A stretch of DNA of 64,000 nt, taken from assembly GCA_011321815.1 (NCBI GenBank), contig DROS01000096.1, forward strand, positions 10,750 through 74,749. Direction: 5' to 3'. The translations under genes and the position numbers were made by a program. This document shows positions 1 through 64,000 of the stretch, one piece after another (position 1 is the first letter of the stretch; the number at the start of each line of letters is the position of its first letter). The DNA comes from Gammaproteobacteria bacterium (GTDB taxonomy: Bacteria; Pseudomonadota; Gammaproteobacteria; SZUA-152). The notes beneath the pieces were generated by a model, which worked only from the letters and a program-made list of their open reading frames with translations, was not told the DNA's origin and did not search any database.

Positions 1-906
1 GATTTTGAGGAGGTTGCCTTTTCTCTTAAGCTGGGTGAAGTCAGTGAGCCGGTGTTGACCCCGTTTGGTTATCACATCATTAAAGTGACCGGGATTCGTG
101 AAAAAGAAACAAAACCCTTTGCTGATGTGCGTGATGAAATCCTTGCGCAGTTTCAAAATGACGCAGCGGAACGTGCATACTTTGAGCTGGCGGAAAAATT
201 AACCAATCAGGCTTATGAAATGCCGGATTCACTCAGTGAAACAGCAGATGAATTGGGGCTTGAGCTTAAGCAAAGCCCGTTTTTTGAACGGCGTGGCGGT
301 ACAGGGGTATTCGCCAATCCGCGCGTGGTGGCTGCCGCTTATAGTGATGATGTGTTGAAACAGGGTTTCAACAGTGAGCCTATCGAAATCGATGAGAATC
401 ATGTGCTGGTGTTGCGTTTGCTGGACCACCAAAAAGCAGACCGGCGTCCATTGAGCGAAGTGAAGGCACAGGTTAAACAGTCGCTGATTCAGGAAAAGGC
501 GCGTGAGGCGGTGAAGGCTGCTGGTGAAAAAGCCTTGCAGCAACTGGAGGCTGGGGAATCTGCTGAAACTGTCAGCAAGGCATTGTCTGTGGACTGGAAG
601 GATGTTGGCGCGGTTACACGTGATGTAAAGGAGCATGATGCTCAGGTTGTCAAACAGGCTTTCCGTTTGGCGCGCCCGTCGTCACCCGATAGTCCGCGTT
701 ATAGCGGGGTGGTGTTAAATTCGGGGGATTATGCCGTGATTCAGCTGAACAAAGTGGTTGATGGTGACCCGGCTGCAATGGATGCTGCTGAACGCGAAAC
801 ATTGAAGCGCCGTTTAGCAAGTGAGCAGGGCGCCAATGCGCAATTGCATCTTGTCTCGCAGCTTAAGGCCGGCGCCAAAGTTATTGTGCAAAATGATGAC
901 TTGTAA
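1..906 (+). CDS. ppiD: Periplasmic chaperone / peptidyl-prolyl isomerase PpiD, C-terminal part (5' end lies upstream of the window)
   Basis: The reading frame is open from nucleotide 1. The parvulin-like motif 'FGYHIIKV' is followed by a long acidic/alanine-rich C-terminal domain typical of PpiD. The gene is convergent with fabI. Confidence 0.7.
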   Translation, partial: DFEEVAFSLKLGEVSEPVLTPFGYHIIKVTGIREKETKPFADVRDEILAQFQNDAAERAYFELAEKLTNQAYEMPDSLSETADELGLELKQSPFFERRGGTGVFANPRVVAAAYSDDVLKQGFNSEPIEIDENHVLVLRLLDHQKADRRPLSEVKAQVKQSLIQEKAREAVKAAGEKALQQLEAGESAETVSKALSVDWKDVGAVTRDVKEHDAQVVKQAFRLARPSSPDSPRYSGVVLNSGDYAVIQLNKVVDGDPAAMDAAERETLKRRLASEQGANAQLHLVSQLKAGAKVIVQNDDL

Positions 907-912
907 TAATCA

Positions 913-995
913 CACCTGTAGTTACTGACAGTAACTACAGGTGGATGGCATACCCAAAGGGCAGTCAGGCTTTTGGGTATGCTGCTTCAGTTTTT
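913..995. terminator. Bidirectional terminator region between convergent ppiD and fabI: two stem-loops
   Basis: A perfect 15-bp inverted repeat spans 913-943 (cacctgtagttactg / cagtaactacaggtg). A 10-bp stem spans 949-981 (catacccaaa...tttgggtatg) and is followed by a T-run at 991-995. Confidence 0.5.
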
Positions 996-1788
996 AATTT
1001 GACAGCGCCATGCCGGTGATGTTGTAACCCCCGTCCACGTAAGTAATCTCGCCAGTAATGCCGGAGGCCAGATCAGAACAGAGGAAGGCAGCTGCATTGC
1101 CGACTTCTTCAATGGTTACATTGCGCCGTAGAGGCGTGTTTTGTGCGCTGTAGTTCAGCATGGACTTGAAGTTTTTGATGCCCGCTGCCGCAAGTGTGCG
1201 GATCGGTCCGGCGGAGATGGCGTTGACGCGGATATTCTCAGGCCCCAGGTTGGCGGCCATGTAACGCACGTTGGCTTCCAGGCTGGCTTTAGCCAAGCCC
1301 ATTACATTGTAGTTGGGCAGCACTCGTTCGGCACCCAGATAACTCAACGTTAGCAGAGCAGCATGACGCCCCTGCATCATGTTGCGCGCGCCTTTGGCCA
1401 GTGCGGAAAAACTGTAGGAGCTGATTTCGTGTGCTGTGTTGAAACCCTCGCGCGTGACGCTGTCGAGATATTCGCCTTCCAGTTCTTCACGTGGGGCATA
1501 GGCCACGGAGTGAATCAGGATATCCAGGTGATCCCAGAAATCATCCAGCTTTTCAAAAACGGTGGTAATGTCGTTGTCACTGGCAACATCGCAAGGCAGC
1601 ACGATGTCTGAATCACATTCAGCGGCGAGTTTTTCCACCCGGCCTTGCAGTTTTTCGTTTTGGTAGGTGAAGGCCAGTTCGGCACCCTCGCGACGCATGG
1701 CCTGGGCAATGCCCCAGGCGATGGAACGATTACTGGCGCAGCCGACGATCAGCGCGCGTTTGCCATTCAAAAATCCCATGGTGGACAT
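994..1788 (-). CDS. fabI: Enoyl-[acyl-carrier-protein] reductase (NADH), FabI
   Basis: The 264-aa product has an SDR fold with the N-terminal 'GKRALIVG' motif and FabI-like length, and is conserved end to end (…[10 protein letters not shown]…[12 protein letters not shown]…). Confidence 0.9.
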
Positions 1789-1909
1789 CCTTTTTTGATT
1801 GGTGTTTGTTGTGTGGGGGAGCGCAATAACAAGCTCATATAAATTGCTTCACCCAAGGTTACTGCATTATACGCAATGACACCTGAAAAGTGGTACGTTT
1901 TGTCCGGCT

Positions 1910-2076
1910 CTAGGAGTCTGTCGGACTTAGGGTGAATTTACTGCGAAAAAACCATTTCGGCCCATTTTCCCGATCCTTTTCGTTGAATATGTCCAATATT
2001 CGCCTCAAACGATCAACAAAATGGACTCAAAATGGTTTTCTCTCGCGACGATTCCCTAAGTCCGACAGACTCCTAG
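1910..2076 (+). repeat. MITE-like element, intact copy 1 (167 bp) with 22-bp terminal inverted repeats CTAGGAGTCTGTCGGACTTAGG
   Basis: It has perfect terminal inverted repeats. An approximately 95% identical copy lies inverted at 11036-11202 and degenerate copies lie at 30766-30920 and 33497-33646. It sits in the divergent fabI / ABC-operon promoter region. Confidence 0.65.
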
Positions 2077-2171
2077 TTGATTGATTCTGTGGCCAGATGA
2101 TGGCAGTTTACGCGGTGTGTTTATAAATGGATTGGGAGCAGGATTTGACATTTAAGCTGTGGGAAATCTGA

Positions 2172-4385
2172 ATGGTCTATCGAGACCGGGGTAAGACGAC
2201 ATTCAGCTTGATTTTGTGGGCGGCTTTGTTTGCGGTGCTGTTGCTCGCATTGACGGGCTGTGGTGAGGGCGCCTGGAATAATCCGCATCCTGCGGCGGAA
2301 CGGGACCAAAACACGTTTTATTCTTCCTTCAGTCTGCGCCCCAAGCACCTTGATCCGGCGCAGTCATATAGTTCCAATGAGGTCGTTTTTACCGGCCAGA
2401 TTTACGAGCCGCCTCTGCAATATCACTACCTCAAGCGCCCTTATACGCTGACGCCGTTGACAGCCACTGAGTTGCCCCGTCCGTATTTTGAAAATGCGCA
2501 AGGCCAGCGCCTGCCGGATGATGCGCCACCTGGGCAAATTGCCTTTAGTGTTTATGAAATCCACATTCAGTCTGGCATTCGCTATCAGCCACATCCCGCT
2601 TTTGCGAAAGACGCCAGTGGTCAGCCGCGTTATCTTGGCTTGAATGAGGCTGATTTACGTGAACGCAACCAGCTCAGTGATTTTAGTGATACCGGCACTC
2701 GTGAATTGGTGGCAGCTGATTATGTGTATCAGATCAAGCGCTTGGCCCACCCCAGATTGAACTCTCCCATTTATGGTTTGATGGCGGAATATATTGTTGG
2801 TCTGCGTGATTATGCCAAAACTCTGGGTGAGGCTATGCAAGGCGGGGGCGCCGGACAGGACCGGTATTTTCTCGATTTGCGTAAGTATCCGTTGCCGGGC
2901 GCTGAGGTGGTGGATCGTTATACCTATCGCATCAGGTTGCATGGTGAATATCCGCAATTTGTGTATTGGTTGGCCATGCCATTTTTTGGGCCTATTCCTG
3001 TAGAGGCGGATCAGTTTTATTCCCAGCCGGGCATGAAAGAAAAAAACCTTGTTCTGGACTGGTATCCCGTGGGCACTGGTCCCTATATGCTCACGGTTAA
3101 CAATCCCAATCGCCAAATGGTGATGGAGCGTAACCCTAATTTTCATGGTGAAACCTATCCCACAGAGGGGGAGGAAGGGGATCGTAAAAAAGGCCTGTTG
3201 GCCGATGCCGGTAAGCCCATTCCTTTTATTGACCGTGTGGTGTTCAGTCTCGAAAAAGAAGACATCCCTACCTGGAATAAATTTTTGCAGGGTTATTACG
3301 ATGCTTCGGGTATTACTTCGGACAGTTTTGATCAGGCGATTCAGGTTTCCAGCCAGGGGGAGGTGGGCCTGACGGATACCATGCGTGAAAAAAATATCCA
3401 GCTTTCCACCAGCGTTGCCGCCTCCACCTATTATATGGGTTTTAATATGCGTGATCCGGTGGTGGGTGGTTTGAGTGAGCGTGCGCGCAAATTGCGTCAG
3501 GCTATTTCCATTGCTGTGGATTATGAAGAATTCATTTCCATTTTTCTCAACGGACGCGGTATTCCGGCGCAGGGTCCGTTGCCGCCGGGCATTATCGGTT
3601 ACCAGCCGGGAGAAGCAGGGGTGAACCCGTATGTTTATGAATGGGTTGGTGAAGGTCCGAACGGCAAACTCAAGCGTCGCGCCATCAGTACTGCAAAACA
3701 ATTGCTGGCAGATGCCGGGTACCCGGCAGGCCGTGATGCCAATACCGGCAAGCCGTTGGTTATTCATCTGGATTCCACCGGTGGTGGTCCGGACGACAAA
3801 GCACGCTTCGACTGGCTACGCAAGCAATTTGCAAAGATCGACTTGCAGTTAGACATTCGCTCCACTGACTACAATCGTTTTCAGGAAAAAATGTTGAAAG
3901 GTACTGCGCAGTTGTTTCAATGGGGTTGGAATGCGGATTATCCTGATCCCGAAAATTTTCTTTTTCTGTTGTATGGCCCCAATGCCAAAGCCGGGAAGAA
4001 CGGTGAGAATGCCGCCAATTACGAAAATCCGGAGTTTGATCGACTGTTCGGTAAGATGAAAAGCATGCCCAATGGTCCACAGCGCCTGCAATTGATTCAC
4101 AAAATGGTGGACATCGTGCAACGGGATGCGCCCTGGGTATGGGGGCTGCACCCGAAACGCTTCAGCCTTTATCATGCCTGGCTGAAAAATATCAAACCCA
4201 ATGATATGGCGAATAATACGCTGAAATATAAACGTATTGATCCGCAGTTGCGTGCTGAGCAGCGCCTGAAATGGAACCGGCCGATTGTATGGCCGTTAGT
4301 GCTAACAGCGGTGCTGCTGATTGTCGGATTTATTCCAGCGATGATCATTTATCGTCGCAAGCAGCATTCGCGGGGAGTGCAATAA
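2172..4385 (+). CDS. ABC transporter substrate-binding protein, family 5 (oligopeptide/YejA-like), lipoprotein with an extra C-terminal TM segment
   Basis: The 737-aa product has a lipobox 'LALTGCG' at the N-terminus and a family-5 solute-binding fold over its length. The C-terminus carries a hydrophobic helix (…RPIVWPLVLTAVLLIVGFIPAMIIYRRKQ). It is the first gene of a four-gene ABC operon. Confidence 0.75.
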   Translation: MVYRDRGKTTFSLILWAALFAVLLLALTGCGEGAWNNPHPAAERDQNTFYSSFSLRPKHLDPAQSYSSNEVVFTGQIYEPPLQYHYLKRPYTLTPLTATELPRPYFENAQGQRLPDDAPPGQIAFSVYEIHIQSGIRYQPHPAFAKDASGQPRYLGLNEADLRERNQLSDFSDTGTRELVAADYVYQIKRLAHPRLNSPIYGLMAEYIVGLRDYAKTLGEAMQGGGAGQDRYFLDLRKYPLPGAEVVDRYTYRIRLHGEYPQFVYWLAMPFFGPIPVEADQFYSQPGMKEKNLVLDWYPVGTGPYMLTVNNPNRQMVMERNPNFHGETYPTEGEEGDRKKGLLADAGKPIPFIDRVVFSLEKEDIPTWNKFLQGYYDASGITSDSFDQAIQVSSQGEVGLTDTMREKNIQLSTSVAASTYYMGFNMRDPVVGGLSERARKLRQAISIAVDYEEFISIFLNGRGIPAQGPLPPGIIGYQPGEAGVNPYVYEWVGEGPNGKLKRRAISTAKQLLADAGYPAGRDANTGKPLVIHLDSTGGGPDDKARFDWLRKQFAKIDLQLDIRSTDYNRFQEKMLKGTAQLFQWGWNADYPDPENFLFLLYGPNAKAGKNGENAANYENPEFDRLFGKMKSMPNGPQRLQLIHKMVDIVQRDAPWVWGLHPKRFSLYHAWLKNIKPNDMANNTLKYKRIDPQLRAEQRLKWNRPIVWPLVLTAVLLIVGFIPAMIIYRRKQHSRGVQ

Positions 4386-5363
4386 ATGCTTGCCTATATT
4401 TTACGCCGCACACTGTATGCCATTCCCATTTTGATTGGGGTTAATCTGTTGACGTTCTGGCTGTTTTTTGTGGTTAACAGCCCTGAAGATATGGCACGTA
4501 TGCAGTTGGGTCAAAAACGGGTTACCCCTGAAGCCATTGAGAAATGGAAAAAAGAACGGGGTTATGACAAGCCTTTGCTGTTCAATGCCGAAGCACAGGG
4601 TATGGGCAGTGTGGTTGATACCATTTTTTTTGAAAAATCCGTCCGTTTGTTTGTGTTTGATTTTGGCAGCGCCGATGATGGCCGCGATATTGCGTATGAT
4701 ATTCGTCAGCGCATGGTACCCAGCCTGGCACTGGCCATACCCGTGTTTTTGGTGGGCTTGCTGCTCAATATTACCATTGCCCTGATTATTGCTTTTTTCC
4801 GGGCGACCTATATTGATTACATGGGTGTCATTATCAGCGTTATGCTCATGTCCATTTCTGCCTTGTTTTATATTATTGGCGGACAGTTTCTGGTGAGTAA
4901 AATTTTACATCTGGTGCCTATATCCGGTTATGAAGGTGGATGGTCGGCAATCAAATTTTTGATTTTACCGGTGATTGTTGGCGTGGTGGGGGGGATTGGT
5001 TCCGGTACGCGCTGGTTCCGCACCATTTTTCTGGAAGAAATCAATAAAGATTATGTGCGCACGGCGCGCGCCAAAGGATTGGCCGAGCGTGTCGTGTTAT
5101 TCAAACACGTATTAAAAAATGCAATGATTCCTATTTTAACCGGGGTAGTGGTGACCATTCCGTTATTGTTTATGGGGAGTCTGATTACCGAATCCTTTTT
5201 TGGTATTCCCGGCCTGGGCAGTTACACCATTGACGCAATTCGTGCCCAGGATTTTGCTATCGTACGCGCCATGGTGTTCCTCGGTTCGGTGTTGTATATC
5301 ATTGGCCTGTTATTGACCGACTTGTCTTACACACTGGTTGACCCGAGAGTGCGTTTGTCATGA
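4386..5363 (+). CDS. ABC transporter permease (DppB/YejB-like)
   Basis: The 325-aa polytopic membrane protein starts one nucleotide after the substrate-binding-protein stop and has a BPD_transp_1-like architecture. Confidence 0.85.
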   Translation: MLAYILRRTLYAIPILIGVNLLTFWLFFVVNSPEDMARMQLGQKRVTPEAIEKWKKERGYDKPLLFNAEAQGMGSVVDTIFFEKSVRLFVFDFGSADDGRDIAYDIRQRMVPSLALAIPVFLVGLLLNITIALIIAFFRATYIDYMGVIISVMLMSISALFYIIGGQFLVSKILHLVPISGYEGGWSAIKFLILPVIVGVVGGIGSGTRWFRTIFLEEINKDYVRTARAKGLAERVVLFKHVLKNAMIPILTGVVVTIPLLFMGSLITESFFGIPGLGSYTIDAIRAQDFAIVRAMVFLGSVLYIIGLLLTDLSYTLVDPRVRLS

Positions 5364-6889
5364 GTCACGCACAGGAAAAAAATGCAGTGAAACGACATCC
5401 AGGCTTGATGGTGCTGATCGGTGTAGTGTTTGCAGCAGTAGCAGCGATGTTGGCTGCGCCGGTTAAGCCGGTGATATTGTGGACGGATGCGCTGATTTAT
5501 TTGTTAATCACAACCCTGGTTCTGTTTTTCACTTATGTGCGCAGCAAGGAACATCTGCGCGCACCCTGGCGACAAGTGATGCAACGACCACTGGCAATGG
5601 TGGCGCTGATTGTTTTGTCGGTGTACGTGTTGGTGGGTGTATTGGATTCCATACATTTCCGGAAAGCACTTCCTGCTCCAAAAACATCGGTACAAAATAC
5701 TTTAACTGAAACACATTATTCTGTTGAGGTGCTGAGTGTTCTGGATGTGTTGTTTGGTCCCATTCGTGAGCAGGTTGAGAAAAGTTATTCTGCACCACTG
5801 GCAGTGCAGTTGTTTACCAAGGATATGGTGGAACAGGCAGACGGCAGTACACTGCGCATGTACCCACGTCTGGAATACGGTGGCCGACATCTGGATGATC
5901 CTGCATCACAGCATCAGACTGATATTATGCAGCGTATTGCTCATGCTGCTGTGCAGGCAATTGTTTTGTGGCTGCTCATACTGGTGTTGTGGGTTGCCAC
6001 GCTTTCCTGGAAATACAAAACCGGTTTTGGCCTTCTTTTGCGGCAGATTCTTGCTGGTAAAACGCTGTTACCATGGCGCTCTGTATTTATTACTTTAGGT
6101 GTATTTGTTTTTCTTGCCATGCTTATTGTTGAACTGGGCGTGGCATATCATCTGTTGGGCACTGACAAGGTTGGCAACGATGTTCTGTATTTGAGCATTA
6201 AAAGCATACGTACCGGCTTGGTGATCGGTACATTGACCACGTTGATCATGTTACCTTTTGCGGTATTGCTGGGCATTATGGCCGGGCATTTTCGCGGTTG
6301 GATAGATGATGCCATTCAATACATCTACACTACGCTGAACTCCATTCCCGGTGTGTTGTTGATCGCAGCCGCGATTCTGTCGGTGGATCTTTATATTTCC
6401 AACAACCAGGAGTTTTTTGAAACAGTGGTGGAGCGGGCAGACGTTCGCCTGTTATTTTTGTGCATTATTTTGGGTATTACCAGCTGGACCGGTCTTTGTC
6501 GTCTGTTGCGGGGTGAAACGCTCAAACTGCGCGAACTGGATTATATTCAGGCGGCCACGGCTTTTGGTGCCAGCAATACAAAAATTATCAGCCGGCATAT
6601 TCTGCCGAATGTCATGCATATTGTGCTGATTGCTGTGGTACTGGATTTCAGTGGTCTGGTGCTGGCCGAAGCAGTGTTGTCTTATGTGGGGGTGGGGGTT
6701 GACCCCAGCATGGCCAGTTGGGGCAATATGATCAACAGCGCAAGGCTGGAAATGGCGCGCGAGCCGGTGGTGTGGTGGTCACTGCTGGCAGCATTCTGGT
6801 TTATGTTTTTATTGGTGCTGGCAGCCAATATATTTGCTGATGCTGTGCGGGATGCCTTTGATCCGCGCGTGGGTCGCGGCATCGCTTAG
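5360..6889 (+). CDS. ABC transporter permease (DppC/YejE-like) with a long N-terminal extension
   Basis: The 509-aa polytopic product overlaps the previous gene by an ATGA junction. Its C-terminal half resembles DppC-type permeases. Confidence 0.8.
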   Translation: MSHAQEKNAVKRHPGLMVLIGVVFAAVAAMLAAPVKPVILWTDALIYLLITTLVLFFTYVRSKEHLRAPWRQVMQRPLAMVALIVLSVYVLVGVLDSIHFRKALPAPKTSVQNTLTETHYSVEVLSVLDVLFGPIREQVEKSYSAPLAVQLFTKDMVEQADGSTLRMYPRLEYGGRHLDDPASQHQTDIMQRIAHAAVQAIVLWLLILVLWVATLSWKYKTGFGLLLRQILAGKTLLPWRSVFITLGVFVFLAMLIVELGVAYHLLGTDKVGNDVLYLSIKSIRTGLVIGTLTTLIMLPFAVLLGIMAGHFRGWIDDAIQYIYTTLNSIPGVLLIAAAILSVDLYISNNQEFFETVVERADVRLLFLCIILGITSWTGLCRLLRGETLKLRELDYIQAATAFGASNTKIISRHILPNVMHIVLIAVVLDFSGLVLAEAVLSYVGVGVDPSMASWGNMINSARLEMAREPVVWWSLLAAFWFMFLLVLAANIFADAVRDAFDPRVGRGIA

Positions 6890-6928
6890 TCCAAAAACAC
6901 CATAAAAAATCAATATGAGTAAAACATA

Positions 6929-8950
6929 ATGACAAGTCCTCTGCTGCAAATAGAGTCTCTGCAAACCAGCTTTGCCACGGCGAATGGTATGGTGCGCGCG
7001 GTGGATGGCATCAGCCTGGCAATACAGCGAGGGCAGACATTTGCACTGCTGGGTGAATCCGGTTGTGGAAAATCCATGACTGCGTTATCCACTATGCGTT
7101 TGTTACCTGAACCTGCCGGCCGTATTACCCGGGGCGCCATTCGTCTCAACGGGGATGACTTGTTGCAGTTGCCTGAGGTGGCCATGCGCAACGTACGTGG
7201 AAAACGCATTGCCATGATCTTTCAGGAACCCATGACCAGCCTGAACCCGGTACTGACCATTGGTTTGCAAATTGCCGAAAGCGTTGGCCGGCAAAATACT
7301 GCACAGGCGGTACGTACACGGGTATTGGAATTGCTGGACGCCGTGGGTATTCCTGATCCGGCACAACGTTACCACGAATATCCACATCAACTGTCAGGGG
7401 GGATGAAGCAACGGGTGATGATTGCTATCGCGCTTGCCGGTGAGCCGGATTTGTTGATCGCCGACGAGCCCACCACGGCACTGGACGTCACTATTCAGGC
7501 GCAAGTGCTGGACCTTATGCGCCAACTGCAAAAAGATACCGGTATGGCCATCCTGCTGATTACTCATGATCTTGGCGTGGTATCAGAAATGGCAGACCGC
7601 GTGGCGGTAATGTATGCCGGACAAATTGTGGAAGAGGCGGATCGCTCCGTATTTTTTGCCAACCCTCAACATCCCTATGCAAAAAAACTGTTTGCCTCTT
7701 TGCCGGATATAAAAAAACGGGGTCAACGCCTGGCGGTTATACCGGGGAATGTGCCATCGCTGGCCACGGAGTTCAGCGGCTGCCGTTTTGTGGATCGTTG
7801 CGATGATGCGATTAATATCTGCCACACTCAGCCACCGGCATGGATTGCAGAGACGTCATCAGGGGGCGTGCGTTGCTTTAAGTTTGATGCGGCCCATCAG
7901 CATCAGTTTGCAACAACGGAAAAAGAAAAAACAGCGCCAGGACATGTTGCGGAGCGGTTAACAAAAGATAACAAGGCATTATTGGCTGTCCAGGGGCTTA
8001 AGGTGCATTTCCCTATTCGTAAAGGCTTGTTGCAGCGAGCGGTAAATCATGTCAAGGCAGTGGATGATATTTCTTTGTCTATTCCCGAAAGCCACACTTT
8101 GGCGCTGGTGGGTGAGTCGGGCTGCGGCAAAACCACAGCAGGAAAAAGTATTCTGCAACTGGTGAAGCCTACTGCGGGCAAGGTGCAATTTGCTGATGCG
8201 GAACTTACCGCTTTGTCATCGGCGCAATTACGTCAGCATCGCAGTAATATCCAGATTATTTTTCAAGACCCTTTTTCCTCCATGAATCCGCGCATGATGG
8301 TAACGGATATCATTGAAGAGGGAATGATTACCCAGGGCATAGGTGGTGATGCACGGATGCGCGCCGTACGTGTTGATCAACTGCTGGAACAGGTCGGTTT
8401 GTCAGCGGACACCAAGTATCGTTATCCGCATGAGTTTTCCGGTGGCCAGCGTCAACGTATCTGTATTGCCCGTGCTTTGGCAGTGGAGCCCCGACTGATT
8501 ATTTGTGATGAGCCCACCAGTGCGCTGGATGTTTCTGTACAGGCACAAATTCTCAACTTACTGAAAGACTTGCAAGATGAGCTGGGTCTGGCTTATTTGT
8601 TCATCACTCATGACTTGTCTGTGGTGGAATACCTGGCGCACGAAGTGGCTGTAATGTATCTGGGACGTATCGTGGAACAGGGCAGTGTGCAAGAGGTAAT
8701 GGAAAATCCGCTGCATCCTTATACCAAGGCTTTATTGGCGGCGGTGCCTGTGATTGAAAAATCAACCGGGGGTGTTGAGCGCAGTATTGTCAGTGTTCAG
8801 GGCGAAATGCCATCACCTATCAATCCACCATCGGGTTGTCATTTTCATCCACGTTGTGAGCAGGTTATGCCAGAGTGCAAGATCAATTATCCTGCTGAAC
8901 GTATAAGTGGCAAAACACACATGACGCGGTGTTTCCTTTATAAACAGTGA
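6929..8950 (+). CDS. ABC transporter ATP-binding protein with two fused ATPase domains (YejF/DppDF-like)
   Basis: The 673-aa product has two Walker A motifs (GESGCGKS, GESGCGKT), two LSGGQ-type signatures (LSGGMKQR, FSGGQRQR) and oligopeptide C-terminal extensions. Confidence 0.9.
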   Translation: MTSPLLQIESLQTSFATANGMVRAVDGISLAIQRGQTFALLGESGCGKSMTALSTMRLLPEPAGRITRGAIRLNGDDLLQLPEVAMRNVRGKRIAMIFQEPMTSLNPVLTIGLQIAESVGRQNTAQAVRTRVLELLDAVGIPDPAQRYHEYPHQLSGGMKQRVMIAIALAGEPDLLIADEPTTALDVTIQAQVLDLMRQLQKDTGMAILLITHDLGVVSEMADRVAVMYAGQIVEEADRSVFFANPQHPYAKKLFASLPDIKKRGQRLAVIPGNVPSLATEFSGCRFVDRCDDAINICHTQPPAWIAETSSGGVRCFKFDAAHQHQFATTEKEKTAPGHVAERLTKDNKALLAVQGLKVHFPIRKGLLQRAVNHVKAVDDISLSIPESHTLALVGESGCGKTTAGKSILQLVKPTAGKVQFADAELTALSSAQLRQHRSNIQIIFQDPFSSMNPRMMVTDIIEEGMITQGIGGDARMRAVRVDQLLEQVGLSADTKYRYPHEFSGGQRQRICIARALAVEPRLIICDEPTSALDVSVQAQILNLLKDLQDELGLAYLFITHDLSVVEYLAHEVAVMYLGRIVEQGSVQEVMENPLHPYTKALLAAVPVIEKSTGGVERSIVSVQGEMPSPINPPSGCHFHPRCEQVMPECKINYPAERISGKTHMTRCFLYKQ

Positions 8951-9087
8951 TCAATTCAGGTTTAAATTTGTGGCGCATTGTCAACGTCAGCTGAGAATGG
9001 TAGCGGGGTAGCGCAGGCAGCGCTCAGAAAAGCAACGGTGATGCTATGAATGGAATGCACGCTCCTGACTTGCGGGAGGGATACGAC

Positions 9088-10959
9088 TCAAGACTGCTGA
9101 GTGACATCCACATACAGCGTCAGTCGCTGTCCGGGTTGCAGGTATTTACCTTTTTTCAGCGAATTCCACTGCCGAAGTTTGGCCACGGTAACGCTGAATT
9201 TTTGCGCAATGCGCGCCAGTGAATCACCTTTGCGCACGCGGTAGTGTACTTGCTGATGGGTGACATTGCGAGGCAGTGATACGAACTGTCTGTTGGCGAG
9301 GTTGGGTTTTGGGGTCCAGACCACCAGCTGCTGGCCGGGTTTGAGCGAATCTTTGGGGGACATGCCGTTCCATGCCGTCAGTTGGCTGACGTTGACGTTG
9401 TATTTACGTGAGATATCCCAGAAGGTGTCTCCACGTTTGACAGTATGCTGCAACTTGTAACCGTTACGTTTAGTGCCTTGCAGTGCAGCACGGCGGCGGT
9501 CTTCGCTCAGGTAGTGTTTGAGGTTTTTGGTGGACACAGGGATAATAATGCTTTGTCCTGCGCGTATCCATTTGTCGCGGATGTTGTTGACTTCTTGCAA
9601 CAGTGCCACAGAGGTTTGAAATTTACGTGCGATGTGGCCGAGGGTTTCACCTTCGCGAATACGATGCCGTTCCCAGCGCACACGATCCTTTCTATCAATA
9701 CTGGCCAGCGCTGTACGAAATGTTTCAGCTTTGTGGATGGGCAGTAACAAGGTATGCGGTCCCTTGGGGTCTGTGGCCCAGCGGTTGTAGGCGGGGTTGA
9801 GTTGATACATGGTTTCGATGGGCAGTTCGGCCAGTTCGGCAGCCAGGGCCAGATCAATTTGTGAACCGACGTAGACGTGTTCGAGGTAGGGCTCGTCAGG
9901 AATAGGGGTAAGCGTTATATTGTGGGTTTTGCTGTGCTGAACGATGGCGCTGATGGCCAATAGCTTGGGTACATAACCCTGAGTTTCTTTTGGCAGGTCC
10001 AGTGACCAGAAATCGGTGGGTTTTCCTTTCTTTTTGTTCTTTTTTATGGCCCGCGCCACCCGGCCTTCACCGGAATTGTATGAGGCCAGCGCCAACAGCC
10101 AGTCACCATTAAAACGTTTGTGCAGGTGTTCAAGATAATCCAGTGCCGCTCTGGTGGCTCTGGGTACGTCACGCCGGCCATCGTACCACCAGTTTTGTTT
10201 CAGGCCGTAGCGCTTACCTGTGGCAGGGATGAACTGCCAGATACCGGCGGCCCGGCCGGATGAGTAGGCAAAGGGCTGGAAGGCGCTTTCGACCACGGGC
10301 AGGAGCGCGATTTCCATGGGCATGCCGCGGGCTTCGACTTCCTGCACGATGTCATACAGGAAAGGACGGGCACGTTTTGCCACACGGTCCAGGTAGGGTT
10401 GGTGCTTGGCGTACCAATTGATGTAGGGGCGCACAAGCCGGTGATTCTGGCCGTTTAGCTGGAAGCCGCTGCGCAGGCGGTGCCAAAGGTCTTTGCTTTC
10501 CGGTTGTTTTTCGGGTTGAACGAGTGGAGCGGGCGTATTGTCGTGCTCGGTGTCACGACGTGCCTCCTCGATTGTCCAGGGTTCATCAGTGCTGTTATCT
10601 GTTTCCTGGCTTGCCACCAGCGCCCACCAGGGGGTGGCGGTGTCGGGCACGTAAGGCCGGTGCTGGGGGCGATGCCCGATGGATGCGTCAAAGGTCTCTG
10701 TATTGCCTGCTGGTTGTGCTGCTGTAACAGAGGTTGTACTGATATCGGTGTTGGCAACCATGCCGGTGTGTTCTGTATCGGTAGCGCCGGACCGCCACGT
10801 TTCTGCCAGGCCTGCACACCCGGTTGACAGTAATATAAGCAGCCCGCCGACGAGGCGGATAAAAAGTGCCGGGGATGTGACAGGGCGCAAAAATAAAGAT
10901 GGCATATATTGAGCTTTCTTGGATGGATTTTTAAGGAAATTCGAGAAATGCAGCAACAA
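9088..10959 (-). CDS. mltD: Membrane-bound lytic murein transglycosylase D (SLT domain plus three LysM repeats); the true start is probably the lipoprotein Met near 10908
   Basis: The product has an SLT catalytic region (…ESAFQPFAYSSGRAAGIWQFIPATG…) followed by three LysM modules (…GETLGHIARKF…, …GDTFWDISRKY…, …GDSLARIAQKF…). A lipobox 'LSTGC' follows an internal Met. Confidence 0.85.
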   Translation of the reverse strand: MLLHFSNFLKNPSKKAQYMPSLFLRPVTSPALFIRLVGGLLILLSTGCAGLAETWRSGATDTEHTGMVANTDISTTSVTAAQPAGNTETFDASIGHRPQHRPYVPDTATPWWALVASQETDNSTDEPWTIEEARRDTEHDNTPAPLVQPEKQPESKDLWHRLRSGFQLNGQNHRLVRPYINWYAKHQPYLDRVAKRARPFLYDIVQEVEARGMPMEIALLPVVESAFQPFAYSSGRAAGIWQFIPATGKRYGLKQNWWYDGRRDVPRATRAALDYLEHLHKRFNGDWLLALASYNSGEGRVARAIKKNKKKGKPTDFWSLDLPKETQGYVPKLLAISAIVQHSKTHNITLTPIPDEPYLEHVYVGSQIDLALAAELAELPIETMYQLNPAYNRWATDPKGPHTLLLPIHKAETFRTALASIDRKDRVRWERHRIREGETLGHIARKFQTSVALLQEVNNIRDKWIRAGQSIIIPVSTKNLKHYLSEDRRRAALQGTKRNGYKLQHTVKRGDTFWDISRKYNVNVSQLTAWNGMSPKDSLKPGQQLVVWTPKPNLANRQFVSLPRNVTHQQVHYRVRKGDSLARIAQKFSVTVAKLRQWNSLKKGKYLQPGQRLTLYVDVTQQS

Positions 10960-11035
10960 GCAGTTAGACGATTATGACAGTAAATGCGTTCCACGTCATG
11001 TTGTCGGCCAGAGCTGTACGTTCCTTAGTGGGTGC

Positions 11036-11202
11036 CTAGGAGTCTGTCGGACTTAGGGAATCGTCGCGAGAGAAAACCATTTTGAGTCCGTTTTTTTGAT
11101 CGTTTGAGGCGAATATTGGACATATTCAACGAAAAGGATCGAGAAAATGGGCCGAAATGGTTTTTTCGCAGTAGATTCACTCTAAGTCCGACAGACTCCT
11201 AG
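11036..11202 (-). repeat. MITE-like element, intact copy 2 (167 bp), inverted relative to copy 1
   Basis: It carries the same 22-bp terminal inverted repeats and an internal sequence about 95% identical to the reverse complement of copy 1. Its right inverted repeat overlaps the last codons and stop codon of gloB. Confidence 0.65.
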
Positions 11203-11993
11203 TCCAGGGTGTCTTTCCAGTGACGTACGACGGCAAAGACCTCTGCACCTGTGTGCAATCTGCGACCGGAAAAACCCTCGGCAGCCCGGATGATTCCGGC
11301 CTGTCCACAGCGTAAAAAGGGGTTGGTGGCTTTTTCTTCCCCCAGCAATGAGGGTACGGTGGCATGGCCCTGTCTGCGCTGCTGTTGCACGGTTTGCTGC
11401 CGTGTCTGGAGTGCGGGGTTATCAGGCTCAGCAATGCGGGCAAAGGCCAGATTGTCCTCGGTATATTCGTGGGCACAGTAAACCCTGGTGTCGTCAGGCA
11501 AGGCGGCAATCCGCTCCAGCGAATCGTGCATTTGTGCAGGCGTGCCTTCAAACAGGCGGCCGCAGCCACCGGTAAACAGGGTGTCGCCAACGAAAATCAT
11601 ACCATCCCCGTCAGTGTTGCTGGCCGGGTGGTGGTAGGCAATGTGTCCGGCAGTATGGCCGGGGACGTGCAAAACCTGAAAATCTGCTGACAGTGCTTCG
11701 ATGTGTACATTATCGCCATTGACCAGTGGTTGACTGATGTGAGGAATGGTTTCGCGGGCAGGGCCGTAAACCGGCATAGGCCAGCGGGCCAGAAGGTCTT
11801 CAATACCACCGACATGATCCCAGTGATGGTGGGTAATCAAAATGGCCACGGGTTTCAGTGATTGTGCAGTGATGGCGGCGATAACCGGCGTGGCGTCGCC
11901 GGGATCGACGATGACCACCTGCGGCAGGTCCAGGTGCCGGATCAGCCAGATGTAATTGTCTTCAAAGGCATTGACGGTTTGGACAGTGAGCAT
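11199..11993 (-). CDS. gloB: Hydroxyacylglutathione hydrolase (glyoxalase II)
   Basis: The 264-aa metallo-beta-lactamase-fold protein has the 'THHHWDHVGG' zinc motif and GloB-type length and C-terminal region. Confidence 0.9.
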   Translation of the reverse strand: MLTVQTVNAFEDNYIWLIRHLDLPQVVIVDPGDATPVIAAITAQSLKPVAILITHHHWDHVGGIEDLLARWPMPVYGPARETIPHISQPLVNGDNVHIEALSADFQVLHVPGHTAGHIAYHHPASNTDGDGMIFVGDTLFTGGCGRLFEGTPAQMHDSLERIAALPDDTRVYCAHEYTEDNLAFARIAEPDNPALQTRQQTVQQQRRQGHATVPSLLGEEKATNPFLRCGQAGIIRAAEGFSGRRLHTGAEVFAVVRHWKDTLD

Positions 11994-12158
11994 GCATCAG
12001 CCTCTATGAGCGATATCAGGATGACATTAGTCTACGCGAATTGCCGTGTGCCTGCATTTGAGTTTATTTGTGAAGAATATTCGCTTGAATCTGAGTTAAT
12101 TTGTTTCCTCAAAACCGCATGGTTAAAATCCATCGGTTAGGCTGAAATTGTTTAAGCC

Positions 12159-12611
12159 TTGTGCAGAGAATCGATAAAACAAAATTCTTCCGTCACATCA
12201 CCGAACAACATGTTGATGATGTTGTTTTTTTGTGGTTATTGCGCCCCCCAGGCAATGACACAATCACAACATACATACGCAAGCATAAAAAATTTAGCGT
12301 GGTGGATTAACAATAACGAATATGAATTCATCGGTCTTTATGCCGCCCGTGCCAGACGTATTGCCGCCACCTATGCACGTTTTTATCTGGAAACAGAAGG
12401 CGGCGGTGACACCGATAAACTCGGATGTTACTGCTGGATGGCCTTGGGGGCGCTCATTCCGGTTTCCACAATTTTCCGTGGAAACCCATGCCACTGGTGG
12501 TGTGATGGCAGAACAGGTATCGTTACACCGTACGCTTACCGCTATTTTTTGTGTGACTGGGCTATCGCGGTTAGCCAAAAAATTGACACTTCTAACGATC
12601 CTCAACAGTAA
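12159..12611 (+). CDS. Hypothetical protein (Trp/Cys/Tyr-rich; start uncertain, alternative Met at 12261)
   Basis: This is an ORF only. It sits in a locally AT-rich segment between gloB and the methyltransferase gene and has no motif I can name. Confidence 0.3.
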   Translation: MCRESIKQNSSVTSPNNMLMMLFFCGYCAPQAMTQSQHTYASIKNLAWWINNNEYEFIGLYAARARRIAATYARFYLETEGGGDTDKLGCYCWMALGALIPVSTIFRGNPCHWWCDGRTGIVTPYAYRYFLCDWAIAVSQKIDTSNDPQQ

Positions 12612-12626
12612 CCTTTTGATAAAACA

Positions 12627-13469
12627 GTGTTGTCAGGCCTTAAAAAACGGATCACCCGCTGGACAAAATGTGAACCCTCGCAGGTGACGCGACAGCGTCT
12701 GCGAGCTTGGTTTACCCATTTGCCCGGGCGTTGGTTGCAGGCGGAGGAGCGTGCGCAGTTACGGACGATTTTGCCTACCCTGTTTGGTTACCATCTGCTG
12801 CAACTGGGGGATGTGTATTCCAAGGATTGTCTGACCAGTACACGCATTCCGCATTGCATGGTGCTGGATGAGTGGTTGCAAAACGTGCCACCTGCCGGTG
12901 AGTGTGCACGCAACGAAATTCGCAGCTCGCTGGAATGGCTGCCCATTGCCACAGACTCTCTGGATACCGTGGTCATGCCGCATACGCTGGAATTCACCAA
13001 TGATCCGCACCAGGTTTTGCGTGAGGTGGACCGCGTCCTGATTCCCGAAGGGCATGTGGTGATCCTTGCGTTCAATCCCTGGAGTCTGTGGATGATCTGG
13101 CGCGTAGTCTTGTGCTGGCGTGGCAAGCCACCCTGGTGTGGTCGTTTTATCAGCCTGGCACGGTTGAAAGACTGGTTACAATTGCTGGGCTTCGACATTG
13201 TTGAGGCGCGGCGGTATTTTTTTCGGCCGCCATTGAGCCATAAAGGTTTGATGCGGCGTTTGCGGTTTCTGGATCGCATTGGCCGCCGCTGGGTGCCGTT
13301 TTTTGGTGCGGGCTATGTGGTGGTGGCGCGTAAACGGGTGGCGACGCTGACGCCCATCAAACCACGCTGGCGGCCGACGCGGCGATCCATTGGTTCGGCA
13401 GGGTTGGCGGGTAATTCACGTACATTGGGCAAACAACATGTTGAGAGAGATGACATAAATAATGAGTGA
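12627..13469 (+). CDS. Methyltransferase-like protein (conserved gene upstream of rnhA)
   Basis: Its position in the gloB / methyltransferase / rnhA / dnaQ synteny is known from Pseudomonas and Burkholderia. The 280-aa product overlaps the rnhA start by 8 nt. Confidence 0.55.
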
Positions 13470-13899
13470 GCAAGTGGTGGAGATTTTTAGTGATGGCGCC
13501 TGCCGGGGGAACCCTGGCCCGGGTGGGTGGGGAGTGGTGCTGCGCTTTAATGGTAACGAAAAGGAATTGTATGGTGGCGAAGCGGAAACCACCAATAATC
13601 GTATGGAGTTGATGGCGGCCATTAGTGGTCTGGAAAGCCTGAAAAAACCCTGCAAGGTGGTGCTGATGACAGATTCACAATATGTGATGAAGGGCGCGAC
13701 AGAGTGGATGGCGGGCTGGAAACGTAAAGGCTGGATGACAGCGGCTAAAAAGCCGGTAAAAAATGTGGATTTGTGGCAGCGCCTGGAAAGTGCACTGAAA
13801 CCGCATGACGTGAAGTGGTGTTGGGTGCGTGGTCATACCGGGCACCCTGAAAATGAACGTGCCGATGCGCTGGCGAATCGGGGCGTGGATGAGTTGTAG
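13462..13899 (+). CDS. rnhA: Ribonuclease HI
   Basis: The 145-aa product has the '[23 protein letters not shown]' N-terminus, the catalytic D/E/D residues and a C-terminal …ADALAN… region. Confidence 0.95.
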
Positions 13900-13902
13900 A
13901 TT

Positions 13903-14005
13903 ACTGTTCCGTTTTTTACTGAGGACGTTGTCGTGGCATTAACAAGTGGCGTGTTAAACACTCAGTGATTCTTAAAAGCAGCGTGTTTTAGCGCTTAATT
14001 TACGT
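13903..14005 (+). repeat. REP-like intergenic element, family B copy 1
   Basis: It shares 'gttttttactgagRac' and 'gtgttaaaYac…gtgattYttaaaagcaRcgtg' blocks with 52339-52460. Its 3' end 'ttagcgcttaattta' is the reverse complement of the 5' end of copy 2. Confidence 0.5.
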
Positions 14006-14036
14006 TTTAGTCAAAAAATAAAGAGCATCAAAAACC

Positions 14037-14756
14037 ATGCGTCAAATTGTTCTGGATACAGAAACCACTGGCCTGGAGCCAGCACAAGGTCATCGTATTA
14101 TTGAAATCGGTTGTGTGGAAATCATTGATCGTCGCCTGACCGGCAATCACTATCATCAATATTTACAACCGGACCGTGAAATTGATGAAGGCGCCATCGA
14201 GGTGCATGGAATCAGTAATGAATTTTTGCAGGACAAACCCCGGTTTGCTGATGTGGTTAACGATTTTATGGATTTTGTGCGTGGCGCAGAGCTGGTGATT
14301 CATAACGCACCTTTTGATGTGGGTTTTTTGAATAATGAACTGGCGTTGCTGGACTGGCCGGGTGGAAAGATAGAAACAAATTGTGCGGTGCTGGATACTC
14401 TGGCCCTGGCGCGCAAGATGCATCCGGGACAAAAAAACAATCTGGATGCTTTATGCAAGCGTTACGAAGTGAAAAATTCGCACCGCGAATTACACGGCGC
14501 GTTGTTGGATGCGGAGATCCTTGCCGACGTTTATTTGTTAATGACGGGGGGGCAGACTGATTTATTGCTGGCCGGGCAGGACAATGAGTCGCAATCTACC
14601 GCAGGAGAGATACGCCGATTACCCGATGAGCGTCCGCGCTTGCGTGTGGTGCCGGCCAGCGAGGCAGAAGCAGCAGCGCATGAGGCGCGTTTGCAAGGTA
14701 TCCGTCAGTCAAACGGTGGCGTGTGTGTGTGGCAGCAAATGGAAGAGGAAAGGTAA
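14037..14756 (+). CDS. dnaQ: DNA polymerase III epsilon subunit (3'-5' proofreading exonuclease)
   Basis: The 239-aa product has Exo I 'LDTETTG', Exo II and Exo III 'HGALLDAEIL' motifs. Confidence 0.95.
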   Translation: MRQIVLDTETTGLEPAQGHRIIEIGCVEIIDRRLTGNHYHQYLQPDREIDEGAIEVHGISNEFLQDKPRFADVVNDFMDFVRGAELVIHNAPFDVGFLNNELALLDWPGGKIETNCAVLDTLALARKMHPGQKNNLDALCKRYEVKNSHRELHGALLDAEILADVYLLMTGGQTDLLLAGQDNESQSTAGEIRRLPDERPRLRVVPASEAEAAAHEARLQGIRQSNGGVCVWQQMEEER

Positions 14757-14806
14757 TACCTGTTCCATGTGCGTTTCTTGTTGCGTGCATGCTTTCAGGA
14801 GATGTT

Positions 14807-17161
14807 TTAACCCGTAGCTTTAATATGGCTCCGTCCCCAGCTGGATTCATATATCCATTTTTCAAAATCTGCCGCCGGGCAGGGTCGGCACATATGATAC
14901 CCCTGTCCCAGATTGCAGCCCAGTTCAGCAAGTTTGTCCCAGGCGTCCTGGCTTTCAATACCTTCGGCGACGACTTCCATGCCCATATTATGGGCAAGGT
15001 CGATGGTGGAGCGTACGATCACGGCATCAGATACATCATTCAACATATCAATCACAAAAGATTTGTCGATCTTGATTTCATCGACTGGAAAACGTTTTAA
15101 ATAGGCTAACGAAGAATAGCCGGTTCCAAAATCATCCACAGATAAACGTACGCCCATGGCATTGATCTGGGAAAGTGTGTTCAATGCACGATTGGCATCA
15201 GACATAATGGCGGTTTCAGTCAGTTCCAGCGTTAACCATTGTGGTTCTATGTTTGCAGTGGCAAGGGCATGATGTATTGTGTCGATCAAGTCGATATCAT
15301 TCAGGCTGTAGGCGGAAAGGTTTATTGAAACACCGATGTTAATGTTGTTTTTGTGCCATGCGGCACATTGTGTCAGGGCCTGCTCCAATACCCACTCGGT
15401 TAAAGGCTGTATCAAACCGGTTTGCTCGGCGAGGGGGATGAATTTTTCAGGAGAGATATGTTTGTGTTCATCATGTTCCCAGCGGATCAGCGCTTCTGCA
15501 CCGGTAATATGATTGTGCTGGAGATCAATTTTAGGCTGGTAATACAATTCAATATTTTCGTTTTCAATGGCCTGCCGTAAATCGGATTCCATAGTGAGTT
15601 CAAGCAGGTTTTCGCTGTCCATATTTTTATCATAAAACACATAACCCAGGCCTTTACGCTTGGCGTGGTACATTGCCACATCGGCATGCTGCATGAGCAG
15701 TGTGGCCTTATCGCCATCACGCGGGCAGCGTACCAGCCCGATGCTGATGCCAATGGAAAGGTTACGGCCTTCCACGGTAATGGGCTTGTTGAGTGCATTA
15801 ACAATTTTCTCTGCCACAATGGTGACGCCTTCATCATGACTGATGGTGGGGAGTAATGCTGCAAACTCATCACCACCCAGGCGGGCAACGGTATCCGACT
15901 CACGTAATATCATTTGCAGACGTTCGCCCACGGTTTTTAATAATTGGTCCCCGATGTGATGACCCAGGGTGTCATTGATGTTTTTGAAACGGTTGAGATC
16001 CATCATCATCAGGGCAAACTGGGTTTCATAACGTGGTGTAGTCAGGGTGATTTGTTCAAGCCGGTCATAAAACAGGACGCGATTTGGCATGCCGGTCAGT
16101 GCATCCGTAAAGGCCATATTTTCCAGGGTGCGATACAGGGTGCTAAGTTCACTGCTCATATTATTAAAGTCAGTAGCCAGCTCGACAATTTCCTTGTTGC
16201 CGCTCACTACCACTTTTGTACCCAGCTGGGACTTGTCTTTCTGTACTCGCCGCAAGTGATTGGTCAGGATGTTGAGAGGACTCAATGCTGTGTGCTGTAG
16301 CATGAGCAGTGCGACCAGGGTTGTGCCCAGCATAATGATGGCGGCGATGGAAAAAATAAAATTACGGGTCGTGGAAAGTTGTTTTCGCAGTTTGGCAATG
16401 TTGGATGCAAAGGTTAAGCTGAAAAACTGCTGGTTCTGGGGGGTGCGCAGGTCATACTCTGCCAGCAGGATATTCTTATTGAGTACTTCCGGCCAGTTTG
16501 TGGATTGGTAGTATATGGTTTTATCGGGACCGGCCAACTTTAACGGTGTGCCCAGGTCGCTGTCGGCAGCTGCAAAATCAGGGGTTGGGTCAATGATCAT
16601 CTGCAAATAACCTTTGATTTGCAAACCACCAATGGGAACGATAGTGGTAAGTACAGGCCGCATGCCGATGCGGCAGAGTTCTGAAACTGGTTTCAGGCGT
16701 GCAGTCTTGCTTCGACTGCTGATTTTTTGCAAGAGTTTGGTGCAAATGGGTTTGTTGTTTGGTAATGCCGGCTCACCTTCGTTTGAGATGGCGATGAGAT
16801 TGAATTCGTTATCATAGACGTACATTTTGATGAGCTTGATGCGGCCAAGTGTGACAAAGGCCCGATGAAAATGTTCGTCCAATTGTAAACTGATGCGTGT
16901 GGGGTTTTTGCTGAGAACAGCTTGATGAAAATCAGCGCTGGCTTGTGCATTAAGCCCCATCTTCACGCTGTCTTGTGTCAAGTCTTCAATGATTGCGTGA
17001 ATTTTGAGTTTTGCCAGTGCGATAAAAGACTCACGTTGATTGTCCAGCGCCAGTCTCTGGTAAGCTTCACCCGTAGCGACAGCCAGCATCATACCTAACA
17101 GCCCCATAATCAGGATGATGAATCCCAGGCTGATACGCATGGATGATTGTATTTTGAGCAT
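14807..17161 (-). CDS. Sensor diguanylate cyclase/phosphodiesterase (periplasmic sensor-TM-HAMP-GGDEF-EAL)
   Basis: The 784-aa product has an N-terminal signal/TM segment, a second TM, a GGDEF motif 'RLGGDEFAAL' and an EAL motif 'EALIRW'. Confidence 0.9.
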   Translation of the reverse strand: MLKIQSSMRISLGFIILIMGLLGMMLAVATGEAYQRLALDNQRESFIALAKLKIHAIIEDLTQDSVKMGLNAQASADFHQAVLSKNPTRISLQLDEHFHRAFVTLGRIKLIKMYVYDNEFNLIAISNEGEPALPNNKPICTKLLQKISSRSKTARLKPVSELCRIGMRPVLTTIVPIGGLQIKGYLQMIIDPTPDFAAADSDLGTPLKLAGPDKTIYYQSTNWPEVLNKNILLAEYDLRTPQNQQFFSLTFASNIAKLRKQLSTTRNFIFSIAAIIMLGTTLVALLMLQHTALSPLNILTNHLRRVQKDKSQLGTKVVVSGNKEIVELATDFNNMSSELSTLYRTLENMAFTDALTGMPNRVLFYDRLEQITLTTPRYETQFALMMMDLNRFKNINDTLGHHIGDQLLKTVGERLQMILRESDTVARLGGDEFAALLPTISHDEGVTIVAEKIVNALNKPITVEGRNLSIGISIGLVRCPRDGDKATLLMQHADVAMYHAKRKGLGYVFYDKNMDSENLLELTMESDLRQAIENENIELYYQPKIDLQHNHITGAEALIRWEHDEHKHISPEKFIPLAEQTGLIQPLTEWVLEQALTQCAAWHKNNINIGVSINLSAYSLNDIDLIDTIHHALATANIEPQWLTLELTETAIMSDANRALNTLSQINAMGVRLSVDDFGTGYSSLAYLKRFPVDEIKIDKSFVIDMLNDVSDAVIVRSTIDLAHNMGMEVVAEGIESQDAWDKLAELGCNLGQGYHMCRPCPAADFEKWIYESSWGRSHIKATG

Positions 17162-17197
17162 GATGGTTTTGAAATTTTTCTGGCGGTCTGGTGATTT

Positions 17198-17638
17198 TTA
17201 TTCCTGTAAATAGGGGTAGCCTTTTTTTAACCATTCTTCAAAACCACCACGGAACCAGTAAATATTTGAGTAACCGCAGTCAAGGGCAATTTTTATGGCC
17301 TTGTTGCTGCGGGCACATTTAATCCCATTACAATAGAACAGGCTGGCAGCATCACTTTTATTGACAATTCCGGATAAGGAATCGCAGGTGGTGTGGGTAT
17401 TTGGCAGGCTCACTGAGCCTTCAATAAAACCGAATATGCGATCACCCCGAACACGGGAGTCGATAATGACAAGTTCAGGAATACTTTCCATCAGCGCGAT
17501 AAATTCCTCGGCATTTACGCTGGTAGCGCCATCAATGAATTCCGGTGTGGCGGCTGCCCATGCCCCGGCAGAGGACATGCTGGTTGCAAGAACGGTGCAC
17601 AGCGAAATAACATTTTTTGAGGGGAGGGCATGTAACAT
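17198..17638 (-). CDS. Rhodanese-domain protein with signal peptide (the track's longer ORF extends to 17761)
   Basis: The C-terminal rhodanese active-site region is '…FYCNGIKCARS…'. An internal Met begins a plausible signal peptide (MLHALPSKNVISLCTVLATSMSSAGAWAA). Confidence 0.55.
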   Translation of the reverse strand: MLHALPSKNVISLCTVLATSMSSAGAWAAATPEFIDGATSVNAEEFIALMESIPELVIIDSRVRGDRIFGFIEGSVSLPNTHTTCDSLSGIVNKSDAASLFYCNGIKCARSNKAIKIALDCGYSNIYWFRGGFEEWLKKGYPYLQE

Positions 17639-17800
17639 AGATAGGCTCCTGTTGCCTGTATTGCCCAATGCGGTGGGGGCAAACAGGGCGCTACCGGGAA
17701 TAACGTCAAACAGGAGTAAAACTTTAGAGAACCCGGGGGTATTGGTGGCGGTCCTGGCCAATATGCTTAGGTCAGGACCGGTATGCCCGTCGTGCTTGAA

Positions 17801-18811
17801 TCAGGAGTGCGAATAATAGGCTTTATACCAATCAACAAAATTGGCTATGCCGTTTTCCACGCTGGTGTTGGGTTTGTAGTCAACATCAGCCACCAAGTCT
17901 TCCACATTGGCATAAGTGTCGGGTACATCGCCAGGCTGTAACGGAAGCATGTTCATTTCTGCTTTTTTGCCAAGACAGTCTTCCAGCACTTTGATGTAGT
18001 GCATCAGTTCAACGGGCGCATTGTTGCCGATATTGTAAAGACGGTAAGGTCCCCCGGCTGTGCCAGGGTCGGGTTTGTCGCCGGACCAGTGGGGATTGGG
18101 CCGGGCGGTGTGGTCCAGGGTGCGGATTACCCCTTCGACGATATCATCGACATAAGTGAAATCACGACGATGTTTACCGTAATTAAAGACGTCAATCGGT
18201 TCACCCGCGAGGATTTTTCTGGTGAACAGGAACAATGCCATGTCCGGGCGTCCCCAGGGACCGTAAACGGTGAAGAAGCGTAAGCCGGTGGTGGGCAGGT
18301 CATAGAGGTGACTGTAAGTATGGGCCATCAATTCGTTAGCTTTTTTGGTGGCGGCATACATGCTCAGCGGATGATCCACATTATTGTGGATGGAAAACGG
18401 CATGTTGGTATTGGCGCCATAAACCGAGCTGCTGGAAGCGTACACCAGGTGTTCGACCCCATTGTAACGGCAGCCTTCGAGGATGTTCATGAAGCCCACG
18501 ATGTTGCTTTCCACGTAGGAGTGCGGGTTTTCCAGTGAATAACGGACACCGGCCTGGGCCGCCAGATTGACCACTTTATTGGGTTTGTGTTTGGCGAAGA
18601 GTGCCTCCATGGCGGAGCGGTCTTCGATATTGATGCGTGCCTCGGTAAAGCCGGGGTGGTCTTTGATTTTGGCCAGACGGGCTTCTTTTAATGTGACATC
18701 GTAATAATCATTGAGATTGTCGACGCCAACGACTTCTTCGCCGCGTTCCAGCAGGCGTTCAGCCAAGCGGTTACCAATAAAACCGGCGGTGCCAGTAATG
18801 AGAACTTTCAT
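17801..18811 (-). CDS. NAD-dependent nucleotide-sugar epimerase, UDP-glucuronate 4-epimerase family (CapI/LpsL-like)
   Basis: The 336-aa extended-SDR protein has 'ITGTAGFIG' and a YxxxK catalytic dyad (YAATKKA), and matches the WbnF/Cap1J type over its full length. Confidence 0.85.
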
Positions 18812-18862
18812 GTTTGGACCTTGTTATTGCAAATAAATTTTCAGGTTTGGTTGCGACGGATT

Positions 18863-20140
18863 TTACAATCGGTCATCCACTTTGTCGGCGGGCAAAATAT
18901 GTTTGACGTCGAACAGTACACAGTCATGTTTGCCCAGGGCACGGATTTCATCGGCAGACATGGCTTTAAACTGATCATGGGCCACGGCCAGAATAATGGC
19001 GTCGTATTTTCCCTTCGTCAGTGACGGAATAGGCTGAATGCCATACTCGTGTTCCAGACCATCGGGGTCCACCCAAGGATCGTAAACGTCCACGTTAGCG
19101 TGGTAGGTCTGTAATTCCTCGATGATATCAATGACGCGGGTGTTGCGCAGATCCGGGCAGTTTTCCTTAAAGGTAAAGCCCATTATCAGGATGTTGGCAT
19201 CCACCACATGGATACGATTACGGGTCATGTGTTTTACCACGCGCTCGACAACATGGCTGCCCATGCCGTCGTTAATGCGGCGACCGGCGAGGATCATTTC
19301 TGGCTGGTAGCCGATTTCCTGTGCTTTATGGGTGAGGTAATAAGGATCGACACCGATACAGTGTCCGCCCACCAGTCCGGGCCGGAAGGGGAGGAAATTC
19401 CACTTGGTGCCCGCAGCTTCCAACACCTCAATGGTGTCGATATCCAGTTTGTGAAAGATCAGCGCCAGTTCGTTGACGAGGGCAATATTGACATCCCGTT
19501 GGGTATTTTCAATGACCTTGGCGGCTTCCGCCACTTTAATGGAGCTGGCTTTGTGGGTACCAGCGGTGATGATGCTGGCATATAAGGCGTCCACAAAATC
19601 AGCTGATGCAGGTGTTGATCCGGAAGTGACCTTGAGTATGGTGGTGACCCGGTGTTCTTTGTCGCCGGGGTTGATGCGTTCCGGTGAATAGCCCGCAAAA
19701 AAGTCCTGGTTGAATTTCAGACCGGATTCGGTTTCCAGTATGGGCACACACACCTCTTCGGTGGCGCCAGGGTAAACTGTGGATTCATAGACCACCACAT
19801 CCCCTTTGTTGAGCAGCTTGCCAATGGCGTGGCTGGCGCCAATCAGTGGCGACAGGTCCGGGCGTTTGGCCGAGTCGATGGGCGTGGGAACAGTGACAAT
19901 GTAGACGTTGCAGTCTGCCAGATCGCCCGGGTTGCTTGTGTAAGTGAGCCGGGTGGCAAGCTTAAGCTCATCGGCATCCACTTCCAGAGTGCTGTCCTTG
20001 CCTGCCTGTAACTCGGCCACGCGCGGGGCATTGATATCCAGGCCTTTGGTGGGGTAGTGCTTGCCAAGCTCAACGGCCAGCGGCAAACCAACATAGCCCA
20101 GGCCAATGATGCCAATGCGGGTATCCTTCAAATCAAACAT
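18863..20140 (-). CDS. UDP-N-acetyl-D-hexosamine dehydrogenase (TviB/WbpA/WecC family)
   Basis: The 425-aa product has the '[19 protein letters not shown]' Rossmann motif and the catalytic Cys region 'GGHCIGVDP'. Confidence 0.85.
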
Positions 20141-20362
20141 CTGCTCATCCTTTCTATTATTCTAAATATTAGCTGGTTGATGTACCAGGCAGGCATCGTT
20201 ATTTTAACGTTTGCCCGTCTGTTTTCCGATCTGCTGCGTTGTTGTTTTGGTCACATCGTTCATTATGTTCGCCGGCGCAGCCGCCTTGAACACCGGAAAA
20301 CATCCGGCACAAATTGTATTAAAATAGTTACGCCCACCTGCTTTGTTTTTGCGGAGTACTGT

Positions 20363-21685
20363 CTATGGTCGGCCAATACAGTAATAGTTGAAGCCGTCGG
20401 CACGCAGGCGTGTGGGATCGTACAGATTCCGGCCATCAAAAATAGTGGGTTGGCTGAGCCGGGTTTTGATCTGCTCAAAATCCGGGCTGCGGAAAGTGCT
20501 CCATTCGGTCACCACGGCCAGGGCATCGGCGCCGGCCAGAGCCTCTTCCTGGGAATCCACCAGCGTCAGGTCAGCGCGGTTACCGTAGATGCGTTGTGCT
20601 TCATCCATGGCTTCGGGGTCGTAGGCCTGTACTCTGGCGCCGGCTTCCCATAGAGCCTCCATTAAGGCCCGCGAAGGCGCGGCGCGCATGTCATCCGTAT
20701 TGGGTTTGAAGGCCAGCCCCCAGAGCGCGATGGTTTTGCCTGCCAGGCCGCTTCCGAAATGTTGACTGATTTTGTTGAACATTACCTGTTTCTGACGGAG
20801 ATTCACGGCTTCCACAGCGCTGAGCAACTCGGCTTTGTAGCCGATTTCGTTGGCGGTACGTTCCAGTGCCTGCACGTCTTTTGGAAAACAGGAACCACCG
20901 TAGCCACAGCCGGGGTAAATAAAGTGGTAGCCGATGCGCGGGTCGGAGCCAATGCCCAAACGTACATTTTCAATATCGGCACCCAACAGGTCAGCGAGGT
21001 TGGACAGCTCGTTCATAAAGGTGATTTTGGTGGCCAGCATGGCATTGGCCGCATATTTGGTCAGCTCGGCGGAACGGATGTCCATGCTCACCAAACGATC
21101 ATGATTGCGATTGAAGGGCGCGTAAAGTTCGCGTAGCAATTCGGTGGTGCGTGGGTTGTCGGTACCGATGACGATACGGTCAGGCTTCATGAAGTCGTCC
21201 AGTGCTGCGCCTTCCTTGAGAAACTCAGGGTTGGAAACCACATCGAACTCCACATCGCCGCCACGTTTGCCCAGTGCGGCGTTCACGGTTTCCCTGACCT
21301 TGTCAGCCGTGCCCACAGGCACGGTGGATTTGTCTACAATCACCCGGTATTCCGACATATGTTCGCCGATGCTGTTGGCGACAGCCAGCACATATTGCAG
21401 GTCAGCAGAGCCATCTTCGTCGGGTGGGGTACCCACCGCGATGAACTGGAACAGGCCATGGGCCACACCCTCGGCGGCGTCAGTGGTAAAACGCAAGCGG
21501 CCGGAGGCAGTATTTTTGGCAACCAGGGCATCGAGGCCGGGTTCATAAATGGGGATTTCGCCGCGTAACAGCATATCAATTTTGGCGCGGTCGATATCGA
21601 CGCAGAGTACGTCGTTACCGACTTCCGCCAAACAGGTGCCGGTGACCAGGCCGACGTAGCCTGAACCGTAGATGGTGACTTTCAT
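20363..21685 (-). CDS. ugd: UDP-glucose 6-dehydrogenase
   Basis: The 440-aa product has '[16 protein letters not shown]…' and the catalytic 'GGSCFPKD' motif. Confidence 0.9.
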
Positions 21686-22079
21686 GGACTAATAGGCCCC
21701 CTTGGATTGAATTGTTTTATTGTACAGGCTTGTATAAGCGTGCTTGAGCTTGCAATGGGTAATATTGCCCAAACAAGCAGGTTTTCCCAGGCTATTGGCA
21801 GTTTGGTCATTTTTACCACGAATTTTATATGGGTCCGGCGCATTATACGGTTGTAAATGTTTGAAAAATAGTATTTCCGGAATCATGCCGCCAACGCAAT
21901 ATTGGTGATAATTACTTTCCGCTGGTTAGCGTTGAGGAAAGTCACTAGAATGGCTGCCTTGCGGCATAATTCATTCCAAATATATCAAAATGTATACAAT
22001 GAATTGGTTTTTGGCCGCAATTTTCGTTGTGCGACACATATTTCATCGCAGTCTGACAAAAGAAGGATGTTACCAATAA

Positions 22080-23486
22080 GTGGTCAGAATTTTTCGACAA
22101 TATATTCCTATTCCGTTTCTTATACTTGGGTTGGTGGAATTTTTGCTGTTGGTGTCCTCTGTCTACGCGGGGACGAAGTTATGGACTTTACTTGGTTATT
22201 CAGAAATCACCCCGATGGAGGTTTTACCCGTTTGGGCACGGGCGCTTGTATTTGCTTTAGTCGTCCTGCTGGCCCAGATGTCCATGGGACTGTATCAGCG
22301 GCGTCTCCGTTTTGGTCTGGCGGGTATGATATTGCGCATCGGGATCAGTCTTGCGGTAACCGCCGTTGCCTTGACCCTGTTGTATTACATTGTGCCGGGT
22401 CTGCTTTTAGGCCGGGGTGTGCTGGCGTTCAGCTTTTTGACAGCAGCGCTACTGCTTGTTTTTACCCGGTTTCTGTTTGTTCGTTCCATGAATCAGGACC
22501 AGCTTAAGCGGCGGGTTTTGGTGCTGGGTGCGGGCGAAAATGCGGCACAAATTTCACGACAACTCCGACGCAGGGTGGATCAACAAGGGTTTGTGATTGT
22601 CGGCCATGTTCATGTGCGTGGCGAGCATGATGTGGTGGATGAATCCCTGGTGATCCGGCCGGATGTGACACTGTTGACGTTAACCAAAGAATTGAATGTT
22701 GATGAAATCGTGGTTGCCGTTGGTGAAAGACGACGCAAAAGTTTTCCTGTACATGATTTGCTTGATTGTAAATTAAGCGGCATTAACGTGATCGACCTGC
22801 TTGGTTTTTTTGAACGTGAAACTGGAAAGCTGAAGCTGGATATATTAAATCCCAGTTGGATGATTTTTTCTGACGGTTTTAACCAGAGTAAAAGCCTGAA
22901 TGCACAAAAACGTATTTTCGATATTATCGTGAGTTTGCTGCTTTTAGGGATAGCGTGGCCATTCATGCTGCTGGTGGCCATTGCCATAAAAATGGAAGGC
23001 TGGGGGCGGGGATCTATTTTTTATCGGCAGATACGAGTCGGACAGCATTGGCAGTTATTCAATGTTTATAAATTCAGAAGCATGCGTGAAGACGCGGAAG
23101 AGGGCGGTAAGGCTCAATGGGCAAAGCAGAATGATGACCGGGTTACGCGGGTAGGAAAATTTATCCGCAAAACACGGCTTGATGAGCTGCCGCAAATTTT
23201 TAACGTATTAAAAGGCAATATGAGTTTTGTCGGGCCTCGCCCGGAGCGGCCGGAATTTGTCACGCAATTGTCCGAACAAATCCCTTATTTTGCTGAGCGG
23301 CATCGCGTAAAACCCGGTATAACGGGCTGGGCACAGATTTGTTACCCCTACGGCGCTTCCGAAAAAGACTCACTGGAAAAGCTACAGTTTGACCTGTATT
23401 ACATTAAAAACTACAGCCTGTTTCTGGACCTGGTGATTATTTTGCAAACCGCCCACTCAGTTATTGCCGGGAAAGGAGGAAGGTGA
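22080..23486 (+). CDS. Polyprenyl-phosphate sugar phosphotransferase, EPS/PEP-CTERM-locus priming transferase (EpsB/WbaP-like); GTG start
   Basis: The 468-aa product has an N-terminal multi-TM region and a C-terminal bacterial sugar transferase domain (…FYRQIRVG…KFRSM…DELPQ…FVGPRP…). Confidence 0.85.
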
Positions 23487-23521
23487 ACGCAATGAGCAGA
23501 AAAACTGTGCCGAGGCAATAA

Positions 23522-25663
23522 TTGATGGTAGGGGTGGTAACTTTTGGTTACATAGCAGCGGCATTTGCTTTCCTGATGTTGGCCGTGTTGTTGTCTACGG
23601 CCTGGCGTGGTCGGCAGGAAGGCGGAATGTTGTTGTTGGCATCAGTGTTGAGCGCTGTTTGGGCAGGTGGTGCAGCCTACCAGGCCTCGTTAGGGTATTA
23701 CTCCTCGTTTTACATGCTGATCGCCGAAATATTGCGGGATGCAGGCTGGCTGGGTTTTCTTTTGCTGGTCATGGTCAAAGCCCAGCAGCAAAGTATGGTG
23801 CGATCATTATTGTGGATTGGCGGCACCTTGATCGTGATTGTGGTGCTGGTTTTGGGGTACGTGGTTTTGCACGAGCAGGACATCCCGGTTGGAACGGGCT
23901 TTGACCTGCAAATTTTCCTGTTTTTGATGCTGGCGTTGTCAGGCCTGATATTGGTCGAGCAGATATTCAGAAATACCCCGCTGGAATCGCGTTGGACAAT
24001 CAAATATCTTTGCCTTGGGCTGGGGGGGCTTTTTGTTTATGATTTTTACCTGTATTCAGATGCTTTTTTACTGAAAAACCTTGACGAAGAAATCTGGGGG
24101 GCGAGGGGTTATATCAATGCCATTATTATGCCCCTGATTGCCGTCTCCGCAGCGCGTAATCCACAGTGGTCTCTGGATGTTTTTGTGTCGCGGAGTTTTG
24201 TGTTTCATTCCTCGGCGATGATGATGGGAGGGGTATATCTTCTGGCCATGGCGGCTGGTGGCTATTACATAAGAAATGTGGGCGGTGACTGGAGCAGTCT
24301 CGGTCAGCTTGTATTTTTCTTTGGCGCCCCCCTGCTTTTGTTGATCGTGCTGTTTTCCGGGCATATGCGGGCCCGTTTCCGGGTATTTTTAAATAAACAT
24401 TTTTTTAATTATCGTTATGATTATCGTGAAGAATGGTTGCGATTGATTCAAAGCCTGTCGGAAGCACGGCTTGATTCAAATTTAAAAACAACTGTTGTCA
24501 GCGCCATGGCAAAAATCGTGGAAAGTCCCAGTGGCATGTTATGGTTGCAACATGACCCCGGGGAATATCATCTGGAAACTGGCTGGAACATGCCGGATGA
24601 GGTGTCTTTCCAGCAACGCGACAATGTCTCGTTGCTGGATTTCTTATCAAAAAAAAAATGGGTGATTGACCTTGATGAGCTGGCCACAGAGCTGGAATCA
24701 TATCAAGACCTGATTATACCCCCATGGCTGGCACATTTACCCGATGCATGGCTGGTTGTGCCACTTTTTATGGGCGATGAAGTTTCGTTGTCTACTTCCG
24801 GTGAGGGGGCGCCATCTTCTACGGTGCTGGGGTTTATCATATTGGGACGTCCGCGTGCAAAAATGCAGGTTAACTGGGAAGTGCGTGATTTATTATTGAC
24901 CACCGGACGCCAATGTGCAGGATATTTAGCCCTGTTAAAAGCAAATGAAGATCTTGTGGACGCACGGCAATTTGAAGCCTTTAACCGGCTTTCTGCTTAT
25001 ATTGTGCATGATTTAAAAAATATTGTTGCGCAATTGTCTTTGGTTGTTACCAATGCCAAGCGGCATAGTAACAACCCGGATTTTGTAAATGATGCTTTTG
25101 CCACTGTCGAAAATACGGTGGATAAAATGAACCGTATGCTGTCGCAGTTACGTAAAGGACGCATGGACAGCAGCGATCACTCTCAAATTGAGTTAAATAC
25201 CGTTATTGGTGAAGTTGTAAAAAATCATGCGGGGGAACGGCCTGTTCCTGAGTTTATATCGACTGATGACGATATGGTGATTATTGCCAATGAGGATCGT
25301 TTTTCAGTAGTGATAGGTCATTTGATTCAAAACGCACAAGAGGCCACCCCCGATGACGGGTTTGTACGCCTGAGTGTTTGTCGGGAAGGGGGATACGCAC
25401 TTTTGTTGATAAAAGACAACGGTTGTGGAATGGATAAATCTTTTTTACGTGAACGGTTGTTTCGACCATTTGATACAACAAAAGGAAATGCGGGAATGGG
25501 GATTGGTGTATATGAAAGCCGGGAGTTTATTCATAGCCTTGGAGGGCAACTGGATGTACACAGTACAACAGGGGAAGGAACAACATTTTTTATTCGTTTG
25601 AAGCTTGCAAATAATACCAACAAGGCTTCAAACGGGTTGTCATTTTCAACTGTGGATAATTGA
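23522..25663 (+). CDS. prsK: PEP-CTERM system histidine kinase PrsK
   Basis: The 713-aa product has a roughly 10-TM N-terminal half, an H-box 'IVHDLKN' and a HATPase_c G-box region (…DNGCGMD…GMGIGV…). It lies immediately upstream of and overlaps a sigma-54 activator gene, which is the defining PrsK/PrsR context. Confidence 0.8.
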   Translation: MMVGVVTFGYIAAAFAFLMLAVLLSTAWRGRQEGGMLLLASVLSAVWAGGAAYQASLGYYSSFYMLIAEILRDAGWLGFLLLVMVKAQQQSMVRSLLWIGGTLIVIVVLVLGYVVLHEQDIPVGTGFDLQIFLFLMLALSGLILVEQIFRNTPLESRWTIKYLCLGLGGLFVYDFYLYSDAFLLKNLDEEIWGARGYINAIIMPLIAVSAARNPQWSLDVFVSRSFVFHSSAMMMGGVYLLAMAAGGYYIRNVGGDWSSLGQLVFFFGAPLLLLIVLFSGHMRARFRVFLNKHFFNYRYDYREEWLRLIQSLSEARLDSNLKTTVVSAMAKIVESPSGMLWLQHDPGEYHLETGWNMPDEVSFQQRDNVSLLDFLSKKKWVIDLDELATELESYQDLIIPPWLAHLPDAWLVVPLFMGDEVSLSTSGEGAPSSTVLGFIILGRPRAKMQVNWEVRDLLLTTGRQCAGYLALLKANEDLVDARQFEAFNRLSAYIVHDLKNIVAQLSLVVTNAKRHSNNPDFVNDAFATVENTVDKMNRMLSQLRKGRMDSSDHSQIELNTVIGEVVKNHAGERPVPEFISTDDDMVIIANEDRFSVVIGHLIQNAQEATPDDGFVRLSVCREGGYALLLIKDNGCGMDKSFLRERLFRPFDTTKGNAGMGIGVYESREFIHSLGGQLDVHSTTGEGTTFFIRLKLANNTNKASNGLSFSTVDN

Positions 25664-27024
25664 TTATGGGAAAAACTGAAAAATTACGTCCATTACTCGT
25701 TATTGAAGATGATTCAGGGTTGCAAAATCAGTTGCGTTGGTGTTTTGAAGGCTTTGATGTCACTGTTGCCGGTGACAGACAATCCGCCCTGGAGGCTGTT
25801 GAAACATTAGCACCGGCTGTTGTTACACTGGACCTGGGATTGCCGCCGGACCCGGCCAATGCTTCAGAAGGTCTGGCGACGCTGGAAGCAATATTGAGCA
25901 AGGCGCCGTATACCAAGGTCATTGTGGTGACGGGTAACGATGACCGGGAAAATGCGGTAAGTTCTATTGGTATGGGGGCCTATGATTTTTATCAAAAGCC
26001 CATTGAACCAGAGATTCTTTCGCTGATTATTGAGCGCGCTTACACGCTTTATGAGTTGGAGGCCGAGAACCGGCAACTGCTCCAGCAGCCATCATCTCCA
26101 CTCGATGGTGTTATTGCATCCAGCCCAAAAATGCTGAAGTTGTGTCGCATGATAGAAAAAGTGGCCCCTACGAACGCCACGACCTTGCTGCTTGGCGAAA
26201 GCGGAACAGGAAAAGAGGTTTTAGCAAAGGCTTTGCACCAGCTCAGCGCGCGCGGCGATAAAAAATTTGTTGCCATTAATAGCGCCGCAATTCCGGAAAC
26301 CTTGCTGGAAAGTGAATTGTTTGGTTATGAAAAAGGTGCCTTTACCGGCGCCAATAAAACCACCCCCGGCAAGATTGAACTGGCCGAAGGCGGCACATTT
26401 TTTATTGATGAAGTGGGCGATCTGCCACAATCCTTACAGGCGAAAATGTTGCGGTTTCTCCAGGAGCGTGTGGTGGAACGCCTGGGTGGCAGAAAAGAGA
26501 TTCCGGTTGACGTGCGGGTGATTTGTGCGACACATCAGGACTTGCCAGCGTTAATTGATGCAGGGACATTTCGCGAGGACTTGTATTACCGCATCAGTGA
26601 AATCACTCTGGAAATTCCACCAGTGCGTGAACGCGAAGGAGACGTGCTGTTGTTGGCGCGTGTTTTTCTCAACCGTTTTTCCAAAGAAAACAGGAATGTC
26701 TTTAAGGGGTTTTCGGCATCGGCGGTTTCAGCCATGGAAAAATACCCATGGCCCGGCAATGTGCGCGAACTGGAGAATAAAATCAAACGGGCGGTTATTC
26801 TGGCCGAAGGTTCTTTTATCGAGCCGGACGACCTGGGGTTTGTGGATGACGGTGATGATACTCCTGTTCTTTCCGATTTACGGAAAATCAGGGAACAGGC
26901 CGAACGACAGGCTATGCTGCGAGCCCTGGCCATTGCCAATGACAATGTGACTCAGGCCGCTGTTATGCTGAATGTTACCCGGCCCACGTTTTACGATTTG
27001 ATGAAGAAACACAAAATCAAATAA
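25660..27024 (+). CDS. prsR: PEP-CTERM-box response regulator PrsR (NtrC family sigma-54 activator)
   Basis: The product has a receiver domain (…LLVIEDD…), an AAA+ sigma-54 interaction domain (GESGTGKE, 'ESELFGYEKGAFTGA') and a C-terminal helix-turn-helix. Confidence 0.85.
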   Translation: MIMGKTEKLRPLLVIEDDSGLQNQLRWCFEGFDVTVAGDRQSALEAVETLAPAVVTLDLGLPPDPANASEGLATLEAILSKAPYTKVIVVTGNDDRENAVSSIGMGAYDFYQKPIEPEILSLIIERAYTLYELEAENRQLLQQPSSPLDGVIASSPKMLKLCRMIEKVAPTNATTLLLGESGTGKEVLAKALHQLSARGDKKFVAINSAAIPETLLESELFGYEKGAFTGANKTTPGKIELAEGGTFFIDEVGDLPQSLQAKMLRFLQERVVERLGGRKEIPVDVRVICATHQDLPALIDAGTFREDLYYRISEITLEIPPVREREGDVLLLARVFLNRFSKENRNVFKGFSASAVSAMEKYPWPGNVRELENKIKRAVILAEGSFIEPDDLGFVDDGDDTPVLSDLRKIREQAERQAMLRALAIANDNVTQAAVMLNVTRPTFYDLMKKHKIK

Positions 27025-27109
27025 ATGTGGTGCTATTCTCTTCGGGGATTATGGCATCGAAACCAAAAGTTTTTTGTAGCTACCTCTATACAGGACAGGC
27101 ATTCCAATT

Positions 27110-29899
27110 ATGAAAATAAAATTTCCTTTTAAGGGTCGTAGTATAAAGACATTGAGCCTGGTGTTGGTCATGGCGCTAATGCTTGGTTTTCTTGGTGCTT
27201 GTTCCCAAATGAGCAGTGACGAGTATTTGAACGAGGCCCGGAATAACCTGGAGAAAAATGAATTTCAGACCGCTGTCATTAATCTCAAAAATGCCCTTCA
27301 ACAAGACTCCAAAAATGTCCAGGCGCGTTACCTGTTAGGTAAAACCTACGTCAAACTGGGCAATGGAGCAGGGGCGGAGAAGGAGCTTAAAACGGCCCTG
27401 GCTCTTGGGTTGTCATCGGACCAGCTTGTGGTTCCGCTGGCCAAAGCCTATTTGCTGCAAGGAAAATTTAAACCGTTATTGGAAGAACTGAAGCTGGAAT
27501 CAGGCTTTTCAGATCAGCTTCGCGCGGAAATACTGGTACTAAAGGCGCAGGCTCATGTGGCATTGGGTGATGCAGATGCTGCAAATCGTTTATTGGATCG
27601 TGTGCTTGATGCTGACCCGGAGTCAGCGTCGGCGTTGCTGGTGAAAGCCCGTGTCGCCATTATGCAGAAAGACCTGGTGTCGTCTCAACAGGTCATTGAT
27701 GAACTGATCAGCCGGCAGTCAGGTAATCCGGAAACATGGTTAATTGCAGGCGAGATTGCGCGCCTGAAGGGCGATTTTGCCGCCGCCAGGAAAAATTATG
27801 ACAAGGCGCTGGAACTGGAGCCGACGAATGCACCGGCTTTGCTTGGCAAAGCCGGTGCCGATGTTGCATTGGGTGATTTTCAAGCGGCTTTACAAGGCGC
27901 TGACCAGATACAGCAGCAGCCACTCGGAAGCTATGTGCGGGGAGTGATTCTGTACAAACAGGGACAGATGGAAGCAGCGGAACAGGCCCTGCAAAAAGTC
28001 CTCAAAGTGGCTCCGGGACATTTACCCAGCCAGCAAATACTGGGCAGTATCTATTTTGCCGATGGGCGGTTCGAGCAGGCCAGGATCGCTTTGGAGGCAG
28101 TACTTAATGATTTCCCTAATGATCTTGCTGCACGAAAATTGCTTGCAAGCACCTGGTTGAAGCTGGGGCGTCCGGCGTCAGCCATTCAGATGCTGGAAAA
28201 AATACTCCCGGCCAATGAATCAGACTCTCAACTGCTTGCCTTGTTGGGTGGTGCTTACATGCAAAACAAAGACACTGTCAAAGGGACAGAATATCTTGAA
28301 CGTGCAGTGGCTCAGTCACCGAAAAATGCCTTGATTCAGACCCAGGTGGCATTGGGGCGCTTGGCATCCGGAAAAACCACCAAAGCGGTGGAAGCCTTGG
28401 AAACCGCAGTCCAGCTTGGACAGGATGTGTTTCAGGCAGATGTTTTACTGATACTTACTCACTTACGCAGTGGAGCATTTAACAAGGCGCTCGATAAGGC
28501 CCGACAACTGGCACTAAAGCTCCCGGACAGCGCCGTTCCGGACAATCTTGCAGGGGCGGCATATGCGGGCCTTGGTGATGTGTCTGCGGCACGGGAGAGT
28601 TTTGAGCGGGCATTGAAAATCCAGTCTGATTTTGTGCCTGCAATAATGAATCTGGCAAAGCTGGATCAGGCGGCGGGAGATCTCAAGAGTGCCAAGGCCA
28701 GGTTTGAGCAAATCGTGAAGCAGCACAAAGGGCATGTGAAGGCGATACTGGCGCTGGTGGAAATTGCAGAACAGGAAGGAAATCAAGCCGAAGCGGACAA
28801 ATGGCTCAATCAGGCCTGGGAGCAAAATACGGGTGACCTGCAAGTGGGAAGCCTGCTTGTTCAGTACTGGATGGGGCGTCGTGATTTTGTCAAGGCGTTG
28901 GCCATCGCTGAGGAAATGAAGGCGCAACACCCTGAAGATTTTGTGGCGCTCAGAGCCTACGGTTTGGTACAGCTGGCCGCCGGCCAAAAAAATGATGCAT
29001 TGGATACCCTCAACAGTCTTATAAAGCATTATCCCGATGTTGCAGCAGCACACACTCTGCTTGGCAGGGCCTATCTTGCAACCGGCGATTTCACCCTGGC
29101 AGGACGGCACATCAACAAGGCTTTGGATCTGGATGACAGGCTGGTTTCCGCACAGCAGGCACTGGCCCAGTTAGCGTTTCAGAACGGTGATCAGGACAAG
29201 GCAATGCGCATCGCCAAAAAACTTCAAAAGCAACGGCCGGCCCTGACGGTGGGTTATCAGCTGGAAGGCGACCTTCAAATGCGCAGCAAGCGCTTTTCAA
29301 CCGCCGCAAAGACTTATGCCTCGGGTTTTGCCAAGGCCCCCAGTGGTGTGCTGGCGGTAAAACATTTTCAGGCGGAAAAAGCCTATCAGGGTGAGAAGGC
29401 GGATACAGGCCTGTTGCGGGAATGGCTGAAACAAAACCCGCGTGATGTGGCGGTGCGCATGGTTTTGGCGCAGGCCTATACGGGGGCGGCTAAAAAACAG
29501 CAGGCAATATCCCAATACAAAAAAATCCTGGCGTTAAAGCCAAAAAACATGGCCGCGCTTAACAATCTTGCCTGGCTGTTTTATGAAACAGGTAATAACA
29601 AAGATGCACTGGATTATGGCCAAAAAGCGCATAAACAAGCGCCAGACAATCCGGCAGTAACCGACACCTATGGTTGGTTGTTGCTCCAGAATGGAAAATC
29701 GAAGCAAGGGCTGGAGTACTTGCAAAAGGCCTATAAGGGGGCCCCGGATGTCGCGGAAATTCAGTTTCATTATGCGGTGGCGTTGGAGCGCAATGGGCAA
29801 ACGAAAAAGGCGCGAGAGGCGTTTGCGGCGTTATTGGAGAAACACGGTGATTTTCCCCAAGCGGCAGAAGCCAGGGCGCGCCTGTCGAAGTTACGTTAG
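27110..29899 (+). CDS. prsT: PEP-CTERM system TPR-repeat lipoprotein PrsT
   Basis: The 929-aa product has a lipobox 'LGFLGACS' and TPR repeats throughout. It lies immediately downstream of prsK-prsR. Confidence 0.8.
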   Translation: MKIKFPFKGRSIKTLSLVLVMALMLGFLGACSQMSSDEYLNEARNNLEKNEFQTAVINLKNALQQDSKNVQARYLLGKTYVKLGNGAGAEKELKTALALGLSSDQLVVPLAKAYLLQGKFKPLLEELKLESGFSDQLRAEILVLKAQAHVALGDADAANRLLDRVLDADPESASALLVKARVAIMQKDLVSSQQVIDELISRQSGNPETWLIAGEIARLKGDFAAARKNYDKALELEPTNAPALLGKAGADVALGDFQAALQGADQIQQQPLGSYVRGVILYKQGQMEAAEQALQKVLKVAPGHLPSQQILGSIYFADGRFEQARIALEAVLNDFPNDLAARKLLASTWLKLGRPASAIQMLEKILPANESDSQLLALLGGAYMQNKDTVKGTEYLERAVAQSPKNALIQTQVALGRLASGKTTKAVEALETAVQLGQDVFQADVLLILTHLRSGAFNKALDKARQLALKLPDSAVPDNLAGAAYAGLGDVSAARESFERALKIQSDFVPAIMNLAKLDQAAGDLKSAKARFEQIVKQHKGHVKAILALVEIAEQEGNQAEADKWLNQAWEQNTGDLQVGSLLVQYWMGRRDFVKALAIAEEMKAQHPEDFVALRAYGLVQLAAGQKNDALDTLNSLIKHYPDVAAAHTLLGRAYLATGDFTLAGRHINKALDLDDRLVSAQQALAQLAFQNGDQDKAMRIAKKLQKQRPALTVGYQLEGDLQMRSKRFSTAAKTYASGFAKAPSGVLAVKHFQAEKAYQGEKADTGLLREWLKQNPRDVAVRMVLAQAYTGAAKKQQAISQYKKILALKPKNMAALNNLAWLFYETGNNKDALDYGQKAHKQAPDNPAVTDTYGWLLLQNGKSKQGLEYLQKAYKGAPDVAEIQFHYAVALERNGQTKKAREAFAALLEKHGDFPQAAEARARLSKLR

Positions 29900-30139
29900 C
29901 ACACTGTCGGCCCCTTTTGGGGGAGCCAGTGGGGCTGCCCGCTGATTTTGTCAATGGTCATTATACTCAGAAAAATCTCCACAGAATGCAGGTAGTGGAC
30001 AGTATCTATTTCGCAATTTTTGTGGGATTTCTAGTAGAATGGCGGGATGCGCCAAAGCTGGGTCTGCACTAATTATATTGGCACTGTAAGCATATAATAC
30101 CCCGGTACATTACGGCTTCTTATTTTCAGTGAGATATTT

Positions 30140-30769
30140 ATGAAAAAAACGTACGCGAACTGGTCATTTGTATTTTATCTGGTCATTTTCTTTATCGTTT
30201 TGATAAGCGGATGCGCCTCAAAAAAACAACCGACGCTTGATTCTGCAACATATGCCAGCGGGGCGCCGCTGTACATTATCGGCCCGGGTGATAGCGTAAA
30301 TATATTTGTGTGGGGAAATCGTGAATTATCTTCGTCAGTGCCGGTGCGCCCTGATGGCCGGATAACAACACCCCTGGTTGAAGATGTTGTCGCCAGTGGC
30401 AAAACGCCAACCCAATTAGCCAGGGATATGGAAAAGGAGCTTGCGCGCTACATAAAAAATCCAGTGGTCACTGTTACTGTAACCGGCTTTACCGGCCGCT
30501 ACAGTGAGCAAATTCGGGTGATTGGCGCAGCCGCAAAAGCTCAGTCGTTACCTTATAAAGAACACCTGACACTGCTGGATGTGATGATCACGGTGGGAGG
30601 GCTGGCTGAAATTGCGGCTGGCAACAAGGCCACCATTGTACGTGTGGTGGATGGAGAACAGCGGCAATATAATGTGCGACTGGATGATTTGATTCAGGAA
30701 GGGGATATCACTGCTAATGTCGATATGCTTCCGGGAGATGTATTGATCATTCCTGAAGCGTGGTTTTAG
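30140..30769 (+). CDS. Polysaccharide export outer-membrane lipoprotein (Wza/EpsE family)
   Basis: The 209-aa product has a lipobox 'LISGCAS', a Poly_export motif 'YIIGPGDSVNIFVWGN' and a SLBB-like C-terminus. Confidence 0.85.
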   Translation: MKKTYANWSFVFYLVIFFIVLISGCASKKQPTLDSATYASGAPLYIIGPGDSVNIFVWGNRELSSSVPVRPDGRITTPLVEDVVASGKTPTQLARDMEKELARYIKNPVVTVTVTGFTGRYSEQIRVIGAAAKAQSLPYKEHLTLLDVMITVGGLAEIAAGNKATIVRVVDGEQRQYNVRLDDLIQEGDITANVDMLPGDVLIIPEAWF

Positions 30770-30920
30770 GGTCTGTCAGATTTGGTAAATCTACGGTGAA
30801 AAGTTCATTTTGACCGGTTTTCCCGGTTACGGTGTTGGATATGCGCAATATTATTCCCAAATGACCAGAAAAATGAGCTCAAAACAGCTTTCTCCTGTGC
30901 CGATCATCTAATTATCCGAT
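30766..30920 (+). repeat. Degenerate copy of the 167-bp MITE-like element
   Basis: The left end 'ttagggtctgtcaga' resembles the terminal inverted repeat. The internal block 'ggatatgcgcaatattattcccaaatgaccagaaaaatgagctcaaaacagctttctc' is homologous to the copy 1 core. It overlaps the stop codon of the Wza-like gene. Confidence 0.4.
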
Positions 30921-30968
30921 GGGCTCTGGATTTACGGAATGCAAACGAATTAATCGACAAGGCTATTC

Positions 30969-32543
30969 ATGCAGGAAATTATTCAACTAGTACTTAATTA
31001 TCTTCGTGGGATATGGCGGTTCCGATGGTACGCGATGCTGCTGGCGTGGGTGATACCTATTATCGGTTGGGTTCTCGTTGCCAAAATTCCTGATGAATAC
31101 GAAGCCACTGCCCGAGTGCTTGTGGACACCGATTCTGTTTTGCGTCCGCTGTTGCGCGGGCTTACCGTGGAGACCGACGTTCATCAGCGGCTGGCGATGA
31201 TGACCCGTACTTTGCTGAGCCGGCCTAACCTGGAAAAGGTTGCTCGTGTGACGGATCTTGATCTGAATGCGAAAACACCCGACGAAATGGAGTCATTGCT
31301 GGATGAGTTGACAAAAAAGATTCATATCAGCAGTGCCAGAGGGGCCAATCTTTATACCATTTCATACACCCACTTTGATCCGCAAATGGCAAAGGAAGTC
31401 GTTAAATCACTGTTGGCTATTTTTGTGGAAAGCACCCTGGGTGATACCCGGCAGGATTCTGATGCGGCGCAAAAATTTCTTGTTCAGCAGATAGCGGAAT
31501 ATGAGAAACGGCTTATCGAAGCGGAAAACCGCATCAAGGAATTCAAACAGAAAAATGTTGCACTAATGCCACGGGCTGGCCAGGATTATTTTGAATTGCT
31601 ACAGGATTCCCGCGCACAGTTGGAGCAGGCACGGCTGGAATTGGAGGAAGCACTCAACCGGCGGGATGAACTCAGGCGGCAGCTGGTAGGTGAAGAACCG
31701 GTATTTGGGTTTGGAAACACCAAAAGCGCCAGCCATCCCCTGGATGGGCGCATCGCCAAATTAGAGGAACAGCTGGATGGTTTGTTATTGCAGTTTACTG
31801 ACAAGCACCCTGATGTCATTGCTATTCAGGCAATGTTGGAAAACCTGAAAAACAAACGTGAGCAAGACCAGAAAAGCCCCATGGCGCGCCTTCAGGCCGG
31901 CAGCCAGTCTATGGAGCAAAACCCGGTTTATCAACAAACCAAAATTTCACTTGGGCAAGCTGAAGCGAGTGTGGTTTCTTTACAGACTCGTGTTAAAGAA
32001 TATACCCAACGGATTAATGAGCTGGCCTCGAAAGTTGATACCATTCCGGAAATCGAGGCGGAGTTAAAGAGCCTGAACCGTGACTATGCGCTGAACAAAA
32101 ACAGTTATGACACTCTGATCGCACGTCTTGAATCGGCAAAATTGTCCGAGAAGGCAGAAAGAACAGGGGAAGACGTCAAATTCACAGTTGTTGACCCACC
32201 AAGGGTGCCGTTGACTCCCTCTGCTCCCAACCGTCTGATGTTGGATACCCTGGCCCTGATTGCCGGTTTTGCCAGCGGTGTTGGGCTGGCGTTTCTTTTA
32301 TCGCAGATTCGCCCGGCATTTTATGACCAGCGCACACTGCAAACGTTTGCCGGCGTTCCGGTTTTTGGGGTTGTGAGCCGCTTGTGGACACCTGAATTAC
32401 TGCGGCGCAAACGCCTGGAGTTTGTTGCCTTTGTCAGCGTGGGAGTTGTTTTGTTGTTCGTATACAGTGGCGTAATGCTGCTGCAATACATTGATGTAGC
32501 GCAGATTTCATCGTTGGTAGAGGCCTTGAAGGAAAAAATATGA
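30969..32543 (+). CDS. Polysaccharide chain-length determinant protein (Wzz/EpsF-like, PEP-CTERM locus type)
   Basis: The 524-aa product has an N-terminal TM, a long coiled-coil periplasmic region and a C-terminal TM. Confidence 0.8.
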   Translation: MQEIIQLVLNYLRGIWRFRWYAMLLAWVIPIIGWVLVAKIPDEYEATARVLVDTDSVLRPLLRGLTVETDVHQRLAMMTRTLLSRPNLEKVARVTDLDLNAKTPDEMESLLDELTKKIHISSARGANLYTISYTHFDPQMAKEVVKSLLAIFVESTLGDTRQDSDAAQKFLVQQIAEYEKRLIEAENRIKEFKQKNVALMPRAGQDYFELLQDSRAQLEQARLELEEALNRRDELRRQLVGEEPVFGFGNTKSASHPLDGRIAKLEEQLDGLLLQFTDKHPDVIAIQAMLENLKNKREQDQKSPMARLQAGSQSMEQNPVYQQTKISLGQAEASVVSLQTRVKEYTQRINELASKVDTIPEIEAELKSLNRDYALNKNSYDTLIARLESAKLSEKAERTGEDVKFTVVDPPRVPLTPSAPNRLMLDTLALIAGFASGVGLAFLLSQIRPAFYDQRTLQTFAGVPVFGVVSRLWTPELLRRKRLEFVAFVSVGVVLLFVYSGVMLLQYIDVAQISSLVEALKEKI

Positions 32544-33424
32544 GTTCTATCGAACGTATGGTTGAAAAGCTTAAGTTGTCGACCTCCAATGGAGGTGTGC
32601 AACGTAAAGCAGTGGAACGAAAGCCTGTTGGCAAGACGCCTTCTTCTGCATCGCCCGGCAGGACAGCCAAACAACGTGAAGCAGGTTTTACCCATATCGA
32701 TATGGGTAAGCTGGAAAACTTTGGTTTTTTTGCGCCGCCTCAGGATCGTGCGAAACTGGCGGAGGAATATCGCCGAATCAAGAGACCGTTGCTGAGCAAT
32801 GCTTTCGGTAAAACGGCAGACGCTGTTGAACTGGGAAATGTGATCATGGTTGCCAGCGCCATGTCGGGTGAAGGAAAAACATTTAATACCATAAATCTGG
32901 CCCTGAGCATGGCAAACGAAATGGACATCACCGTGCTGGTGGTGGATCTTGATGTTCTTAATCCGGCGCTTACACGTTTGCTTGAGCTGGACGAAAAACT
33001 GGGGCTTACAGATGTGCTATCGGACCCTGATGTAGAACTTGCGGATGTCATCCTGTCCACTAATGTACCGAAATTAAAGATACTGCCCGCTGGGCGCAGG
33101 CACACTCAAGCAAACGAGTTGTTGGCGAGTGATCAAATGCAGCGAGTAACTCACGAATTGTCAACACGTTACCCCGACAGAATCGTTATTTTTGATGCTC
33201 CCCCCTTGTTGCTGACCAGTGAGGCGAATGTAGTTGCAGGTTTAGTGGGTCAGGTATTGCTTATTGTTGAGGCGGGAGAAACCCCCCAAAATGCGGTCAA
33301 GGAGGCGGTGGCGTTGCTTGACGAACGAAAAGTCATCGGCATTGTGCTGAATAAATACAAAGGCTCCGGTAACGGGCCACAGTACGGTTCTTATTATGCT
33401 GCGTACGGAGAGGAACAAGGTTAG
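32540..33424 (+). CDS. Protein-tyrosine autokinase (BY-kinase, EpsG-like) paired with the Wzz-like protein
   Basis: The 294-aa product has Walker A 'SAMSGEGKT', Walker A' 'VLVVDLD' and Walker B 'IVIFDAPP' motifs. It overlaps the upstream gene by ATGA. Confidence 0.8.
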   Translation: MSSIERMVEKLKLSTSNGGVQRKAVERKPVGKTPSSASPGRTAKQREAGFTHIDMGKLENFGFFAPPQDRAKLAEEYRRIKRPLLSNAFGKTADAVELGNVIMVASAMSGEGKTFNTINLALSMANEMDITVLVVDLDVLNPALTRLLELDEKLGLTDVLSDPDVELADVILSTNVPKLKILPAGRRHTQANELLASDQMQRVTHELSTRYPDRIVIFDAPPLLLTSEANVVAGLVGQVLLIVEAGETPQNAVKEAVALLDERKVIGIVLNKYKGSGNGPQYGSYYAAYGEEQG

Positions 33425-33496
33425 TGCTCTGTCCATACGATAATCACGAAACCCGCAGCGATCACATGGGTCGGGCAATAGTATTTGTTGAACCTG

Positions 33497-33646
33497 GAAT
33501 GAATCTATTGCAAAGAATCCATTTAGGCCCGTTTTTTTCGATCATTTTCGTTAAATATGCGCAATATGTTTCATCTCAAATGATCAAAAAAATGGACGCA
33601 AAATGGCTTTTTCCCGCGACGATTATTTAAGCCTGACAGGCTCCTA
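33497..33646 (+). repeat. Degenerate/truncated copy of the 167-bp MITE-like element (right inverted repeat 'ctgacaggctcctag' retained)
   Basis: An internal sequence about 75-80% identical to the copy 1 core ends in a near-terminal-repeat 'taagcctgacaggctcctag'. The left repeat is lost. Confidence 0.45.
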
Positions 33647-33692
33647 GTTCGTGATATTTCTGGCTTCGCCCCGGACAAATGATGGCTACATG

Positions 33693-35156
33693 CGATTATG
33701 TATCCAGCTTTTGGCTGCCGCCCTGCTGGTTTTGCTATCTGCCCCCGTATTTGCTGCGGAGTGGTCGGTTAAGCCCTCCTTGGAACTCAGGGAAACCTAC
33801 ACTGACAATGTTACCCTTAGCAATCCGGGCGAAGAAGACTATATCACCGAGGTTAACCCAGGGCTGGCAATACGGGCTGAGGGCCCCAGGTTGAATGCTA
33901 ATCTGGGGTATACATTGCAAAATATTTTTTATGCAAAAAACTCAAACCGAAATGCCAAATATCATCAGCTGGGAGCCAATACATCGGCAGAGCTTGTCAA
34001 GGATTTTGCTTTTCTGAACCTGAGGGCCAGTGATTCGCAGCGGGTGATTTCACCTTCCAGGGGGGGGGTGGTGGATAATCTTAATGCCGTCAACCGCACC
34101 AAAATTTCTGCCTTGGCCATTAACCCGTATGTCAAGAAACGCTTCGGAAGGAAAGCAGAAGGTTCAGCCAGCTATTCGTATGAAACTCTGGCCTACAGCG
34201 GTGGAGGAGCGTCGGATGCCAAAATTGAATCCGTAGCTGCCGGACTTCGCAGTGGACCTTCCTTTCAGCGCATGTTCTGGTCGCTGGATTATTCACAAAA
34301 AATAACAGCAAGAGCAGGCGCCAGTGATTACAGTAAGAAATCGGCCACTGGCCAGGCCAGTTATTTAGTCAATCGAAGCCTGGGCATGTTGTTCCGCGCT
34401 GGTGATGAGCGCAATGACCTTGCTTCTTCCCAAGGGCGAAATGGTTCCTATTATGCTGTTGGTGCCAGAATTATGCCGAGCCCCATACTTCAGATTGATT
34501 TGTTGACGGGGAATCGATTGAGCACGGCATCGCTTTCCTGGTCGCCGACGCCCCGAAGTGCGTTGAATCTTGTGTGGCGGGATCAAAAAGTTGGCCTGAA
34601 CACGGGCCGTGTCTGGAAAGGGACCATGTCGTTGGTGAACCGACGAATGGCCTGGAACGCAAGTTACCTTGAAGATACTACTTCGGTGCAGGGTGTGCAG
34701 AGCCTGGGGGGCGGTGGTCAACAGGGCCAGTCAAACAATTTAGCCTCCTCGGCGCTTCCCCTGTCCAACGCATTGTTTGTACGCAAACGCGGACAAACAA
34801 CTTTGGGCTATAAAACCGCCAAAAGTCTCATTAGTGTTAGCGCATACGAAGAACGCAGGTTGTTTGATACCAGCGGTAACCAAACATTACGTGGTGGTAC
34901 AGCTTCCTGGCGCTGGCATTTTGCCAGTCGTACTACCATGTTATTGCGTTTTCAGGGTTTGAACAGCGGGTATTCAGATGACTCTGGTGATCGTCGCAGT
35001 ATCAGGCTTCGCAGTGCGGATCTCAATTTTTCCCGGAAAATGGGGCGCGGGATGGATGGTAGTATCATCGCCAGCAGCAGAACCTGGGAGGGCCTGCTGG
35101 GTGGGCTAAGCCTTAGTGAAAACAGACTCAGTGTCCGTATGAAATGGAGCCTTTGA
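33693..35156 (+). CDS. PEP-CTERM-system-associated outer-membrane beta-barrel protein (EpsL-like); the track ORF starts at 33651
   Basis: The product has a signal peptide 'MRLCIQLLAAALLVLLSAPVFAAEW', an alternating amphipathic pattern and a C-terminal aromatic residue. It sits next to wza/wzz/BY-kinase as in XrtA loci. Confidence 0.6.
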   Translation, partial: RLCIQLLAAALLVLLSAPVFAAEWSVKPSLELRETYTDNVTLSNPGEEDYITEVNPGLAIRAEGPRLNANLGYTLQNIFYAKNSNRNAKYHQLGANTSAELVKDFAFLNLRASDSQRVISPSRGGVVDNLNAVNRTKISALAINPYVKKRFGRKAEGSASYSYETLAYSGGGASDAKIESVAAGLRSGPSFQRMFWSLDYSQKITARAGASDYSKKSATGQASYLVNRSLGMLFRAGDERNDLASSQGRNGSYYAVGARIMPSPILQIDLLTGNRLSTASLSWSPTPRSALNLVWRDQKVGLNTGRVWKGTMSLVNRRMAWNASYLEDTTSVQGVQSLGGGGQQGQSNNLASSALPLSNALFVRKRGQTTLGYKTAKSLISVSAYEERRLFDTSGNQTLRGGTASWRWHFASRTTMLLRFQGLNSGYSDDSGDRRSIRLRSADLNFSRKMGRGMDGSIIASSRTWEGLLGGLSLSENRLSVRMKWSL

Positions 35157-35240
35157 TTTTTGTCTCAGGCCTGTTCACATCCACCAATCCCCCGCTGACA
35201 ATAACCGATATGATAAATCTATAAAAAGGAAACCTCTGTC

Positions 35241-36365
35241 ATGAATACTTCCACGATCATGTGCGTGGTTGGCGCCCGACCCAACTTTATGAAAATTGCG
35301 CCGGTTATGCGGGCATTAAGCGCCTCTGATACCCTGCAACCCTGTCTGGTACACACAGGGCAGCATTATGACGCAGCGATGAAACATGCTTTTTTTGACC
35401 AGCTGGGTATTCCTGAGCCGGATGTGGATCTGGGGGTGGGATCGGGAACACATGCCGTACAAACAGCAGAAATCATGTTGCGCTTTGAGCCTGTGCTGGA
35501 TGAACATAAACCGGCGGCCATTCTGGTGGTGGGTGATGTCAATTCCACGATTGCCTGCTCTCTGGTAGCGGCAAAAAAAGGAATTCCTGTCATCCATGTG
35601 GAAGCGGGTCTGCGCAGCTATGACCGGGAAATGCCTGAAGAAATTAACCGGGTACTCACCGATCAAATTTCCGATTTACTTTTCATTACTGAATCGGATG
35701 CGGTTGCCAATCTCGAACGGGAAGGTATTGACAGCACCCGGGTTCATTTTGTCGGCAACGTGATGATCGATACATTACACCATCAACTGGACAGCGCCAC
35801 CTTACCGGAAAAGACTTTGGCTGATGTCACAAACAGCAAGGCATTATTGGAGAATGGTTACGCCCTGTTGACGTTGCACAGGCCATCCAATGTGGACACT
35901 CCGGATATTCTTGAGCGCCTGTTGAAAACCATGCAAACCATCAGTACTACGCTGCCCATTGTGTTCCCGGTTCATCCCCGCACCAAGGCCTGCATCGAAA
36001 AAGCCGGGTTGGGTGATCTGCTGGACAGTGCTGCAATTACCCGGCTGACCCCGCTGGGTTACAAGGAAATGCTGGGGCTGATGGCCAATGCCCGCATGGT
36101 GTTGACCGATTCCGGCGGCATTCAGGAAGAGACCACCGCGCTGGGTGTGCCTTGTATCACGCTGCGTGAAAACACAGAGCGACCCATTACCGTTGAGCAG
36201 GGAACCAATACCATTGTCGGAACAGATCCGGAAGTAATTCTGGCGGCATTCAATGAAACTGTGGAAAGCGGTGGAAAGGCCGGACAGGTGCCGGACAAGT
36301 GGGATGGTAAAACTGCTCAACGTATTATTGACGTTATCGAAAACTGGCTGGACGTTAAACGATAA
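35241..36365 (+). CDS. wecB: UDP-N-acetylglucosamine 2-epimerase (non-hydrolysing)
   Basis: The 374-aa product has '…GARPNFMKIAPV…HTGQHYD…' and a full-length Epimerase_2 fold. Confidence 0.9.
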   Translation: MNTSTIMCVVGARPNFMKIAPVMRALSASDTLQPCLVHTGQHYDAAMKHAFFDQLGIPEPDVDLGVGSGTHAVQTAEIMLRFEPVLDEHKPAAILVVGDVNSTIACSLVAAKKGIPVIHVEAGLRSYDREMPEEINRVLTDQISDLLFITESDAVANLEREGIDSTRVHFVGNVMIDTLHHQLDSATLPEKTLADVTNSKALLENGYALLTLHRPSNVDTPDILERLLKTMQTISTTLPIVFPVHPRTKACIEKAGLGDLLDSAAITRLTPLGYKEMLGLMANARMVLTDSGGIQEETTALGVPCITLRENTERPITVEQGTNTIVGTDPEVILAAFNETVESGGKAGQVPDKWDGKTAQRIIDVIENWLDVKR

Positions 36366-36392
36366 TTACCATTCATCATCAGAGACGATCCA

Positions 36393-37265
36393 GTGAATCA
36401 GCATACAATTACCAACGCAATGACAGTGGATGTGGAGGATTATTTTCAAGTCTCCGCATTTGAAAAAATTATTCCCCGTAGTGAATGGGACAATATCAAT
36501 GCACGAGTGGAAAAAAATACCGAAAGCGTGCTTGATATGTTTGATGAAGCCGGCGTGAAAGGCACTTTTTTTATGCTGGGCTGGGTGGCAGAGCGTTATC
36601 CGGGGTTAGTGAGCCGTATTGTTGCCGATGGACACGAACTGGCCAGTCATGGTTATTCGCACATACGTGTGGTCAATCAGCAACCACAGGCGTTTTTTGA
36701 CGATATTGTGCGTACCAAGAAGCTACTTGAAGATATGTCCGGTCAGCAAGTATGTGGTTATCGTGCTGCGAGTTATTCCATTGGCGCCAGAAATCTGTGG
36801 GCGTTGGATAAACTGAAAGAAGCGGGTTATATCTACAGTTCCAGTATTTACCCCATCAAACATGATTTATACGGCATGCCGGAGGCTCCGCGTTTTTCGT
36901 TTCGACCTCGTGGCCATGACGGCATCCTCGAAGTTCCCGTGACCACTGTGGAAGTGCTGAATAAAAAGCTTCCCTGTGGTGGCGGTGGTTACTTCCGGCT
37001 TTACCCCTATGCCGTTTCGCGCATGGCCATGCGCAGGGTGAACCGGCATGATGGTCAACCCGGCGTTTTTTATTTTCATCCCTGGGAAATTGATCCGGGA
37101 CAGCCGCGTCAAAAAGATATTAGTGCCAAGACGCGGTTTCGGCATTATTTGAATCTTGGGCGCATGGAAGGGCGCTTAAAAAGATTGCTCAGGGATTTTC
37201 AGTGGGACCGGATGGATAAAGTGTTTCTCGAACAGAATGCTCATTCCGGTAATTTAAAAAAATAA
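36393..37265 (+). CDS. Polysaccharide deacetylase, XrtA/PEP-CTERM-locus subfamily
   Basis: The 290-aa product has 'TVDVEDYFQV…GTFFMLGWVAERYP…LASHGYSH' (NodB-like motifs). Confidence 0.8.
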   Translation: MNQHTITNAMTVDVEDYFQVSAFEKIIPRSEWDNINARVEKNTESVLDMFDEAGVKGTFFMLGWVAERYPGLVSRIVADGHELASHGYSHIRVVNQQPQAFFDDIVRTKKLLEDMSGQQVCGYRAASYSIGARNLWALDKLKEAGYIYSSSIYPIKHDLYGMPEAPRFSFRPRGHDGILEVPVTTVEVLNKKLPCGGGGYFRLYPYAVSRMAMRRVNRHDGQPGVFYFHPWEIDPGQPRQKDISAKTRFRHYLNLGRMEGRLKRLLRDFQWDRMDKVFLEQNAHSGNLKK

Positions 37266-37296
37266 AATCAGATATTGCACAGGAGCAGAACGGGAC

Positions 37297-38364
37297 GTGT
37301 CAGAAACATCAATAGAAATAAAAGAACTGGATAGTCAATCCATGCAGCGCTGGGATGCCTTTGTCGAGGCATGTCCCGAAGCCACATTTTTTCATCGCGC
37401 AGGCTGGAAAAAAGCCATTGAAGCAGGCATGGGGCATCGTGCCCATTTTTTGTATGCAGAGCGCAATGGCGCCATTGAAGGTGTATTGCCATTGGGACAT
37501 GTTAAAAGTTTTTTGTTTGGCAATGCGCTGATGTCTGCACCTTTCTGTGTTTATGGTGGGGTTGCCGCCCATTCGGATGCAGCACGGGTCGCGTTGCATA
37601 AAGCCGCAGAGGAGTTGGCGCGCCGTCTTGGAGTGGATTACCTCGAAATGCGCAATGCACAGTTTGCCCGGATTGAGCCACCGGAATCGCAGTTGCCCAA
37701 TGAAGACTGGCTGGAAAAAGAACTGTATGTAACCTTTCGCAAAGAAATCGACGCCGATGCAGAAAAAAACCTGCTTTCCATTCCCCGCAAACAGCGGGCT
37801 GTTGTGCGCAAAGGGATCAAGGCAGGACTGGTCAGTGAGATAGATACGGACATCCAGCGCTTTTATGACGCGTATGCGCAAAGCGTCAGAAATCTGGGAA
37901 CACCGGTGTTTCCCAAAAAGTTTTTCTCCGTGCTGCGCGATGTATTTGGTGAACATTGTGAAGTGTTAACGGTGGTCAAGGACGGGCGGCTTATCAGTAG
38001 TGTGATGAGTTTTTATTTTCGGGATGAAGTTCTGCCTTACTACGGAGGTGGGACCAGCGAAGCGCGTGCCGTAAAAGGCAATGATTTTATGTATTGGGAA
38101 CTTATGCGTCGGGCGGGTGAGCGCGGTATTCGTGTTTTTGATTACGGCCGCAGCAAAATGGGTACAGGGTCTTACAGCTTCAAGAAAAACTGGGGATTTG
38201 AACCTGAGCCTCTGAAATACGAATACCTGCTGGTAAAAGCGAGCGAGATTCCGGATGTGAATCCACTGAATCCCAAGTACCAGTTGTTTATCAATGCCTG
38301 GAAGCGGTTGCCTTTGCCTGTTTCAAAATTTGTTGGACCGTTTATTTCCCGCAATCTGGGTTAG
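37297..38364 (+). CDS. FemAB-family (GNAT-fold) protein, PEP-CTERM-system-associated; GTG start
   Basis: The 355-aa product follows the deacetylase gene as in described XrtA loci, with '…FFHRAGWKKAIE…' and FemAB-like length. Confidence 0.75.
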   Translation: MSETSIEIKELDSQSMQRWDAFVEACPEATFFHRAGWKKAIEAGMGHRAHFLYAERNGAIEGVLPLGHVKSFLFGNALMSAPFCVYGGVAAHSDAARVALHKAAEELARRLGVDYLEMRNAQFARIEPPESQLPNEDWLEKELYVTFRKEIDADAEKNLLSIPRKQRAVVRKGIKAGLVSEIDTDIQRFYDAYAQSVRNLGTPVFPKKFFSVLRDVFGEHCEVLTVVKDGRLISSVMSFYFRDEVLPYYGGGTSEARAVKGNDFMYWELMRRAGERGIRVFDYGRSKMGTGSYSFKKNWGFEPEPLKYEYLLVKASEIPDVNPLNPKYQLFINAWKRLPLPVSKFVGPFISRNLG

Positions 38365-38469
38365 GTGTTAATAGTTGTTTTGACAGTCCAACCGGTGTTT
38401 GTTTTTTTATCCAATGCCGCAGGGAAAAACAGGAAAATTTTCCCGATAAACGGATATCAGTGAATTCAC

Positions 38470-40926
38470 TTAACCCTTATACGGCCCGGGCCAGCCTTCC
38501 AGCTCAAAGAGCGGCATGACGGCTCGCTCGGGCTGTTCCAGTTCCAGCGCCAACAATGCAGGACCGAGAGCCCCCCAGTAGAGATTCAAACTGTGTTCAT
38601 CCCAGGCAAAAGATTCGACAGTGGAATTAAAGGCGAAGCGTGCCAGTTGTTGGGCCCGGGCTAACCATACTTGATCGCCGGTGTGACGATAGACATGCAG
38701 CAAGGCAAAGGCACGCCCACTGAGGCCACAGCAAAGACGTGGGTGGCGGTCGGCATGCTCCCAGGCAAACCAAGCCGTCTGGATAGCCAGTTCCAGGTAA
38801 CGGGGACTCTGGATCAGTTCGTGAGCCAGACACCACAAATAAAGATACCCAGCACTGCCACTGCACCAGCCAGGGGCATGAGCAGGTGTCTCATTTTGTT
38901 GCCCCATATGCTGAACAGTACCAACCCATGATATACCTCGCCCGTGGAGAACCGCCTTTTCAGCCAGTTGCTCAAGATGTTTTACAAGCGTAACGGAAGG
39001 GGGTGTTTGCAGCAGTTTGTGCGCCAGTAGTTGAGCATAGAGCATACCGGCCCAACCGTGTGCGATACCCAGATGGGGCGTGGTTTGATCATTGCCGACG
39101 TCACCCAGCCCGGCAATGCGTGTGGCGGTATGCCGGGACGTTTCCCGCAGGAACTGTTCCAATGGTTTGACGGACAAGCGTGACGACCAACGCAATACAT
39201 CCAATAATATTGCAGCGCCTACTATCGGGCCGCTATGGCCGAAGGCAAATTCGTTTTGGCTTTTTCCGGCTTGTGCAGCACTCAGAAACTCTTCCACCTG
39301 TTGCGCGGTTGAGGCCATATCACCTCGTGCGTGACTGATCAAAGCGTGCACGCAGTGCAGACCACACCGCCCATGGTGAAGAGAAACATGACGGTAGTTG
39401 ATCTTTTTGTCGCTTACGGCGGGCAGCTCAAACCCCTGACTATCGTCAATTTGTGCAAGTGCCTGGCGGGACCAGAGGTCGGCACCCACAATCAGTTGCG
39501 GAGAATTGCGTATCTGTGCGGCACGGTAGAGAAACCATGCCAACCCGGCTGCACCAGACTGAATGGACAGCGTTGGTGCGGTAGTGAACAGTTCCGCTAA
39601 TGGGCGTGGAGCATCCACCGTGCGTTCCAGAATTGCATCGACCAGGGACAGCATCTTTGCGGCTGGGCGCACCTCGTCAACCTGATTGCGTTGTGTGGGG
39701 GGCTGTGCACGGCGAAAAGCCTCGCTGAACAGTTTAAGCGAAGGAAAGCGGGCCTGCGCCTTTTTGGCCATAGCGCGCTGTAACACGGATTCTATGTCAG
39801 GCCAGCTTTCAAACCCGTGTCGGGCAAAGGGTAAAGGGGGACTTTCAACCACTTCTTTGTACAGTATCCCCGCCTCGGGTACCCCGGCGATGGGGTAGGC
39901 GCCACAGATCAGATAATATACCAATGCGGCCACAGCATACTGTTCACCCGCGTAGCTTGCGGGTGGCGGCGGTTCTCCGTTCAGTAATGCACTTGCCAAT
40001 TCCGGTTCCATAAACCAGGCTAAACCGGCGCGCCGATTATGATCCGTTGCTGTCCCGCTTGTTAGCAAACGCGATAACCCGAAATCGAGCAATGTAATAT
40101 TGTTGTCGGCATCCACCAACAGGTTTTTGGGATGCACATCGGCATGGATGACACCGTGACCATGAAGTTGTGCGTAGGCATCGAGCAGACGGCAACAAAG
40201 CTGGTGTATCCGGGTGCGCCAGGAGGTTGAGGTGGCGAGACGGTGTTCCCAGAAAGGCAGGTTGATTGGCACGCCGGGACACCAGGAGGTAACCAGAAAA
40301 GGGCGTTCACGATATTGCCCCTGTTCGGCCAATTGCGGACTGCCCACCCCATGCAAATGTGTCAGAATAGCAGCCTCATGTTCCAGTGCCCGCGATACTG
40401 ATGAAGCAGTATCGGGACGTGCGATTTTTAACGCAAACAATTGCCCGTTTTTCCCCTGCACTTGATAGACTTCCACGTCCTGTAGCACTTGAATCAAGCG
40501 GCATACCTCATACCCGGCAAGCATTTGCCCATTGGCAAATGACGCATGAATACTTTCCGTTATGGGCGAATCGGCGGGAACCAGAAACTGGGCATTGGAA
40601 AAACGTATTAACGCAGGGAAGACCTGCGCCAGTGTCTCTTCCGGAACAAGGTTATGTTGACGGCTGTAACGTGCAATGGCTTCGGCAAGGGGGGACGGCG
40701 TGCGAAACGTCTGTAGCAAGATGGCAGTGTCTTTATCGACAATGCGCGAAAAAGAGCGCATGCCGGGGCGTGTAACGGCATAATCGTCATCGTTGCAGTC
40801 GAGCATCGCCCGAACATGTTCCGCCAGTTCCTGAACGGGAAACAACAAGACATCAGGCGGTAAAACATACGGTTTCTGCAAAAGTTTGCGGCGTGCTTCG
40901 TCAATCATTTGTGATCCCGTTTTCAT
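38470..40926 (-). CDS. Ser/Thr protein kinase fused to a LanC-like (lanthionine synthetase C-like) cyclase domain, with an unassigned roughly 135-aa N-terminal domain
   Basis: The kinase motifs are 'FALKIARPD' (catalytic Lys), 'HGVIHADVHPKNLLV' (catalytic loop) and 'LLDFGLSR' (DFG). The C-terminal LanC motifs are 'GAAGLAWFLY', 'GIAHGWAGM' and 'WCSGSAGY…CCGLSGRAF'. Confidence 0.8.
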   Translation of the reverse strand: MKTGSQMIDEARRKLLQKPYVLPPDVLLFPVQELAEHVRAMLDCNDDDYAVTRPGMRSFSRIVDKDTAILLQTFRTPSPLAEAIARYSRQHNLVPEETLAQVFPALIRFSNAQFLVPADSPITESIHASFANGQMLAGYEVCRLIQVLQDVEVYQVQGKNGQLFALKIARPDTASSVSRALEHEAAILTHLHGVGSPQLAEQGQYRERPFLVTSWCPGVPINLPFWEHRLATSTSWRTRIHQLCCRLLDAYAQLHGHGVIHADVHPKNLLVDADNNITLLDFGLSRLLTSGTATDHNRRAGLAWFMEPELASALLNGEPPPPASYAGEQYAVAALVYYLICGAYPIAGVPEAGILYKEVVESPPLPFARHGFESWPDIESVLQRAMAKKAQARFPSLKLFSEAFRRAQPPTQRNQVDEVRPAAKMLSLVDAILERTVDAPRPLAELFTTAPTLSIQSGAAGLAWFLYRAAQIRNSPQLIVGADLWSRQALAQIDDSQGFELPAVSDKKINYRHVSLHHGRCGLHCVHALISHARGDMASTAQQVEEFLSAAQAGKSQNEFAFGHSGPIVGAAILLDVLRWSSRLSVKPLEQFLRETSRHTATRIAGLGDVGNDQTTPHLGIAHGWAGMLYAQLLAHKLLQTPPSVTLVKHLEQLAEKAVLHGRGISWVGTVQHMGQQNETPAHAPGWCSGSAGYLYLWCLAHELIQSPRYLELAIQTAWFAWEHADRHPRLCCGLSGRAFALLHVYRHTGDQVWLARAQQLARFAFNSTVESFAWDEHSLNLYWGALGPALLALELEQPERAVMPLFELEGWPGPYKG

Positions 40927-42097
40927 GCCACAACGCAGTGGTGGGCATCCAGTTTTCTACCTGTACGCCATCCAATGCCAGACGCAACAAGGCGAAATCC
41001 CATGGCGCCGGATGGTCATCACTGTCTGCTATTGTTGATTTGGCGCGTAACAGGCTGCGTGCCAGGTGGTTGGTTATCCATAAACGCCAGCTTTCCACAT
41101 CACGCCAGCCAGGAATCAGCTCGCTGTGCGGAGGGTCTATTCCCCAGGACAACAAACCATCGGTGTCCAGTGCTGCTGTAAATGGTACGCCATGGGATGG
41201 GCAGTCCTGCAATATCTTTTTCAGGTGTTTCGCCACCCGCGCCAGGGTGCGGTAATTTTCAAAATACGCCACCAGTTTGTCGGGCCGTAATATTCCAAAC
41301 AGATCCTGTCCCAGCTTGAATGACGGCACACCCATTTCAACAAAACAGCGCGCAATTTTGGGTAACACCTCGCTCAATACCCCGGGGGTCGGACTAATGT
41401 AGAGTTTGCAAGTCAAAGGTTCACTACGATCAAATGCCCCCTGCTGATGGTGCCATGCCAGCCACCCTGGCACGTTATGAAACACAAAGTGCTCATCAAG
41501 CAAACGATGTACTGCGCCACCAGGCTGAAGCCCCAAATGATTCTGTATCGCACGTTGGTCCGAAAGACGGTGAGCCCATGCAGGTGTTACTGGCATGCGG
41601 TGATAGCGATAGAGCCAGCGTGATAACGCCTTAGGGTCATCTATGGGAAGAGTCTGAGCCGCCTGCAAGGCGGCGTGTGAACAGGTTGTCAAAACATCGG
41701 CAGGTTCAGGAATGTTGGGTGTGGCGGCGAGAAGTGCTTTGCAGGCTGCCGGACCACTGAAAAAACGGCCCTCTTCTTCGATTTCCAGAATACCGTCCAG
41801 CACCATGCCCGCAATCCCTGCCTTATTCTGCAGGATGTCTGCGGGTAACGTCGCAGGCTGTCCGAGGCGTTGCAATAACGCAGCACTATTATTATCAACC
41901 GCCAGAATACCCAACGCGGGCTCCTGGTGTGGGACTAACACACCGTACTGACCGGCATCCGCAGCGAGTTCACGAAAGGGGGCCGCAGACACTGGAGGCA
42001 GCTGTTCATAGCCAACTAACCGGAATGCCGGGCTGGCGCGAAACAGGCGGCCTTCCAGGGGTTGAAGCTGAAGCCAGCTATGTTCGCCTGTTAACAT
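40901..42097 (-). CDS. Hypothetical 398-aa protein, middle gene of the kinase-LanC operon
   Basis: This ORF is translationally coupled on both sides: it overlaps the downstream kinase-LanC gene by 26 nt and the upstream 168-aa gene by 7 nt. I can assign no motif by eye. Confidence 0.5.
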   Translation of the reverse strand: MLTGEHSWLQLQPLEGRLFRASPAFRLVGYEQLPPVSAAPFRELAADAGQYGVLVPHQEPALGILAVDNNSAALLQRLGQPATLPADILQNKAGIAGMVLDGILEIEEEGRFFSGPAACKALLAATPNIPEPADVLTTCSHAALQAAQTLPIDDPKALSRWLYRYHRMPVTPAWAHRLSDQRAIQNHLGLQPGGAVHRLLDEHFVFHNVPGWLAWHHQQGAFDRSEPLTCKLYISPTPGVLSEVLPKIARCFVEMGVPSFKLGQDLFGILRPDKLVAYFENYRTLARVAKHLKKILQDCPSHGVPFTAALDTDGLLSWGIDPPHSELIPGWRDVESWRLWITNHLARSLLRAKSTIADSDDHPAPWDFALLRLALDGVQVENWMPTTALWHENGITND

Positions 42098-42597
42098 TCA
42101 CCTTTGGAGGAACGCAATTCTTCCAGTGCCCCTTCAAACATGGGTATCAGTTCCTGTGCATCTGTCTTTGCACGGCGTGCGGCAACCGCTTCGACGCCTT
42201 CAATTCTCGCCACGGCTTCGTTGAGCAGGCCTTTGACATATACAAGGTCATCCAATTGAAAGCCGCCTATGCTGGAGGCAAAGGGAGAAATGTTTTCGTT
42301 AGCCTCACAGGTCGCCATATCCTGGGAACAAAGTGCCAGCAATCCGCCGCCGACTGCCGCGCGCCCGATGTCTGTTGCCACGCGCTCAAGCTGGGCCGGT
42401 TCAAGACGGTTGATCTCTCCTTTATAACTATCCAGAAATTGCAGTTTATAAACATCCCGTGCCACGGCAATCACTGGTGTAAGCGGTGTGGGAAACTCCG
42501 AGGTGTCTGAATCAGGTCCTGGATAAGCGACACTTCCTCCACCCGTTTTGAGTGGCATAAGATTGACCATTAAATCTTTCACTTTATATGTACGCAT
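42091..42597 (-). CDS. Hypothetical 168-aa protein, first gene of the kinase-LanC operon (candidate substrate or accessory protein)
   Basis: It has a good Shine-Dalgarno sequence (GGAGAAAAGCC-ATG). A Ser/Thr/Pro-rich patch 'PGPDSDTSEFPTPLTP' is present and the C-terminus ends '…LRSSKGEC'. Confidence 0.45.
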   Translation of the reverse strand: MRTYKVKDLMVNLMPLKTGGGSVAYPGPDSDTSEFPTPLTPVIAVARDVYKLQFLDSYKGEINRLEPAQLERVATDIGRAAVGGGLLALCSQDMATCEANENISPFASSIGGFQLDDLVYVKGLLNEAVARIEGVEAVAARRAKTDAQELIPMFEGALEELRSSKGEC

Positions 42598-43342
42598 GGC
42601 TTTTCTCCTTTGAGAGACGAAATACGCACCGGCTCCTTGATATTGGATGGTGGTAAAAGTTAATGACTAAATCATTCGTTACATTACCAGTAGCGACGCT
42701 GCCTTCCTTCCAGATTGACGCTTTACGAATGGCAAGCGGAGAGACGGAAAAAAACGGAGCCCTCACTGCAACTATAGACTATATATACCCGTAGCGATTG
42801 AGATTCAGGCCTGATTGCACGCCCTGTTTCCGCCATGGCCGCGTTGTTGTCCTTGTCATAGAATAACGATTACGTGTCATGTCGCCTCGCCATGCAGAAA
42901 ATATGACGCACACTTAAACCGAAACCCCAAACGCCACGAGTATATGGCGCTGTGTCATCAATGTGATAATGACCGGAAATTTCATAAATGTGATTTTTAG
43001 GGTGTAAAAAAACGTGACCGTCCGGTTAAGGAAATCCGGCGATTCTGATGAAATCACGCCTAACAACAAACGTCGTGCCTTGATGACATCAATGCCTGTG
43101 CCAGCAGCAGGTCTTACCCAACCGGGGTGTTCTTTATGTTTAAAAAATGCCAAATTTAAAGGAACAACCTGGGGCGCTTGTCCGTCTACACGGCGTAAGA
43201 GTCTCGGTAGTTACCTCATCAGATAAGAATTTGAGTACCGTGTCGCAAATCAATCGACTGTCAGTCAATATGCCGGGCGCAGGGACGATGATATTTCCCG
43301 GAAGCTGTGTGCTCCCCCGTTTAGTAAGCAGAGGAATGTGTA

Positions 43343-46300
43343 ATGCCATGGATTAAGCCCGTTTTCCCTTCCACTATATGCTGTCCCCGTCGTTTTGTAT
43401 CGGCGTTTTTCTTTTTCGCGGTGTTACTGATTTCAAACCATGCCTTCGCTGTAATTGGTGCGGCGCCAAACACCACCATTCAGAATCTCCCCGCCAACAC
43501 CTGGTACGAGGTTCCGAACAGCGAGATGCGTCAAGTGGAAGCCAAGGGCGCGGATTATCCCGGCATCTGGGGTAACCACCCGGATGATCCCACGCCAAGG
43601 AAGAGCAACTTTCCAAGTGGTCAGGGGGTTTTTCTGTGGAGTGGTGCAGTGTTTGACGACTATCGCAATCGCCTGGTGTTATGGGGTGGTGGGCACAACT
43701 CATACTACGGTAACGAGCTTTATGCCTTTGATCTCACCTCCTTAAACTGGGAACGGGTTACCAACCCCTCGCCGCCCACTTATGATGATATTTGTGTTGC
43801 TGTTTTGTCTGATGGCAACCCCAATAGCCGCCACACTTATTACAATCTGGCCTATATCCCCACCACAGACAAATTTTTTTCCACGCCGGCAGGGACCACA
43901 TCCTGCGAGGCTTCCGGATTGGATTTCAACACCTGGAGCTTTGATTTCGATAGTAAAGACTGGCTCAATCTTGCCCCCGCCACCGAACTTAACGGTAACG
44001 GCAAGGCAGTACAGCCCCCGGGTTGGGCGCCTACGGCGGCGGCTTACAATCCACTGGATAACAAGGTGTACTCTGTTGGCCCCGAGGGGCTGTTTGCCTA
44101 CGATGTGGTTGCCAATCGTTGGGATAAACTGAATTCCTCCGGATTGGGGGGAGACCGCGGTGTGGTGGTGGACGAGAAGCGTGAGCTGCTAGTCGTGGTG
44201 GGGCGTGGTGAGGTGGTGGTCTACGATTTGGCCAATCAGAATTATACCCCCCAATTCTGGGATACCGTGGGTGATGAGGACTATAACCTTAATAATAATT
44301 TCCGCCCGGGTGTGAATTACGATCCGGTGGCGGACCGCATCGTAGTGTGGGATGGGGGAGCCGTGCGTGCGCTCAATATGGATACCCGTCGCTGGGATGA
44401 TCTTGCGGTGGCGCCCCAGGTGCGCCATTTTACGGGCACTTACGGTCGCTTTCGCTATAGCCGACGGGAAAACGCCTATGTGTTGGTCAATGATGCGACA
44501 GAGAATGTACTGATCTACAAGCTGGCAGACCCTGCTGCCTTGCGGGTGGTTCTGGACCCTGTTGATATTGCCGTGGATCAGGGGCAAACCGCAACATTCA
44601 GTGTGTTCGCAATTGGTGATAGTGAGCTTAGCTATCAGTGGCGCAAAAACGGAGGAGTCATTGACGGTGCCACACAGGCAAGTTACACACTCACGGCCTC
44701 CGATATGGCTGACAATGATGCGGAGTTTGATGTCGAAATCACCAATAATGGCAGCAGCCTGATCAGCGCTTCCGCCAGGCTTACGATTGTTCAGGACATT
44801 GATGCCCCGACAGTGGTTTCTGTACTGCCCCTTGGGGCTGACACTGTCCAGGTGGTGTTCAGCGAGCCGGTGGAAACAGCGTCGGCACAAAATGCCAGTC
44901 GTTACAGCCTCGCGCCTTCCGTCACAGTCAATAGTGCTGTGCTGGCGGCCAACACTCGGGTGGTGTTGCTTGATGTCAGTGGCCTCAGTGAGGGCACTGA
45001 ATACACCCTGATCATTGACGACGGTATCAGCGACCGCGCTATTGTGCCCAACGTCATGACAGAAATGACCAATGTCAATTTTGTCTATCGCGCCAATGAA
45101 GGGTTCGAGGGTGGTGATGCCGCAGGTTTTGAGCCCCAAACGCCATCGCGCTGGACGGTGGTACAGGACGGTGGTGATTACGCCTACAGTCTTAATACTT
45201 CAAATTTTGACAGCCCTGGCAATGGCTTGTTGGGTGAATACAGTCTGTTGCCGGGGATCTATGGTGACGTGGTGTTTAGCGTTAATGCCCGGCTGGGTGA
45301 CGAGGTGGCCAGTAATAATTTCGCTGATATGGCGCTGTTGTTTGGTTATCAGGACGCCAATAACTATTACTATCTGCTTCTTAATAATGCAATGTCTGCC
45401 ACGCAATTGTTCAAAGTGGAATCGGGTCGCCGTAGCGAACTGGCCACGGCCACGACGGACTGGTTGAATGACAACCTTTATCACGCCATTGACATTGTGC
45501 GTAGTGGTGATCAAATCCGGGTCACTTTTGATGGCAACATGCTGCTGAGCGCCACGGATGCCACGTTTGCGATGGGTCGTCTGGGCGTTGGCAGCTTCAA
45601 TGATTCCGCCTTTTTTGATGACGTTCGCGTACGTGCGGTACCTGCTGGTGGTGCCACCAATAGCGCGCCCACGGCTGCCAGTGCCAGTATTACAACCAAT
45701 GAAAACACACCGAGCGGAGGTGTATCCGCGCAGGTAACAGACCCGGATGATGGCGCTGATCATGTTATCAGCATTGTTTTACAGCCTTCGAACGGTACTG
45801 CACAGGTGATTAACAACAAGCTGGTTTACACGCCAGGCACAGGATTTGTCGGCAATGACAGCTTCCAGTTCAGCGCCACGGACTCGGGCGGGCTGTCTGT
45901 CACCGGTATTGCCAGCGTTACGGTGTTGGCCGCGGGGGGTGGAAACAATGCACCCACCGCCGCCAGTGCCAGCATCACTACCTACGAAGATACATCGAGC
46001 GAAGGTGTGTCCGCGCAGGTAACAGACCCGGATGATGGCGCCGATCATGTTATCAGCATTGTTTTACAGCCTTCGAACGGCACTGCACAGGTGATTAACA
46101 ACAAGCTGGTTTACACGCCAGATAGCGGTTTTGTCGGTGATGACAACTTCCAGTTCAGTGCCACGGATTCGGGCGGGCTGTCTGTCACCGGTACCGCCAG
46201 CGTCACAGTGTTGGCAGAAGAGCCGTCTGACAATGGCGGCAGTTCCACGGTGGGTGGTGGCAGCGGTGGTGGCGGTGGCAGTTTTGGCGTATTGCTGCTA

Positions 46301-46402
46301 TTGGCCCTGTTGTTCATGAAATACAGTTTTGTCTTTCTTTCTGTTCCGGCACATCGTCAAAATAATCTTGATGCTGTACTGAGGGTTGATCAGTTGTCCT
46401 GA
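43343..46402 (+). CDS. Large secreted multi-domain surface protein (Kelch/beta-propeller-like region, Ig-like domains, concanavalin/LamG-like domain, two tandem cadherin/VCBS-like repeats, Gly-rich linker and a C-terminal hydrophobic anchor)
   Basis: The 1019-aa product has a signal peptide (…FFFAVLLISNHAFAV) and an Ig-like segment '…FSVFAIGDSELSYQWRKNGGVIDGATQASYTLTASD…'. Two 95-aa repeats are present. The C-terminus is 'GGGSGGGGGSFGVLLLLALLFMKY…'. Confidence 0.75.
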   Translation: MPWIKPVFPSTICCPRRFVSAFFFFAVLLISNHAFAVIGAAPNTTIQNLPANTWYEVPNSEMRQVEAKGADYPGIWGNHPDDPTPRKSNFPSGQGVFLWSGAVFDDYRNRLVLWGGGHNSYYGNELYAFDLTSLNWERVTNPSPPTYDDICVAVLSDGNPNSRHTYYNLAYIPTTDKFFSTPAGTTSCEASGLDFNTWSFDFDSKDWLNLAPATELNGNGKAVQPPGWAPTAAAYNPLDNKVYSVGPEGLFAYDVVANRWDKLNSSGLGGDRGVVVDEKRELLVVVGRGEVVVYDLANQNYTPQFWDTVGDEDYNLNNNFRPGVNYDPVADRIVVWDGGAVRALNMDTRRWDDLAVAPQVRHFTGTYGRFRYSRRENAYVLVNDATENVLIYKLADPAALRVVLDPVDIAVDQGQTATFSVFAIGDSELSYQWRKNGGVIDGATQASYTLTASDMADNDAEFDVEITNNGSSLISASARLTIVQDIDAPTVVSVLPLGADTVQVVFSEPVETASAQNASRYSLAPSVTVNSAVLAANTRVVLLDVSGLSEGTEYTLIIDDGISDRAIVPNVMTEMTNVNFVYRANEGFEGGDAAGFEPQTPSRWTVVQDGGDYAYSLNTSNFDSPGNGLLGEYSLLPGIYGDVVFSVNARLGDEVASNNFADMALLFGYQDANNYYYLLLNNAMSATQLFKVESGRRSELATATTDWLNDNLYHAIDIVRSGDQIRVTFDGNMLLSATDATFAMGRLGVGSFNDSAFFDDVRVRAVPAGGATNSAPTAASASITTNENTPSGGVSAQVTDPDDGADHVISIVLQPSNGTAQVINNKLVYTPGTGFVGNDSFQFSATDSGGLSVTGIASVTVLAAGGGNNAPTAASASITTYEDTSSEGVSAQVTDPDDGADHVISIVLQPSNGTAQVINNKLVYTPDSGFVGDDNFQFSATDSGGLSVTGTASVTVLAEEPSDNGGSSTVGGGSGGGGGSFGVLLLLALLFMKYSFVFLSVPAHRQNNLDAVLRVDQLS
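45656..46225 (+). repeat. Two tandem 285-bp near-identical repeats inside the surface-protein gene
   Basis: The anchor 'gccagtgccag' occurs at 45677 and at 45962 (period 285 bp). The encoded repeats '…APTAASASITT…VSAQVTDPDDGADHVISIVLQPSNGTAQVINNKLVYTP…FQFSATDSGGLSVTG…' are more than 90% identical. Confidence 0.8.
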
Positions 46403-46413
46403 ACAAAAGTACA

Positions 46414-46444
46414 CCAGGGGGGGTAGATGAGTCACCCCCCCTGG
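46414..46444 (+). terminator. G/C-rich stem-loop just downstream of the surface-protein stop codon
   Basis: The sequence ccaggggggg-(11 nt)-ccccccctgg forms a 10-bp stem. It is not followed by a clear T-run. Confidence 0.35.
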
Positions 46445-46770
46445 GCACCTCTCTGTCTGACGGCAGGATTCAGATACTCACCTCATAAAATTGCGCGTGT
46501 CCTCGCGTTTCCCTAAAATGCACGGAGTTCCGGGTTTGGTGGTCCAGATAAGTCTGTACGTGGTGCATCTGCGTGCGGCTGAGTGCTGCTGAAGTCTCAA
46601 AGCGTCGCGTTCATGCGCGTATAATCAGTTTACAATTTTTGCGCAGGAAGCGAATACAACATGTCAATAATGTCCTTTCGTGTTACCACGGCGACCGTGA
46701 TTCAGGCCTGGGAAATTTTTCCAGTGCTGTTTTCTGCTCCCGTTTTTGTTGACGGGCGTGGGTGTAGCCA

Positions 46771-48234
46771 ATGATCGGGATGCTTAAAAACACCGTCAAA
46801 CAGGCATTTCTTCGCCGGATTGCGGCCTCTGATCGCAAGGCTTTTGCGCAGCGGGGGCTCGATTTGCATGGTCTTTCACCGTCTCACTGGAATTTGAATA
46901 TCAACGAATCCGGTCACCTGGAGGCGCAGGGTTGCGACCTGGTTTCCCTCGCCAGGCAATATGGCGCACCGCTGTATGTGGTGGATAGGGAGAGGCTGGC
47001 CCGAAATTATCGCGCCTTTTATGATGCGTTTGCCGATCATTATCCCAAGGTTGTGATTGGCACCTCCTACAAAACCAACCCGTTACCGCGGGTAATCAGC
47101 GCGTTGCATGAATGTGGCGCCTGCGCGGAAGTCATTTCCCATTTTGAGCTTTGGCTGGCCCTGAAACTGGGTGTGCCCGGGTCTTCCATTATCGTCAACG
47201 GTCCGGGCAAAACCCGCGAAGGGTTGGAGCTGGCTATTTCCCATCAGGCCAAGATCATCAACATTGATGGCCTGCACGAAATCGAGTGGATTGCGGACTT
47301 GATGAAAAAATATGATCACCGGCAACGGGTTGGTGTGCGGGTGGTGACCTCGGTGGGATGGTCGGCGCAATTCGGGCTGGGCATTGGCAATGGTGATGCG
47401 TTGAAGGCGTTTCAACAATTGCGTGCACGCGAGCAGATTGAACCCTGTGGCATACATGTGCACCTTGGTACCGGGATTCGCAATATCGAAACCTATCTGA
47501 AGGCGATAAAAGAAGTGCTGGAGTTTGCCCGCCTGTTGAAGCGTGATCTCGACATTGATATCCGTTATTTTGATTTTGGCGGTGGCTTTGGTGTGCCCAC
47601 CGTGCGTGAATTTTCGGAGATTGATGTAATGTTGCGGGCCAATAATATGCCCGTACGGCCACTGGACACGGAGGCCTGTCCTGATATCGCAGAATACGGA
47701 AAGGCCATCAGCGCACTGATGAGCCAGTATTACCCGCTCGCTGATCCTGCGGCGCCCACCCTGATATTTGAACCGGGGCGCGCCATTACCAGCAGTGCGC
47801 AGATGCTGTTGCTGGAAGTATTGGCCACCAAAGCGGGCGCCAATGGCGTGACCAATATCATTGCCAACGGCGGGAAAAATATCGCCATGCCAACGGGGTA
47901 CGAGTATCACGAGTTGTTCGTGGCCTCAAAAATGAATGCGCCGCGTAGCGGTCGTTGCAGCGTCTTTGGCCCCTTGTGCCATCCTGGCGATATACTTTTC
48001 AAGTTAAAAAAACTGCCCGATGTCTCCGCAGGCGATATTCTCGCCATCATGGATGCCGGCGCCTATTTTGTGCCGAACCAGATGAATTTTTCCAACCCGA
48101 GACCCCCGGCGGTCATGTTACAAGAGGGCAAGGCGGAGTTGATTCGTGAGCGGGAAAGTTTCGAAAACATCATTTCCCTGGATCAATTACAAGCTGAAAC
48201 CGGTCGCTGCGATTCTGCGGCGGTCAATCAATGA
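46771..48234 (+). CDS. PLP-dependent decarboxylase (Orn/DAP/Arg decarboxylase fold), exosortase A system-associated
   Basis: The 487-aa product has an alanine racemase-like TIM barrel plus a C-terminal beta domain ('…GPLCHPGD…' region). It lies immediately upstream of the GT and xrtA genes. Confidence 0.8.
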   Translation: MIGMLKNTVKQAFLRRIAASDRKAFAQRGLDLHGLSPSHWNLNINESGHLEAQGCDLVSLARQYGAPLYVVDRERLARNYRAFYDAFADHYPKVVIGTSYKTNPLPRVISALHECGACAEVISHFELWLALKLGVPGSSIIVNGPGKTREGLELAISHQAKIINIDGLHEIEWIADLMKKYDHRQRVGVRVVTSVGWSAQFGLGIGNGDALKAFQQLRAREQIEPCGIHVHLGTGIRNIETYLKAIKEVLEFARLLKRDLDIDIRYFDFGGGFGVPTVREFSEIDVMLRANNMPVRPLDTEACPDIAEYGKAISALMSQYYPLADPAAPTLIFEPGRAITSSAQMLLLEVLATKAGANGVTNIIANGGKNIAMPTGYEYHELFVASKMNAPRSGRCSVFGPLCHPGDILFKLKKLPDVSAGDILAIMDAGAYFVPNQMNFSNPRPPAVMLQEGKAELIRERESFENIISLDQLQAETGRCDSAAVNQ

Positions 48235-48252
48235 TCTGCCGGGGCCAGTGAC

Positions 48253-49485
48253 GTGGAAGACCTGCTGTTCCTTACTCACCGTATTCCCTATCCGCCCAAT
48301 AAAGGCGATAAAATTCGCTCGTTTAACCTGCTCAAACAGTTGGTTAAGGATTACCGGGTGCATCTCGGCACATTTATTGATGATCCCGTTGACTGGCAAT
48401 ACGTTGCTGAGCTGGACAGGCTTTGTGAGCAGACCTGCTATGTGGGGCTGAATCCACTTGCTGCCAAACTGCGCAGCACCCGAGGGTTTCTTACGGGCGA
48501 GGCGCTGACGCTGCCTTATTACCGGAATGCGCGCATGCAGAAATGGGTGGATGGCACTCTGCATGAGCATTCCATAAACAGAGTGCTGATTTTTTCTTCA
48601 GCTATGTGTCAATACCTGTTGCATGATAGCGCCAGCCATACTCGCCGCGTGGTTGATTTTGTCGATATTGATTCCGACAAATGGAAACAATACAGCGAAT
48701 CATTAAAGTGGCCCATGAGCTGGGTATACAAGCGCGAAAGCAAAACCCTGCTGGAATTTGAACGCCGTGTGGCCAGACAATTTGATGCATCGATTTTTGT
48801 ATCCCAGGCCGAGTCGGCTATGTTTAAAAAACTGGCGCCGGAAAGCGCCGCCCGGGTGGGTTATATAGAAAATGGTGTTGATGCCGACTATTTTTCTCAA
48901 AGCCAAAACCTGCAAAATCCCTATGCACCGGAGGAAAAGGTACTGGTGTTTACCGGAGCAATGGATTACTGGGCCAATGCCGATGCCGTTGTGTGGTTTG
49001 CGCAAGCAGTGTTTCCGGACATTCTTAAGCAGGTGCCTGAGGCACGGTTTTATATTGTGGGCGGCCGCCCCGGCGAAGCGGTAAAAAAGCTGGATGCGGA
49101 AGCCGGGGTTCATGTAACAGGTTCGGTAAAGGAGATTCGTCCGTATCTGGCGTATGCGCAGGCTGCTGTTGCGCCGTTAAGAATTGCACGAGGTGTGCAA
49201 AACAAGGTGCTGGAGGCAATGGCCATGGAAAAGCCAGTGCTGGCAACCTCGGCGGCATTGGACGGCATTGTGGATTGCGCGGCCTTGGAAACGCTCAGAG
49301 CCGATGATCCCGGTGTAATGGCAAGCAAGGCGGTTGAATTATTGACCACGGATATTGGTGAAGCGCTGGGTAAGGCGGGCCGGACTTGTATTACTGCCCA
49401 TTACGACTGGGCCCGTAATCTCAACCGTATAGAACAGTTGCTGGAAAATACTGATGGCACCGGTCCGGGGATGAAGAACATATGA
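48253..49485 (+). CDS. Glycosyltransferase family 4 (GT1 fold), PEP-CTERM/XrtA system-associated 'stp1' type
   Basis: The N-terminus is 'LLFLTHRIPYPPNKGDKIR' and the product has a C-terminal GT1 domain. It overlaps the xrtA start. Confidence 0.8.
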   Translation: MEDLLFLTHRIPYPPNKGDKIRSFNLLKQLVKDYRVHLGTFIDDPVDWQYVAELDRLCEQTCYVGLNPLAAKLRSTRGFLTGEALTLPYYRNARMQKWVDGTLHEHSINRVLIFSSAMCQYLLHDSASHTRRVVDFVDIDSDKWKQYSESLKWPMSWVYKRESKTLLEFERRVARQFDASIFVSQAESAMFKKLAPESAARVGYIENGVDADYFSQSQNLQNPYAPEEKVLVFTGAMDYWANADAVVWFAQAVFPDILKQVPEARFYIVGGRPGEAVKKLDAEAGVHVTGSVKEIRPYLAYAQAAVAPLRIARGVQNKVLEAMAMEKPVLATSAALDGIVDCAALETLRADDPGVMASKAVELLTTDIGEALGKAGRTCITAHYDWARNLNRIEQLLENTDGTGPGMKNI

Positions 49486-51134
49486 GTGGCACGAATCCAC
49501 TAACGCAGGAAGCCACAGAAAACACTGACGACAAGGGCGTTTTAACGGAAGCACCTGTTATCGACACGAATATCCACCACAAAGATGACCGTTGGCGAAA
49601 TGCCCTGATATCTTTTGGTTTGCTTCTGTCGGTGGCGTTAATCCTGTATTGGGAAACCGCGGCGTCCATCGTCGCAATCTGGATACGTTCGGAAACCTAT
49701 GCCCATGGATTTTTGATACTGCCTATCAGCCTCTACCTTGTGTGGCAACGCCGGAAACAACTGCGTCAAATGGTACCCGCGCCAAATCTGATGGCGTTGC
49801 CAGTATTGGCGGTTTCTCTATTGTTGTGGCTTGCGGCGTGGGTTGCGGAAGTCCAGCTTGTTCAGCAACTGGTTTTTGTCGGTTTTATTCCCATTTTGGT
49901 TGTATTGCTGTTTGGCGCTGCTGTGGCAAAGGCGATGATGTTTCCCCTGGGTTATCTGATTTTTGCGGTGCCTTTTGGTGAGTTTCTGGTTGCCCCGTTA
50001 CAGGATCAGACGGCATGGTTTGCCGTGAAAGCGCTGATGTTGAGTGGCGTGCCTGTTTATTGGGAGGGACTTTATCTTACTATCCCCGGTGGTAATTTTG
50101 TTGTGGCTGAAGGTTGTAGCGGTATTCGCTATCTGATTGCCTCCATTGCGCTCAGCAGTATTTATGCTTATATCACCTATCGCAGTTATTGGAGACGCGC
50201 GGGCTTTATTTTGCTGGGCGTGATTGTGCCCATTGTTGCCAATGGCATACGTGCCTATGGCATTGTGGTGATCGCCTATCTCAGCGATATGCGTATCGCC
50301 ACCGGAGTGGACCATATTCTCTATGGCTGGGTTTTTTTTGGCATTGTCATGCTGTTGCTTTTTTGGTTCGGGTCTCTCTGGCGTGAACCATCCGTTGCTG
50401 ATTCCAGCGCCCTGAAACAACCGCAGGCCGACAATGCCATAACGTCATCAAATGGGCGTCAAATGATTGTTGCTTCGGTTTTTGCCGTTGTTTTTTTCGC
50501 CAGTGGGGCTTATGCCAGCAGCTTGTTGAGTGATTCATCCGCAGTGACAGGGCAGGCGGTTCGTCTTGCGTTGCCAGAATCATCGGGTGCATGGACGGGG
50601 CCGGTAGCCAGTAATGATACGTGGCAACCCCGTTATACCGGTGCAGACAGCACCATTTACCGGCAATATCAGAATCAAACCAAAACGGTTTATTTTTATG
50701 TGGCCTACTACGGGAACCAGGACAATGGCAAGGAATTGGTTGGCTCTCTCAACAGAGTGTATGACCAGGAACAATGGCGTCGTGTGCAGGACAATACTGT
50801 CACCGTAACCATGCCGTCCGGAAAAAATGTTTCTGTGGCAGAAACTGACATTCGTTCTGCGGAAAAACGACGCATCGTCTGGCACTGGTACAACATCAAT
50901 GGCAGTGTTACCGCCAACCGTGTAACCGCTAAGATGCTGGAAGCATGGGAACGCCTGAGAAACCATAAGGTTGATGCGATGCTGGTGGTGGTTGCAAGGG
51001 ACTACATAATCGACCCGCAAGAGGCACGCAATGATTTAAAGGATTTTCTTGAAAATGTGGGGGCCGACATTGCTGTGGTAAACCATAATGGCGGTGTTGC
51101 GAGCGCGAAGATTGCCGGGCCGGATCAGTTATGA
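49482..51134 (+). CDS. xrtA: Exosortase A (XrtA/EpsH) fused to a C-terminal EpsI-family domain
   Basis: The 550-aa product has 8 TM helices, a catalytic Cys motif 'VAEGCSGIRY', a conserved Arg in 'ANGIRAYGIV', and a C-terminal roughly 220-aa soluble EpsI-like domain. Confidence 0.85.
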   Translation: MSGTNPLTQEATENTDDKGVLTEAPVIDTNIHHKDDRWRNALISFGLLLSVALILYWETAASIVAIWIRSETYAHGFLILPISLYLVWQRRKQLRQMVPAPNLMALPVLAVSLLLWLAAWVAEVQLVQQLVFVGFIPILVVLLFGAAVAKAMMFPLGYLIFAVPFGEFLVAPLQDQTAWFAVKALMLSGVPVYWEGLYLTIPGGNFVVAEGCSGIRYLIASIALSSIYAYITYRSYWRRAGFILLGVIVPIVANGIRAYGIVVIAYLSDMRIATGVDHILYGWVFFGIVMLLLFWFGSLWREPSVADSSALKQPQADNAITSSNGRQMIVASVFAVVFFASGAYASSLLSDSSAVTGQAVRLALPESSGAWTGPVASNDTWQPRYTGADSTIYRQYQNQTKTVYFYVAYYGNQDNGKELVGSLNRVYDQEQWRRVQDNTVTVTMPSGKNVSVAETDIRSAEKRRIVWHWYNINGSVTANRVTAKMLEAWERLRNHKVDAMLVVVARDYIIDPQEARNDLKDFLENVGADIAVVNHNGGVASAKIAGPDQL

Positions 51135-52321
51135 CGAAGTCTTTTTCTGTCGATATTGAAAAAATGCAAAATGCTTCGGTCGTTCGGGTTCCCCTTGTGG
51201 CGCATATTATATTTCGTCTGGATGTGGGAGGGTTGGAAAACGGCCTTGTCAATCTGATCAACCAGACCCCCCCGGGTCGTTACCGGCACGCGGTGATTTG
51301 CCTGACCGAATACACGAATTTCAAGCAGCGTATTCTTGATAGTGATGTGCAGTTTTTTGCACTGCACAAGCGTGAAGGCATCGACTACAAAATGTATCTT
51401 GATTTATGGAAGCTGTTACGAAAACTGCGCCCTGATATTGTTCATACCCGCAATCTGGCGGCGATGGAGGGATTGGCGCCTGCTTTGCTGGCGGGTGTGC
51501 GCTGTCGCGTTCATGGGGAACATGGCCGGGAAATGGACCTCAATAGCAGCGAGTGGAAATATGCGTTGTTGCGGCGGTTTTTTCGTCCCCTGGTGCATAA
51601 ATATATCCCGCTTTCCCGGGATCTTGAAACCTGGTTGCGTGATGGCATTGGGGTGCCTGACAAAAAAATGGCGCAGATATATAATGGTGTTTCGCTGGAC
51701 ACGTTTTTTCCCGCGGCTTCTGCGCGGGAAAATCTTCCTCTGGAAAATTTCGCCACCACCGGTTGTCTGGTGATCGGCACAGTTGGGCGATTGGCGGCTA
51801 TCAAAGATCAGGTTACCCTGGCCCGGGCCTTCGTGAAACTACTTGATGTTGTGCCCGACGGACGGAAAAAATTGCGCCTGGTCATCATCGGGGATGGTCC
51901 TTTGAAAAAGGAAGTGTCAGACACCCTGGAAAAAGCCCATGCTGCCGATCTGGCCTGGTTGCCCGGCTCGCTGAATAATATTCCTCAACTCATGCGGTGT
52001 TTTGATGTGTTTGTTTTGCCATCGAAATCGGAGGGTATTTCCAACACGATTCTGGAAGCCATGGCTTCCGGGCTCCCCGTGGTAGCGACCCGTGTCGGTG
52101 GGAATCCTGAACTGGTGGAAGAGGGAATAACAGGAGAACTGGTGCCAGCGGAAAACCCTGCGGCATTGGCAACGGCGTTACAAAGTTATGTGGATAATAA
52201 AACCAAACAACAAAAGCAGGGACGCGCGGGACGAGCGCGTGTGGAGCAACAGTTTTCGATCGAAAACATGGTGAACGAATATCTCACGGTTTATAGCGAC
52301 CTGTTGGCCGCAAAACATTGA
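51131..52321 (+). CDS. Glycosyltransferase family 4 (GT1 fold), PEP-CTERM/XrtA-associated 'stp2' type
   Basis: The 396-aa product has an 'EGISNTILEAMASGLPVVAT' (E-X7-E) motif and overlaps xrtA by ATGA. Confidence 0.85.
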   Translation: MTKSFSVDIEKMQNASVVRVPLVAHIIFRLDVGGLENGLVNLINQTPPGRYRHAVICLTEYTNFKQRILDSDVQFFALHKREGIDYKMYLDLWKLLRKLRPDIVHTRNLAAMEGLAPALLAGVRCRVHGEHGREMDLNSSEWKYALLRRFFRPLVHKYIPLSRDLETWLRDGIGVPDKKMAQIYNGVSLDTFFPAASARENLPLENFATTGCLVIGTVGRLAAIKDQVTLARAFVKLLDVVPDGRKKLRLVIIGDGPLKKEVSDTLEKAHAADLAWLPGSLNNIPQLMRCFDVFVLPSKSEGISNTILEAMASGLPVVATRVGGNPELVEEGITGELVPAENPAALATALQSYVDNKTKQQKQGRAGRARVEQQFSIENMVNEYLTVYSDLLAAKH

Positions 52322-52338
52322 ATGCCATTGTTTAAATG

Positions 52339-52460
52339 TAAATTAAGCGCTAAATCACTTTGTTAGCGTTTTTTACTGAGAACACGGTCATTCCGGCCTC
52401 TGTGTTAAATACCCGGTGATTTTTAAAAGCAACGTGCTTTTGGCGTTTCATTCACATTTA
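52339..52460 (-). repeat. REP-like intergenic element, family B copy 2
   Basis: It shares blocks with 13903-14005 and has a terminal 'taaattaagcgctaa' that is the inverse of the copy 1 end. Confidence 0.5.
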
Positions 52461-52504
52461 AAATAATGTTATTTAAAATAATAAAGGGTTAACGGACAGT
52501 TATT

Positions 52505-54403
52505 GTGTGTGGGCTAACAGGTATTTTTGACACGCGCTCAACGCGCGAAGTGGACCGGGATTTACTGGTTCGCATGAATGAGTCGCTGTTTCATCGCGGG
52601 CCGGATGAAGGGGGCATTCATACGGAGCCGGGTCTGGGTCTGGGGCACCGTCGCCTGTCCATTATTGATCGTTCCGGCGGGCAGCAACCTCTGTTTAATG
52701 AAGATGGGTCAGTGGTTGTGGTGTTTAACGGCGAGATTTATAACTTTGCCGAACTGGCAAAAGCGCTGCGTCAGAAGGGGCATACATTCCGCACACATTC
52801 CGATACCGAAGTGATTGTGCATGCCTGGGAAGAATGGGGCGAAGCATGCGTTGAACACTTTCGTGGCATGTTTGTTTTTGCGATATGGGACAGTAAGCAG
52901 GAACAATTGTTTATTGCGCGAGACCGCTTAGGTATCAAGCCGCTGTATTATTCAATGCTGCCCAATGGGCACTTCATTTTCGGCTCGGAATTGAAAGCGC
53001 TTTTACAGCACCCTGATCTTCCTCGCGCTATTGAACCCACGGCGGTTGAAGATTATTTTGCTTACGGGTATGTGCCGGAACCCAAAACCATACTTTCCCA
53101 CGCGCATAAATTATCACCCGGATACACGTTGTCCGTCACCCGGAATGGGCGTGCGCCCGTTTGCAAACAGTATTGGGACGTGCCCTTCGAGGCATTACCA
53201 AAACATGAAGAAGCGGAATACGCCAAAGAATTGGCCGACCGCATGACCGAGGCGGTGAAGATTCGCATGATCGCCGAGGTACCACTGGGCGCATTTCTTT
53301 CCGGCGGGCTGGATTCCAGCGCGGTGGTGGCGATGATGGCGGGTTTGTCCGATGATCCGGTGAACACCTGTTCAATTTCGTTTGCTGATCCGCGTTATGA
53401 CGAATCCGGTTATGCCAATGAAGTCGCGAAGCAATACAATACGCAACACACCGTCTGGCAAGTGGACAGCGATGATTTTGATCTGATTGACCGTCTGGCA
53501 ATGTTGTATGATGAACCCTACGCAGACAGTTCCGCCATCCCCACCTACCGGGTGTGTGAGCTGGCCAAGAAAAAGGTCACCGTGGCGCTCTCCGGTGATG
53601 GTGGTGATGAAATTCTTGCGGGGTATCGGCGTTATCAATGGTTTATGCGCGAGCAAAATCTCCGTGATGTATTCCCTCAGGGTTTCCGCAATCTGGTGTT
53701 TGGCGGTTTAGGCAAAATTTATCCCAAGGCACTTTGGGCTCCCCGGGTTTTTCGTGCCAAGGCATTGTTTCAGTCGTTGGCAAAAACGCCAGTCGAAAGT
53801 TACTTCGATATTTCCTGCGTGCTGAAAGACTCCCTGCGTCAGCAGCTTTTTTCACCCTCATTCCGATCAGAGCTTCAGGGTTATCATGCACTTGACGTAT
53901 TAAAAGGACACGATAAAAATTCACCCGCGGAGCATCCCTTATCGAGGATGCAATATCTGGATATGAAGACCTATCTTCCCGGTGATATTCTGACCAAGGT
54001 GGATCGCGCCAGCATGGCGCATGCCCTGGAAGTGCGGGTACCATTACTGGACCACAAAGTGGTGGAGTGGACATCGGGTCTGTCACCGGATTTGAAACTG
54101 CGGGGTAGCGACGGAAAATATCTGTTCAAAAAGGCCATGGCATCCCACTTGTCGCAGGATCTCATGTACCGGAAAAAACAGGGGTTTGCCGTGCCTATCG
54201 CACAATGGTTTCGCGGCCCGTTGCGCGAACGGGTGCGGGCGTCCGTGTTGAGTGATTGTCTGCTGGATACCGGCATGTTTGACCGTCGTTTTCTGACGCA
54301 GTTAATTGATGATCATCAATCAGGTTTGCAGGATCACAGTGCGGTTCTGTGGTCGTTGTTTATGTACGAATCATTCCAGCGTCAGGTTTTGGGTGGCCAA
54401 TGA
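52505..54403 (+). CDS. Asparagine synthetase (glutamine-hydrolysing)-family amidotransferase, exosortase A system-associated; GTG start
   Basis: The product has the Ntn 'MCGLTGIF' N-terminus and an 'SGGLDSS' PP-loop, and is 632 aa long. Confidence 0.9.
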   Translation: MCGLTGIFDTRSTREVDRDLLVRMNESLFHRGPDEGGIHTEPGLGLGHRRLSIIDRSGGQQPLFNEDGSVVVVFNGEIYNFAELAKALRQKGHTFRTHSDTEVIVHAWEEWGEACVEHFRGMFVFAIWDSKQEQLFIARDRLGIKPLYYSMLPNGHFIFGSELKALLQHPDLPRAIEPTAVEDYFAYGYVPEPKTILSHAHKLSPGYTLSVTRNGRAPVCKQYWDVPFEALPKHEEAEYAKELADRMTEAVKIRMIAEVPLGAFLSGGLDSSAVVAMMAGLSDDPVNTCSISFADPRYDESGYANEVAKQYNTQHTVWQVDSDDFDLIDRLAMLYDEPYADSSAIPTYRVCELAKKKVTVALSGDGGDEILAGYRRYQWFMREQNLRDVFPQGFRNLVFGGLGKIYPKALWAPRVFRAKALFQSLAKTPVESYFDISCVLKDSLRQQLFSPSFRSELQGYHALDVLKGHDKNSPAEHPLSRMQYLDMKTYLPGDILTKVDRASMAHALEVRVPLLDHKVVEWTSGLSPDLKLRGSDGKYLFKKAMASHLSQDLMYRKKQGFAVPIAQWFRGPLRERVRASVLSDCLLDTGMFDRRFLTQLIDDHQSGLQDHSAVLWSLFMYESFQRQVLGGQ

Positions 54404-55608
54404 AAATATTACACGTACTGGATCATTCCATTCCGCTGCATAGTGGATACACTTTTCGTACAGCGGCGATTCTTCGCCAGCAGCACGCCATGGGTTGGGA
54501 AACATTTCACCTTACCAGTCCAAAACATTATCTGGACGCACCGGCGGAAGAGGATGTCGATGGCTTGCATTTTTATCGCACGCCTCCGGTTTCAGGTTGG
54601 TTGGCCAAATTACCCATTCTTAATCAGTTGGCAATTATTCCGGCGCTCACCTGTCGGCTGGAGAAAGTGTTGGCTGAGGTAAAGCCGGATATCCTGCATG
54701 CACACTCCCCGGCATTAAACGGTATTGCCGCGTTACGGGCGGGGCGTCGTCTGGGTATTCCGGTGGTTTATGAAGTGCGTGCGTTTTGGGAGGATGCCGC
54801 CGTTGATCATGGTACCTCCAGTGAGGGTGGTCTCCGCTATCGTTTGACGCGCGCCATGGAAACCTATGTGTTGCGGCGCGCCGATGCGGTTACGACTATT
54901 TGTGAAGGCTTGAGGGGTGACATCGTCAAGCGGGGTGTTGCGGAAAATCGTATTACGGTTATTCCCAACGCAGTGGATGCAGAAAAATTTGAGGTGGGTG
55001 GTACGGCGGATTCCGCATTGTTGAAGGAACTCGGGCTTGAGGGAAAACAGGTGCTGGGTTTTATCGGTTCTTTTTATGCGTACGAAGGGCTGCCATTATT
55101 GGTGGAGGCCATGCCGGAAATACTGAAAACAAACCCGGATGCACGCCTGCTGCTGGTGGGGGGCGGGCCGCAGGATGAACTGTTGCACAAGCAGGTGAGT
55201 GAACTGGGTCTTGATCAGCAGGTTATCTTCACCGGCCGGGTTCCCCATGAACAGGTGCAACGCTATTACAATCTGGTGGACATTTTTGTTTATCCGCGTC
55301 TTTCCATGCGCCTGACCGATCTGGTTACACCACTGAAGCCGCTGGAGGCGATGGCGCAGGGGCGCATTGTGCTGGCGTCTGATGTGGGCGGGCACAAAGA
55401 GCTGATTATGGACGGTAAAACAGGTTGTCTGTTTCGAGCGGGTGATGCCGGTGCACTTGCCGATGCCGCGATTGACTTGTTCAGTAAACGTGAACAGTGG
55501 GCCGGGCTGCGCAAGGCCGGGCGTGAGTTTGTGGATCAGGAACGAAACTGGCCTGTCAGTGTGGCGCGTTATCGTGATGTTTATGCCATGGCGATGGCGG
55601 GAAAATAA
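54400..55608 (+). CDS. Glycosyltransferase family 4, exosortase A system-associated (start 'MKILHVLDHS'; the track ORF extends to 54349)
   Basis: The start forms an ATGA overlap with the asnB-like stop codon, and the product has a C-terminal GT1 domain. Confidence 0.85.
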   Translation: MKILHVLDHSIPLHSGYTFRTAAILRQQHAMGWETFHLTSPKHYLDAPAEEDVDGLHFYRTPPVSGWLAKLPILNQLAIIPALTCRLEKVLAEVKPDILHAHSPALNGIAALRAGRRLGIPVVYEVRAFWEDAAVDHGTSSEGGLRYRLTRAMETYVLRRADAVTTICEGLRGDIVKRGVAENRITVIPNAVDAEKFEVGGTADSALLKELGLEGKQVLGFIGSFYAYEGLPLLVEAMPEILKTNPDARLLLVGGGPQDELLHKQVSELGLDQQVIFTGRVPHEQVQRYYNLVDIFVYPRLSMRLTDLVTPLKPLEAMAQGRIVLASDVGGHKELIMDGKTGCLFRAGDAGALADAAIDLFSKREQWAGLRKAGREFVDQERNWPVSVARYRDVYAMAMAGK

Positions 55609-55610
55609 CA

Positions 55611-56747
55611 GTGTCTGCACATCACCCGGAAGATAAAAAATGCCACGACATGAATGAATTGAATGTGGTGATGGCTGGTCCTCTACCACCGGCTATTGGC
55701 GGCATGGCAACGGTTATTGGCGATATCAGCCAGTCCAGCCTTGCCGAGCGGGTGGCGCTTGTTCCTTTTAACACGGCCAAACAAACATCGGAAGGGCGGT
55801 CTCTGCTAACAGGAATTGTTGCCCGTGTCAGTTTGTGGCGGCGCTGGGTATCTGCATTGCGCGGCAAAGGACAGTCTGTTGCACACATTCATACCTGTAG
55901 TGGACTGACTTATTTCCTGGATGGGACATTGTTGATTATTGCCCGGTTGTTGGCGAAGCCGGTGGTATTGCATATTCACGGTGCTCGTTTCGACCGGTTT
56001 CTGGACGAACTGTCTGGTCCGATGCTGTTTCTTGCACGCTGGCTGGCACGCCGGGCCAACAGAGTGGTGGTGTTATCGGAAACCTGGCGTGAAACCCTGG
56101 CCCACAGATTGCCTGGCGCACGGTTGAGCGTTATCGCCAACGGTGTTCCTGTTCGTGATGAGGCGGTGGAGGAGGAGGAAGACAGTGCTTCGCAAACTGT
56201 ATCTATCTTGTTTCTTGGCAACCTGTCACAACGCAAAGGTGTGTGGGAATTGATTGATGCCATGCGAACGGTTCCGGCCACAGCCATTCTGGCATTGGTG
56301 GGTGGGGAGGATGATCCAGGCATCTCGGATGCTGCGCAGGTCCGGATTACTGAGTCTGGCATGGCGGACCGTATCAAATTGATCGGGCCAGCCTATGGCG
56401 AGGATAAACACCGGTGGCTGGAAAAGGCCGACATTTTTGTCCTGCCCTCACATGCGGAAGGTCTACCCATTGCCTTGCTTGAGGCCATGGGGGGGGGCAT
56501 ACCGGCGGTGGTGACAGCGGTGGGGGCAATGCCTGCGGTCATCGACGACGGAGTGCAGGGGAAAGTGGTGCAGCCCGGTGATGCCGATGCGTTGTCTGCT
56601 GCATTGACGGAACTGGTTAATGATCCGGTGCTACGGCGCACCATGGGGGAAGCGGCGCGCAAACGTTGTCTTGCCGATTATGGGGTAGAGCGCAGTGCAG
56701 AAAATTATCTGCGTTTGTATGCCGAAATAGTTAGTGTCAATAAATGA
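55611..56747 (+). CDS. Glycosyltransferase family 4 (start uncertain; alternative Met at 55642)
   Basis: The product has 'EGLPIALLEAMGGGIPAVVT' (E-X7-E) and contains a G9 homopolymer at 56489-56497. Confidence 0.8.
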   Translation: MSAHHPEDKKCHDMNELNVVMAGPLPPAIGGMATVIGDISQSSLAERVALVPFNTAKQTSEGRSLLTGIVARVSLWRRWVSALRGKGQSVAHIHTCSGLTYFLDGTLLIIARLLAKPVVLHIHGARFDRFLDELSGPMLFLARWLARRANRVVVLSETWRETLAHRLPGARLSVIANGVPVRDEAVEEEEDSASQTVSILFLGNLSQRKGVWELIDAMRTVPATAILALVGGEDDPGISDAAQVRITESGMADRIKLIGPAYGEDKHRWLEKADIFVLPSHAEGLPIALLEAMGGGIPAVVTAVGAMPAVIDDGVQGKVVQPGDADALSAALTELVNDPVLRRTMGEAARKRCLADYGVERSAENYLRLYAEIVSVNK

Positions 56748-56975
56748 GCACCGTTATTTTAACCTGTTTTTAGCATTGGTATTGTGGTACTGGCAAGCTG
56801 AGTGTTGTTAACGCAGAGGCCGCAGAGACACAGAGGCCGCAGAGGAAACAAAAAAATAAAACTTTGCGGTCATAACAACGAAAAAGAAGGCCGGGGAATA
56901 GATGAAAAATGGTAAAATGCGGCACTTATCTATTTATGTCTTGCGCATTCTGCACGGCGGCAAACTCATACTGAT

Positions 56976-58328
56976 ATGAAAAACCTGTACACCTCATTAA
57001 TATCCGGTGCCGCATTCCCTCTGCATGAAAAACTGAAAGGGCACACCACGGTCAGTGTCAAAAAGGCAATGGAAAACAGTCAGTGGTGGTCTCGTGCACA
57101 ATTGGAAGAATATCGTGTGCGACGATTACGGGAGTTTCTTTCAGCGGTCTATGCCCATGTGCCCTATTACCAATCTTTGTTTGACAGGCTTGGGTTTGCT
57201 GCTTCATCGGTGACGTCGGTTGCTGATCTTCAACAGTTACCCTTTCTGGATAAAAAGATCATCCGCGAAAACCAGCAAGACCTGAAAGCCGATAATGCCA
57301 CACGGCTTTCGCAATTCAACACAGGTGGGTCGTCTGGAGAGCCGTTGGTGTTTTTTATTGGGAACTCCCGTGTGAGTCACGATGTTGCCGCCAAATGGCG
57401 TGCCACTCGTTGGTGGGATGTGGATATTGGCGACAGGGAAATTGTACTTTGGGGGTCGCCGATTGAGCTGGGTGCGCAGGACCGGTTTCGCCTGTTGCGG
57501 GACCGCATGTTCCGCTCAACGTTACTGCCTGCCTTTGAGATGTCTGAAACGCATCTGAATGAATTTATTGCCGCCATTCGTGCCATGCGTCCCCGTATGT
57601 TGTTCGGTTATCCATCGGTGTTGGCACACATTGCCCAACATGCGGAAAACAACGGTTTGCCGTTAGATGATCTTGGTATCAAGGTCGCCTTTGTGACCTC
57701 AGAGCGACTGTATCAGGAACAGCGGGAAAAAATTGAACGCCGTTTTGGTTGCAAGGTCGCCAACGGTTACGGTGGGCGGGATGCTGGTTTCATCGCCCAT
57801 GAGTGCCCTGAAGGGGGAATGCACATCACCGCAGAAGATATCATTGTCGAGATTGTGGACCCGCAAGGCAAGGTCGTGCCGGACGGGGAAAGTGGCGAAG
57901 TGGTTATCACCCATTTGTTCACCGATGATTTTCCCTTTATCCGCTATTGCACCGGCGATGTGGCATCGCTGAGTACAGAAACCTGTGCATGCGGACGCGG
58001 CTTGCCCATGCTCAAGGAAATTCACGGCAGAACCACTGATTTTATTATTGCCGCCGATGGCACGGTGATGCACGGGCTGGCACTGATTTATGTATTACGT
58101 GAAATGGAAGCCATAAGGTCATTTAAAATTATTCAGGAAACCCGGGAATGGACTCGTGTGGAAGTGGTGGGTGATGAACATTTTTCAGAACAGCACGCCA
58201 CGCGCATCATGTCCGGTTTCAAAAAACGTCTTGGTGAGAATGTAACCATTGATGTGGAAAGGGTGGAAAAAATAAAACCGGAGCGTTCAGGGAAGTATCG
58301 TTATGTTATCAGCAAGGTGGTGACATAG
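56976..58328 (+). CDS. Adenylate-forming enzyme, phenylacetate-CoA ligase/CapK family
   Basis: The 450-aa product has an AMP-binding motif 'FNTGGSSGEPLVF' and is PaaK-like over its full length. Confidence 0.8.
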   Translation: MKNLYTSLISGAAFPLHEKLKGHTTVSVKKAMENSQWWSRAQLEEYRVRRLREFLSAVYAHVPYYQSLFDRLGFAASSVTSVADLQQLPFLDKKIIRENQQDLKADNATRLSQFNTGGSSGEPLVFFIGNSRVSHDVAAKWRATRWWDVDIGDREIVLWGSPIELGAQDRFRLLRDRMFRSTLLPAFEMSETHLNEFIAAIRAMRPRMLFGYPSVLAHIAQHAENNGLPLDDLGIKVAFVTSERLYQEQREKIERRFGCKVANGYGGRDAGFIAHECPEGGMHITAEDIIVEIVDPQGKVVPDGESGEVVITHLFTDDFPFIRYCTGDVASLSTETCACGRGLPMLKEIHGRTTDFIIAADGTVMHGLALIYVLREMEAIRSFKIIQETREWTRVEVVGDEHFSEQHATRIMSGFKKRLGENVTIDVERVEKIKPERSGKYRYVISKVVT

Positions 58329-58384
58329 TTTAGTACAGGGCGGTATTTGAAATGAAATACCATTGTTGAGTTGACGAATGGAGC

Positions 58385-60415
58385 ATGAGATTGGGATTTG
58401 GGAAGAGACTGATAGTTGGTGTCACATTGCTGGCAATAGTTACATTAGCCCTGGTTGGTGGATTTGCAGTTGAGCACTATTTATCCAAAGATACTTCACA
58501 GATTGAGGTAACCTGGGAAGGGCCGGTATCAGACGACAATCGTTATGTGTTTTATCCCCGGTATTTGCCAGAAAACTGTGGGAAAACGCTGGCCGCTCTT
58601 GATAAAGGAGAGCTGAAACTGGACAACGCCAGTCCGATGGGAATCGGGCTGAACCCGCAGTGGGATTTGGGCGATGAAGCCTCTGGATATTCCCATTTTT
58701 ATCTTCACTCTTTGCGTTTTATTTCCTGTCTTATCAAAATGGGCGGAGAGGGGGACATTGTTCGTCTGTCTCAGGCTGATACCATTTTGCGCAGTTGGCT
58801 GGCGAGCAACCCAATGGATGCCCCGGCGTCTGATTGGGCGTGGACCGAACATGCTACATCCTGGCGAGCCATCGTGTTTTCCTGGTTTTTGCTGACAGCG
58901 CAGCGAGTGAATTATCTTGATGCGGATAATACTGCGGTGTTTACTTCGGCGATTGCTGAGCATGTGGCGTTTATCCGGCGGCCTTCCATCTATCGGCCTG
59001 ACCATAATCACGGATTGAATAATGCGCTTGCCCTGTTGGCATTGGCCATGATGGAGAATGACCCTCTGGTACAGCGTGAGTTGTTACAGCTGGGGTTTTC
59101 CCGGGCCGAACAGCAAATGGCGGACAATGTTTCTGTGGATGGTATTCATCTTGAACAATCCGGTTTTTACCAGTTTTATACCATTCGTTCATTTCTTGAA
59201 GTGCTTCATGTTGCCCGGAATATTGGCTGGCCGCTGTCTGACCGGTATCAACAAAAACTCGCGAGCATGATTACTGCGGGTGTCTATATGGCGGGGGCAG
59301 ATGGTGAGGTGGACGGTATGCCGTACAGCAAACCAGGGGAAGTGATGACATCACTGTTTGATGTTAATCCCGATCTTGTTCATAACGGGCGTTTGCTTGA
59401 TGCAAAAGGCAATACGCTTGATGATTCCCCGCATAAACGATTGGGCATCTTTGCGGAAGGCGGGTACAGTTTTTTTTCCGCTGAACAAAAAGATGATGTG
59501 GAAATTGTATTTCATACCCGTATCCTGGATGCGCCCCATGCCCAGCGGGATGCGTTGGGCATTACCGTACGTGATGGCGACGGGGTATTAATACCGTTTA
59601 CGTCCACCATGCACACGTCGGAGAATTACCCCCAGTGGAAAAAATATTTTCGGGGTTCGGTTTCTCATAACGGGGTAACCGTAAAGGGGCTGGAGCAAAC
59701 GCCGCTAAATCCCCGCCGTGAAGGTGTGCTGGCTTCACTGACGGATTCCTGGAAGCTGAACGCCATGGTGGAGTCAGCAGGGCTTGCGGACTGGCTTGCG
59801 GAATTTCGCCGGCGACATCAGCTTGACCGGCGTAGTCTTCAGGAGCGCTCAGTACCCGGCGGGGGTGAAGTCCTGAATTCCGGCAGCAAAGGAATTGTTG
59901 ATTATGTTACGGCAAAGCACACAACCTACGAGGGTGTTGAACAGGTAAGAACAGTCGTGAAAGTGGGGGCTCGCCTGCTATTGGTTTGGGATCGCCTTCG
60001 AGGCAGCAAAGCCCATTACTATTCTCAACAGTTTCATTTTTTACCTGACAGTTTGGTTGAGTTGGAAGACAAAACGGGAACCATTGAAAAAAATGGAAAG
60101 GTCATTGCCCGGACGCAACAGCTTGTGCCTGCTGAAGCACAGGTCTGTCGGGGCAAGGAACGCCCAGATCCTTGCGGGTGGTACACCGACACGCCGTCCT
60201 TACCCCGCGCAACACCGGTTTTGATGTATTCCGCTGATGGTGAGCAAGTGGAGTTTTTGTGGATACTGCAATCTGGAGAAGCACCATTGAAAGCATTCCG
60301 GCAAGACGACGGCAATGGTGATGTCCGCAGAATACAGGTTGATGTGAATGGGGCACAATACACGGTAGAATTGACGGATCGGGGAGTGAATGCCGAACTT
60401 GCAGCAGCCTCGTGA
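58385..60415 (+). CDS. Heparinase II/III-like (polysaccharide lyase-like) protein with N-terminal membrane anchor
   Basis: The 676-aa product has an N-terminal TM and central alpha/alpha-toroid-like and C-terminal beta-sandwich-like regions. This is a pattern-based call. Confidence 0.5.
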   Translation: MRLGFGKRLIVGVTLLAIVTLALVGGFAVEHYLSKDTSQIEVTWEGPVSDDNRYVFYPRYLPENCGKTLAALDKGELKLDNASPMGIGLNPQWDLGDEASGYSHFYLHSLRFISCLIKMGGEGDIVRLSQADTILRSWLASNPMDAPASDWAWTEHATSWRAIVFSWFLLTAQRVNYLDADNTAVFTSAIAEHVAFIRRPSIYRPDHNHGLNNALALLALAMMENDPLVQRELLQLGFSRAEQQMADNVSVDGIHLEQSGFYQFYTIRSFLEVLHVARNIGWPLSDRYQQKLASMITAGVYMAGADGEVDGMPYSKPGEVMTSLFDVNPDLVHNGRLLDAKGNTLDDSPHKRLGIFAEGGYSFFSAEQKDDVEIVFHTRILDAPHAQRDALGITVRDGDGVLIPFTSTMHTSENYPQWKKYFRGSVSHNGVTVKGLEQTPLNPRREGVLASLTDSWKLNAMVESAGLADWLAEFRRRHQLDRRSLQERSVPGGGEVLNSGSKGIVDYVTAKHTTYEGVEQVRTVVKVGARLLLVWDRLRGSKAHYYSQQFHFLPDSLVELEDKTGTIEKNGKVIARTQQLVPAEAQVCRGKERPDPCGWYTDTPSLPRATPVLMYSADGEQVEFLWILQSGEAPLKAFRQDDGNGDVRRIQVDVNGAQYTVELTDRGVNAELAAAS

Positions 60416-60427
60416 ATTTGAAGGAAA

Positions 60428-61633
60428 ATGTTACTCTCTGGTATGAAAATGAACAGTACCTCCTCCCCGGCCCAACTGGATATTGTTGCCATGGCCCCCA
60501 ATGCTTGGGATGGGCCGTGGATGAACCGGCAACAGCTGCTTTCAAGGCTGGGAACCCAACATCATATTATTTATACCAATGGCTTGTGGACGGTATGGGA
60601 CAGACATCAGGCGGCGTGGAAAGAGGCCCCTGTCAAAGGTGATTTCTGTACCCAGGATCAGGTGCTGGTGGACCATTCCCCGAAATTTTTGCTGCGCTGG
60701 CCCAGGTTTTCAATACTTGATCATCTGGCAATCCGTATGGCTGTGCGTCGTTGGACACGCGCACGCAACAGAGGGGAAAACACTCCGCGGGTGGCCTATT
60801 TGTTTCATCCGCAGTTTTATCCGTATGTCAAAAAAATCCAACCCGATTTTGTGGTGTACCATGCCTATGACATGCTCAGTCTGACACCTGAATGGAACAG
60901 TGAACTGGATGCACAGCAGCGGGAACTTTTAGCGATGGCTGATCTGGTGGTGGCATCATCGGATGTTATCGCTGAGGCGCTTGCCACAATCAGCGGAAAG
61001 CCTGTTGAGATGCTGCCCAATGGTGCGGATTTTGATGCTTTTTGTGGTGCGGCTACAGGGAACTGCCCCGAACCTGATGACCTTGCAAACATTCCCCATC
61101 CACGGATTGGCTATGTGGGAAACCTTAATCTCAAGGTTGATTTTCCATTGATTGCATCACTTGCAAAGGAGCACCGAGACTGGAATTTTGTATTTGTTGG
61201 CGGCAAAGGGAAGCTTGACGCCCGCACACAAAAAGGGTTTGACCAATGTGTGCAGCTAAAAAACGTCTGTTTTCTCGGCGCCAAAGACTACCGTGAGATA
61301 CCCGCTTATGCGGCCAACATGGATGTCAATCTCATGTGCTATCGGGTGGAGGGGGATGTATGGACACGCGGCATATATCCACTGAAGCTTCATGAATATC
61401 TAGCCACCGGAAAGCCGGTTGTCAGTTCCCAGATTCCCAGTGTTATTCCTTTTGAATCAAATGTCGCCATTGCCCGTACCACAGACCAGTGGCCGGAATT
61501 AATAGAAGCCGCATTGCGGGGCAATGGCGCGGGCAACGCCGGGCAAAGGCGCGCGGTAGCGAAAGAAAACAGTTGGGATGCGAGGGCAGGGCGGCTGAAT
61601 GTCTGTCTGGCAAATATGCTCAATGGCCAATAA
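60428..61633 (+). CDS. Glycosyltransferase-like protein (GT1-type C-terminal domain)
   Basis: '…KLHEYLATGKPVVSS…' resembles a GT1/GT4 C-terminal motif. The N-terminal half is divergent. Confidence 0.5.
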   Translation: MLLSGMKMNSTSSPAQLDIVAMAPNAWDGPWMNRQQLLSRLGTQHHIIYTNGLWTVWDRHQAAWKEAPVKGDFCTQDQVLVDHSPKFLLRWPRFSILDHLAIRMAVRRWTRARNRGENTPRVAYLFHPQFYPYVKKIQPDFVVYHAYDMLSLTPEWNSELDAQQRELLAMADLVVASSDVIAEALATISGKPVEMLPNGADFDAFCGAATGNCPEPDDLANIPHPRIGYVGNLNLKVDFPLIASLAKEHRDWNFVFVGGKGKLDARTQKGFDQCVQLKNVCFLGAKDYREIPAYAANMDVNLMCYRVEGDVWTRGIYPLKLHEYLATGKPVVSSQIPSVIPFESNVAIARTTDQWPELIEAALRGNGAGNAGQRRAVAKENSWDARAGRLNVCLANMLNGQ

Positions 61634-61717
61634 AGCGCATCAATGTTTCGATACCGTGCTTCTGAGCATATAGTCATGCCCACCTACTTAACACCTGTGA
61701 CAGCGAGAGCCTGACAA

Positions 61718-63055
61718 ATGAGAGACGTAGCTGTAACGCTTATCGTTTTTGGTGTACTGCCGTATATCGTGATGCGGCCTCACATTGGTGTATATGCCTG
61801 GTCGTGGATCGGATATATGTCCCCCCACCGGCTGGGGTGGGGGTTTGCCACTAATTTGCCCTTTGCTGCACTGATTGGCGCGGTAACGCTCGCTGCCCTG
61901 TTTTTTTCAAAAGAGCCAAAGCGTATTCCGATGACACCGGTAACCGTTACCCTGATTCTGTTTCTGGTGTGGATGACGATTACAACACTGTTTGCCATCA
62001 GTCCGGATGAGGCGATGGCGAAACTGTCCAAGATTCTCAAGATACAGCTGGTGATTTTTCTCACCCTGATGTTGTTTAACCATCGTGAGCGCATCCAGGG
62101 TCTGGTTTGGGTCATTGTTATTTCACTGGGGTTTTATGGCGTGAAGGGTGGGATTTTCACATTGATAACCGGTGGACAGTTTCACGTCGTGGGGCCACCC
62201 GGCAGCTTTATTGAAGGTAATACTTCGCTGGCACTGGCTCTGGTGATGGTGCTTCCGCTGATGCGTTATCTGCAAATCCAGGCGGATAACAAATGGGTCA
62301 GGAGAGCGTTTGTTGCAGCAATGGGGCTTACCACGTTAGCGATACTGGGCTCCTATTCCCGGGGGGCCTTGCTTGCGCTCATTACCATGGGGGGCTTTAT
62401 GCTGCTCAAAAGCAGGAAGCGGGGATTGCTGATAGTGGCGCTGATTCTGTCCATTCCCGTGGCTGTTGCGTTTATGCCGGACCGTTGGATGGGACGTATG
62501 CAGTCGGTGCAAAATTATGAAGAGGATTCTTCCGCCATGGGGCGTATCACCGCGTGGATGTTTGCCATTGAGATGGCAAAGGGTCGGTTTTCAGGTGGTG
62601 GTTTTGAGTCTTTTACACCAGCCAACTACCACACCTATGCCCCCGACATTGTGGCGGTGCTGATGGAAAAGGCAGATGGGCGCTATCAGGGGGCGCATAG
62701 CAGCTATTTTTCAGTGCTGGGGGAACACGGTTTTATCGGACTGTTTCTTTTTCTGACTTTGGGTTTTTTGTCATGGCGTACGGGGGCCTGGGTAATGAAA
62801 CAGGCTGCGGATTCAGACAGTTTGTTGTGGGCACGGGATCTCGCAGGAATGGTTCAGGTCAGCCTGATAGGCTTTGCCGTGGGCGGAGCATTTCTTTCGC
62901 TGGCCTATTTTGATCTCCTGTATCACTTGATGGCAATATTGGTTTTGCTGAAATTGCAGGTAGCGCAATCCCTTGCTGCGGGAAACACGGACGGACAATC
63001 GCAGTTATCACGGGATAACCCAAAAATGTCCATGCAACGCAGAGGTGGATATTAA
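61718..63055 (+). CDS. O-antigen-ligase-like (Wzy_C) polytopic membrane protein, exosortase A system-associated
   Basis: The 445-aa product has about 10-12 TM helices and a large periplasmic loop, with the N-terminus 'MRDVAVTLIVFGVLPYIVMRPHIGVYAWSWIGYMSP' as in XrtA-locus O-ligase-like proteins. Confidence 0.75.
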   Translation: MRDVAVTLIVFGVLPYIVMRPHIGVYAWSWIGYMSPHRLGWGFATNLPFAALIGAVTLAALFFSKEPKRIPMTPVTVTLILFLVWMTITTLFAISPDEAMAKLSKILKIQLVIFLTLMLFNHRERIQGLVWVIVISLGFYGVKGGIFTLITGGQFHVVGPPGSFIEGNTSLALALVMVLPLMRYLQIQADNKWVRRAFVAAMGLTTLAILGSYSRGALLALITMGGFMLLKSRKRGLLIVALILSIPVAVAFMPDRWMGRMQSVQNYEEDSSAMGRITAWMFAIEMAKGRFSGGGFESFTPANYHTYAPDIVAVLMEKADGRYQGAHSSYFSVLGEHGFIGLFLFLTLGFLSWRTGAWVMKQAADSDSLLWARDLAGMVQVSLIGFAVGGAFLSLAYFDLLYHLMAILVLLKLQVAQSLAAGNTDGQSQLSRDNPKMSMQRRGGY

Positions 63056-63807
63056 TGGCTCACGAAGATTCTTCGAAAAACAGTAATTTTGAACGCAGCT
63101 GGAAAAAGCGCTTTGGCCAATATGCTGATGCACGGGATGACGATGCGGGTATCGCCGGTTGGACTCAGAGCGGACTGGAGACCCGTGTTCGCAATTTTGA
63201 CACTTTATGGGCTCCGTCAACTGAAGCGCATTTGTGGCTTGACGCAGGCTGCGGTGCGGGTACCTATTCCCGGTTTATGGCCGACAAGGGAAAGCAGGTT
63301 GTCGGGCTGGATTATTGTTATCCTGCTGTGAAAAAGGCATTAAACCGCTGCCCCGACAATGTGGTGTGGGGGGTTGCAGATGTCAAACAATTGCCTGTCG
63401 CGGAGGGACGTTTTGACGGTGCAATATGTTTTGGTGTCACTCAGGCATTGTCAACCTCGGACGACGTGTCCCGGGAACTGGCTGTTGCAGTGAAACCTGG
63501 TGGAGAGGTGTGGATTGATGCGTTGAACAGTGCCTGCCTGCCGCATCTTGTGGGTCGTGTGAAGCGAAAGTTTTTGCAACGGGATATGCACTTGCGCTAT
63601 GAATCGCCACGTCAACTCAGTCGCGCAATGGCGGACGCAGGGATTGTAAAATTGAAACGTTACTGGATTCCTATTTTGCCTTACCGGTTTCAACGCCACC
63701 AATGGTTATTTGAAACCAGGGGGGTGCGTTGGTTGTTGCATGCGCTACCGGTACTCGGTGCACTTTTGAGTCACGGGTTCGTGATAAAAGGATACCGAAA
63801 GCAATGA
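63055..63807 (+). CDS. Class I SAM-dependent methyltransferase
   Basis: It has motif I 'LDAGCGAGTYS', is 250 aa long, and overlaps the upstream stop by ATGG coupling. Confidence 0.75.
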   Translation: MAHEDSSKNSNFERSWKKRFGQYADARDDDAGIAGWTQSGLETRVRNFDTLWAPSTEAHLWLDAGCGAGTYSRFMADKGKQVVGLDYCYPAVKKALNRCPDNVVWGVADVKQLPVAEGRFDGAICFGVTQALSTSDDVSRELAVAVKPGGEVWIDALNSACLPHLVGRVKRKFLQRDMHLRYESPRQLSRAMADAGIVKLKRYWIPILPYRFQRHQWLFETRGVRWLLHALPVLGALLSHGFVIKGYRKQ

Positions 63808-63845
63808 ACAGTCATTCCGTTTTTATCACAAAAGGGATGGTTCGA

Positions 63846-64000
63846 TGAGGGCATTGATGCGGACAGCGGGCTCCATTGCTTCTTCAAAGGGCGCCAGCGC
63901 CCGGTTGCTTATTCTGTTTTATCATCGTGTACATCCGGTTGCTGATCCGTTACGCCCAAGCGATGTGGATGCGGAAACGTTCGATTGGCAAATGGAGACT
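63846..64000 (+). CDS. 5' end of an unidentified CDS (continues beyond the window), possibly a polysaccharide deacetylase-like protein
   Basis: The ORF is open to the window end. Its N-terminus '…LLILFYHRV…' resembles the start of NodB-like deacetylases. Confidence 0.3.

Follow-up and report, generated by a model that had tools for sequence, protein, structure and literature searches.

Bacterial MITEs, i.e., non-autonomous DNA transposons, have been little studied so far, and most of the described families are confined to one genus. The best-studied model for the effects of such elements on neighbouring mRNAs is provided by the Correia elements (CREE) of Neisseria. These are short MITEs that form hairpins, with terminal repeats of about 26 bp, and they lie beside genes and are inserted at a TA-containing target with its duplication, and their transcripts are cleaved by RNase III. 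In Yersinia, the YPAL elements (RU-2) reportedly insert close behind stop codons, an observation ascribed to De Gregorio et al. 2006, and horizontal transfer of another family, Nezha, to a betaproteobacterium is said to have been proposed.

Nezha itself is known from Anabaena and Nostoc (Zhou et al. 2008). According to the passages devoted to it in PMC3184786, its members are 130–170 bp long, form a stable hairpin, have terminal inverted repeats (TIRs) common to ISNpu3 and near-constant direct repeats, and show filled and empty sites between relatives. MITEs associated with an insertion sequence (IS) of the IS1182 family have been tabulated for Methanosarcina acetivorans, where the partner is ISMac2 and the elements measure 160 bp (inverted repeats of 26 bp, direct repeats of 4 bp) and 169 bp (inverted repeats of 25 bp, direct repeats of 0 bp) (PMC3852290, Table 4).

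The window considered here, by which the whole analysed stretch of 64 kb (64,000 nucleotides) is meant, contains four copies of a repeat that is 167 bp long when intact. In our opinion, this repeat is very probably a non-autonomous DNA transposon whose ends are used in trans by an ISAzo1-like DDE transposase of the IS1182 family. With the MITEs of M. acetivorans it has in common the family of the partner IS, a size in the range of 160–169 bp, inverted repeats of about 25 bp and a direct repeat that is either 4 bp long or apparently absent, the latter being the very look that a CTAG duplication takes on depending on where the repeat is drawn. It differs in that their host is archaeal, and this comparison concerns sizes and repeat lengths. 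The likeness to Nezha, drawn from its published description, consists in the size, the hairpin, the TIRs shared with an IS and the filled and empty sites. Both the ISMac2-associated MITEs and Nezha could be the same thing as the present family. The preliminary description of this DNA had called the family previously uncharacterised, and this holds in so far as the terminus sequence was found in no paper of the literature searched, although the IS1182-associated Methanosarcina elements of 160 and 169 bp had already been tabulated (PMC3852290). Thus the family is new, or at least unnamed in the literature searched, the ISMac2 MITEs and Nezha having been compared by description only.

The Correia elements may be regarded as the nearest well-studied functional analogue, from which the present family differs in sequence, genus range and putative transposase. 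The YPAL/RU-2 elements (167–168 bp) are the same in length and in forming a hairpin over the whole element; identity with them was rejected, since the local alignment score was 11 against 9.7 ± 1.5 for shuffles and the ends differ (RU-2 sequence from PMC2759123). Chunjie of Geobacter uraniireducens is also a hairpin MITE, with 21-bp TIRs, and comes from a genus related to some of the carriers considered below. Its identity with the present family was rejected as well, because it measures 178–235 bp and has 9-bp direct repeats (PMC3184786), as against 167 bp with a CTAG duplication.

Against this background, the family stands out by its identifiable transposase partner, its rare and defined target (CTAG) and the fact that TAG stop codons are hit without being destroyed. 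It spans more than ten labelled phyla with a fixed length, a covarying hairpin, an asymmetry between its strands and a core unrelated to the sampled partner IS. It may therefore serve as a practical model for studying why short transposons are palindromes over their whole length, how non-autonomous elements persist and move between distant hosts, and what effects hairpins have on flanking transcripts.

Copies in the window and their insertion sites

Two intact copies had been reported in the preliminary description, at 1910–2076 and, inverted, at 11036–11202, and both were confirmed by a repeat search and by a search with the 22-mer CTAGGAGTCTGTCGGACTTAGG. This 22-mer occurs four times in the 64-kb window (at 1910, at 2055 on the minus strand, at 11036 and, with one mismatch, at 11181 on the minus strand), with none expected by chance (100 shuffles), and the occurrences make up two inverted pairs, each of which delimits 167 bp. 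The two mutually inverted copies are indeed nearly identical, and the earlier figure of about 95% has to be corrected to 97% (differences at 5 of 167 positions). Their TIRs, described as perfect over 22 bp, are perfect in copy 1 (22–23 bp) and contain one mismatch in copy 2. The two decayed copies that had also been mentioned were both recovered, with slightly wider limits, by an unfiltered search of the whole window with a covariance model (R1) trained solely on relatives from other genomes. The features are as follows:

1910–2076, minus strand (the best strand in the family covariance model, which is the G.U-rich strand): copy 1, intact 167-bp MITE
11036–11202, plus strand: copy 2, intact 167-bp MITE, inverted relative to copy 1; 169.7 bits in the covariance model
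30765–30930, minus strand: copy 3, decayed, 66% identity to copy 1; 22.4 bits in the covariance model, E 2e-4
33478–33647, minus strand: copy 4, decayed, 78% identity to copy 1; 58.1 bits, E 3.8e-14
1910–1932, plus strand: TIR arm of copy 1, 23 bp, perfect, with its partner at 2054–2076
2054–2076, minus strand: other TIR arm of copy 1, 23 bp, perfect
11036–11057, plus strand: TIR arm of copy 2
11181–11202, minus strand: other TIR arm of copy 2, one mismatch
1910–1913 and 2073–2076: CTAG at the ends of copy 1, presumed duplicated target, judged by flank lengths against relatives
11199–11202, minus strand: CTAG on the gloB side of copy 2; its TAG (11201–11199) is the gloB stop codon
11036–11039: CTAG of copy 2 facing mltD, the other copy of the duplicated target
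30767–30769, plus strand: TAG stop codon of the export gene (30140–30769), inside the decayed terminal TTAG of copy 3

In the covariance search, copy 1 scored 165.3 bits on the minus strand versus 90.3 bits on the plus strand, and one terminus of copy 4 (33626–33647) is still readable. A fifth candidate at 42781–42945 (11 bits, E 0.2) was rejected, since it has no recognisable termini.

All four copies are intergenic, as had been stated. Copy 1 is situated in the fabI–oppA spacer, between the divergent fabI gene and an oligopeptide-type ABC transporter operon, and copy 2 in the spacer between gloB and mltD. Copy 3 lies between the polysaccharide export gene of an XrtA system and the chain-length determinant gene, and copy 4 between the gene of the XrtA-associated tyrosine autokinase and that of a TIGR03016 outer-membrane protein. 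Of the three copies earlier placed inside or next to an exopolysaccharide island, copies 3 and 4 do belong to the XrtA/PEP-CTERM exopolysaccharide locus; for copy 2 the wording "next to" was generous, because about 6.6 kb with housekeeping genes separate it from this locus. A promoter-like sequence, ATGACG-17-CATAAT (10971–10999, minus strand), which is conserved in relatives, was noticed ahead of mltD, 36 bp beyond copy 2, so that the insertion took place between the gloB stop codon and the promoter-like site of mltD and touched neither of them. Adjoining the exopolysaccharide locus, a reading frame of 1019 aa (43343–46402) includes a 266-nt tandem direct repeat, 89% identical (45665–45930 and 45950–46215, also 45531–45558), which probably represents a domain repeated within a large protein.

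Empty sites were found for both intact copies. At the site of copy 1, the relatives L130 and L131 (FabI 89–93% identical) keep the synteny of fabI and the transporter and are without the element. The window reads here AATCAATCAA-CTAG(159 bp)CTAG-AGCCGGACAAAACG (the right flank being also given as AGCCGGAC), L131 reads AATCAATCAA-TTAC-GTCCCGACAAAACG, and L130 has TACC at the same place. A single TTAC, TACC or TTAG is present at this target in the relatives, and the lengths of the flanks match exactly only if one CTAG existed before the insertion. The locus with the best FabI match (L124) was dropped as an empty site, its upstream region being unrelated.

At the site of copy 2, three relatives (L147, L148 and L150) have no element between gloB and mltD. 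Their gloB ends in GAT TAA or GAC TAA, and the window has GAC TAG at the same codon. The gloB reading frame of the window (11199–11993, minus strand) terminates within the CTAG of copy 2, which provides the base completing the last codon of gloB together with its stop codon. Since the relatives end gloB at the same codon, the CTAG on the gloB side is host sequence, and the CTAG on the mltD side is its duplicate.

The net gain per insertion, as determined from the empty sites of both intact copies, is 163 bp. A target-site duplication is present, masked by the palindromic CTAG at both ends, and the gain fits staggered cuts that duplicate either the 4-bp CTAG or the 2-bp TA, two variants that look the same because CTAG is its own reverse complement. 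With either variant, the element proper would be about 159–161 bp long, with the duplication hidden in its terminal repeats. Repeats of 4 bp were also obtained with ISPse1, an experimentally captured element of the IS1182 family (PMC3281130, Table 2), and some members of this family are reported to target palindromes, according to a passage in PMC5678879 that cites Siguier et al.

One flank of copy 2 exceeds its counterpart in the three relatives by 11 nt and bears a near-repeat of the opposite flank (11000–11035 and 11203–11220): one side reads CACCC(TGG)ACTAG, the other CACCCACTAAG. This junction is therefore not perfectly clean, and the near-repeat could be either a chance indel or a remnant of a duplication that was longer and imperfect.

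Among the palindromic tetranucleotides of the window, CTAG is the rarest by a wide margin, with 10 sites in the 64 kb (1910, 2073, 11036, 11199, 21945, 30031, 30987, 33644, 44189 and 61400) versus 247 expected from base composition or 28 from a second-order model, and the other fifteen palindromes have 110–437 sites. Five of the ten sites are ends of MITE copies, which is of importance for annotation: the family accounts for half of the CTAG sites in the window and for many contig breaks in metagenome bins. Among the matches listed, 15 of the 57 elements elsewhere have a terminal CTAG whose TAG serves the adjoining reading frame as its stop codon, and insertions of this kind were also found in two of eight copies from the metagenome Ga0256830 and in copies 2 and 3 of the window. 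As CTAG is scarce and often belongs to a C-TAG stop, the surviving insertions would be intergenic and would frequently sit on a stop codon regenerated by the duplication. C-TAG stops are likely to be among the few CTAG sites where insertion is harmless, the stop being restored in this way.

Size and distribution of the family

The number of copies goes well beyond the four of the window. In a collection of species-representative genomes, the exact 21-bp terminus was found on at least 119 contigs, and paired termini delimit at least 57 elements of 166–170 bp. Among the matches listed, the record titles of the carriers name Desulfobacterota, Nitrospirota, Verrucomicrobiota, Bacteroidota, Spirochaetota, Cyanobacteriota, Planctomycetota, Acidimicrobiia, Eremiobacterota and four classes of Pseudomonadota. 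The labels of these listed carriers cover more than ten phyla, most of them being taken from metagenome bins and some from short contigs, so that single labels may be wrong. Two carriers are isolates, namely Geotalea toluenoxydans JCM 15764 and Pseudomaricurvus alcaniphilus MEBiC06469, and several carrier contigs are hundreds of kilobases long.

The two orientations of the element can be distinguished, and 56 oriented elements align over their full length. This alignment is characterised by conserved interior motifs, a mean column identity of 70–71% and near-invariant TIRs. No conserved reading frame was found in the 56 members, and no frame is open in more than 20 of them.

A 29-mer specific to the subfamily of the window was found on 14 contigs, all from one metagenome (Ga0256830, JGI 3300028399) and including the locus of copy 1 (L143). 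At least eight further complete 167-bp copies are present in this metagenome, 95–99% identical and situated at distinct loci, with junctions that consist of just CTAG or of its one-base variants (CCAG, CGAG). The subfamily consensus exists as an actual copy (L138), which folds at −98.5 kcal/mol. Near-identical dispersed copies of this kind are the pattern of recent bursts from a master sequence. Ga0256830 (contigs L128/L129 and L133–L146) contains two related populations, i.e., the window's own, with a filled fabI site (L143), and a related species, in which FabI is 88% identical and the fabI site is empty (L128). This pair may be used for a population-level study of the element.

In a plasmid collection, the whole element as a query gave one weak match (Pseudomonas sp. 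MPC6), and the terminus gave a Methylobacter plasmid only, with no match to cyanobacterial plasmids or to that of Polaromonas JS666; with so few plasmid matches, the element is tied to no named MITE. A search of viral contigs gave a single match, and phages are therefore no obvious vehicle.

The hairpin and its strand asymmetry

The preliminary description had pointed out that the inverted repeats could form a long hairpin, and each intact 167-bp unit does fold end to end into one hairpin. For copy 1, this single end-to-end structure has −76.7 kcal/mol (z −10.3 against dinucleotide shuffles). In the alignment of 56 members, 92.7% of the pair cells are standard in the better-folding orientation, in 41 of 60 pairs both partners have changed, and three or four pair types occur at many positions. 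These values of pairing and covariation were reached by none of 500 shuffles, and pairing dropped to 33–48% in a control where the partners were slid by 1–3 columns. Covariation is located in the interior, and the terminal 20 pairs hardly vary, as is expected of a protein-binding site. It is the hairpin fold, rather than the sequence, that is kept.

A conserved internal loop contains a GTAG-bearing motif that recurs in direct orientation on the two arms, reading ..TCGTAGCGAG.. and ..CGCAGTAGAT.. on the G-rich strand (columns ~27–36 and 145–150 of alignment A5; positions 2041–2050 and 1935–1944 of the window). Direct rather than inverted motifs are unusual for a palindromic element.

The strand that folds better as RNA, which is the reverse complement of 1910–2076 (+), is the same in all 56 members, with a mean of −90.8 versus −73.2 kcal/mol for the other strand, and the consensus fold has −76 versus −34 kcal/mol by strand. 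G exceeds C on the favoured strand in 56 of 56 members. Non-Watson–Crick cells comprise 229 G.U versus 51 A.C, with the same direction of bias in 18 of 20 variable columns; these cell counts are inflated by sequence relatedness and possibly reflect fewer events. The two strands thus differ in a way that would not be expected if double-stranded DNA were all that is constrained.

This asymmetry of folding, of G.U over A.C and of G over C, together with the extensive covariation, the conserved unpaired motifs and a core unrelated to the sampled partner IS (see below), speaks for another explanation. According to it, the core, which spreads by means of IS1182-type ends, functions as a structured RNA or as a strand-specific structure of single-stranded DNA, and selection acts on the fold of one strand, for instance as an RNase III substrate, a stabiliser or destabiliser of mRNA or a regulator of the partner transposase. 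We consider this rather unlikely. The orientation of the elements relative to flanking genes is unbiased (8 co-directional one way versus 9 the other), and at copies 2, 3 and 4 of the window the favoured strand is antisense to the neighbouring genes. Neither a promoter-like nor a terminator-like site was found inside copies 1 and 2. The few private mutations of young copies show a weak lean (about 9 G.U versus 4–5 A.C), and the asymmetry as a whole could stem from fewer events than the counts suggest. A known structured non-coding RNA, considered earlier as an alternative, also found no support: the search of the window against Rfam gave no family at the gathering score, and at a relaxed threshold the sole match was MIR5062, a plant miRNA hairpin, with 35.7 bits versus a threshold of 140. 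In annotation, the family should be masked before small-RNA searches.

If the 120-nt core were, after all, a strand-specific functional RNA or single-stranded DNA structure shaped by compensatory evolution across many phyla, which seems doubtful to us, the family would represent a mobile structured nucleic-acid module riding on IS1182 ends and not an inert filler. In that case, either the transposition of so short an element would need the hairpin in cis, or the hairpin would act in the host, e.g., by controlling neighbouring or transposase mRNAs through RNase III.

Partner insertion sequences and the proposed transposition

A full-length IS with the same terminal repeats, which the preliminary description had proposed to search for, was found. 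The termini CTAGGAGTCTGTCGGAC... also bound full-length IS of the ISAzo1 group, 1553–1581 bp long, which encode DDE transposases of the IS1182 family. Three such IS of about 1580 bp are present in a cyanobacterial bin (L060:3517–5097, L090:306–1884 and L099:6113–7693), and their transposases match NCBIfam NF033551 (transpos_IS1182) and Pfam DUF772, DDE_Tnp_1 and DDE_Tnp_1_6. In all three, the transposase is divided between two overlapping frames in the same manner, with 217 aa and 295 aa in L060 and in L099 and with a second frame of 273 aa in L090. This points either to programmed frameshifting or to a defective element that has been copied in trans.

Annotated plasmids contain related transposases with 48–51% identity, including that of ISAzo1. 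The IS on a plasmid of Methylobacter sp. YRD-M1 (NZ_CP091426) has exactly CTAGGAGTCTGTCGGAC at its ends, ISAzo1 of Aromatoleum aromaticum EbN1 has CTAGCAGCGTGTCGGACT, and the IS of P. aeruginosa and Polaromonas have CTAGCAGCCTGTCGGNCTT; the close variant CTAGCAGCNTGTCGGNCT bounds ISAzo1 of Aromatoleum as well as the P. aeruginosa and Polaromonas elements. As judged by sequence, the terminus is the conserved end of one IS1182-family clade, which would explain why it is identical across distant hosts. In a search for transposase homologues, this partner clade proved to be abundant and to be named "IS1182 family transposase", and no link to ISMac2 or ISNpu3 was found in the same search.

The IS of the ISAzo1 group share with the 167-bp element the terminal 17–22 bp and CTAG at both junctions, with no longer direct repeats; they differ from it in their length and in encoding a 450-aa DDE transposase, whereas the 167-bp element is non-coding. 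Comparison of the 167-bp core with the subterminal DNA of five partner IS gave best local scores of 10–15, which correspond to background. Similarity to the partner IS is confined to the terminal 17–22 bp, and the element is therefore not a simple deletion derivative.

The same data make it highly improbable that the copies are independent remnants of IS1182-family elements, each having lost its interior in place, and not a transposing unit of 167 bp. The ends are indeed identical to IS1182-family ends, and other short elements (67–308 bp) with these ends exist, but the same length of 166–170 bp and an alignable core recur at unrelated loci in many genomes, copies of one population are 95–99% identical at different sites, and the core does not resemble the subterminal DNA of the IS. 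Equally hard to believe is the action of a RAYT-type enzyme (HUH, single-strand DNA) on a palindromic repeat of the REP/BIME kind, a reading which would naturally explain a strand-specific hairpin tolerating G.T and would agree with the strand asymmetry, with the GTAG-containing motifs conserved in direct orientation on both arms and with GTAG-tagged REPs being a known class in the relevant passages of PMC3733652, but the REPs of those passages measure 20–40 bp as against 167 bp with the 22-bp ends of a DDE-type IS, and the CTAG duplication fits staggered double-strand cuts.

The repeat is, by every testable defining feature, a MITE: its length is 166–170 bp, it is non-coding, it has TIRs and a target duplication, its copies are dispersed, empty sites exist, and its ends are shared with an IS. 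The earlier proposal of a non-autonomous transposon is thus supported by the copy number, the target duplication, the ends of the partner IS and the hairpin. In the mechanism that we propose for this MITE, the 22-bp ends would be, on the strength of their sequence, the binding and cleavage sites of an IS1182-family DDE transposase. The enzyme would act in trans, coming from another place in the genome or from an IS that had resided there earlier, and would insert the element at the palindromic CTAG, presumably with duplication of CTAG or of its TA core. No transposase was found in the 64-kb window, nor on those contigs of its population that were retrieved, so for the organism of the window we infer the mobilisation in trans. 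The interior would represent a lineage of its own, and not a deletion remnant of the sampled partner IS, and would be kept as one long imperfect hairpin. The ability to fold may have been selected in transposing lineages, and this is the presumable reason for the hairpin.

Other short elements with the same 21–22-bp termini have lengths of 67–83, 97, 122, 146, 213–262 and 308 bp. They were found on the contigs L001, L004, L009, L024, L032, L036, L038, L039, L043 and L044 and also on L064, L067, L072, L084, L094, L098, L100, L103, L105 and L119. It seems that this one clade of transposases is used by several non-autonomous families.

Follow-up and report, generated by a model that had tools for sequence, protein, structure and literature searches.

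The window considered here is the whole stretch of DNA that was analysed, 64,000 nucleotides in length, and it contains three minus-strand genes inside an otherwise plus-strand EPS locus. One of these genes encodes a protein kinase fused to a LanC cyclase. The locus raises the question of what chemistry such a gene set carries out, on which substrate, and whether it serves the genes that surround it. The open reading frames specify proteins of 168, 398 and 818 aa, referred to below as S, H and KC, and they overlap by 7 nt (ATGTTAA) and 26 nt. The tight coupling of the genes and the mid-sized nature of the two partners are exactly as described in an earlier sequence-only reading of the locus. 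Other annotations call KC as a protein of 812 aa, and with this start, at Met7, the overlap between H and KC is 8 nt. S is preceded by a strong Shine-Dalgarno sequence (AAGGAG, 42610-42605, minus strand). A terminator-like hairpin with a T-run (38430..38445, minus strand) lies 25 nt past the KC stop, which is a weak candidate from a consensus scan only. Each of the three has numerous homologues, which identifies them as genuine genes rather than chance ORFs. The triad is probably a leader-guided, lanthionine-installing system of the RiPP type with a synthetase split over two proteins, and this synthetase is best read as a cross between class IV and class V.

KC (38470..40926, minus strand) is a fusion of three parts. 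Its N-terminal region (residues 1-135, 40522..40926) has a fold composed of a winged helix and a three-stranded sheet that matches known RiPP recognition elements (RREs) of the PqqD-like type, and it is assigned as an RRE with predicted leader binding. Comparable PqqD-like RREs occur in TbiB1, TfuB1, NisB/MibB, LynD, and TglI; the RRE of KC differs from these in being fused to a Pkinase-LanC protein, an arrangement for which no report was found in the searchable literature. To our knowledge, class III and class IV enzymes have been described without an RRE. The second part is a Ser/Thr kinase domain (residues about 139-420, 39667..40512), in which Pfam Pkinase matches residues 153-361 (E 2e-17) with 63.8 bits, versus 35.4 for APH. 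Its catalytic motifs are K167, E184, H261-x-D263-x-H265-x-x-N268, and D281-F-G. All 71 aligned members share K167, E184, H261, D263, H265, N268, and D281 without exception, and the remainder of the DFG motif is near-invariant (F282 in 62/71, G283 in 70/71). The third part is a LanC cyclase domain (residues 453-808, 38503..39570), which is matched by LANC_like with an E-value of 9e-30 over profile positions 5-349 of 350 and is thus full length. It contains H623 and the zinc ligands C688, C732, and C733, with the motif "CCG" in place of "CHG". These residues are conserved in 70/71 (H623), 69/71 (C688), and 67/71 (C732/C733) members, the remainder being nearly all gaps. The profiles bear out the kinase-LanC assignment that had been made from the letters alone.

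The same reading had noted that the 818-aa protein is without the usual lyase domain. The structural model of H (40901..42097, minus strand) places this activity in the second gene product, since the 398-aa partner is predicted to have the HopA1/LanY/OspF fold of a stand-alone phospho-Ser/Thr lyase. The AF2 model has a pLDDT of 88.6, and its Foldseek matches include HopA1 (4RSX, E 1e-7) and LxmY (9DK3_B, 1e-6), as well as OspF/SpvC and the lyase domains of ThurKC, CuvL, SalKC, and PneKC. The invariant residues of the family are K231, Y233, K261, R271, and Y278, and K231, K261, R271, and Y278 are separated by 30, 10, and 7 residues. The corresponding residues of CaoY (R187, K219, R229, Y236) are spaced by 32, 10, and 7 and those of SpvC (K104, K136, R148, Y158) by 32, 12, and 10 (PMC9486802). 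The K-10-R-7-Y spacing of H is therefore identical to that of CaoY. H differs from CaoY in having a Lys, K231, at the position of Arg187, and its N-terminus is extended by an additional domain of about 125 aa. Matches to Pfam HopA1 and RamC_N were found for 5/27 and 3/27 relatives, respectively, in support of the predicted fold; a profile of the H family recovered no solved lyase by sequence. In the profile comparisons suggested by the sequence-only reading, Pkinase and LANC_like recognise KC, and H itself has no Pfam match at E<=1, including to HopA1; P0006, a homologue 46% identical to H, is above the HopA1 gathering score over residues 225-318. The extra N-terminal domain (residues 1-125, 41723..42097) shows the same order of secondary structure elements as the N-domain of KC, namely beta-beta-alpha-beta-beta-alpha-alpha-alpha. 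An hhalign comparison of the KC N-domain with H residues 18-90 gave a weak match (E 6e-4, with a probability of only 29%), and the domain is possibly RRE-like.

The first gene, S (42091..42597, minus strand), encodes a precursor-like putative substrate with no match in Pfam, NCBIfam, or PADLOC. Its N-terminus bears a leader-like motif, MRTYKVKDLMVNLMP, and its C-terminus a helical tail, EGALEELRSSKGEC, with a central region between the two. The leader-like recognition motif (residues 1-16, 42550..42597) is matched by a motif HMM, and V6, K7, D8, L9, M10, and N12 are invariant in the alignment of the sub-family. The central region carries Cys90 and Cys97 together with Ser/Thr at positions 91, 96, and 104. 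No internal Cys lies outside residues 90-105, CSQDMATCEANENISP (42283..42330), which also include conserved Ser/Thr; the five nearest relatives all retain Cys90, Thr96, and Cys97, and Pro105 is present in 8/8. This patch is a candidate modification site on the basis of its Cys positions and conservation. In the family as a whole, the N-terminal motif reads F-x-V-K-D-L-M-V/I, with F or Y at the first position, and a C-terminal helix is shared. The core between them is usually variable, rich in Cys, Ser, and Thr, and often repetitive, as in the case of CTPSPP repeats. The 59 S proteins range from 58 to 469 aa and from 2 to 59 Cys, with median values of 9 for Cys (6% of residues) and 13% for Ser+Thr. 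In the lineage of the window, unlike in most relatives, the core is Cys-poor. S has three Cys in total, one of which is at the extreme C-terminus, and its sequence is fairly conserved. With two internal Cys, the expected modifications are one or two rings, or else dehydro residues for the most part. Given this scarcity and the conserved sequence, the S proteins of this lineage may have few or no rings, or may have another role.

The three genes are co-conserved. Of 80 loci, about 78 have a KC homologue (about 800 aa) next after the H homologue and in the same orientation, and the loci span Acidobacteriota, Chloroflexota, Gemmatimonadota, Bacillus, Cyanobacteria, Rhodocyclaceae, Myxococcota, Planctomycetota, and others. 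The S-type N-terminal motif was detected in at least 59 of 84 searched sequences, exclusively on the same strand and nearly always directly upstream of H, so the co-conservation that the sequence-only reading had put forward as a check is observed. An exception is a Crocosphaera locus (L067) with H and S, in which KC was not found within 6 kb. The RRE of KC and the family-wide leader motif of S point to the leader-guided modification of a dedicated substrate rather than of general proteins, which is a departure from the protein-directed system that had been suggested earlier. In the proposed mechanism, the segment F/Y-x-V-K-D-L-M-V at the N-terminus of S would bind the PqqD-like RRE of KC by docking as a strand, and it may also dock onto the possibly related N-domain of H. 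The KC kinase, with its intact and invariant catalytic motifs, would then phosphorylate Ser/Thr residues of the S core. As suggested by its fold and residue spacing, H would beta-eliminate the phosphate to give Dha/Dhb, with K261 acting as the base and K231, R271, and Y278 assisting. Finally, the LanC domain of KC, with its three-Cys zinc site, would add the thiols of Cys residues to Dha/Dhb and so close (methyl)lanthionine rings. Dehydration and thioether formation by the triad are predictions from homology. No further conserved neighbours of the triad were found among the related loci, and no protease, exporter, or defence gene is linked to it. The absence of a linked protease or transporter is unusual for a secreted lanthipeptide and counts against this explanation. 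Together with the conserved C-terminal helix, it suggests that the product may remain protein-sized.

This missing export machinery would also suit a different role, in which the triad is a regulatory or repair module. In a combination resembling that of OspF-type lyases with eukaryotic LanCL, the kinase and the lyase would turn Ser/Thr of a target protein into dehydro residues, and the LanC domain would attach a small thiol, for instance glutathione, to these residues, with S serving as a regulator or as the single dedicated target. Published trees group LanCL with kinase-linked LanC domains (PMC7268733), and the Cys-poor S of the window is conserved like a folded protein. However, most relatives of S have variable cores with many Cys beside Ser/Thr, up to 59 Cys, which fits intramolecular rings. 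Moreover, substrate recognition in RiPP pathways is typically marked by an RRE and a conserved leader motif, both of which are found here. Such a module, including the role that it gives to S, is unlikely.

If the triad is a leader-guided lanthionine system, it might still be an ordinary class IV or class III cluster, with KC acting as a LanL or LanKC on a short unannotated precursor nearby and with S and H as bystanders. The two best NCBIfam matches of KC are indeed LanL (NF038150) and then LanKC (NF038151), and surveys that class any protein with Pkinase and LANC_like as class III/IV would include KC (PMC7268733). Nevertheless, the scores of 164.5 and 98.5 bits are far below the respective cut-offs of 650 and 575. 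The LanL alignment covers only model positions 191-807; the lyase part is therefore absent from KC, as had been anticipated from the unrelated appearance of its N-terminal region, and the N-terminus is instead the RRE. The linkage of H, with its predicted lyase fold, to KC also speaks against H being a bystander. In a six-frame translation of the window, the S gene was the sole match to the leader motif. An ordinary cluster is very improbable, and the description of the locus as non-canonical, as opposed to a short-precursor cluster of well-characterised type, has held up.

The proposed split lanthionine synthetase nevertheless shares features with several known classes. Like class IV LanL enzymes such as VenL, KC has an intact central Pkinase-type Ser/Thr kinase fused to a zinc-ligand LanC domain, and dehydration would likewise proceed via phosphorylation and then elimination. 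Unlike in LanL, the lyase is not on the same chain and is predicted to be a separate HopA1-type protein, the third zinc ligand is Cys (CCG) and not His (CHG), and the precursors are long, with a C-terminal helix. A stand-alone HopA1-like lyase, as H appears to be from its modelled fold, and a separate kinase polypeptide are found in the class V LanK-LanY pairs (LxmKY, CaoKY) and in the thioamitide pairs TvaCD/ThoCD. However, the class V kinase is a stand-alone APH-type protein (PF01636) with no canonical LanC, whereas in KC a Pkinase-type kinase and a complete zinc LanC domain share one chain. Class III LanKC enzymes (e.g., ThurKC and CurKC) combine the same three chemistries that are proposed for the triad, and their lyase domains are among the structural matches of the H model. 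They differ in that the three domains are in one chain and the cyclase is devoid of zinc ligands, which KC retains. Leader recognition in class III is attributed to a kinase subdomain and not to an RRE (PMC9828337). The class VI synthetase of Streptococcus is a kinase with truncated lyase and cyclase domains (PMC10676316), whereas the LanC domain of KC is full length and its N-terminus is an RRE with no lyase remnant. A CCG zinc site with three Cys, together with diverse cores behind a conserved leader, is known from the substrate-promiscuous class II LanM enzymes of the ProcM/SyncM type (PMC10027976), and its presence in KC fits the variable cores of S. The dehydratase of these enzymes is, however, unrelated (lipid-kinase-like), and in their precursors a short core follows a long Nif11/NHLP leader.

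The setting of the triad suggests that it could act on a protein or surface structure of the surrounding XrtA/PEP-CTERM EPS locus. The flanks do represent the known plus-strand pattern that had been recognised earlier, with matches above cut-off to TIGR03006, TIGR03019, TIGR03087, XrtA TIGR03109, TIGR03088, and TIGR03108. The triad lies between the TIGR03019 FemAB-family gene and the remainder of the XrtA locus, and a relative with a 96%-identical lyase (L081) has the same arrangement. However, when 12 EPS-locus genes of the window were used as queries, none of the 80 related loci (about +/-6 kb) contained a homologue of any of them, which makes the EPS setting incidental. Moreover, the 47%-identical triad of L082/L083 is found in another context, beside TIR (TIR_2) and radical-SAM genes. 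The triad runs on the opposite strand and is slightly richer in GC (0.53-0.56 vs roughly 0.47-0.52 for the neighbouring upstream EPS genes), and neither a PEP-CTERM tail nor a signal peptide was seen on reading the sequence of S. The triad is a self-contained cassette with no evident part in EPS biosynthesis; the link that had been suggested to this locus is not supported, and a surface-directed role there has hardly any likelihood. An anti-phage defence kinase system is the least credible reading. In its favour are the matches of the KC kinase domain to the PADLOC kinase models PD-T4-6, mad6, and MkoA and the TIR_2 gene beside the triad in L082/L083. However, these matches are limited to the generic kinase domain, H and S have none, no defence gene is a conserved neighbour of the triad, and the LanC, RRE, and predicted lyase domains indicate peptide modification.

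Six lanthipeptide classes are recognised at present. If confirmed, the leader-guided system would add a distinct synthetase architecture to them, as it combines a kinase-LanC protein of the class IV type with a free lyase of the class V type and with an RRE, which is not known from either class. A rather doubtful extension is that the S proteins stay untrimmed as heavily cross-linked "lanthi-proteins", which would reach about 470 aa, contain dozens of rings, and assemble via their conserved C-terminal coiled coil. In this view, RRE-kinase-LanC(CCG) proteins with a stand-alone LanY-type lyase would form a seventh, phylum-spanning class of lanthionine synthetases, so far concealed by annotations as "class IV" or "hypothetical protein". 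The putative S substrates are far longer than usual precursors, and standard mining drops candidate precursors of more than 120 aa (PMC7268733), so S-type precursors would have escaped it. Variable Cys/Thr-rich cores, together with a ProcM-like CCG site, suggest that the cyclase is promiscuous by nature and might be of use in engineering. The gene set is widespread yet unstudied: no published account was found in the literature searched, and no family model was found for the lyase or the putative substrate. Relatives of H occur in 328 stretches of a genome collection of 185,579 species and fall into about 1,100-1,600 protein clusters when grouped at 50% identity. Many come from soil phyla that are difficult to culture, among them Acidobacteriota, Chloroflexota, and Gemmatimonadota.

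The three minus-strand genes that lie within the XrtA EPS island probably encode a complete lanthionine pathway, which is split over two enzymes. These are H (398 aa), a proposed phospho-Ser/Thr lyase, and KC (818 aa), a fusion of an RRE, a kinase and a LanC domain. The third product, S (168 aa), is the proposed precursor-like substrate. In the predicted pathway, the RRE of KC would recognize an N-terminal leader motif of S, the kinase of KC would phosphorylate Ser/Thr residues in S, H would eliminate the phosphate, and the zinc LanC domain of KC would carry out thiol addition. All three ORFs, S (42091-42597, minus), H (40901-42097, minus) and KC (38470-40926, minus), were found exactly where the sequence-only reading had placed them, and the overlaps of 7 and 26 nt that it described are borne out by the ORF coordinates. 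The S/H overlap is the 7-nt sequence ATGTTAA. The H/KC overlap is 26 nt when KC is read from Met1 (818 aa) and 8 nt when it is read from Met7 (812 aa); this start is ambiguous (40909-40926, minus), and both versions are used in public annotations. S is preceded by a Shine-Dalgarno sequence, AAGGAG, at 42610-42605, and weak evidence points to a terminator-like hairpin after the KC stop codon. A promoter scan returned 3 sites against 4.2 expected, no better than chance. In the source Gammaproteobacteria MAG, all three products are annotated as "hypothetical protein" (HHI94745-47).

The presence of a kinase and a LanC domain in the 818-aa protein was confirmed with Pfam. Residues 153-361 of KC match Pkinase (E 2e-17), and residues 453-808 match LANC_like at full length (profile positions 5-349 of 350, E 9e-30). 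Among NCBIfam models, LanL comes first at 164 bits and LanKC second at 98 bits, against cut-offs of 650 and 575, respectively. KC aligns to LanL only from model position 191 onwards, past the lyase domain, in agreement with the earlier view that KC lacks the lyase domain of class III/IV enzymes. Across 71 aligned family members, the kinase residues K167, E184, H261, D263, H265, N268 and D281 never vary, and F282 and G283 of the DFG motif are nearly constant (62 and 70 of the 71). The LanC residues H623, C688, C732 and C733 are kept in 67-70 of 71, the remainder being almost all gaps. With C688, C732 and C733 kept, Cys takes the place of His as the third zinc ligand ("CCG" for "CHG"), a variant also described for the ProcM/SyncM class II enzymes, which are highly tolerant of different substrates (PMC10027976). 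Comparison of the KC N-terminus with known structures gave values of 9.8 for TbiB1 with leader, 9.3 for TfuB1 with leader, 9.2 for PqqD, 8.6 for MccB, 8.3 for MibB, 8.2 for TglHI chain C ("RiPP Recognition protein"), 7.9 for NisB, 7.5 for the PbtF RRE and 6.9 for LynD; Foldseek returned the same set with weaker statistics. The N-terminus is therefore a PqqD-like RRE. It had been described as unrelated-looking, which holds insofar as it is not a lyase, and its identity can now be named.

Neither H nor S matched anything in Pfam, NCBIfam or PADLOC scans, and as of June 2026 NCBIfam contained no model for either protein. A sequence profile of the H family gave only chance-level matches to PDB sequences, and the lyase identity is drawn from fold comparison only. 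The AlphaFold2 model of H is confident (pLDDT 88.6, pTM 0.88), and its Foldseek matches are exclusively phospho-Ser/Thr lyases: HopA1 (4RSX, E 1e-7), LxmY of LxmKY, the dehydratase complex of lexapeptide (9DK3_B, E 1e-6), the class III lyase domains of ThurKC, CuvL, SalKC and PneKC, and OspF, SpvC and VirA. Among 27 relatives of H, Pfam HopA1 is matched by five and RamC_N by three, and one relative, 46% identical, exceeds the gathering score of HopA1 at residues 225-318. K231, Y233, K261, R271 and Y278 are invariant in the family; they parallel K104, H106, K136, R148 and Y158 of SpvC, and the last three have the same K-10-R-7-Y spacing as K219, R229 and Y236 of CaoY (PMC9486802), a mapping based on spacing and not on structural superposition. 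At the SpvC-K104 position, H has Lys, whereas CaoY has Arg. The kinase-lyase partners LxmK/LxmY and CaoK/CaoY are known to co-purify. H had more than 350 matches in a set of 5.8 billion proteins. At 50% identity, its family has 1,583 members with E<=1e-3 as representatives, 1,118 of them with E<=1e-30. The 150 best representatives are nearly all 350-430 aa long (longest 507 aa), and no lyase-kinase fusion occurs among them. Residues 1-125 of H form an extra domain whose order of secondary structures mirrors that of the KC RRE; the profile-profile alignment of the two is co-linear and weak (E 6e-4, probability 29%). The N-terminal domains of H (41723-42097, minus) and KC (40522-40926, minus) may be the same leader-binding module.

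Only a handful of S relatives were found by sequence search alone, with a single phmmer match to S168 (the S of the window) in the 80 related loci. It took a reading of the ORFs upstream of H in these loci, and a model built on their N-terminal motif, to reveal the family. This motif is M-x-F-x-V-K-D-L-M-V/I-x-V, and S in the window starts with MRTYKVKDLMVNL. It is followed by a centre that varies in most members, with many Cys, Ser and Thr residues and frequent repeats (e.g., CTPSPP, CxxCT or CYASGGG), and by a C-terminal amphipathic helix, L-x-x-L-K-x-Q-L ... P-Q-T-x-x-E-V-x-x-L-E-x-K-L-x-x-A-L-x-E-L. The motif HMM matched at least 59 of the 84 sequences searched, on the H strand only and directly upstream of H in nearly every case. 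The 59 members are 58-469 aa long (median 144), with 2-59 Cys (median 9, about 6%) and a Ser+Thr content of about 13%. A few loci (L001, L009, L068) carry two tandem S-type genes with differing cores upstream of H, an arrangement that resembles multi-precursor RiPP clusters. The sub-family of the window is Cys-poor, S168 having only Cys90, Cys97 and the C-terminal Cys168. The five closest relatives keep the patch L-C-[ST]-x-D-M-x-T-C ... I-S-P, and V6, K7, D8, L9, M10 and N12 of the leader, together with Pro105, are invariant in all eight members.

A scan of one genome per species revealed 328 stretches that encode an H relative. The 80 best of them come from Acidobacteriota, Chloroflexota, Gemmatimonadota, Armatimonadota, Eremiobacterota, Planctomycetota, Myxococcota, Nitrospirota, Rhodocyclaceae, Cyanobacteria and Bacillus, among others. 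Bacillus pfraonensis 70b and Bacillus sp. Xin1 are cultured carriers, and a homologue of KC is present in Streptomyces sp. NPDC050988 and Nonomuraea wenchangensis. In about 78 of these 80 loci, a KC homologue of ~800 aa directly follows H on the same strand; what look like exceptions are contig ends and a single locus from Crocosphaera. Taken with the S motif, these counts show that the three genes are co-conserved, as expected from the sequence-only reading. The Crocosphaera sp. XPORK-15E locus (L067:2475-10491) has H and an S-type gene and no KC following H; a trypsin-like peptidase-TPR protein is encoded downstream of H and an ABC transporter upstream, and these genes might serve maturation and export. 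Clustering of the neighbouring ORFs in the 80 loci found nothing conserved except H, S, antisense shadow ORFs and KC, whose cluster includes further proteins with kinase domains; no protease, transporter, exporter or EPS gene is conserved. Only the lack of linked export genes and the Cys-poor S of the window lineage favour the main rival explanation, a LanCL-like role in protein modification or repair in which LanC would add a small thiol. This role is considered rather improbable, and the split lanthionine pathway remains the preferred reading. Many loci of soil phyla, among them about 25 from Acidobacteriota/Thermoanaerobaculia (e.g., L010:2092-5571, L002:2650-5259), also carry extra Ser/Thr kinases of 870-1200 aa, with Pkinase and PD40/WD40 beta-propellers, on one or both sides of the triad; these are not universal and are absent from the window.

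Six lanthipeptide classes are counted in reviews up to August 2026 (PMC13509491), and the system is outside classes III, IV, V and VI by their defining features. Class IV shares with KC a Pkinase-type kinase and a zinc LanC domain, class V has a free HopA1/LanY lyase like H, class I dehydratases and many other RiPP enzymes have an RRE of the same kind, and ProcM has a similar CCG zinc site; the triad works like a hybrid of these features. Class VI is represented by an enzyme from Streptococcus in which the lyase and cyclase domains are truncated (PMC10676316), and this assignment was rejected, the LANC_like domain of KC being of full length. A canonical class IV cluster is very unlikely: when all six reading frames of the window were searched with the leader motif, S168 was the sole precursor match, and no second, short precursor appeared. 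The only further match, 464 residues before the end of a long ORF, is clearly no precursor. In a large survey, any Pkinase+LANC_like protein was binned as class III/IV, and candidate precursors >120 aa were discarded (PMC7268733), which would explain why the family went unnoticed. Full-text searches of the freely accessible literature found no description of an RRE-kinase-LanC protein with a free lyase. The triad is a genuine variant of lanthipeptide-type machinery, widespread, apparently not characterised before, and acting on proposed substrates of unusual length.

On the plus strand, the triad is surrounded by a genuine XrtA/PEP-CTERM EPS locus, with TIGR03016, TIGR03006, TIGR03019, TIGR03087, XrtA (TIGR03109) plus EpsI, TIGR03088 and TIGR03108 all above cut-off. 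This context is kept in L081, whose lyase is 96% identical to H. Homologues of any of 12 EPS-locus genes of the window occur in 0 of the 80 related loci, and in L082 and L083 a 47%-identical triad (171, 399 and 815 aa) adjoins TIR and radical-SAM genes, not EPS genes. The GC content of the triad (39000-42000) is 0.53-0.56, against roughly 0.47-0.52 in the neighbouring upstream EPS genes, and is consistent with later insertion of a cassette. The triad therefore behaves as a self-contained three-gene cassette that sits in the EPS island of this lineage by chance, with no evident functional tie to it. The earlier interpretation as a non-canonical dehydration/thioether system is partly supported: its unusual kinase-LanC machinery is upheld, and the suggested modification of a protein or surface structure made by this locus is highly unlikely. 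A defence system, which the neighbouring TIR genes might bring to mind, is likewise very unlikely, no defence gene being conserved beside the triad in the 80 loci. Next to its triad, L082 (7300-8397 and 2426-2725) encodes, in the same arrangement as L083, a radical SAM/SPASM enzyme with a 107-aa ORF beside it, and a small TIR_2 protein; these could represent another RiPP-like pair or a gene for defence. In the window, a divergently transcribed gene (43343-46402, plus) encodes a 1019-aa protein that carries Kelch-like, Big_5 and tandem-95 repeats. At its end, a Gly-rich stretch leads into a hydrophobic tail (GGGSFGVLLLLALLFMK...); a PEP motif is not clearly present, and this end might be a variant exosortase-sorting signal.

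Follow-up and report, generated by a model that had tools for sequence, protein, structure and literature searches.

A putative split lanthionine synthetase cassette built around a fused RRE-kinase-LanC protein in a gammaproteobacterium

Three overlapping genes on the minus strand

The window analyzed here is a stretch of 64,000 nucleotides from contig DROS01000096.1 of a gammaproteobacterial assembly (GCA_011321815.1). It contains three genes in the order small protein, stand-alone lyase and RRE-kinase-LanC protein (Table 1). The stop codon of the gene for the small protein overlaps the start of the lyase gene (ATGTTAA), and the RRE-kinase-LanC gene begins 26 nt before the end of the lyase gene, an overlap that shrinks to 8 nt should translation start at Met7. 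The length of 818 aa is counted from the first ATG, and a second in-frame ATG at codon 7 gives the 812-aa form called by ENA. An AGGAG Shine-Dalgarno-like sequence lies 8 nt 5' of the ATG of the 168-aa protein gene. The three genes are best explained as a translationally coupled RiPP cassette. Consensus scans returned one candidate terminator and one weak promoter match at the flanks; sigma-70-like matches are no commoner here than in shuffled sequence.

Table 1. Genes and features of the locus, with positions in the window
Feature	Position	Strand	Residues, accession or basis
RRE-kinase-LanC protein	38470..40926	minus	818 aa; HHI94745.1, annotated 'hypothetical protein'
Predicted N-terminal RiPP recognition element (RRE), PqqD-like winged helix	40522..40881	minus	residues ~16-135
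Ser/Thr protein-kinase domain	39667..40512	minus	residues ~139-420; Pfam Pkinase, E 2e-17
LanC-type cyclase domain	38503..39570	minus	residues 453-808 (His623, Cys688, Cys732, Cys733); Pfam LANC_like, E 9e-30
Putative stand-alone phospho-Ser/Thr lyase, HopA1/LanY-like	40901..42097	minus	398 aa; HHI94746.1, annotated 'hypothetical protein'
Lyase catalytic half	40904..41500	minus	residues ~200-398; Lys231, Tyr233, Lys261, Arg271, Asp273, Tyr278
Candidate precursor/substrate protein	42091..42597	minus	168 aa; HHI94747.1, annotated 'hypothetical protein'
Conserved N-terminal leader-like motif MRTYKVKDLMVNL	42559..42597	minus	residues 1-13; 9-sequence subclade alignment
Predicted core ALCSQDMATCEANENISPFASS	42271..42336	minus	residues 88-109; Cys90, Ser91, Thr96, Cys97, Ser104, Ser108, Ser109
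C-terminal 'follower' region	42103..42255	minus	residues ~115-165; alignment to family tail
Terminator-like hairpin, then T-run	38430..38445	minus	25 nt past the stop codon of the 818-aa protein; consensus scan only
Weak sigma-70-like promoter match upstream of the cassette	42939..42967	minus	consensus scan, 9/12 positions; low confidence

The cassette family is not rare, yet the three genes of the window are all annotated as hypothetical proteins. Relatives of the kinase-LanC protein were found in 310 stretches of a collection with one genome per species, from Acidobacteriota, Chloroflexota, Actinomycetota, Gemmatimonadota, Planctomycetota, Nitrospirota, Pseudomonadota and Bacteroidota, and the lyase falls into about 1,100-1,600 clusters at 50% identity. 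The cassette occurs in unrelated contexts in other genomes, and therefore its link to the surrounding XrtA/PEP-CTERM locus was judged incidental. All-against-all clustering of the ORFs within 8 kb on either side in 86 loci revealed no conserved protease, transporter/exporter or immunity gene. The lack of a conserved protease or exporter would be atypical of a secreted lanthipeptide. Large Ser/Thr kinases fused to PD40 propellers adjoin the cassette in about 30% of related loci. Additional precursor-like genes recur next to these kinases.

Domains of the kinase-LanC protein

The 818-aa protein had been described in an earlier note as an N-domain of no assigned function followed by a kinase and a LanC domain, and this three-part architecture was borne out by the Pfam domains (Pkinase at residues 153-361, LANC_like as in Table 1) and by a model of the N-domain. 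All six of the motifs quoted in that note were located in the translation: ALKIARPD (165-172), HADVHPKN (261-268) and DFGLSR (281-286) in the kinase, and GIAHGWAG (620-627), WCSGSAGY (687-694) and CCGLSGRAF (732-740) in the LanC domain. At least 342 homologues were found at E<=1e-3 among the 8000 candidates scored, those with the most words in common. Among the 120 homologues listed, lengths run from 710 to 855 aa, and at least 95% of the 818-aa query is covered in all except three. Given these many near-full-length homologues and the invariant catalytic residues of the kinase and LanC domains (47 aligned homologues), this is not a chance ORF. The best reading of the protein is a fusion of a peptide-recognition domain, a kinase and a zinc-type thioether cyclase.

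Residues 1-138 have no match in Pfam. Their modelled fold, a three-stranded sheet followed by three helices as in leader-binding RREs, is RRE/PqqD-like and not OspF-like, so that the N-domain, as modelled, is no lyase remnant. The guess that the first ~135 residues recognize a substrate gains support from this predicted fold. The PqqD-like fold is shared with the leader-binding RREs of NisB (class I LanB), MibB, TbiB1 and PqqD, whereas in the 818-aa protein the RRE is fused to the kinase-LanC portion.

The best NCBIfam match of the protein is LanL (NF038150, E 4e-48), with LanKC second, as would be expected if the protein were a plain trifunctional synthetase of class IV (LanL) or class III (LanKC), mis-called or truncated at its N-terminus. 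However, the scores are 164.5 bits for LanL, against an equivalog cutoff of 650, and 98.5 bits for LanKC (NF038151), against a cutoff of 575, and the protein falls far under all NCBIfam family cutoffs (June 2026 release). The LanL alignment begins only at profile position 191, past the lyase part, and leaves residues 1-138, modelled as an RRE, outside. In addition, the architecture of about 800 aa is common to the listed homologues with near-full-length coverage, and the zinc-ligand residues in the LanC domain exclude the class III option, given that the cyclase domains of class III LanKC lack zinc ligands (PMC7268733). A mis-called or truncated LanL or LanKC is thus highly improbable and, on the modelled fold, already refuted.

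The kinase domain has PknB as its best sequence match in the PDB, and Lys167, Glu184, His261, Asp263, Asn268 and Asp281 are invariant in 47 homologues. A Pfam match to APH in this domain is weak and local, covering residues 253-286 only.

The LANC_like match spans profile positions 5-349 of 350, which is a full-length LanC. In the alignment to LanCL1 and LanCL2, Cys688, Cys732 and Cys733 lie opposite Cys276, Cys322 and His323 of LanCL1, and His623 lies opposite the catalytic His219; all four residues are invariant in 47 homologues. The earlier claim that the zinc ligands are retained therefore stands for their positions, except that the third is occupied by Cys and not by His; the set is thus of the Cys3 'CCG' kind. 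The domain is predicted to carry a Cys3 zinc site with His623 as the acid.

The PDB sequence matches of the LanC domain are nearly all to eukaryotic LanCL1 and LanCL2 and a plant LanC-like protein, whereas a bacterial LanC-like chain matches at E 0.78 only. LanCL1 and LanCL2, the closest solved LanC-type sequences, work on dehydroamino acids made at phosphorylated sites, and their catalytic His and two Cys ligands have aligned counterparts in the LanC domain. The cassette could accordingly be a bacterial LanCL-like system, in which dehydroamino acids made on a protein by the kinase and lyase are joined by the LanC domain to glutathione or another small thiol in an intermolecular reaction, with no ring formed. 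LanCL1 and LanCL2, however, are stand-alone, GSH-using proteins, and most of the GSH contacts of LanCL1 are replaced in the LanC domain: His274 by Gly686, His323 by Cys, Arg364 by Ala774, Glu374 by Trp784 and, conservatively, Asp367 by Glu777. Lys317 lies opposite an Arg, as counted by hand, and Arg4 is beyond the aligned region. By this pairwise alignment, which is of moderate reliability, about 4-5 of the 7 contacts are not conserved.

The stand-alone lyase and the precursor-like protein

The window's lyase has no match in Pfam or in NCBIfam (June 2026 release), and a profile of the lyase family found nothing meaningful among PDB sequences. The HopA1/LanY-like fold came to light by structure comparison alone. 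The six residues of the catalytic half are invariant in 45 sequences, and the spacing of Lys261, Arg271 and Tyr278 (+10, +7) is identical to that of Lys219, Arg229 and Tyr236 of CaoY. The position of Lys231 is occupied by Arg187 in CaoY and by Lys104 in SpvC (PMC9486802). The HopA1 Pfam model is matched by 4 of 45 family members, the window's lyase not among them. The earlier premise of a system without a lyase falls with this gene, which adjoins that of the kinase-LanC protein and is predicted by modelling to encode a recognizable phospho-Ser/Thr lyase fold.

The 168-aa protein has no match in Pfam, NCBIfam (June 2026 release) or PADLOC. It belongs, at E 1.5e-12, to a family of small ORFs described by an iterative HMM search that was built solely from ORFs of the retrieved loci, and 72 of 82 loci have a member of this family upstream of their lyase gene. 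Members share a KDLM motif at the N-terminus and a conserved tail, and the middle between them is rich in Cys, Ser and Thr and often repetitive. The motif M-x-F-K-V-K-D-L-M-I-N-V is present throughout the family, and V6, D8, L9, M10 and N12 of the 168-aa protein are invariant in an alignment of its 9-sequence subclade. The tail (L-x-x-L-K-x-Q-L-x-x-A-L...E-E-L) contains no Cys and is 49% E/K/Q/R/L, a composition that suggests a helix. This layout is precursor-like. To our knowledge, a long helical C-terminal tail has no precedent in lanthipeptide precursors.

The median number of Cys per small protein in the family is 8, with the Cys found only in the core, and some Cys-rich relatives carry CTGxx repeats. 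The 168-aa protein is a divergent, Cys-poor member with 3. Its predicted core sits where the wider family has its Cys/Ser/Thr-rich cores. Within the subclade, the core motif C-[ST]-x-[DE]-M-[AP]-T-C is kept in seven of the nine homologues, and the paired Cys are absent from the other two. The Cys-poor substrates of the window's type, the two homologues without paired Cys and the missing protease or exporter would suit intermolecular thiol addition of the LanCL kind. However, the Cys content of the family, in the core only, fits intramolecular cyclization, and RRE domains are characteristic of RiPP pathways. The suggested comparison with LanCL-like glutathione adductases is therefore weak, as most GSH contacts are replaced and a dedicated substrate gene of a Cys-rich kind is co-encoded, and we regard a LanCL-like system as unlikely.

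The kinase domain also matches the PADLOC models PD-T4-6, mad6 and MkoA, which, together with the PD40-propeller kinases that adjoin the cassette in some loci, could point to a kinase for signalling or anti-phage defence that senses through its LanC-like and RRE domains and has the small protein as a regulator, not as a substrate. The PADLOC matches cover the generic kinase domain only, though, the lyase and the small protein have no such matches, and no defence-island context was seen in the loci inspected. Peptide modification accounts better for the combination of hypervariable Cys/Thr cores with invariant residues in the lyase and at the zinc and acid positions of the LanC domain, and a signalling or defence role is quite improbable. 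The anti-phage lanthipeptides known as 'lanthiphage' are unrelated, being class I LanB/LanC systems.

Proposed pathway and relation to known lanthionine synthetases

The cassette is likely to encode a split lanthionine synthetase, in which the RRE-kinase-LanC protein and the LanY-like lyase act on the 168-aa protein. This reading is supported by the domains with their folds and invariant catalytic residues, by the strict synteny of the genes, and by the small ORFs, which are built like precursors. Against it count the low Cys content of the 168-aa protein, with the paired Cys absent from two of nine homologues, the lack of a conserved protease or exporter, and the long helical tail, for which no precedent is known to us.

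From these features we infer the chemistry, the pairing of domain and motif, the ring pattern, and both the fate and the role of the product. The RRE, as modelled, would bind the N-terminal KVKDLM(I/V)N motif of the 168-aa protein, and the Ser/Thr kinase domain would then phosphorylate Ser and Thr residues of the core (ALCSQDMATCE...ISPFASS). The lyase would beta-eliminate the phosphate to give dehydroalanine or dehydrobutyrine, to which the LanC domain, with its Cys3 zinc site and His623 as the acid, would add the core Cys thiolates to form (methyl)lanthionine rings.

A tentative extension is that the products are not small secreted lantibiotics but protein-sized 'lanthiproteins' of ~80-250 aa, with a structural or signalling role in the cell or at its surface. 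These would keep the N-terminal motif and the helical, possibly coiled-coil, tail, and would display between them a thioether-knotted, often repetitive middle. Such products would fit the lack of a conserved protease or exporter, the retention of the tail across phyla and the extra precursor-like genes beside PD40 kinases. If they exist, the cassette would, in the nomenclature of the field, be a lanthipeptide class of its own, RRE-dependent and with a split kinase/lyase/zinc-LanC system.

Lanthipeptide synthetase classes are sorted by how dehydration and cyclization are organized, and the cassette mixes class-defining features: a kinase and zinc LanC of class IV type, a lyase of class V type and an RRE of class I type. 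Its precursors also have an unusual leader-core-tail layout. The cassette lies outside classes III, IV and V and, by description, class VI. With LanL (VenL, SgbL) it shares a Pkinase-type Ser/Thr kinase with its catalytic residues, followed by a LanC with zinc-ligand residues. LanL, however, has a fused OspF-like lyase and His as the third zinc ligand, whereas the cassette has an RRE N-terminus, a separate HopA1-like lyase, Cys as the third ligand, a score below the LanL equivalog cutoff, and precursors with a mid-protein core followed by the long tail. Leader recognition in classes III and IV has been described as RRE-independent (PMC8341899). Class III LanKC (CurKC, ThurKC, SalKC) is a single trifunctional polypeptide without zinc ligands, in contrast to the split cassette with its invariant ligands.

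With class V LanK/LanY (LxmKY, CaoKY) and the thioamitide TvaCD, the cassette shares a stand-alone HopA1-like lyase. Class V, however, has a separate APH-family LanK (PF01636) and no LanC, cyclization being by LanX or spontaneous, whereas the cassette has a Pkinase-type kinase fused to an RRE and a full LANC_like domain. LanY carries Arg where the cassette lyase has Lys231, and the latter has an extra N-terminal region of ~190 residues. Class VI LanKCb resembles the cassette in that its synthetase contains a kinase and its lyase is arranged in a non-canonical way. Reviews describe it as streptococcal only, with truncated lyase and cyclase domains and very short substrates, and it was rejected as the identity of the cassette, which has a full-length LanC, an RRE and a lyase encoded by its own gene.

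No publication that describes a HopA1-like lyase together with an RRE-kinase-LanC protein was found in a search that covered subscription journals thinly, so that prior publication is possible. Should this reading be confirmed, the cassette would be a simple system of three genes to express, and in evolution it would connect the fused kinase/lyase dehydratases (III/IV) with the split ones (V). Rule-based genome mining that splits classes III and IV on LanC alone could label the kinase-LanC protein class IV and overlook the lyase and the long precursors.

The kinase-LanC protein and its companion lyase

The cassette that encodes the kinase-LanC protein, a stand-alone HopA1/LanY-like lyase and a small candidate precursor is best explained as a split lanthionine synthetase, and this is probably what it is. 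In the chemistry and binding mode that we infer for it, the N-terminal RRE would dock the small protein via one of its conserved flanks, the kinase would phosphorylate Ser/Thr residues of the core, the stand-alone lyase would eliminate the phosphate, and the LanC domain, with a Cys3-zinc site, would cyclise; ring topology and product fate are likewise predicted. The analysis does establish the folds, the invariant residues, the synteny and the architecture of the candidate substrates. Such a system would pair a phosphorylation-elimination dehydratase like those of classes III, IV and V with a zinc cyclase like those of classes I, II and IV.

The kinase-LanC ORF is no chance reading frame, given that it has at least 342 homologues at E≤1e-3; the 120 matches listed are 710-855 aa long, and nearly all of them span 95% or more of the query. 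ENA assemblies start the protein at a second in-frame ATG, codon 7, which makes it 812 aa long, and the NCBI call is 818 aa (HHI94745.1, MAG TPA Gammaproteobacteria bacterium), annotated as 'hypothetical protein'. The earlier note had read a kinase and a LanC domain from six short motifs. All six were found (residues 165-172, 261-268, 281-286, 620-627, 687-694 and 732-740), and Pfam bears out the architecture with Pkinase at 153-361 (E 2e-17) and LANC_like at 453-808 (E 9e-30); Pfam has no match on the first ~138 residues. The observation is therefore confirmed, and its interpretation is partly supported. PF19974 (TCAD9), seen as a weak precomputed Pfam match in homologues P0006, P0007, P0010, P0056, P0061 and P0075 and at loci L082 and L085, was not seen in the window protein.

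What does not hold is the reading of the system as lyase-less. The neighbouring gene encodes a recognisable lyase with invariant CaoY-like residues, a finding of the kind that the earlier note itself had named as a refutation, so the system is split, with the lyase as a separate protein. The window lyase has no match of its own in Pfam or NCBIfam, and 45 aligned family members include four that match Pfam HopA1 and two that match RamC_N, the class III lyase domain; one of these Pfam-matching members, P0126, reaches 25.9 bits, the gathering score being 22.7. Lys231, Tyr233, Lys261, Arg271, Asp273 and Tyr278 are invariant in the 45 sequences. The spacing of Lys261/Arg271/Tyr278 is that of Lys219/Arg229/Tyr236 in CaoY, and Lys231 occupies the position of CaoY Arg187 and SpvC Lys104; mutagenesis of CaoY shows that Lys219 and Arg187 are essential (PMC9486802). 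An exhaustive profile search gave 1,594 lyase-family clusters (50% identity) with the cutoff set at E≤1e-3, or 1,126 with E≤1e-30; among the 150 best, nearly every protein is stand-alone and ~325-510 aa long.

Features of the window and of related loci (L numbers)
Feature	Position	Strand	Remarks
XrtA/PEP-CTERM exopolysaccharide locus	22080-63807	+	interrupted at 38470-46402
Kinase-LanC ORF	38470..40926	-	818 aa from first ATG; single long ORF of the interval
Kinase-LanC residues 16-135, compared with lyase	40522-40881	-
Lyase gene	40901..42097	-	398 aa; directly upstream of 818-aa ORF, overlapping its start
Lyase residues 1-199, compared with kinase-LanC	41501-42097	-
Small protein gene	42091..42597	-	168 aa; AGGAG 8 nt before ATG; stop overlaps lyase start
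1019-aa protein	43343-46402	+	Kelch-like, Big_5, Big_9, cadherin-like and tandem-95 repeats; Gly-rich stretch; hydrophobic C-terminus
PD40/WD40-propeller kinases	L024:2387-6544, L061:11216-14884, L060:3183-5900, L007:3341-5950, similar loci		870-1400 aa
Extra small ORFs	L040:14296-14613, L040:18275-18589, L061:14974-15240, L079:13994-14275, L031:14045-14290, L024:14899-15216

Catalytic residues and the N-terminal domain

Across 47 aligned homologues (31-55% identity to the window protein), the kinase retains its ATP-binding Lys167, alphaC Glu184, catalytic-loop His261, Asp263 and Asn268, and DFG Asp281 without exception. That the protein is instead a signalling or defence kinase is quite unlikely, its one support being generic kinase-domain matches in PADLOC.

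His623, Cys688, Cys732 and Cys733 of the LanC domain are invariant in the same alignment, and a search of all PDB chains with the sequence of this domain gave LanCL2 and LanCL1 as the best matches. In LanCL1, zinc is bound by Cys276, Cys322 and His323, with His219 as the acid (PMC9934072). His623 aligns with the LanCL catalytic His, Cys688 (WCSG) with Cys276 (WCHG), and Cys732-Cys733 (CCG) with Cys322-His323 (CHG). The zinc-ligand positions are thus conserved, as proposed earlier, with one correction: Cys takes the place of His as the third putative ligand. ProcM-type LanM enzymes are known to carry a Cys3 'CCG' set.

The same protein had been compared with LanCL-like glutathione adductases. 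Of the LanCL1 glutathione contacts, His274 is matched by Gly686, Arg364 by Ala774, Glu374 by Trp784 and Asp367 by Glu777, replacements that argue against a LanCL-like GSH transferase. An intermolecular thiol adductase of the LanCL kind is accordingly unlikely, the putative substrates being rich in Cys as well, though less so for the window's own Cys-poor subclade.

The guess that the first ~135 residues recognise a substrate gains support from fold matches, by which the domain is probably an RRE, with figures of 9.0 for MibB, 8.8 for MccB, 8.5 for NisB, 8.2 for TglHI, 8.0 for MadB, 7.5 for both TbtB and the PbtF RRE, 7.1 for LynD and 6.0 for SuiB. This is noteworthy because leader recognition by class III/IV synthetases has been described as RRE-independent (PMC8341899). 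The RRE fold, together with the HMM scores, makes it highly improbable that the protein is a mis-called LanL or LanKC. By profile-profile comparison, the lyase N-terminus (residues 15-90) also aligns with the kinase-LanC RRE (residues 16-86; E 2e-4, 46% probability), with a similar order of secondary structure; no RRE is among the structures that match the complete lyase model.

The candidate precursor family

An iterative HMM search of ORFs from the retrieved loci revealed a small-ORF family whose members lie upstream of the lyase at 72 of 82 loci, some of which have two or more copies. Its members share the N-terminal motif M-x-F-K-V-K-D-L-M-I-N-V, a hypervariable middle and a conserved tail, L-x-x-L-K-x-Q-L-x-x-A-L, to which P-Q-T-x-x-E-V-E-E-L-E-x-K-L is often added. 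Trimming to the motif was possible for 43 sequences; these have a median of 8 Cys, every one of them in the middle segment (14% Cys, 20% Ser+Thr, 13.5% Gly), and the flanks have none; the tail is 49% E/K/Q/R/L. Many cores are repetitive, with CTGTT units, CTGHQTHPQE x8, CTPSPP x4, CYASGGG x6 or C-[ST]-x-C runs. Tandem units in small ORFs upstream of the lyase (L033, L042, L044, L065, L063, L067, L008, L005, L002 and L046) suggest, as sequence patterns, many equivalent rings per molecule. The family looks like multi-ring lanthipeptide precursors, but its core is internal and is followed by a long tail, probably helical.

Within the family (E 1.5e-12), the window small protein diverges, being longer and poor in Cys. 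Its subclade conserves C-[ST]-x-[DE]-M-[AP]-T-C followed by I-S-P in seven of nine sequences, with an invariant V-x-D-L-M-x-N leader. NCBIfam gave no match for any of these small proteins, and in its June 2026 release no model fits the lyase family or the precursor family.

Class assignment, distribution and surroundings

The cassette does not belong to LanL (class IV), given that it has no fused lyase and scores 164 bits against a 650-bit cutoff, or to LanKC (class III), given that zinc ligands are present. Nor does it belong to class V, since its kinase is of another type than APH and it has a LanC domain, or to class VI as described, since that LanC domain is full length and comes with an RRE. 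The literature searched, with most subscription journals outside its reach, yielded no description of an RRE-kinase-LanC protein with a separate lyase. The cassette is a candidate for a new lanthipeptide class.

Kinase-LanC relatives occur in 310 stretches (scanned with one genome per species), the majority from Acidobacteriota and the others from Chloroflexota, Actinomycetota, Gemmatimonadota, Planctomycetota, Nitrospirota, Myxococcota, Pseudomonadota, Bacteroidota and one archaeal bin. At 80 of 82 loci the gene immediately upstream, on the same strand, is of the lyase family, and a contig end cuts the locus in the other two. All ORFs up to 8 kb to either side were clustered at 86 loci, and no other family proved to be conserved; the cassette thus has no protease, exporter or immunity gene as a constant companion. 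L081 (contig CAWIYT010000081.1) is in a bin labelled Nitrososphaerales archaeon, which could reflect horizontal transfer or a binning error; in its small ORF, a leader-plus-tail unit apparently occurs twice in succession.

Most of the window is an XrtA/PEP-CTERM locus, with genes for PrsT, a chain-length determinant, a Tyr autokinase, an outer-membrane protein, UDP-GlcNAc 2-epimerase, a deacetylase, a FemAB-like protein, a decarboxylase, stp1/stp2 glycosyltransferases, exosortase A and an amidotransferase. It is interrupted by the cassette, on the opposite strand, and by the 1019-aa protein, which may be a surface protein sorted in the PEP-CTERM manner. The GC content of the cassette (0.53-0.56) is slightly higher than that of its flanks (about 0.50), and a terminator-like hairpin lies 25 nt past the kinase-LanC stop. 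Since the cassette has unrelated contexts in other genomes, the XrtA linkage is considered incidental.

Large Ser/Thr kinases fused to PD40/WD40 propellers, some with two kinase domains, adjoin the cassette at ~26-30 of 86 loci (about 30%), mostly in Thermoanaerobaculia and Acidobacteriota. Extra small ORFs lie directly after such kinase genes, away from the lyase/kinase-LanC pair, with the leader M-x-F-x-S-R-D-L-M, the tail L-A-L-L-R-x-Q-L and cores of only about 2 Cys (CGQAT-type repeats).

Follow-up and report, generated by a model that had tools for sequence, protein, structure and literature searches.

A predicted stand-alone lyase next to a kinase-LanC fusion suggests a split lanthionine synthetase

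Lanthipeptide synthetases are assigned to classes according to the way in which the proteins of a pathway share the tasks of dehydration and cyclisation. In the class IV enzymes LanL (for example VenL and SgbL), an OspF-like lyase is fused at the N-terminus to a kinase and a LanC domain with a C-C-H zinc site. The class III enzymes LanKC (ThurKC, CuvL, SalKC, PneKC; RamC_N) also carry a fused lyase, but their cyclase has no zinc ligands, and they are reported to bind the leader without a RiPP recognition element (RRE) (PMC10604976). Class V (LanK/LanY/LanX) has no LanC cyclase, and cyclisation is carried out by the kinase-fold LanX. Its LanY proteins (CaoY, LxmY; TvaD/TsaD/ThoD in thioamitides) are stand-alone HopA1-type lyases that act with a separate APH-type kinase, LanK. 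In CaoY, a HopA1-like class V lyase, the K219A change abolishes elimination activity (PMC9486802), whereas lyase activity has not been demonstrated for HopA1 itself (PMC8153245). HopA1-LanC clusters predicted by Eyles et al. in 2021 (PMC8153245) combine APH-type phosphotransferases with short peptides, unlike the cassette analysed here.

The window, a stretch of 64,000 nucleotides from a Gammaproteobacteria bacterium (GCA_011321815.1 DROS01000096.1:10750-74749), contains three co-directional genes, the middle one of which encodes a protein of 398 aa. A sequence-only reading of the window had proposed that this middle gene supplies, in trans, the lyase missing from its kinase-LanC neighbour. 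The operon and its candidate signals are as follows.

42939..42967, minus strand: sigma-70-like promoter match from a consensus scan, ~340 nt upstream of the precursor gene
42091..42597, minus strand: precursor-like substrate gene, 168 aa, with a leader motif, a central region with few Cys and a C-terminal helical tail
40901..42097, minus strand: target gene (ORF), 398 aa; candidate stand-alone phospho-Ser/Thr lyase with an RRE-like N-terminal domain and a HopA1/LanY-type lyase core
38470..40926, minus strand: fusion of an RRE-like domain, a Ser/Thr kinase and a LanC cyclase, 818 aa (or 812 aa), from Pfam and NCBIfam
38430..38445, minus strand: terminator-like hairpin with T-run from a consensus scan, 25 nt 3' of the kinase-LanC stop codon; suggestive only

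The target ORF begins with ATG. Its start shares 7 nt (ATGTTAA) with the stop of the 168-aa ORF, and its stop overlaps the kinase-LanC start by 8 nt (ATGATTGA, 812-aa gene call) or 26 nt, so the coding regions of the two enzymes are indeed tightly coupled, as had been remarked. The operon codes for neither a protease nor an exporter. The promoter match is weak, since the number of sigma-70-like sites in the consensus scan did not exceed that in shuffled controls.

At the level of sequence, the target is without a recognisable motif, in agreement with the first reading: no Pfam-A or NCBIfam match was obtained even at E<=1. Its reported richness in His, Trp and Pro was also borne out (4.3%, 3.0% and 8.3%). 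A PADLOC scan of the target gave no match, and a profile search of PDB sequences with the target family returned nothing credible (GGDEF at E 0.033 and similar). The ORF is nevertheless a genuine gene and not an accidental open frame: its family numbers 1,590 clusters (50% identity, E<=1e-3), 1,116 of them with E<=1e-30, and 364 reference species genomes contain relatives.

Fold and conserved positions of the 398-aa protein

The AF2 model of the target (pLDDT 89.5, pTM 0.89) was compared with known structures using Foldseek, as the earlier reading had advised for OspF, SpvC and HopA1. All 22 PDB matches at E<=1e-3 were phospho-Ser/Thr lyase-type folds, and no fold of another kind was significant. 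The best structural match was HopA1 (4rsx, E 3.6e-8, TM(target) 0.57; 4rsw, E 7.9e-7). For LxmY (9dk1-3), part of the lexapeptide dehydratase LxmKY, E was about 1e-6 (9dk3_B, 1.1e-6), and for the lyase domains of the class III LanKC enzymes ThurKC, CuvL and SalKC it was 3e-5 to 1e-3. It ranged from 1.8e-4 to 1e-3, with a probability of ~1.0, for the VirA/SpvC/OspF structures 3bo6, 2z8o, 3i0u, 2p1w and 4h43.

Profile matches point in the same direction. A relative 46% identical to the target (P0006) scored 25.9 bits against the HopA1 model PF17914, above its gathering score of 22.7, over residues 225-318. This model matched 7/36 family members at E<=1, the target itself not being among them, and RamC_N was matched by 5/36. 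These matches, together with the conservation among relatives, delimit a lyase core, within which the following positions were compared with SpvC and CaoY.

40904..41500, minus strand: lyase core, target residues ~200-398, from the P0006 HopA1 match, HopA1/RamC_N matches among members and conservation in 261 members
41393..41407, minus strand: K231-L-Y233-I-S235 strand, aligned by hhalign with SpvC K104-F-H106-I-S (weak, E 0.031)
41315..41317, minus strand: K261, predicted general base; hhalign places FK261LG on SpvC WK136VT (weak), and CaoY K219 is the predicted equivalent
41264..41287, minus strand: R271-P-D273-K274-x-x-x-Y278 motif, with equivalence suggested by spacing and the SpvC sequence
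41084..41137, minus strand: D321 to S336-W-R338, putatively matched by motif comparison with the SpvC sequence

Among 261 target relatives, K231, Y233, K261, R271, D273, S336 and R338 are conserved in every member (261/261), D321 in 260, S235 and Y278 in 259 each and K274 in 258. Detectable sequence similarity between the target and the OspF/SpvC-type effectors is limited to a stretch of 40 residues, and the hhalign comparison of the target family with SpvC (E 0.031, probability 1.6%) is weak on its own; we used it because the aligned residues fall on the expected motifs. Read in this way, R271 and Y278 would be the equivalents of SpvC R148 and Y158 and of CaoY R229 and Y236, and D321 and S336-W-R338 those of SpvC D201 and S-Y-R213. 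On the K231 strand the SpvC Lys is kept, while the SpvC acid, His106, is replaced by the invariant Tyr233. The spacing K231-K261-R271-Y278 is 30/10/7, compared with 32/10/7 for R187-K219-R229-Y236 in CaoY (PMC9486802).

The target resembles OspF/SpvC/VirA/HopAI1 in its modelled fold and in predicted counterparts of K104, K136, R148, Y158, D201 and R213. It differs in that the Lys104/His106/Lys136 set is incomplete, in being twice the size and in its predicted substrate, a precursor from its own operon instead of a host MAP kinase. With LanY it has in common the stand-alone state, the HopA1-type fold of the model, a separate kinase and the 10/7 spacing of Lys, Arg and Tyr (K261, R271, Y278). 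The differences from LanY are that Lys231 (as in SpvC K104 and in LanL) stands where CaoY has Arg187, that an extra RRE-like N-terminal domain is present, that most family members escape the HopA1 Pfam model, that a eukaryotic-type Ser/Thr kinase fused to a zinc LanC domain serves as its partner instead of an APH-type LanK and a LanC-free cyclase, and that the precursors associated with the target family are 60-470 aa long with a helical C-terminal tail.

The kinase-LanC partner and the RRE-like domains of both enzymes

Pfam recognises only Pkinase (153-361) and LANC_like (453-808, E 9.3e-30) in the fusion, with PF00069 as its best kinase model (E 2.2e-17) and APH weaker (E 1.2e-8). For both its kinase and its LanC domain with zinc ligands, LanL is the nearest match (NCBIfam NF038150, E 3.8e-48), although this model scored 164.5 bits, far short of its cut-off of 650, in an alignment starting only at model position 191; the class III model NF038151 gave 98.5 against a cut-off of 575. 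The motifs of both domains are intact: kinase K167, D263, N268 and D281-F-G and cyclase H623, C688 and C732-C733 are conserved in 66-68 of 68 sequences, the zinc ligands C688, C732 and C733 (a 'CCG' variant) with H623 in 66-67. PADLOC found only generic defence kinases (PD-T4-6, mad6) in this protein.

The N-terminus of the fusion, where LanL carries its lyase, was modelled, and a domain related to it was found in the target.

40591..40926, minus strand: RRE-like domain of the kinase-LanC fusion, residues 1-~112 (AF2 pLDDT 89.6; Foldseek)
41723..42061, minus strand: beta-beta-alpha-beta-beta-alpha-alpha domain of the target, residues ~13-125 (hhalign of family profiles; AF2)

In the model, the kinase-LanC N-terminus is predicted to have the fold expected of an RRE, winged-helix-like with a three-stranded sheet plus helices. 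The Foldseek list was headed by TigE, PqqD (5sxy, TMt 0.67), MibB, ThcOx, MccB and TbiB1 with its leader (TMt 0.74), RRE-bearing RiPP proteins matching at E 6e-3 to 0.1, and contained no lyase. A truncated or degenerate lyase was considered for this region and rejected, given the RRE-like AF2 fold and the lack of any lyase match. A lyase domain is likewise absent from all of the best 120 kinase-LanC homologues, and the claim that the fusion lacks one is upheld.

The N-terminal domain of the target is homologous to that of the fusion. Kinase-LanC residues 14-86 aligned with target residues 13-90 (hhalign probability 94%, E 1.3e-7), the control comparison with the C-terminal half of the target gave E 0.36, and the secondary-structure elements follow the same order in both models. 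The putative assignment of the target domain as RRE-like comes only from this homology (hhalign E 1.3e-7).

The system would consequently consist of one protein with a recognition domain and a lyase and a second with a recognition domain, a kinase and a zinc cyclase. Like LanL, the fusion combines a kinase with a zinc LanC domain and is predicted to take part in a chemistry of phosphorylation, elimination and cyclisation. In LanL, however, the lyase is fused and the zinc site is C-C-H, whereas here the lyase is a separate gene and the site is C-C-C. The retained zinc cysteines also set it apart from class III, and the LANC_like domain fused to the kinase from class V. We therefore regard the system as a class IV/class V hybrid among lanthipeptide systems, joining a class-IV-type kinase and zinc cyclase to a class-V-type stand-alone lyase, with recognition-element-like domains on both enzymes.

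Distribution, proposed pathway and alternatives

The kinase-LanC gene lies directly downstream of the lyase gene, on the same strand, in 78/80 species loci across phyla. Absence of this adjacency in other genomes had been named as an observation that would speak against the trans-lyase proposal, and the adjacency proved to be widely conserved. The system occurs in Acidobacteriota, Chloroflexota, Gemmatimonadota, Bacillota, Pseudomonadota, Myxococcota and Cyanobacteria, with plasmid copies in Paenibacillus, Bacillus and Cupriavidus. Hosts of the lyase family are mostly free-living soil, sediment and vent bacteria, for example Acidobacteriota and Chloroflexota. No 'Rosetta stone' fusion of lyase and kinase-LanC was seen among the best 150 lyase-family representatives and the best 120 kinase-LanC homologues. 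At locus L089, a downstream 398-aa ORF considered as a second lyase copy turned out to be unrelated.

In most loci the gene upstream of the lyase encodes a protein with the conserved motif F-x-V-K-D-L-M in its N-terminal part, a centre rich in Cys, Ser and Thr, and a helical tail; a strict regular expression recovered this architecture in at least 54/85 loci. The 168-aa protein belongs to no Pfam or NCBIfam family and is the sole ORF of such architecture in the window. As tblastn with it found a homologue in only 1/80 loci, we identified the members of the precursor family by their motif and architecture. Two segments stand out in the subfamily alignment.

42559..42588, minus strand: Y4-K-V-K-D-L-M-V-N-L13, conserved motif and candidate leader strand, possibly bound by the RRE-like domains
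42307..42330, minus strand: C90-S91-Q-D-M-A-T96-C97, Cys and Ser/Thr cluster conserved in the precursor subfamily of the window, candidate (methyl)lanthionine site

In this alignment K7, D8, L9, M10, N12 and C97 are invariant and C90 is present in 4/5 sequences; the leader motif recurs across phyla and is the candidate ligand of the RRE-like domains.

The 398-aa protein is very probably the subunit that provides lyase activity in a lanthionine synthetase split into two proteins. The proposal that the middle gene provides the lyase in trans is thus supported computationally by fold, catalytic-position conservation and synteny. In the pathway we propose, the precursor from the first gene (168 aa here) would present its N-terminal F/Y-x-V-K-D-L-M-V motif, to which the RRE-like N-terminal domains of both enzymes would bind. 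The kinase domain of the 818-aa protein would phosphorylate Ser/Thr in the centre of the precursor, and the 398-aa protein would eliminate phosphate by beta-elimination, giving dehydroalanine or dehydrobutyrine. K261 is predicted to take the alpha-proton while K231 polarises the carbonyl; R271, R338 and Y278 may hold the phosphate, with Y233 at the position of the SpvC acid His. The zinc LanC domain, through its three-Cys 'CCG' site, would then add Cys thiols to form (methyl)lanthionine.

The strongest competitor, which we consider improbable, is that the target is a non-catalytic adaptor whose RRE-like domain presents the leader to the kinase-LanC protein and stabilises it, elimination taking place elsewhere, for instance at the active site of the kinase, where class II LanM enzymes carry it out. 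The homology of its N-terminal domain and the exchange of SpvC His106 for Tyr would fit such a role; Eyles et al. raised the same idea for the HopA1-like TsaD (PMC8153245), and CaoK is insoluble without CaoY (PMC9486802). The absolutely conserved residues of the 261 members, however, are lyase catalytic and phosphate-binding positions and not only structural ones, the homologous class V CaoY is catalytic (K219A; PMC9486802), and a pure adaptor would be redundant because the kinase-LanC protein already carries its own RRE-like domain. The suggestion of an accessory, chaperone-like or effector function fares accordingly: the invariant catalytic positions disfavour both, while 'chaperone-like' is apt in one sense, since the N-terminal third of the target is a peptide-recognition-type domain.

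An effector or toxin of the HopA1 kind, or a regulatory lyase acting on other phosphoproteins such as a kinase activation loop, is very improbable. The type III effector HopA1 is the best structural match, and kinase activation loops, for example of host MAP kinases, are targets of OspF-family lyases (PMC9486802). Yet the family is found mostly in free-living bacteria and is locked to the kinase-LanC gene and, in most loci, to a Cys/Ser/Thr-rich precursor gene; the genes are translationally coupled, and PADLOC found no match. Least credible of all is an unrelated enzyme, a nucleotidyltransferase (as named in the earlier reading) or housekeeping protein placed in the operon by chance. Such a reading draws on the missing sequence-level annotation, but the best unrelated fold in the Foldseek list was an RNA-binding domain at E 0.018, the sole nucleotidyltransferase match was the TUTase 5i49 (E 0.41, probability 0.05), and adjacency in 78/80 loci argues against coincidence.

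With the split lyase reading preferred, it is in our judgement an evenly balanced matter whether the cassette represents an unnamed class of lanthionine synthetase, with separate lyase and kinase-cyclase, each bearing an RRE, that makes heavily thioether-stapled proteins from protein-sized precursors. No description of the split two-enzyme architecture, or of the hybrid, was found in the searchable literature, nor of the former in the searchable supplements of Eyles et al. The searchable supplementary tables of that study contain no Paenibacillus or Acidobacteria entries (PMC8153245), and the target family therefore appears not to be covered in them. The label 'Class VI' denotes streptococcal LanKC variants, different from the split system. 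In current annotation the two genes are called only 'hypothetical protein' and 'LanC family protein'. As the HopA1 Pfam model also fails to pick up the lyase, genome mining by domains will probably overlook the system or assign it wrongly. If confirmed, the system would offer a tractable pair of enzymes for introducing many lanthionines and a further example of a HopA1-fold lyase, here with the SpvC-type Lys retained.

Across loci, precursors range from 60 to 470 aa and contain up to 59 Cys, with CTxxCT and PTxC repeats and a helical (coiled-coil-like) C-terminal tail. Their length and often extreme content of Cys and Thr raise the possibility of thioether-stapled proteins, in which case the products would be heavily stapled proteins rather than small secreted peptides. 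The precursor in the window has only 3 Cys, so that its product may contain chiefly dehydro residues, with no more than one or two rings.

Gene order and an unnamed protein family

The 398-aa protein studied here is encoded by the middle gene of a three-gene unit, in which it is followed by a kinase-LanC fusion protein:

42597..42091, minus strand, 168-aa ORF, first gene of the unit
42097..40901, minus strand, 398-aa protein, ATG start, second gene
40926..38470, minus strand, 818-aa kinase-LanC, third gene
38503-39570, minus strand, LanC domain of kinase-LanC

The stop codon of the 168-aa ORF and the start of the 398-aa gene share a 7-nt overlap (ATGTTAA), and the stop of the latter overlaps the kinase-LanC start by either 8 nt (ATGATTGA, giving the 812-aa product chosen by public gene callers) or 26 nt. 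A terminator-like hairpin lies 25 nt 3' of the kinase-LanC stop codon, the last of the unit, and a weak promoter-like site is present 5' of the 168-aa ORF, promoter matches across the region being no commoner than chance. The operon in the window contains no protease or exporter genes.

The sequence-only reading had described a His-, Trp- and Pro-rich protein without recognisable motif beside a kinase-LanC lacking a lyase. This description was accurate: the 398-aa protein (4.3% His, 3.0% Trp, 8.3% Pro) gave no match in Pfam or NCBIfam even at E<=1, and kinase-LanC matches Pkinase and LANC_like but only part of the LanL model. The gene is real, one member of a large family that has no name. By word-indexed searching, over 358 homologues were retrieved, each about 400 aa long and labelled hypothetical almost throughout. 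When 1.84 billion cluster representatives were searched with a full HMMER profile, 1,590 clusters reached E<=1e-3, of which 1,116 reached E<=1e-30; the best 150 of the 1,590 are all stand-alone proteins of 325-507 aa. When one genome per species was scanned, relatives were present in 364 species, predominantly Acidobacteriota, and also Chloroflexota, Gemmatimonadota, Bacillus, Rhodocyclaceae, Polyangia, and Cyanobacteria. Some copies are carried on plasmids, namely in Paenibacillus peoriae, Bacillus paramycoides, and Cupriavidus oxalaticus. The window itself corresponds to a contig from a hydrothermal-vent metagenome, and GCA_027058335.1 carries a 96%-identical copy in the same context.

Lyase fold and the kinase-LanC partner

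A confident AlphaFold2 model built from 36 family sequences (mean pLDDT 89.5, pTM 0.89) was compared with the PDB using Foldseek. All 22 matches at E<=1e-3 are of one kind, comprising the HopA1 effector (4rsx, E 3.6e-8, TM normalised to target 0.57; 4rsw, 7.9e-7), LxmY (9dk1-3, E 1e-6 to 7e-6), which is chain B of the LxmKY lexapeptide dehydratase, lyase domains from class III synthetases (ThurKC, CuvL, and SalKC), and the phosphothreonine lyases VirA, SpvC, and OspF (E 2e-4 to 1e-3); the class III enzyme PneKC followed at E about 2e-2. These matches support the earlier proposal that the protein supplies the missing lyase. The best unrelated fold reached E 0.018, and a nucleotidyltransferase fold was rejected, its sole match having E 0.41 and probability 0.05. 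It is unlikely that the protein is an unrelated enzyme, and an effector or regulatory role is likewise unlikely.

At the sequence level, a relative with 46% identity exceeds the Pfam gathering score for HopA1 over residues 225-318, and among the 36 family members seven touch HopA1 and five RamC_N, the class III lyase domain. Aligned with SpvC (sequence from pSLT) by hhalign, the family profile gives a match that by itself is weak (E 0.031), yet pairs K231-L-Y233-I-S235 with K104-F-H106-I-S and F-K261-L-G with W-K136-V-T. The spacing of K261, R271, and Y278 (10 and 7) is identical to that of K219, R229, and Y236 in the class V lyase CaoY; in SpvC the equivalent spacing is 12 and 10. D321 and S-W-R338 are akin to SpvC D201 and S-Y-R213.

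The coupling with kinase-LanC clearly extends to other genomes: in 78 of 80 loci, from 80 different species, a kinase-LanC homologue lies directly downstream on the same strand, the exceptions being a locus ended by its contig end and one from Crocosphaera. Pfam places Pkinase at residues 153-361 and LANC_like at 453-808 of kinase-LanC, and the NCBIfam model for class IV LanL aligns only from model position 191, scoring 164.5 bits where the cut-off is 650. The best 120 homologues, all of 710-855 aa, combine Pkinase with LANC_like, and none of them contains a lyase domain. Kinase residues K167, H261-x-D263, N268, and D281-F-G283 are invariant in 68 full-length members, and cyclase residues H623, W687-C688, and C732-C733-G734 are kept in 66-67 of them; judging from this conservation, both catalytic domains look functional, and a lyase is missing from the protein. 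The 'CCG' motif C732-C733-G734 (at about 38725-38733), kept in 66 of the 68, points to a three-cysteine zinc site instead of Cys-Cys-His. Highly promiscuous class II enzymes of the ProcM type have such a site.

The 398-aa protein would act in the manner of class V LanY, a stand-alone HopA1-type lyase, but the present system, which includes a LanC cyclase and has no APH-type LanK as partner, is not class V. Nearest to kinase-LanC is class IV LanL, in which the lyase is fused; kinase-LanC has no fused lyase and falls below the LanL cut-off, and the system is therefore not class IV. The zinc ligands set kinase-LanC apart from class III. According to Eyles et al. [quoted passage not shown] Full-text searches of the literature outside subscription-only papers returned no account of a Pkinase-LanC accompanied by a HopA1-like lyase as a separate protein, by RRE-like domains, or by such precursors.

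Recognition-type domains and the proposed pathway

Because kinase-LanC residues 1-~110 sit where LanL has its lyase, a degenerate-lyase origin was tested. Foldseek on the AlphaFold2 model (pLDDT 89.6) ruled this out, giving no lyase match and a list led by RiPP recognition elements (RREs): TigE, PqqD (TM 0.67), MibB, ThcOx, MccB, and leader-bound TbiB1 (TM 0.74), followed by TbtB, TglHI, and MadB, with modest E-values of 6e-3 to 0.1. In the two models, secondary-structure elements come in the same order in this region and in the N-terminal third of the 398-aa protein. The N-terminal profiles align by hhalign with 94% probability and E 1.3e-7 (residues 13-90 versus 14-86), while a control alignment of the kinase-LanC profile with the C-terminal half of the 398-aa protein gave E 0.36. 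A homologous recognition-type domain is therefore present in both enzymes. The simplest reading is that each RRE-like domain would dock on the conserved N-terminal strand motif of the precursor; in the window this strand, Y-K-V-K-D-L-M-V, is predicted to pair with the sheet of either domain.

In the proposed pathway, the two RRE-like domains would recognise the precursor leader, the kinase domain would phosphorylate Ser/Thr, the 398-aa lyase would perform beta-elimination, and the LanC domain would catalyze the zinc-dependent Michael addition of Cys. For the elimination, K261 could serve as base and K231 could activate the carbonyl, with the phosphate bound by R271, R338, and Y278, and Y233 in the acid position. 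The main alternative, a non-catalytic adaptor, gains support from the presence of an RRE-like domain and from the replacement of SpvC H106 by Tyr (Y233), but the residues at the catalytic positions are invariant and kinase-LanC already has its own RRE-like domain; we regard it as improbable. The 398-aa protein is likely the lyase of the proposed lanthionine system.

Putative precursors and genomic surroundings

A lanthionine synthetase requires a co-encoded substrate rich in Cys and Ser/Thr. One or two ORFs of 60-470 aa precede the lyase gene in most loci, and they are built on a common plan: an N-terminal motif M-x-F-[KR]-V-[KR]-[DE]-L-M-[IV], a variable centre, often extremely Cys- and Ser/Thr-rich (e.g., CTxxCT runs), and a helical C-terminal tail of the type L-K-x-Q-L-x-x-A-L...P-Q-T-x-x-E-V-x-x-L-E-x-K-L-x-x-A-L-x-E-L. 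None of these proteins matched a Pfam or NCBIfam family. A Polyangiaceae precursor of 469 aa (L052:4572-5981) contains 59 Cys and 97 Ser/Thr, and its PT[LA]C-type repeats, about 40 in number, stand in tandem; if fully processed, it would bear tens of methyllanthionine rings. The 168-aa protein of the window (MRTYKVKDLMVNL...) has the precursor architecture with only 3 Cys; it shares L-C-[ST]-x-D-M-x-T-C-x-A-N...I-S-P with its nearest relatives, and in the subfamily alignment C97 is invariant and C90 present in 4/5. Predicted thioether sites in this protein are C90 and C97 together with S91 and T96. In loci L001, L009, and L069 two precursor genes stand in tandem, sharing the N-terminal motif but differing in their cores. 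Thermoanaerobaculia precursors (L010, L070, L072, L074) are only 66-102 aa long and contain repeats of C-P-x-P-S or C-T-P-S-P-P.

By Pfam labels, the cassette lies within a polysaccharide locus on the opposite strand:

27110-38364 and 46771-54403, plus strand, exosortase/PEP-CTERM-type exopolysaccharide locus
43343-46402, plus strand, 1019-aa protein divergent from the cassette, with Kelch/beta-propeller and Big_9/cadherin-like matches

The locus encodes a TPR lipoprotein, export and chain-length proteins, UDP-GlcNAc 2-epimerase, polysaccharide deacetylase, a FemAB-like protein, PLP decarboxylase, glycosyltransferases, an exosortase-like membrane protein, and asparagine synthase, and is interrupted by the cassette both in the window and in GCA_027058335.1. 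In other genomes the cassette has unrelated surroundings, at times beside a MacB-type exporter, indicating that the three genes form a conserved unit; the polysaccharide context is probably incidental. The 1019-aa protein contains two nearly identical repeats of ~100 aa, and its C-terminal segment, which is Gly-rich and hydrophobic, may act as a sorting signal.

In the Crocosphaera sp. XPORK-15E locus (L068), the gene at 6001-7152, homologous to that of the 398-aa protein, is not directly followed by a kinase-LanC gene. About 1 kb upstream of it is a precursor-like ORF, and the locus ends with a LanC-like fragment on the opposite strand; this cassette may be rearranged or degenerate. An Anaerolinea MAG (L086, 15878-19388) encodes a membrane-fusion protein and a MacB-type ABC exporter about 2.3 kb downstream of kinase-LanC, with an opposite-strand gene in between, a possible export route without counterpart in the window. 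Ahead of the cassette in the four Thermoanaerobaculia loci (about 2000-5700 in each) is the gene for a conserved protein of 1160-1180 aa, in which two putative Ser/Thr kinase domains and a TolB-like beta-propeller were read by eye. For the closest non-identical relative (L088, 47% identity, farmland metagenome), the neighbours of the cassette are a TIR_2-domain gene on one side and, on the other, a radical SAM/SPASM gene in convergent orientation (2426-2725 and 7300-8397).
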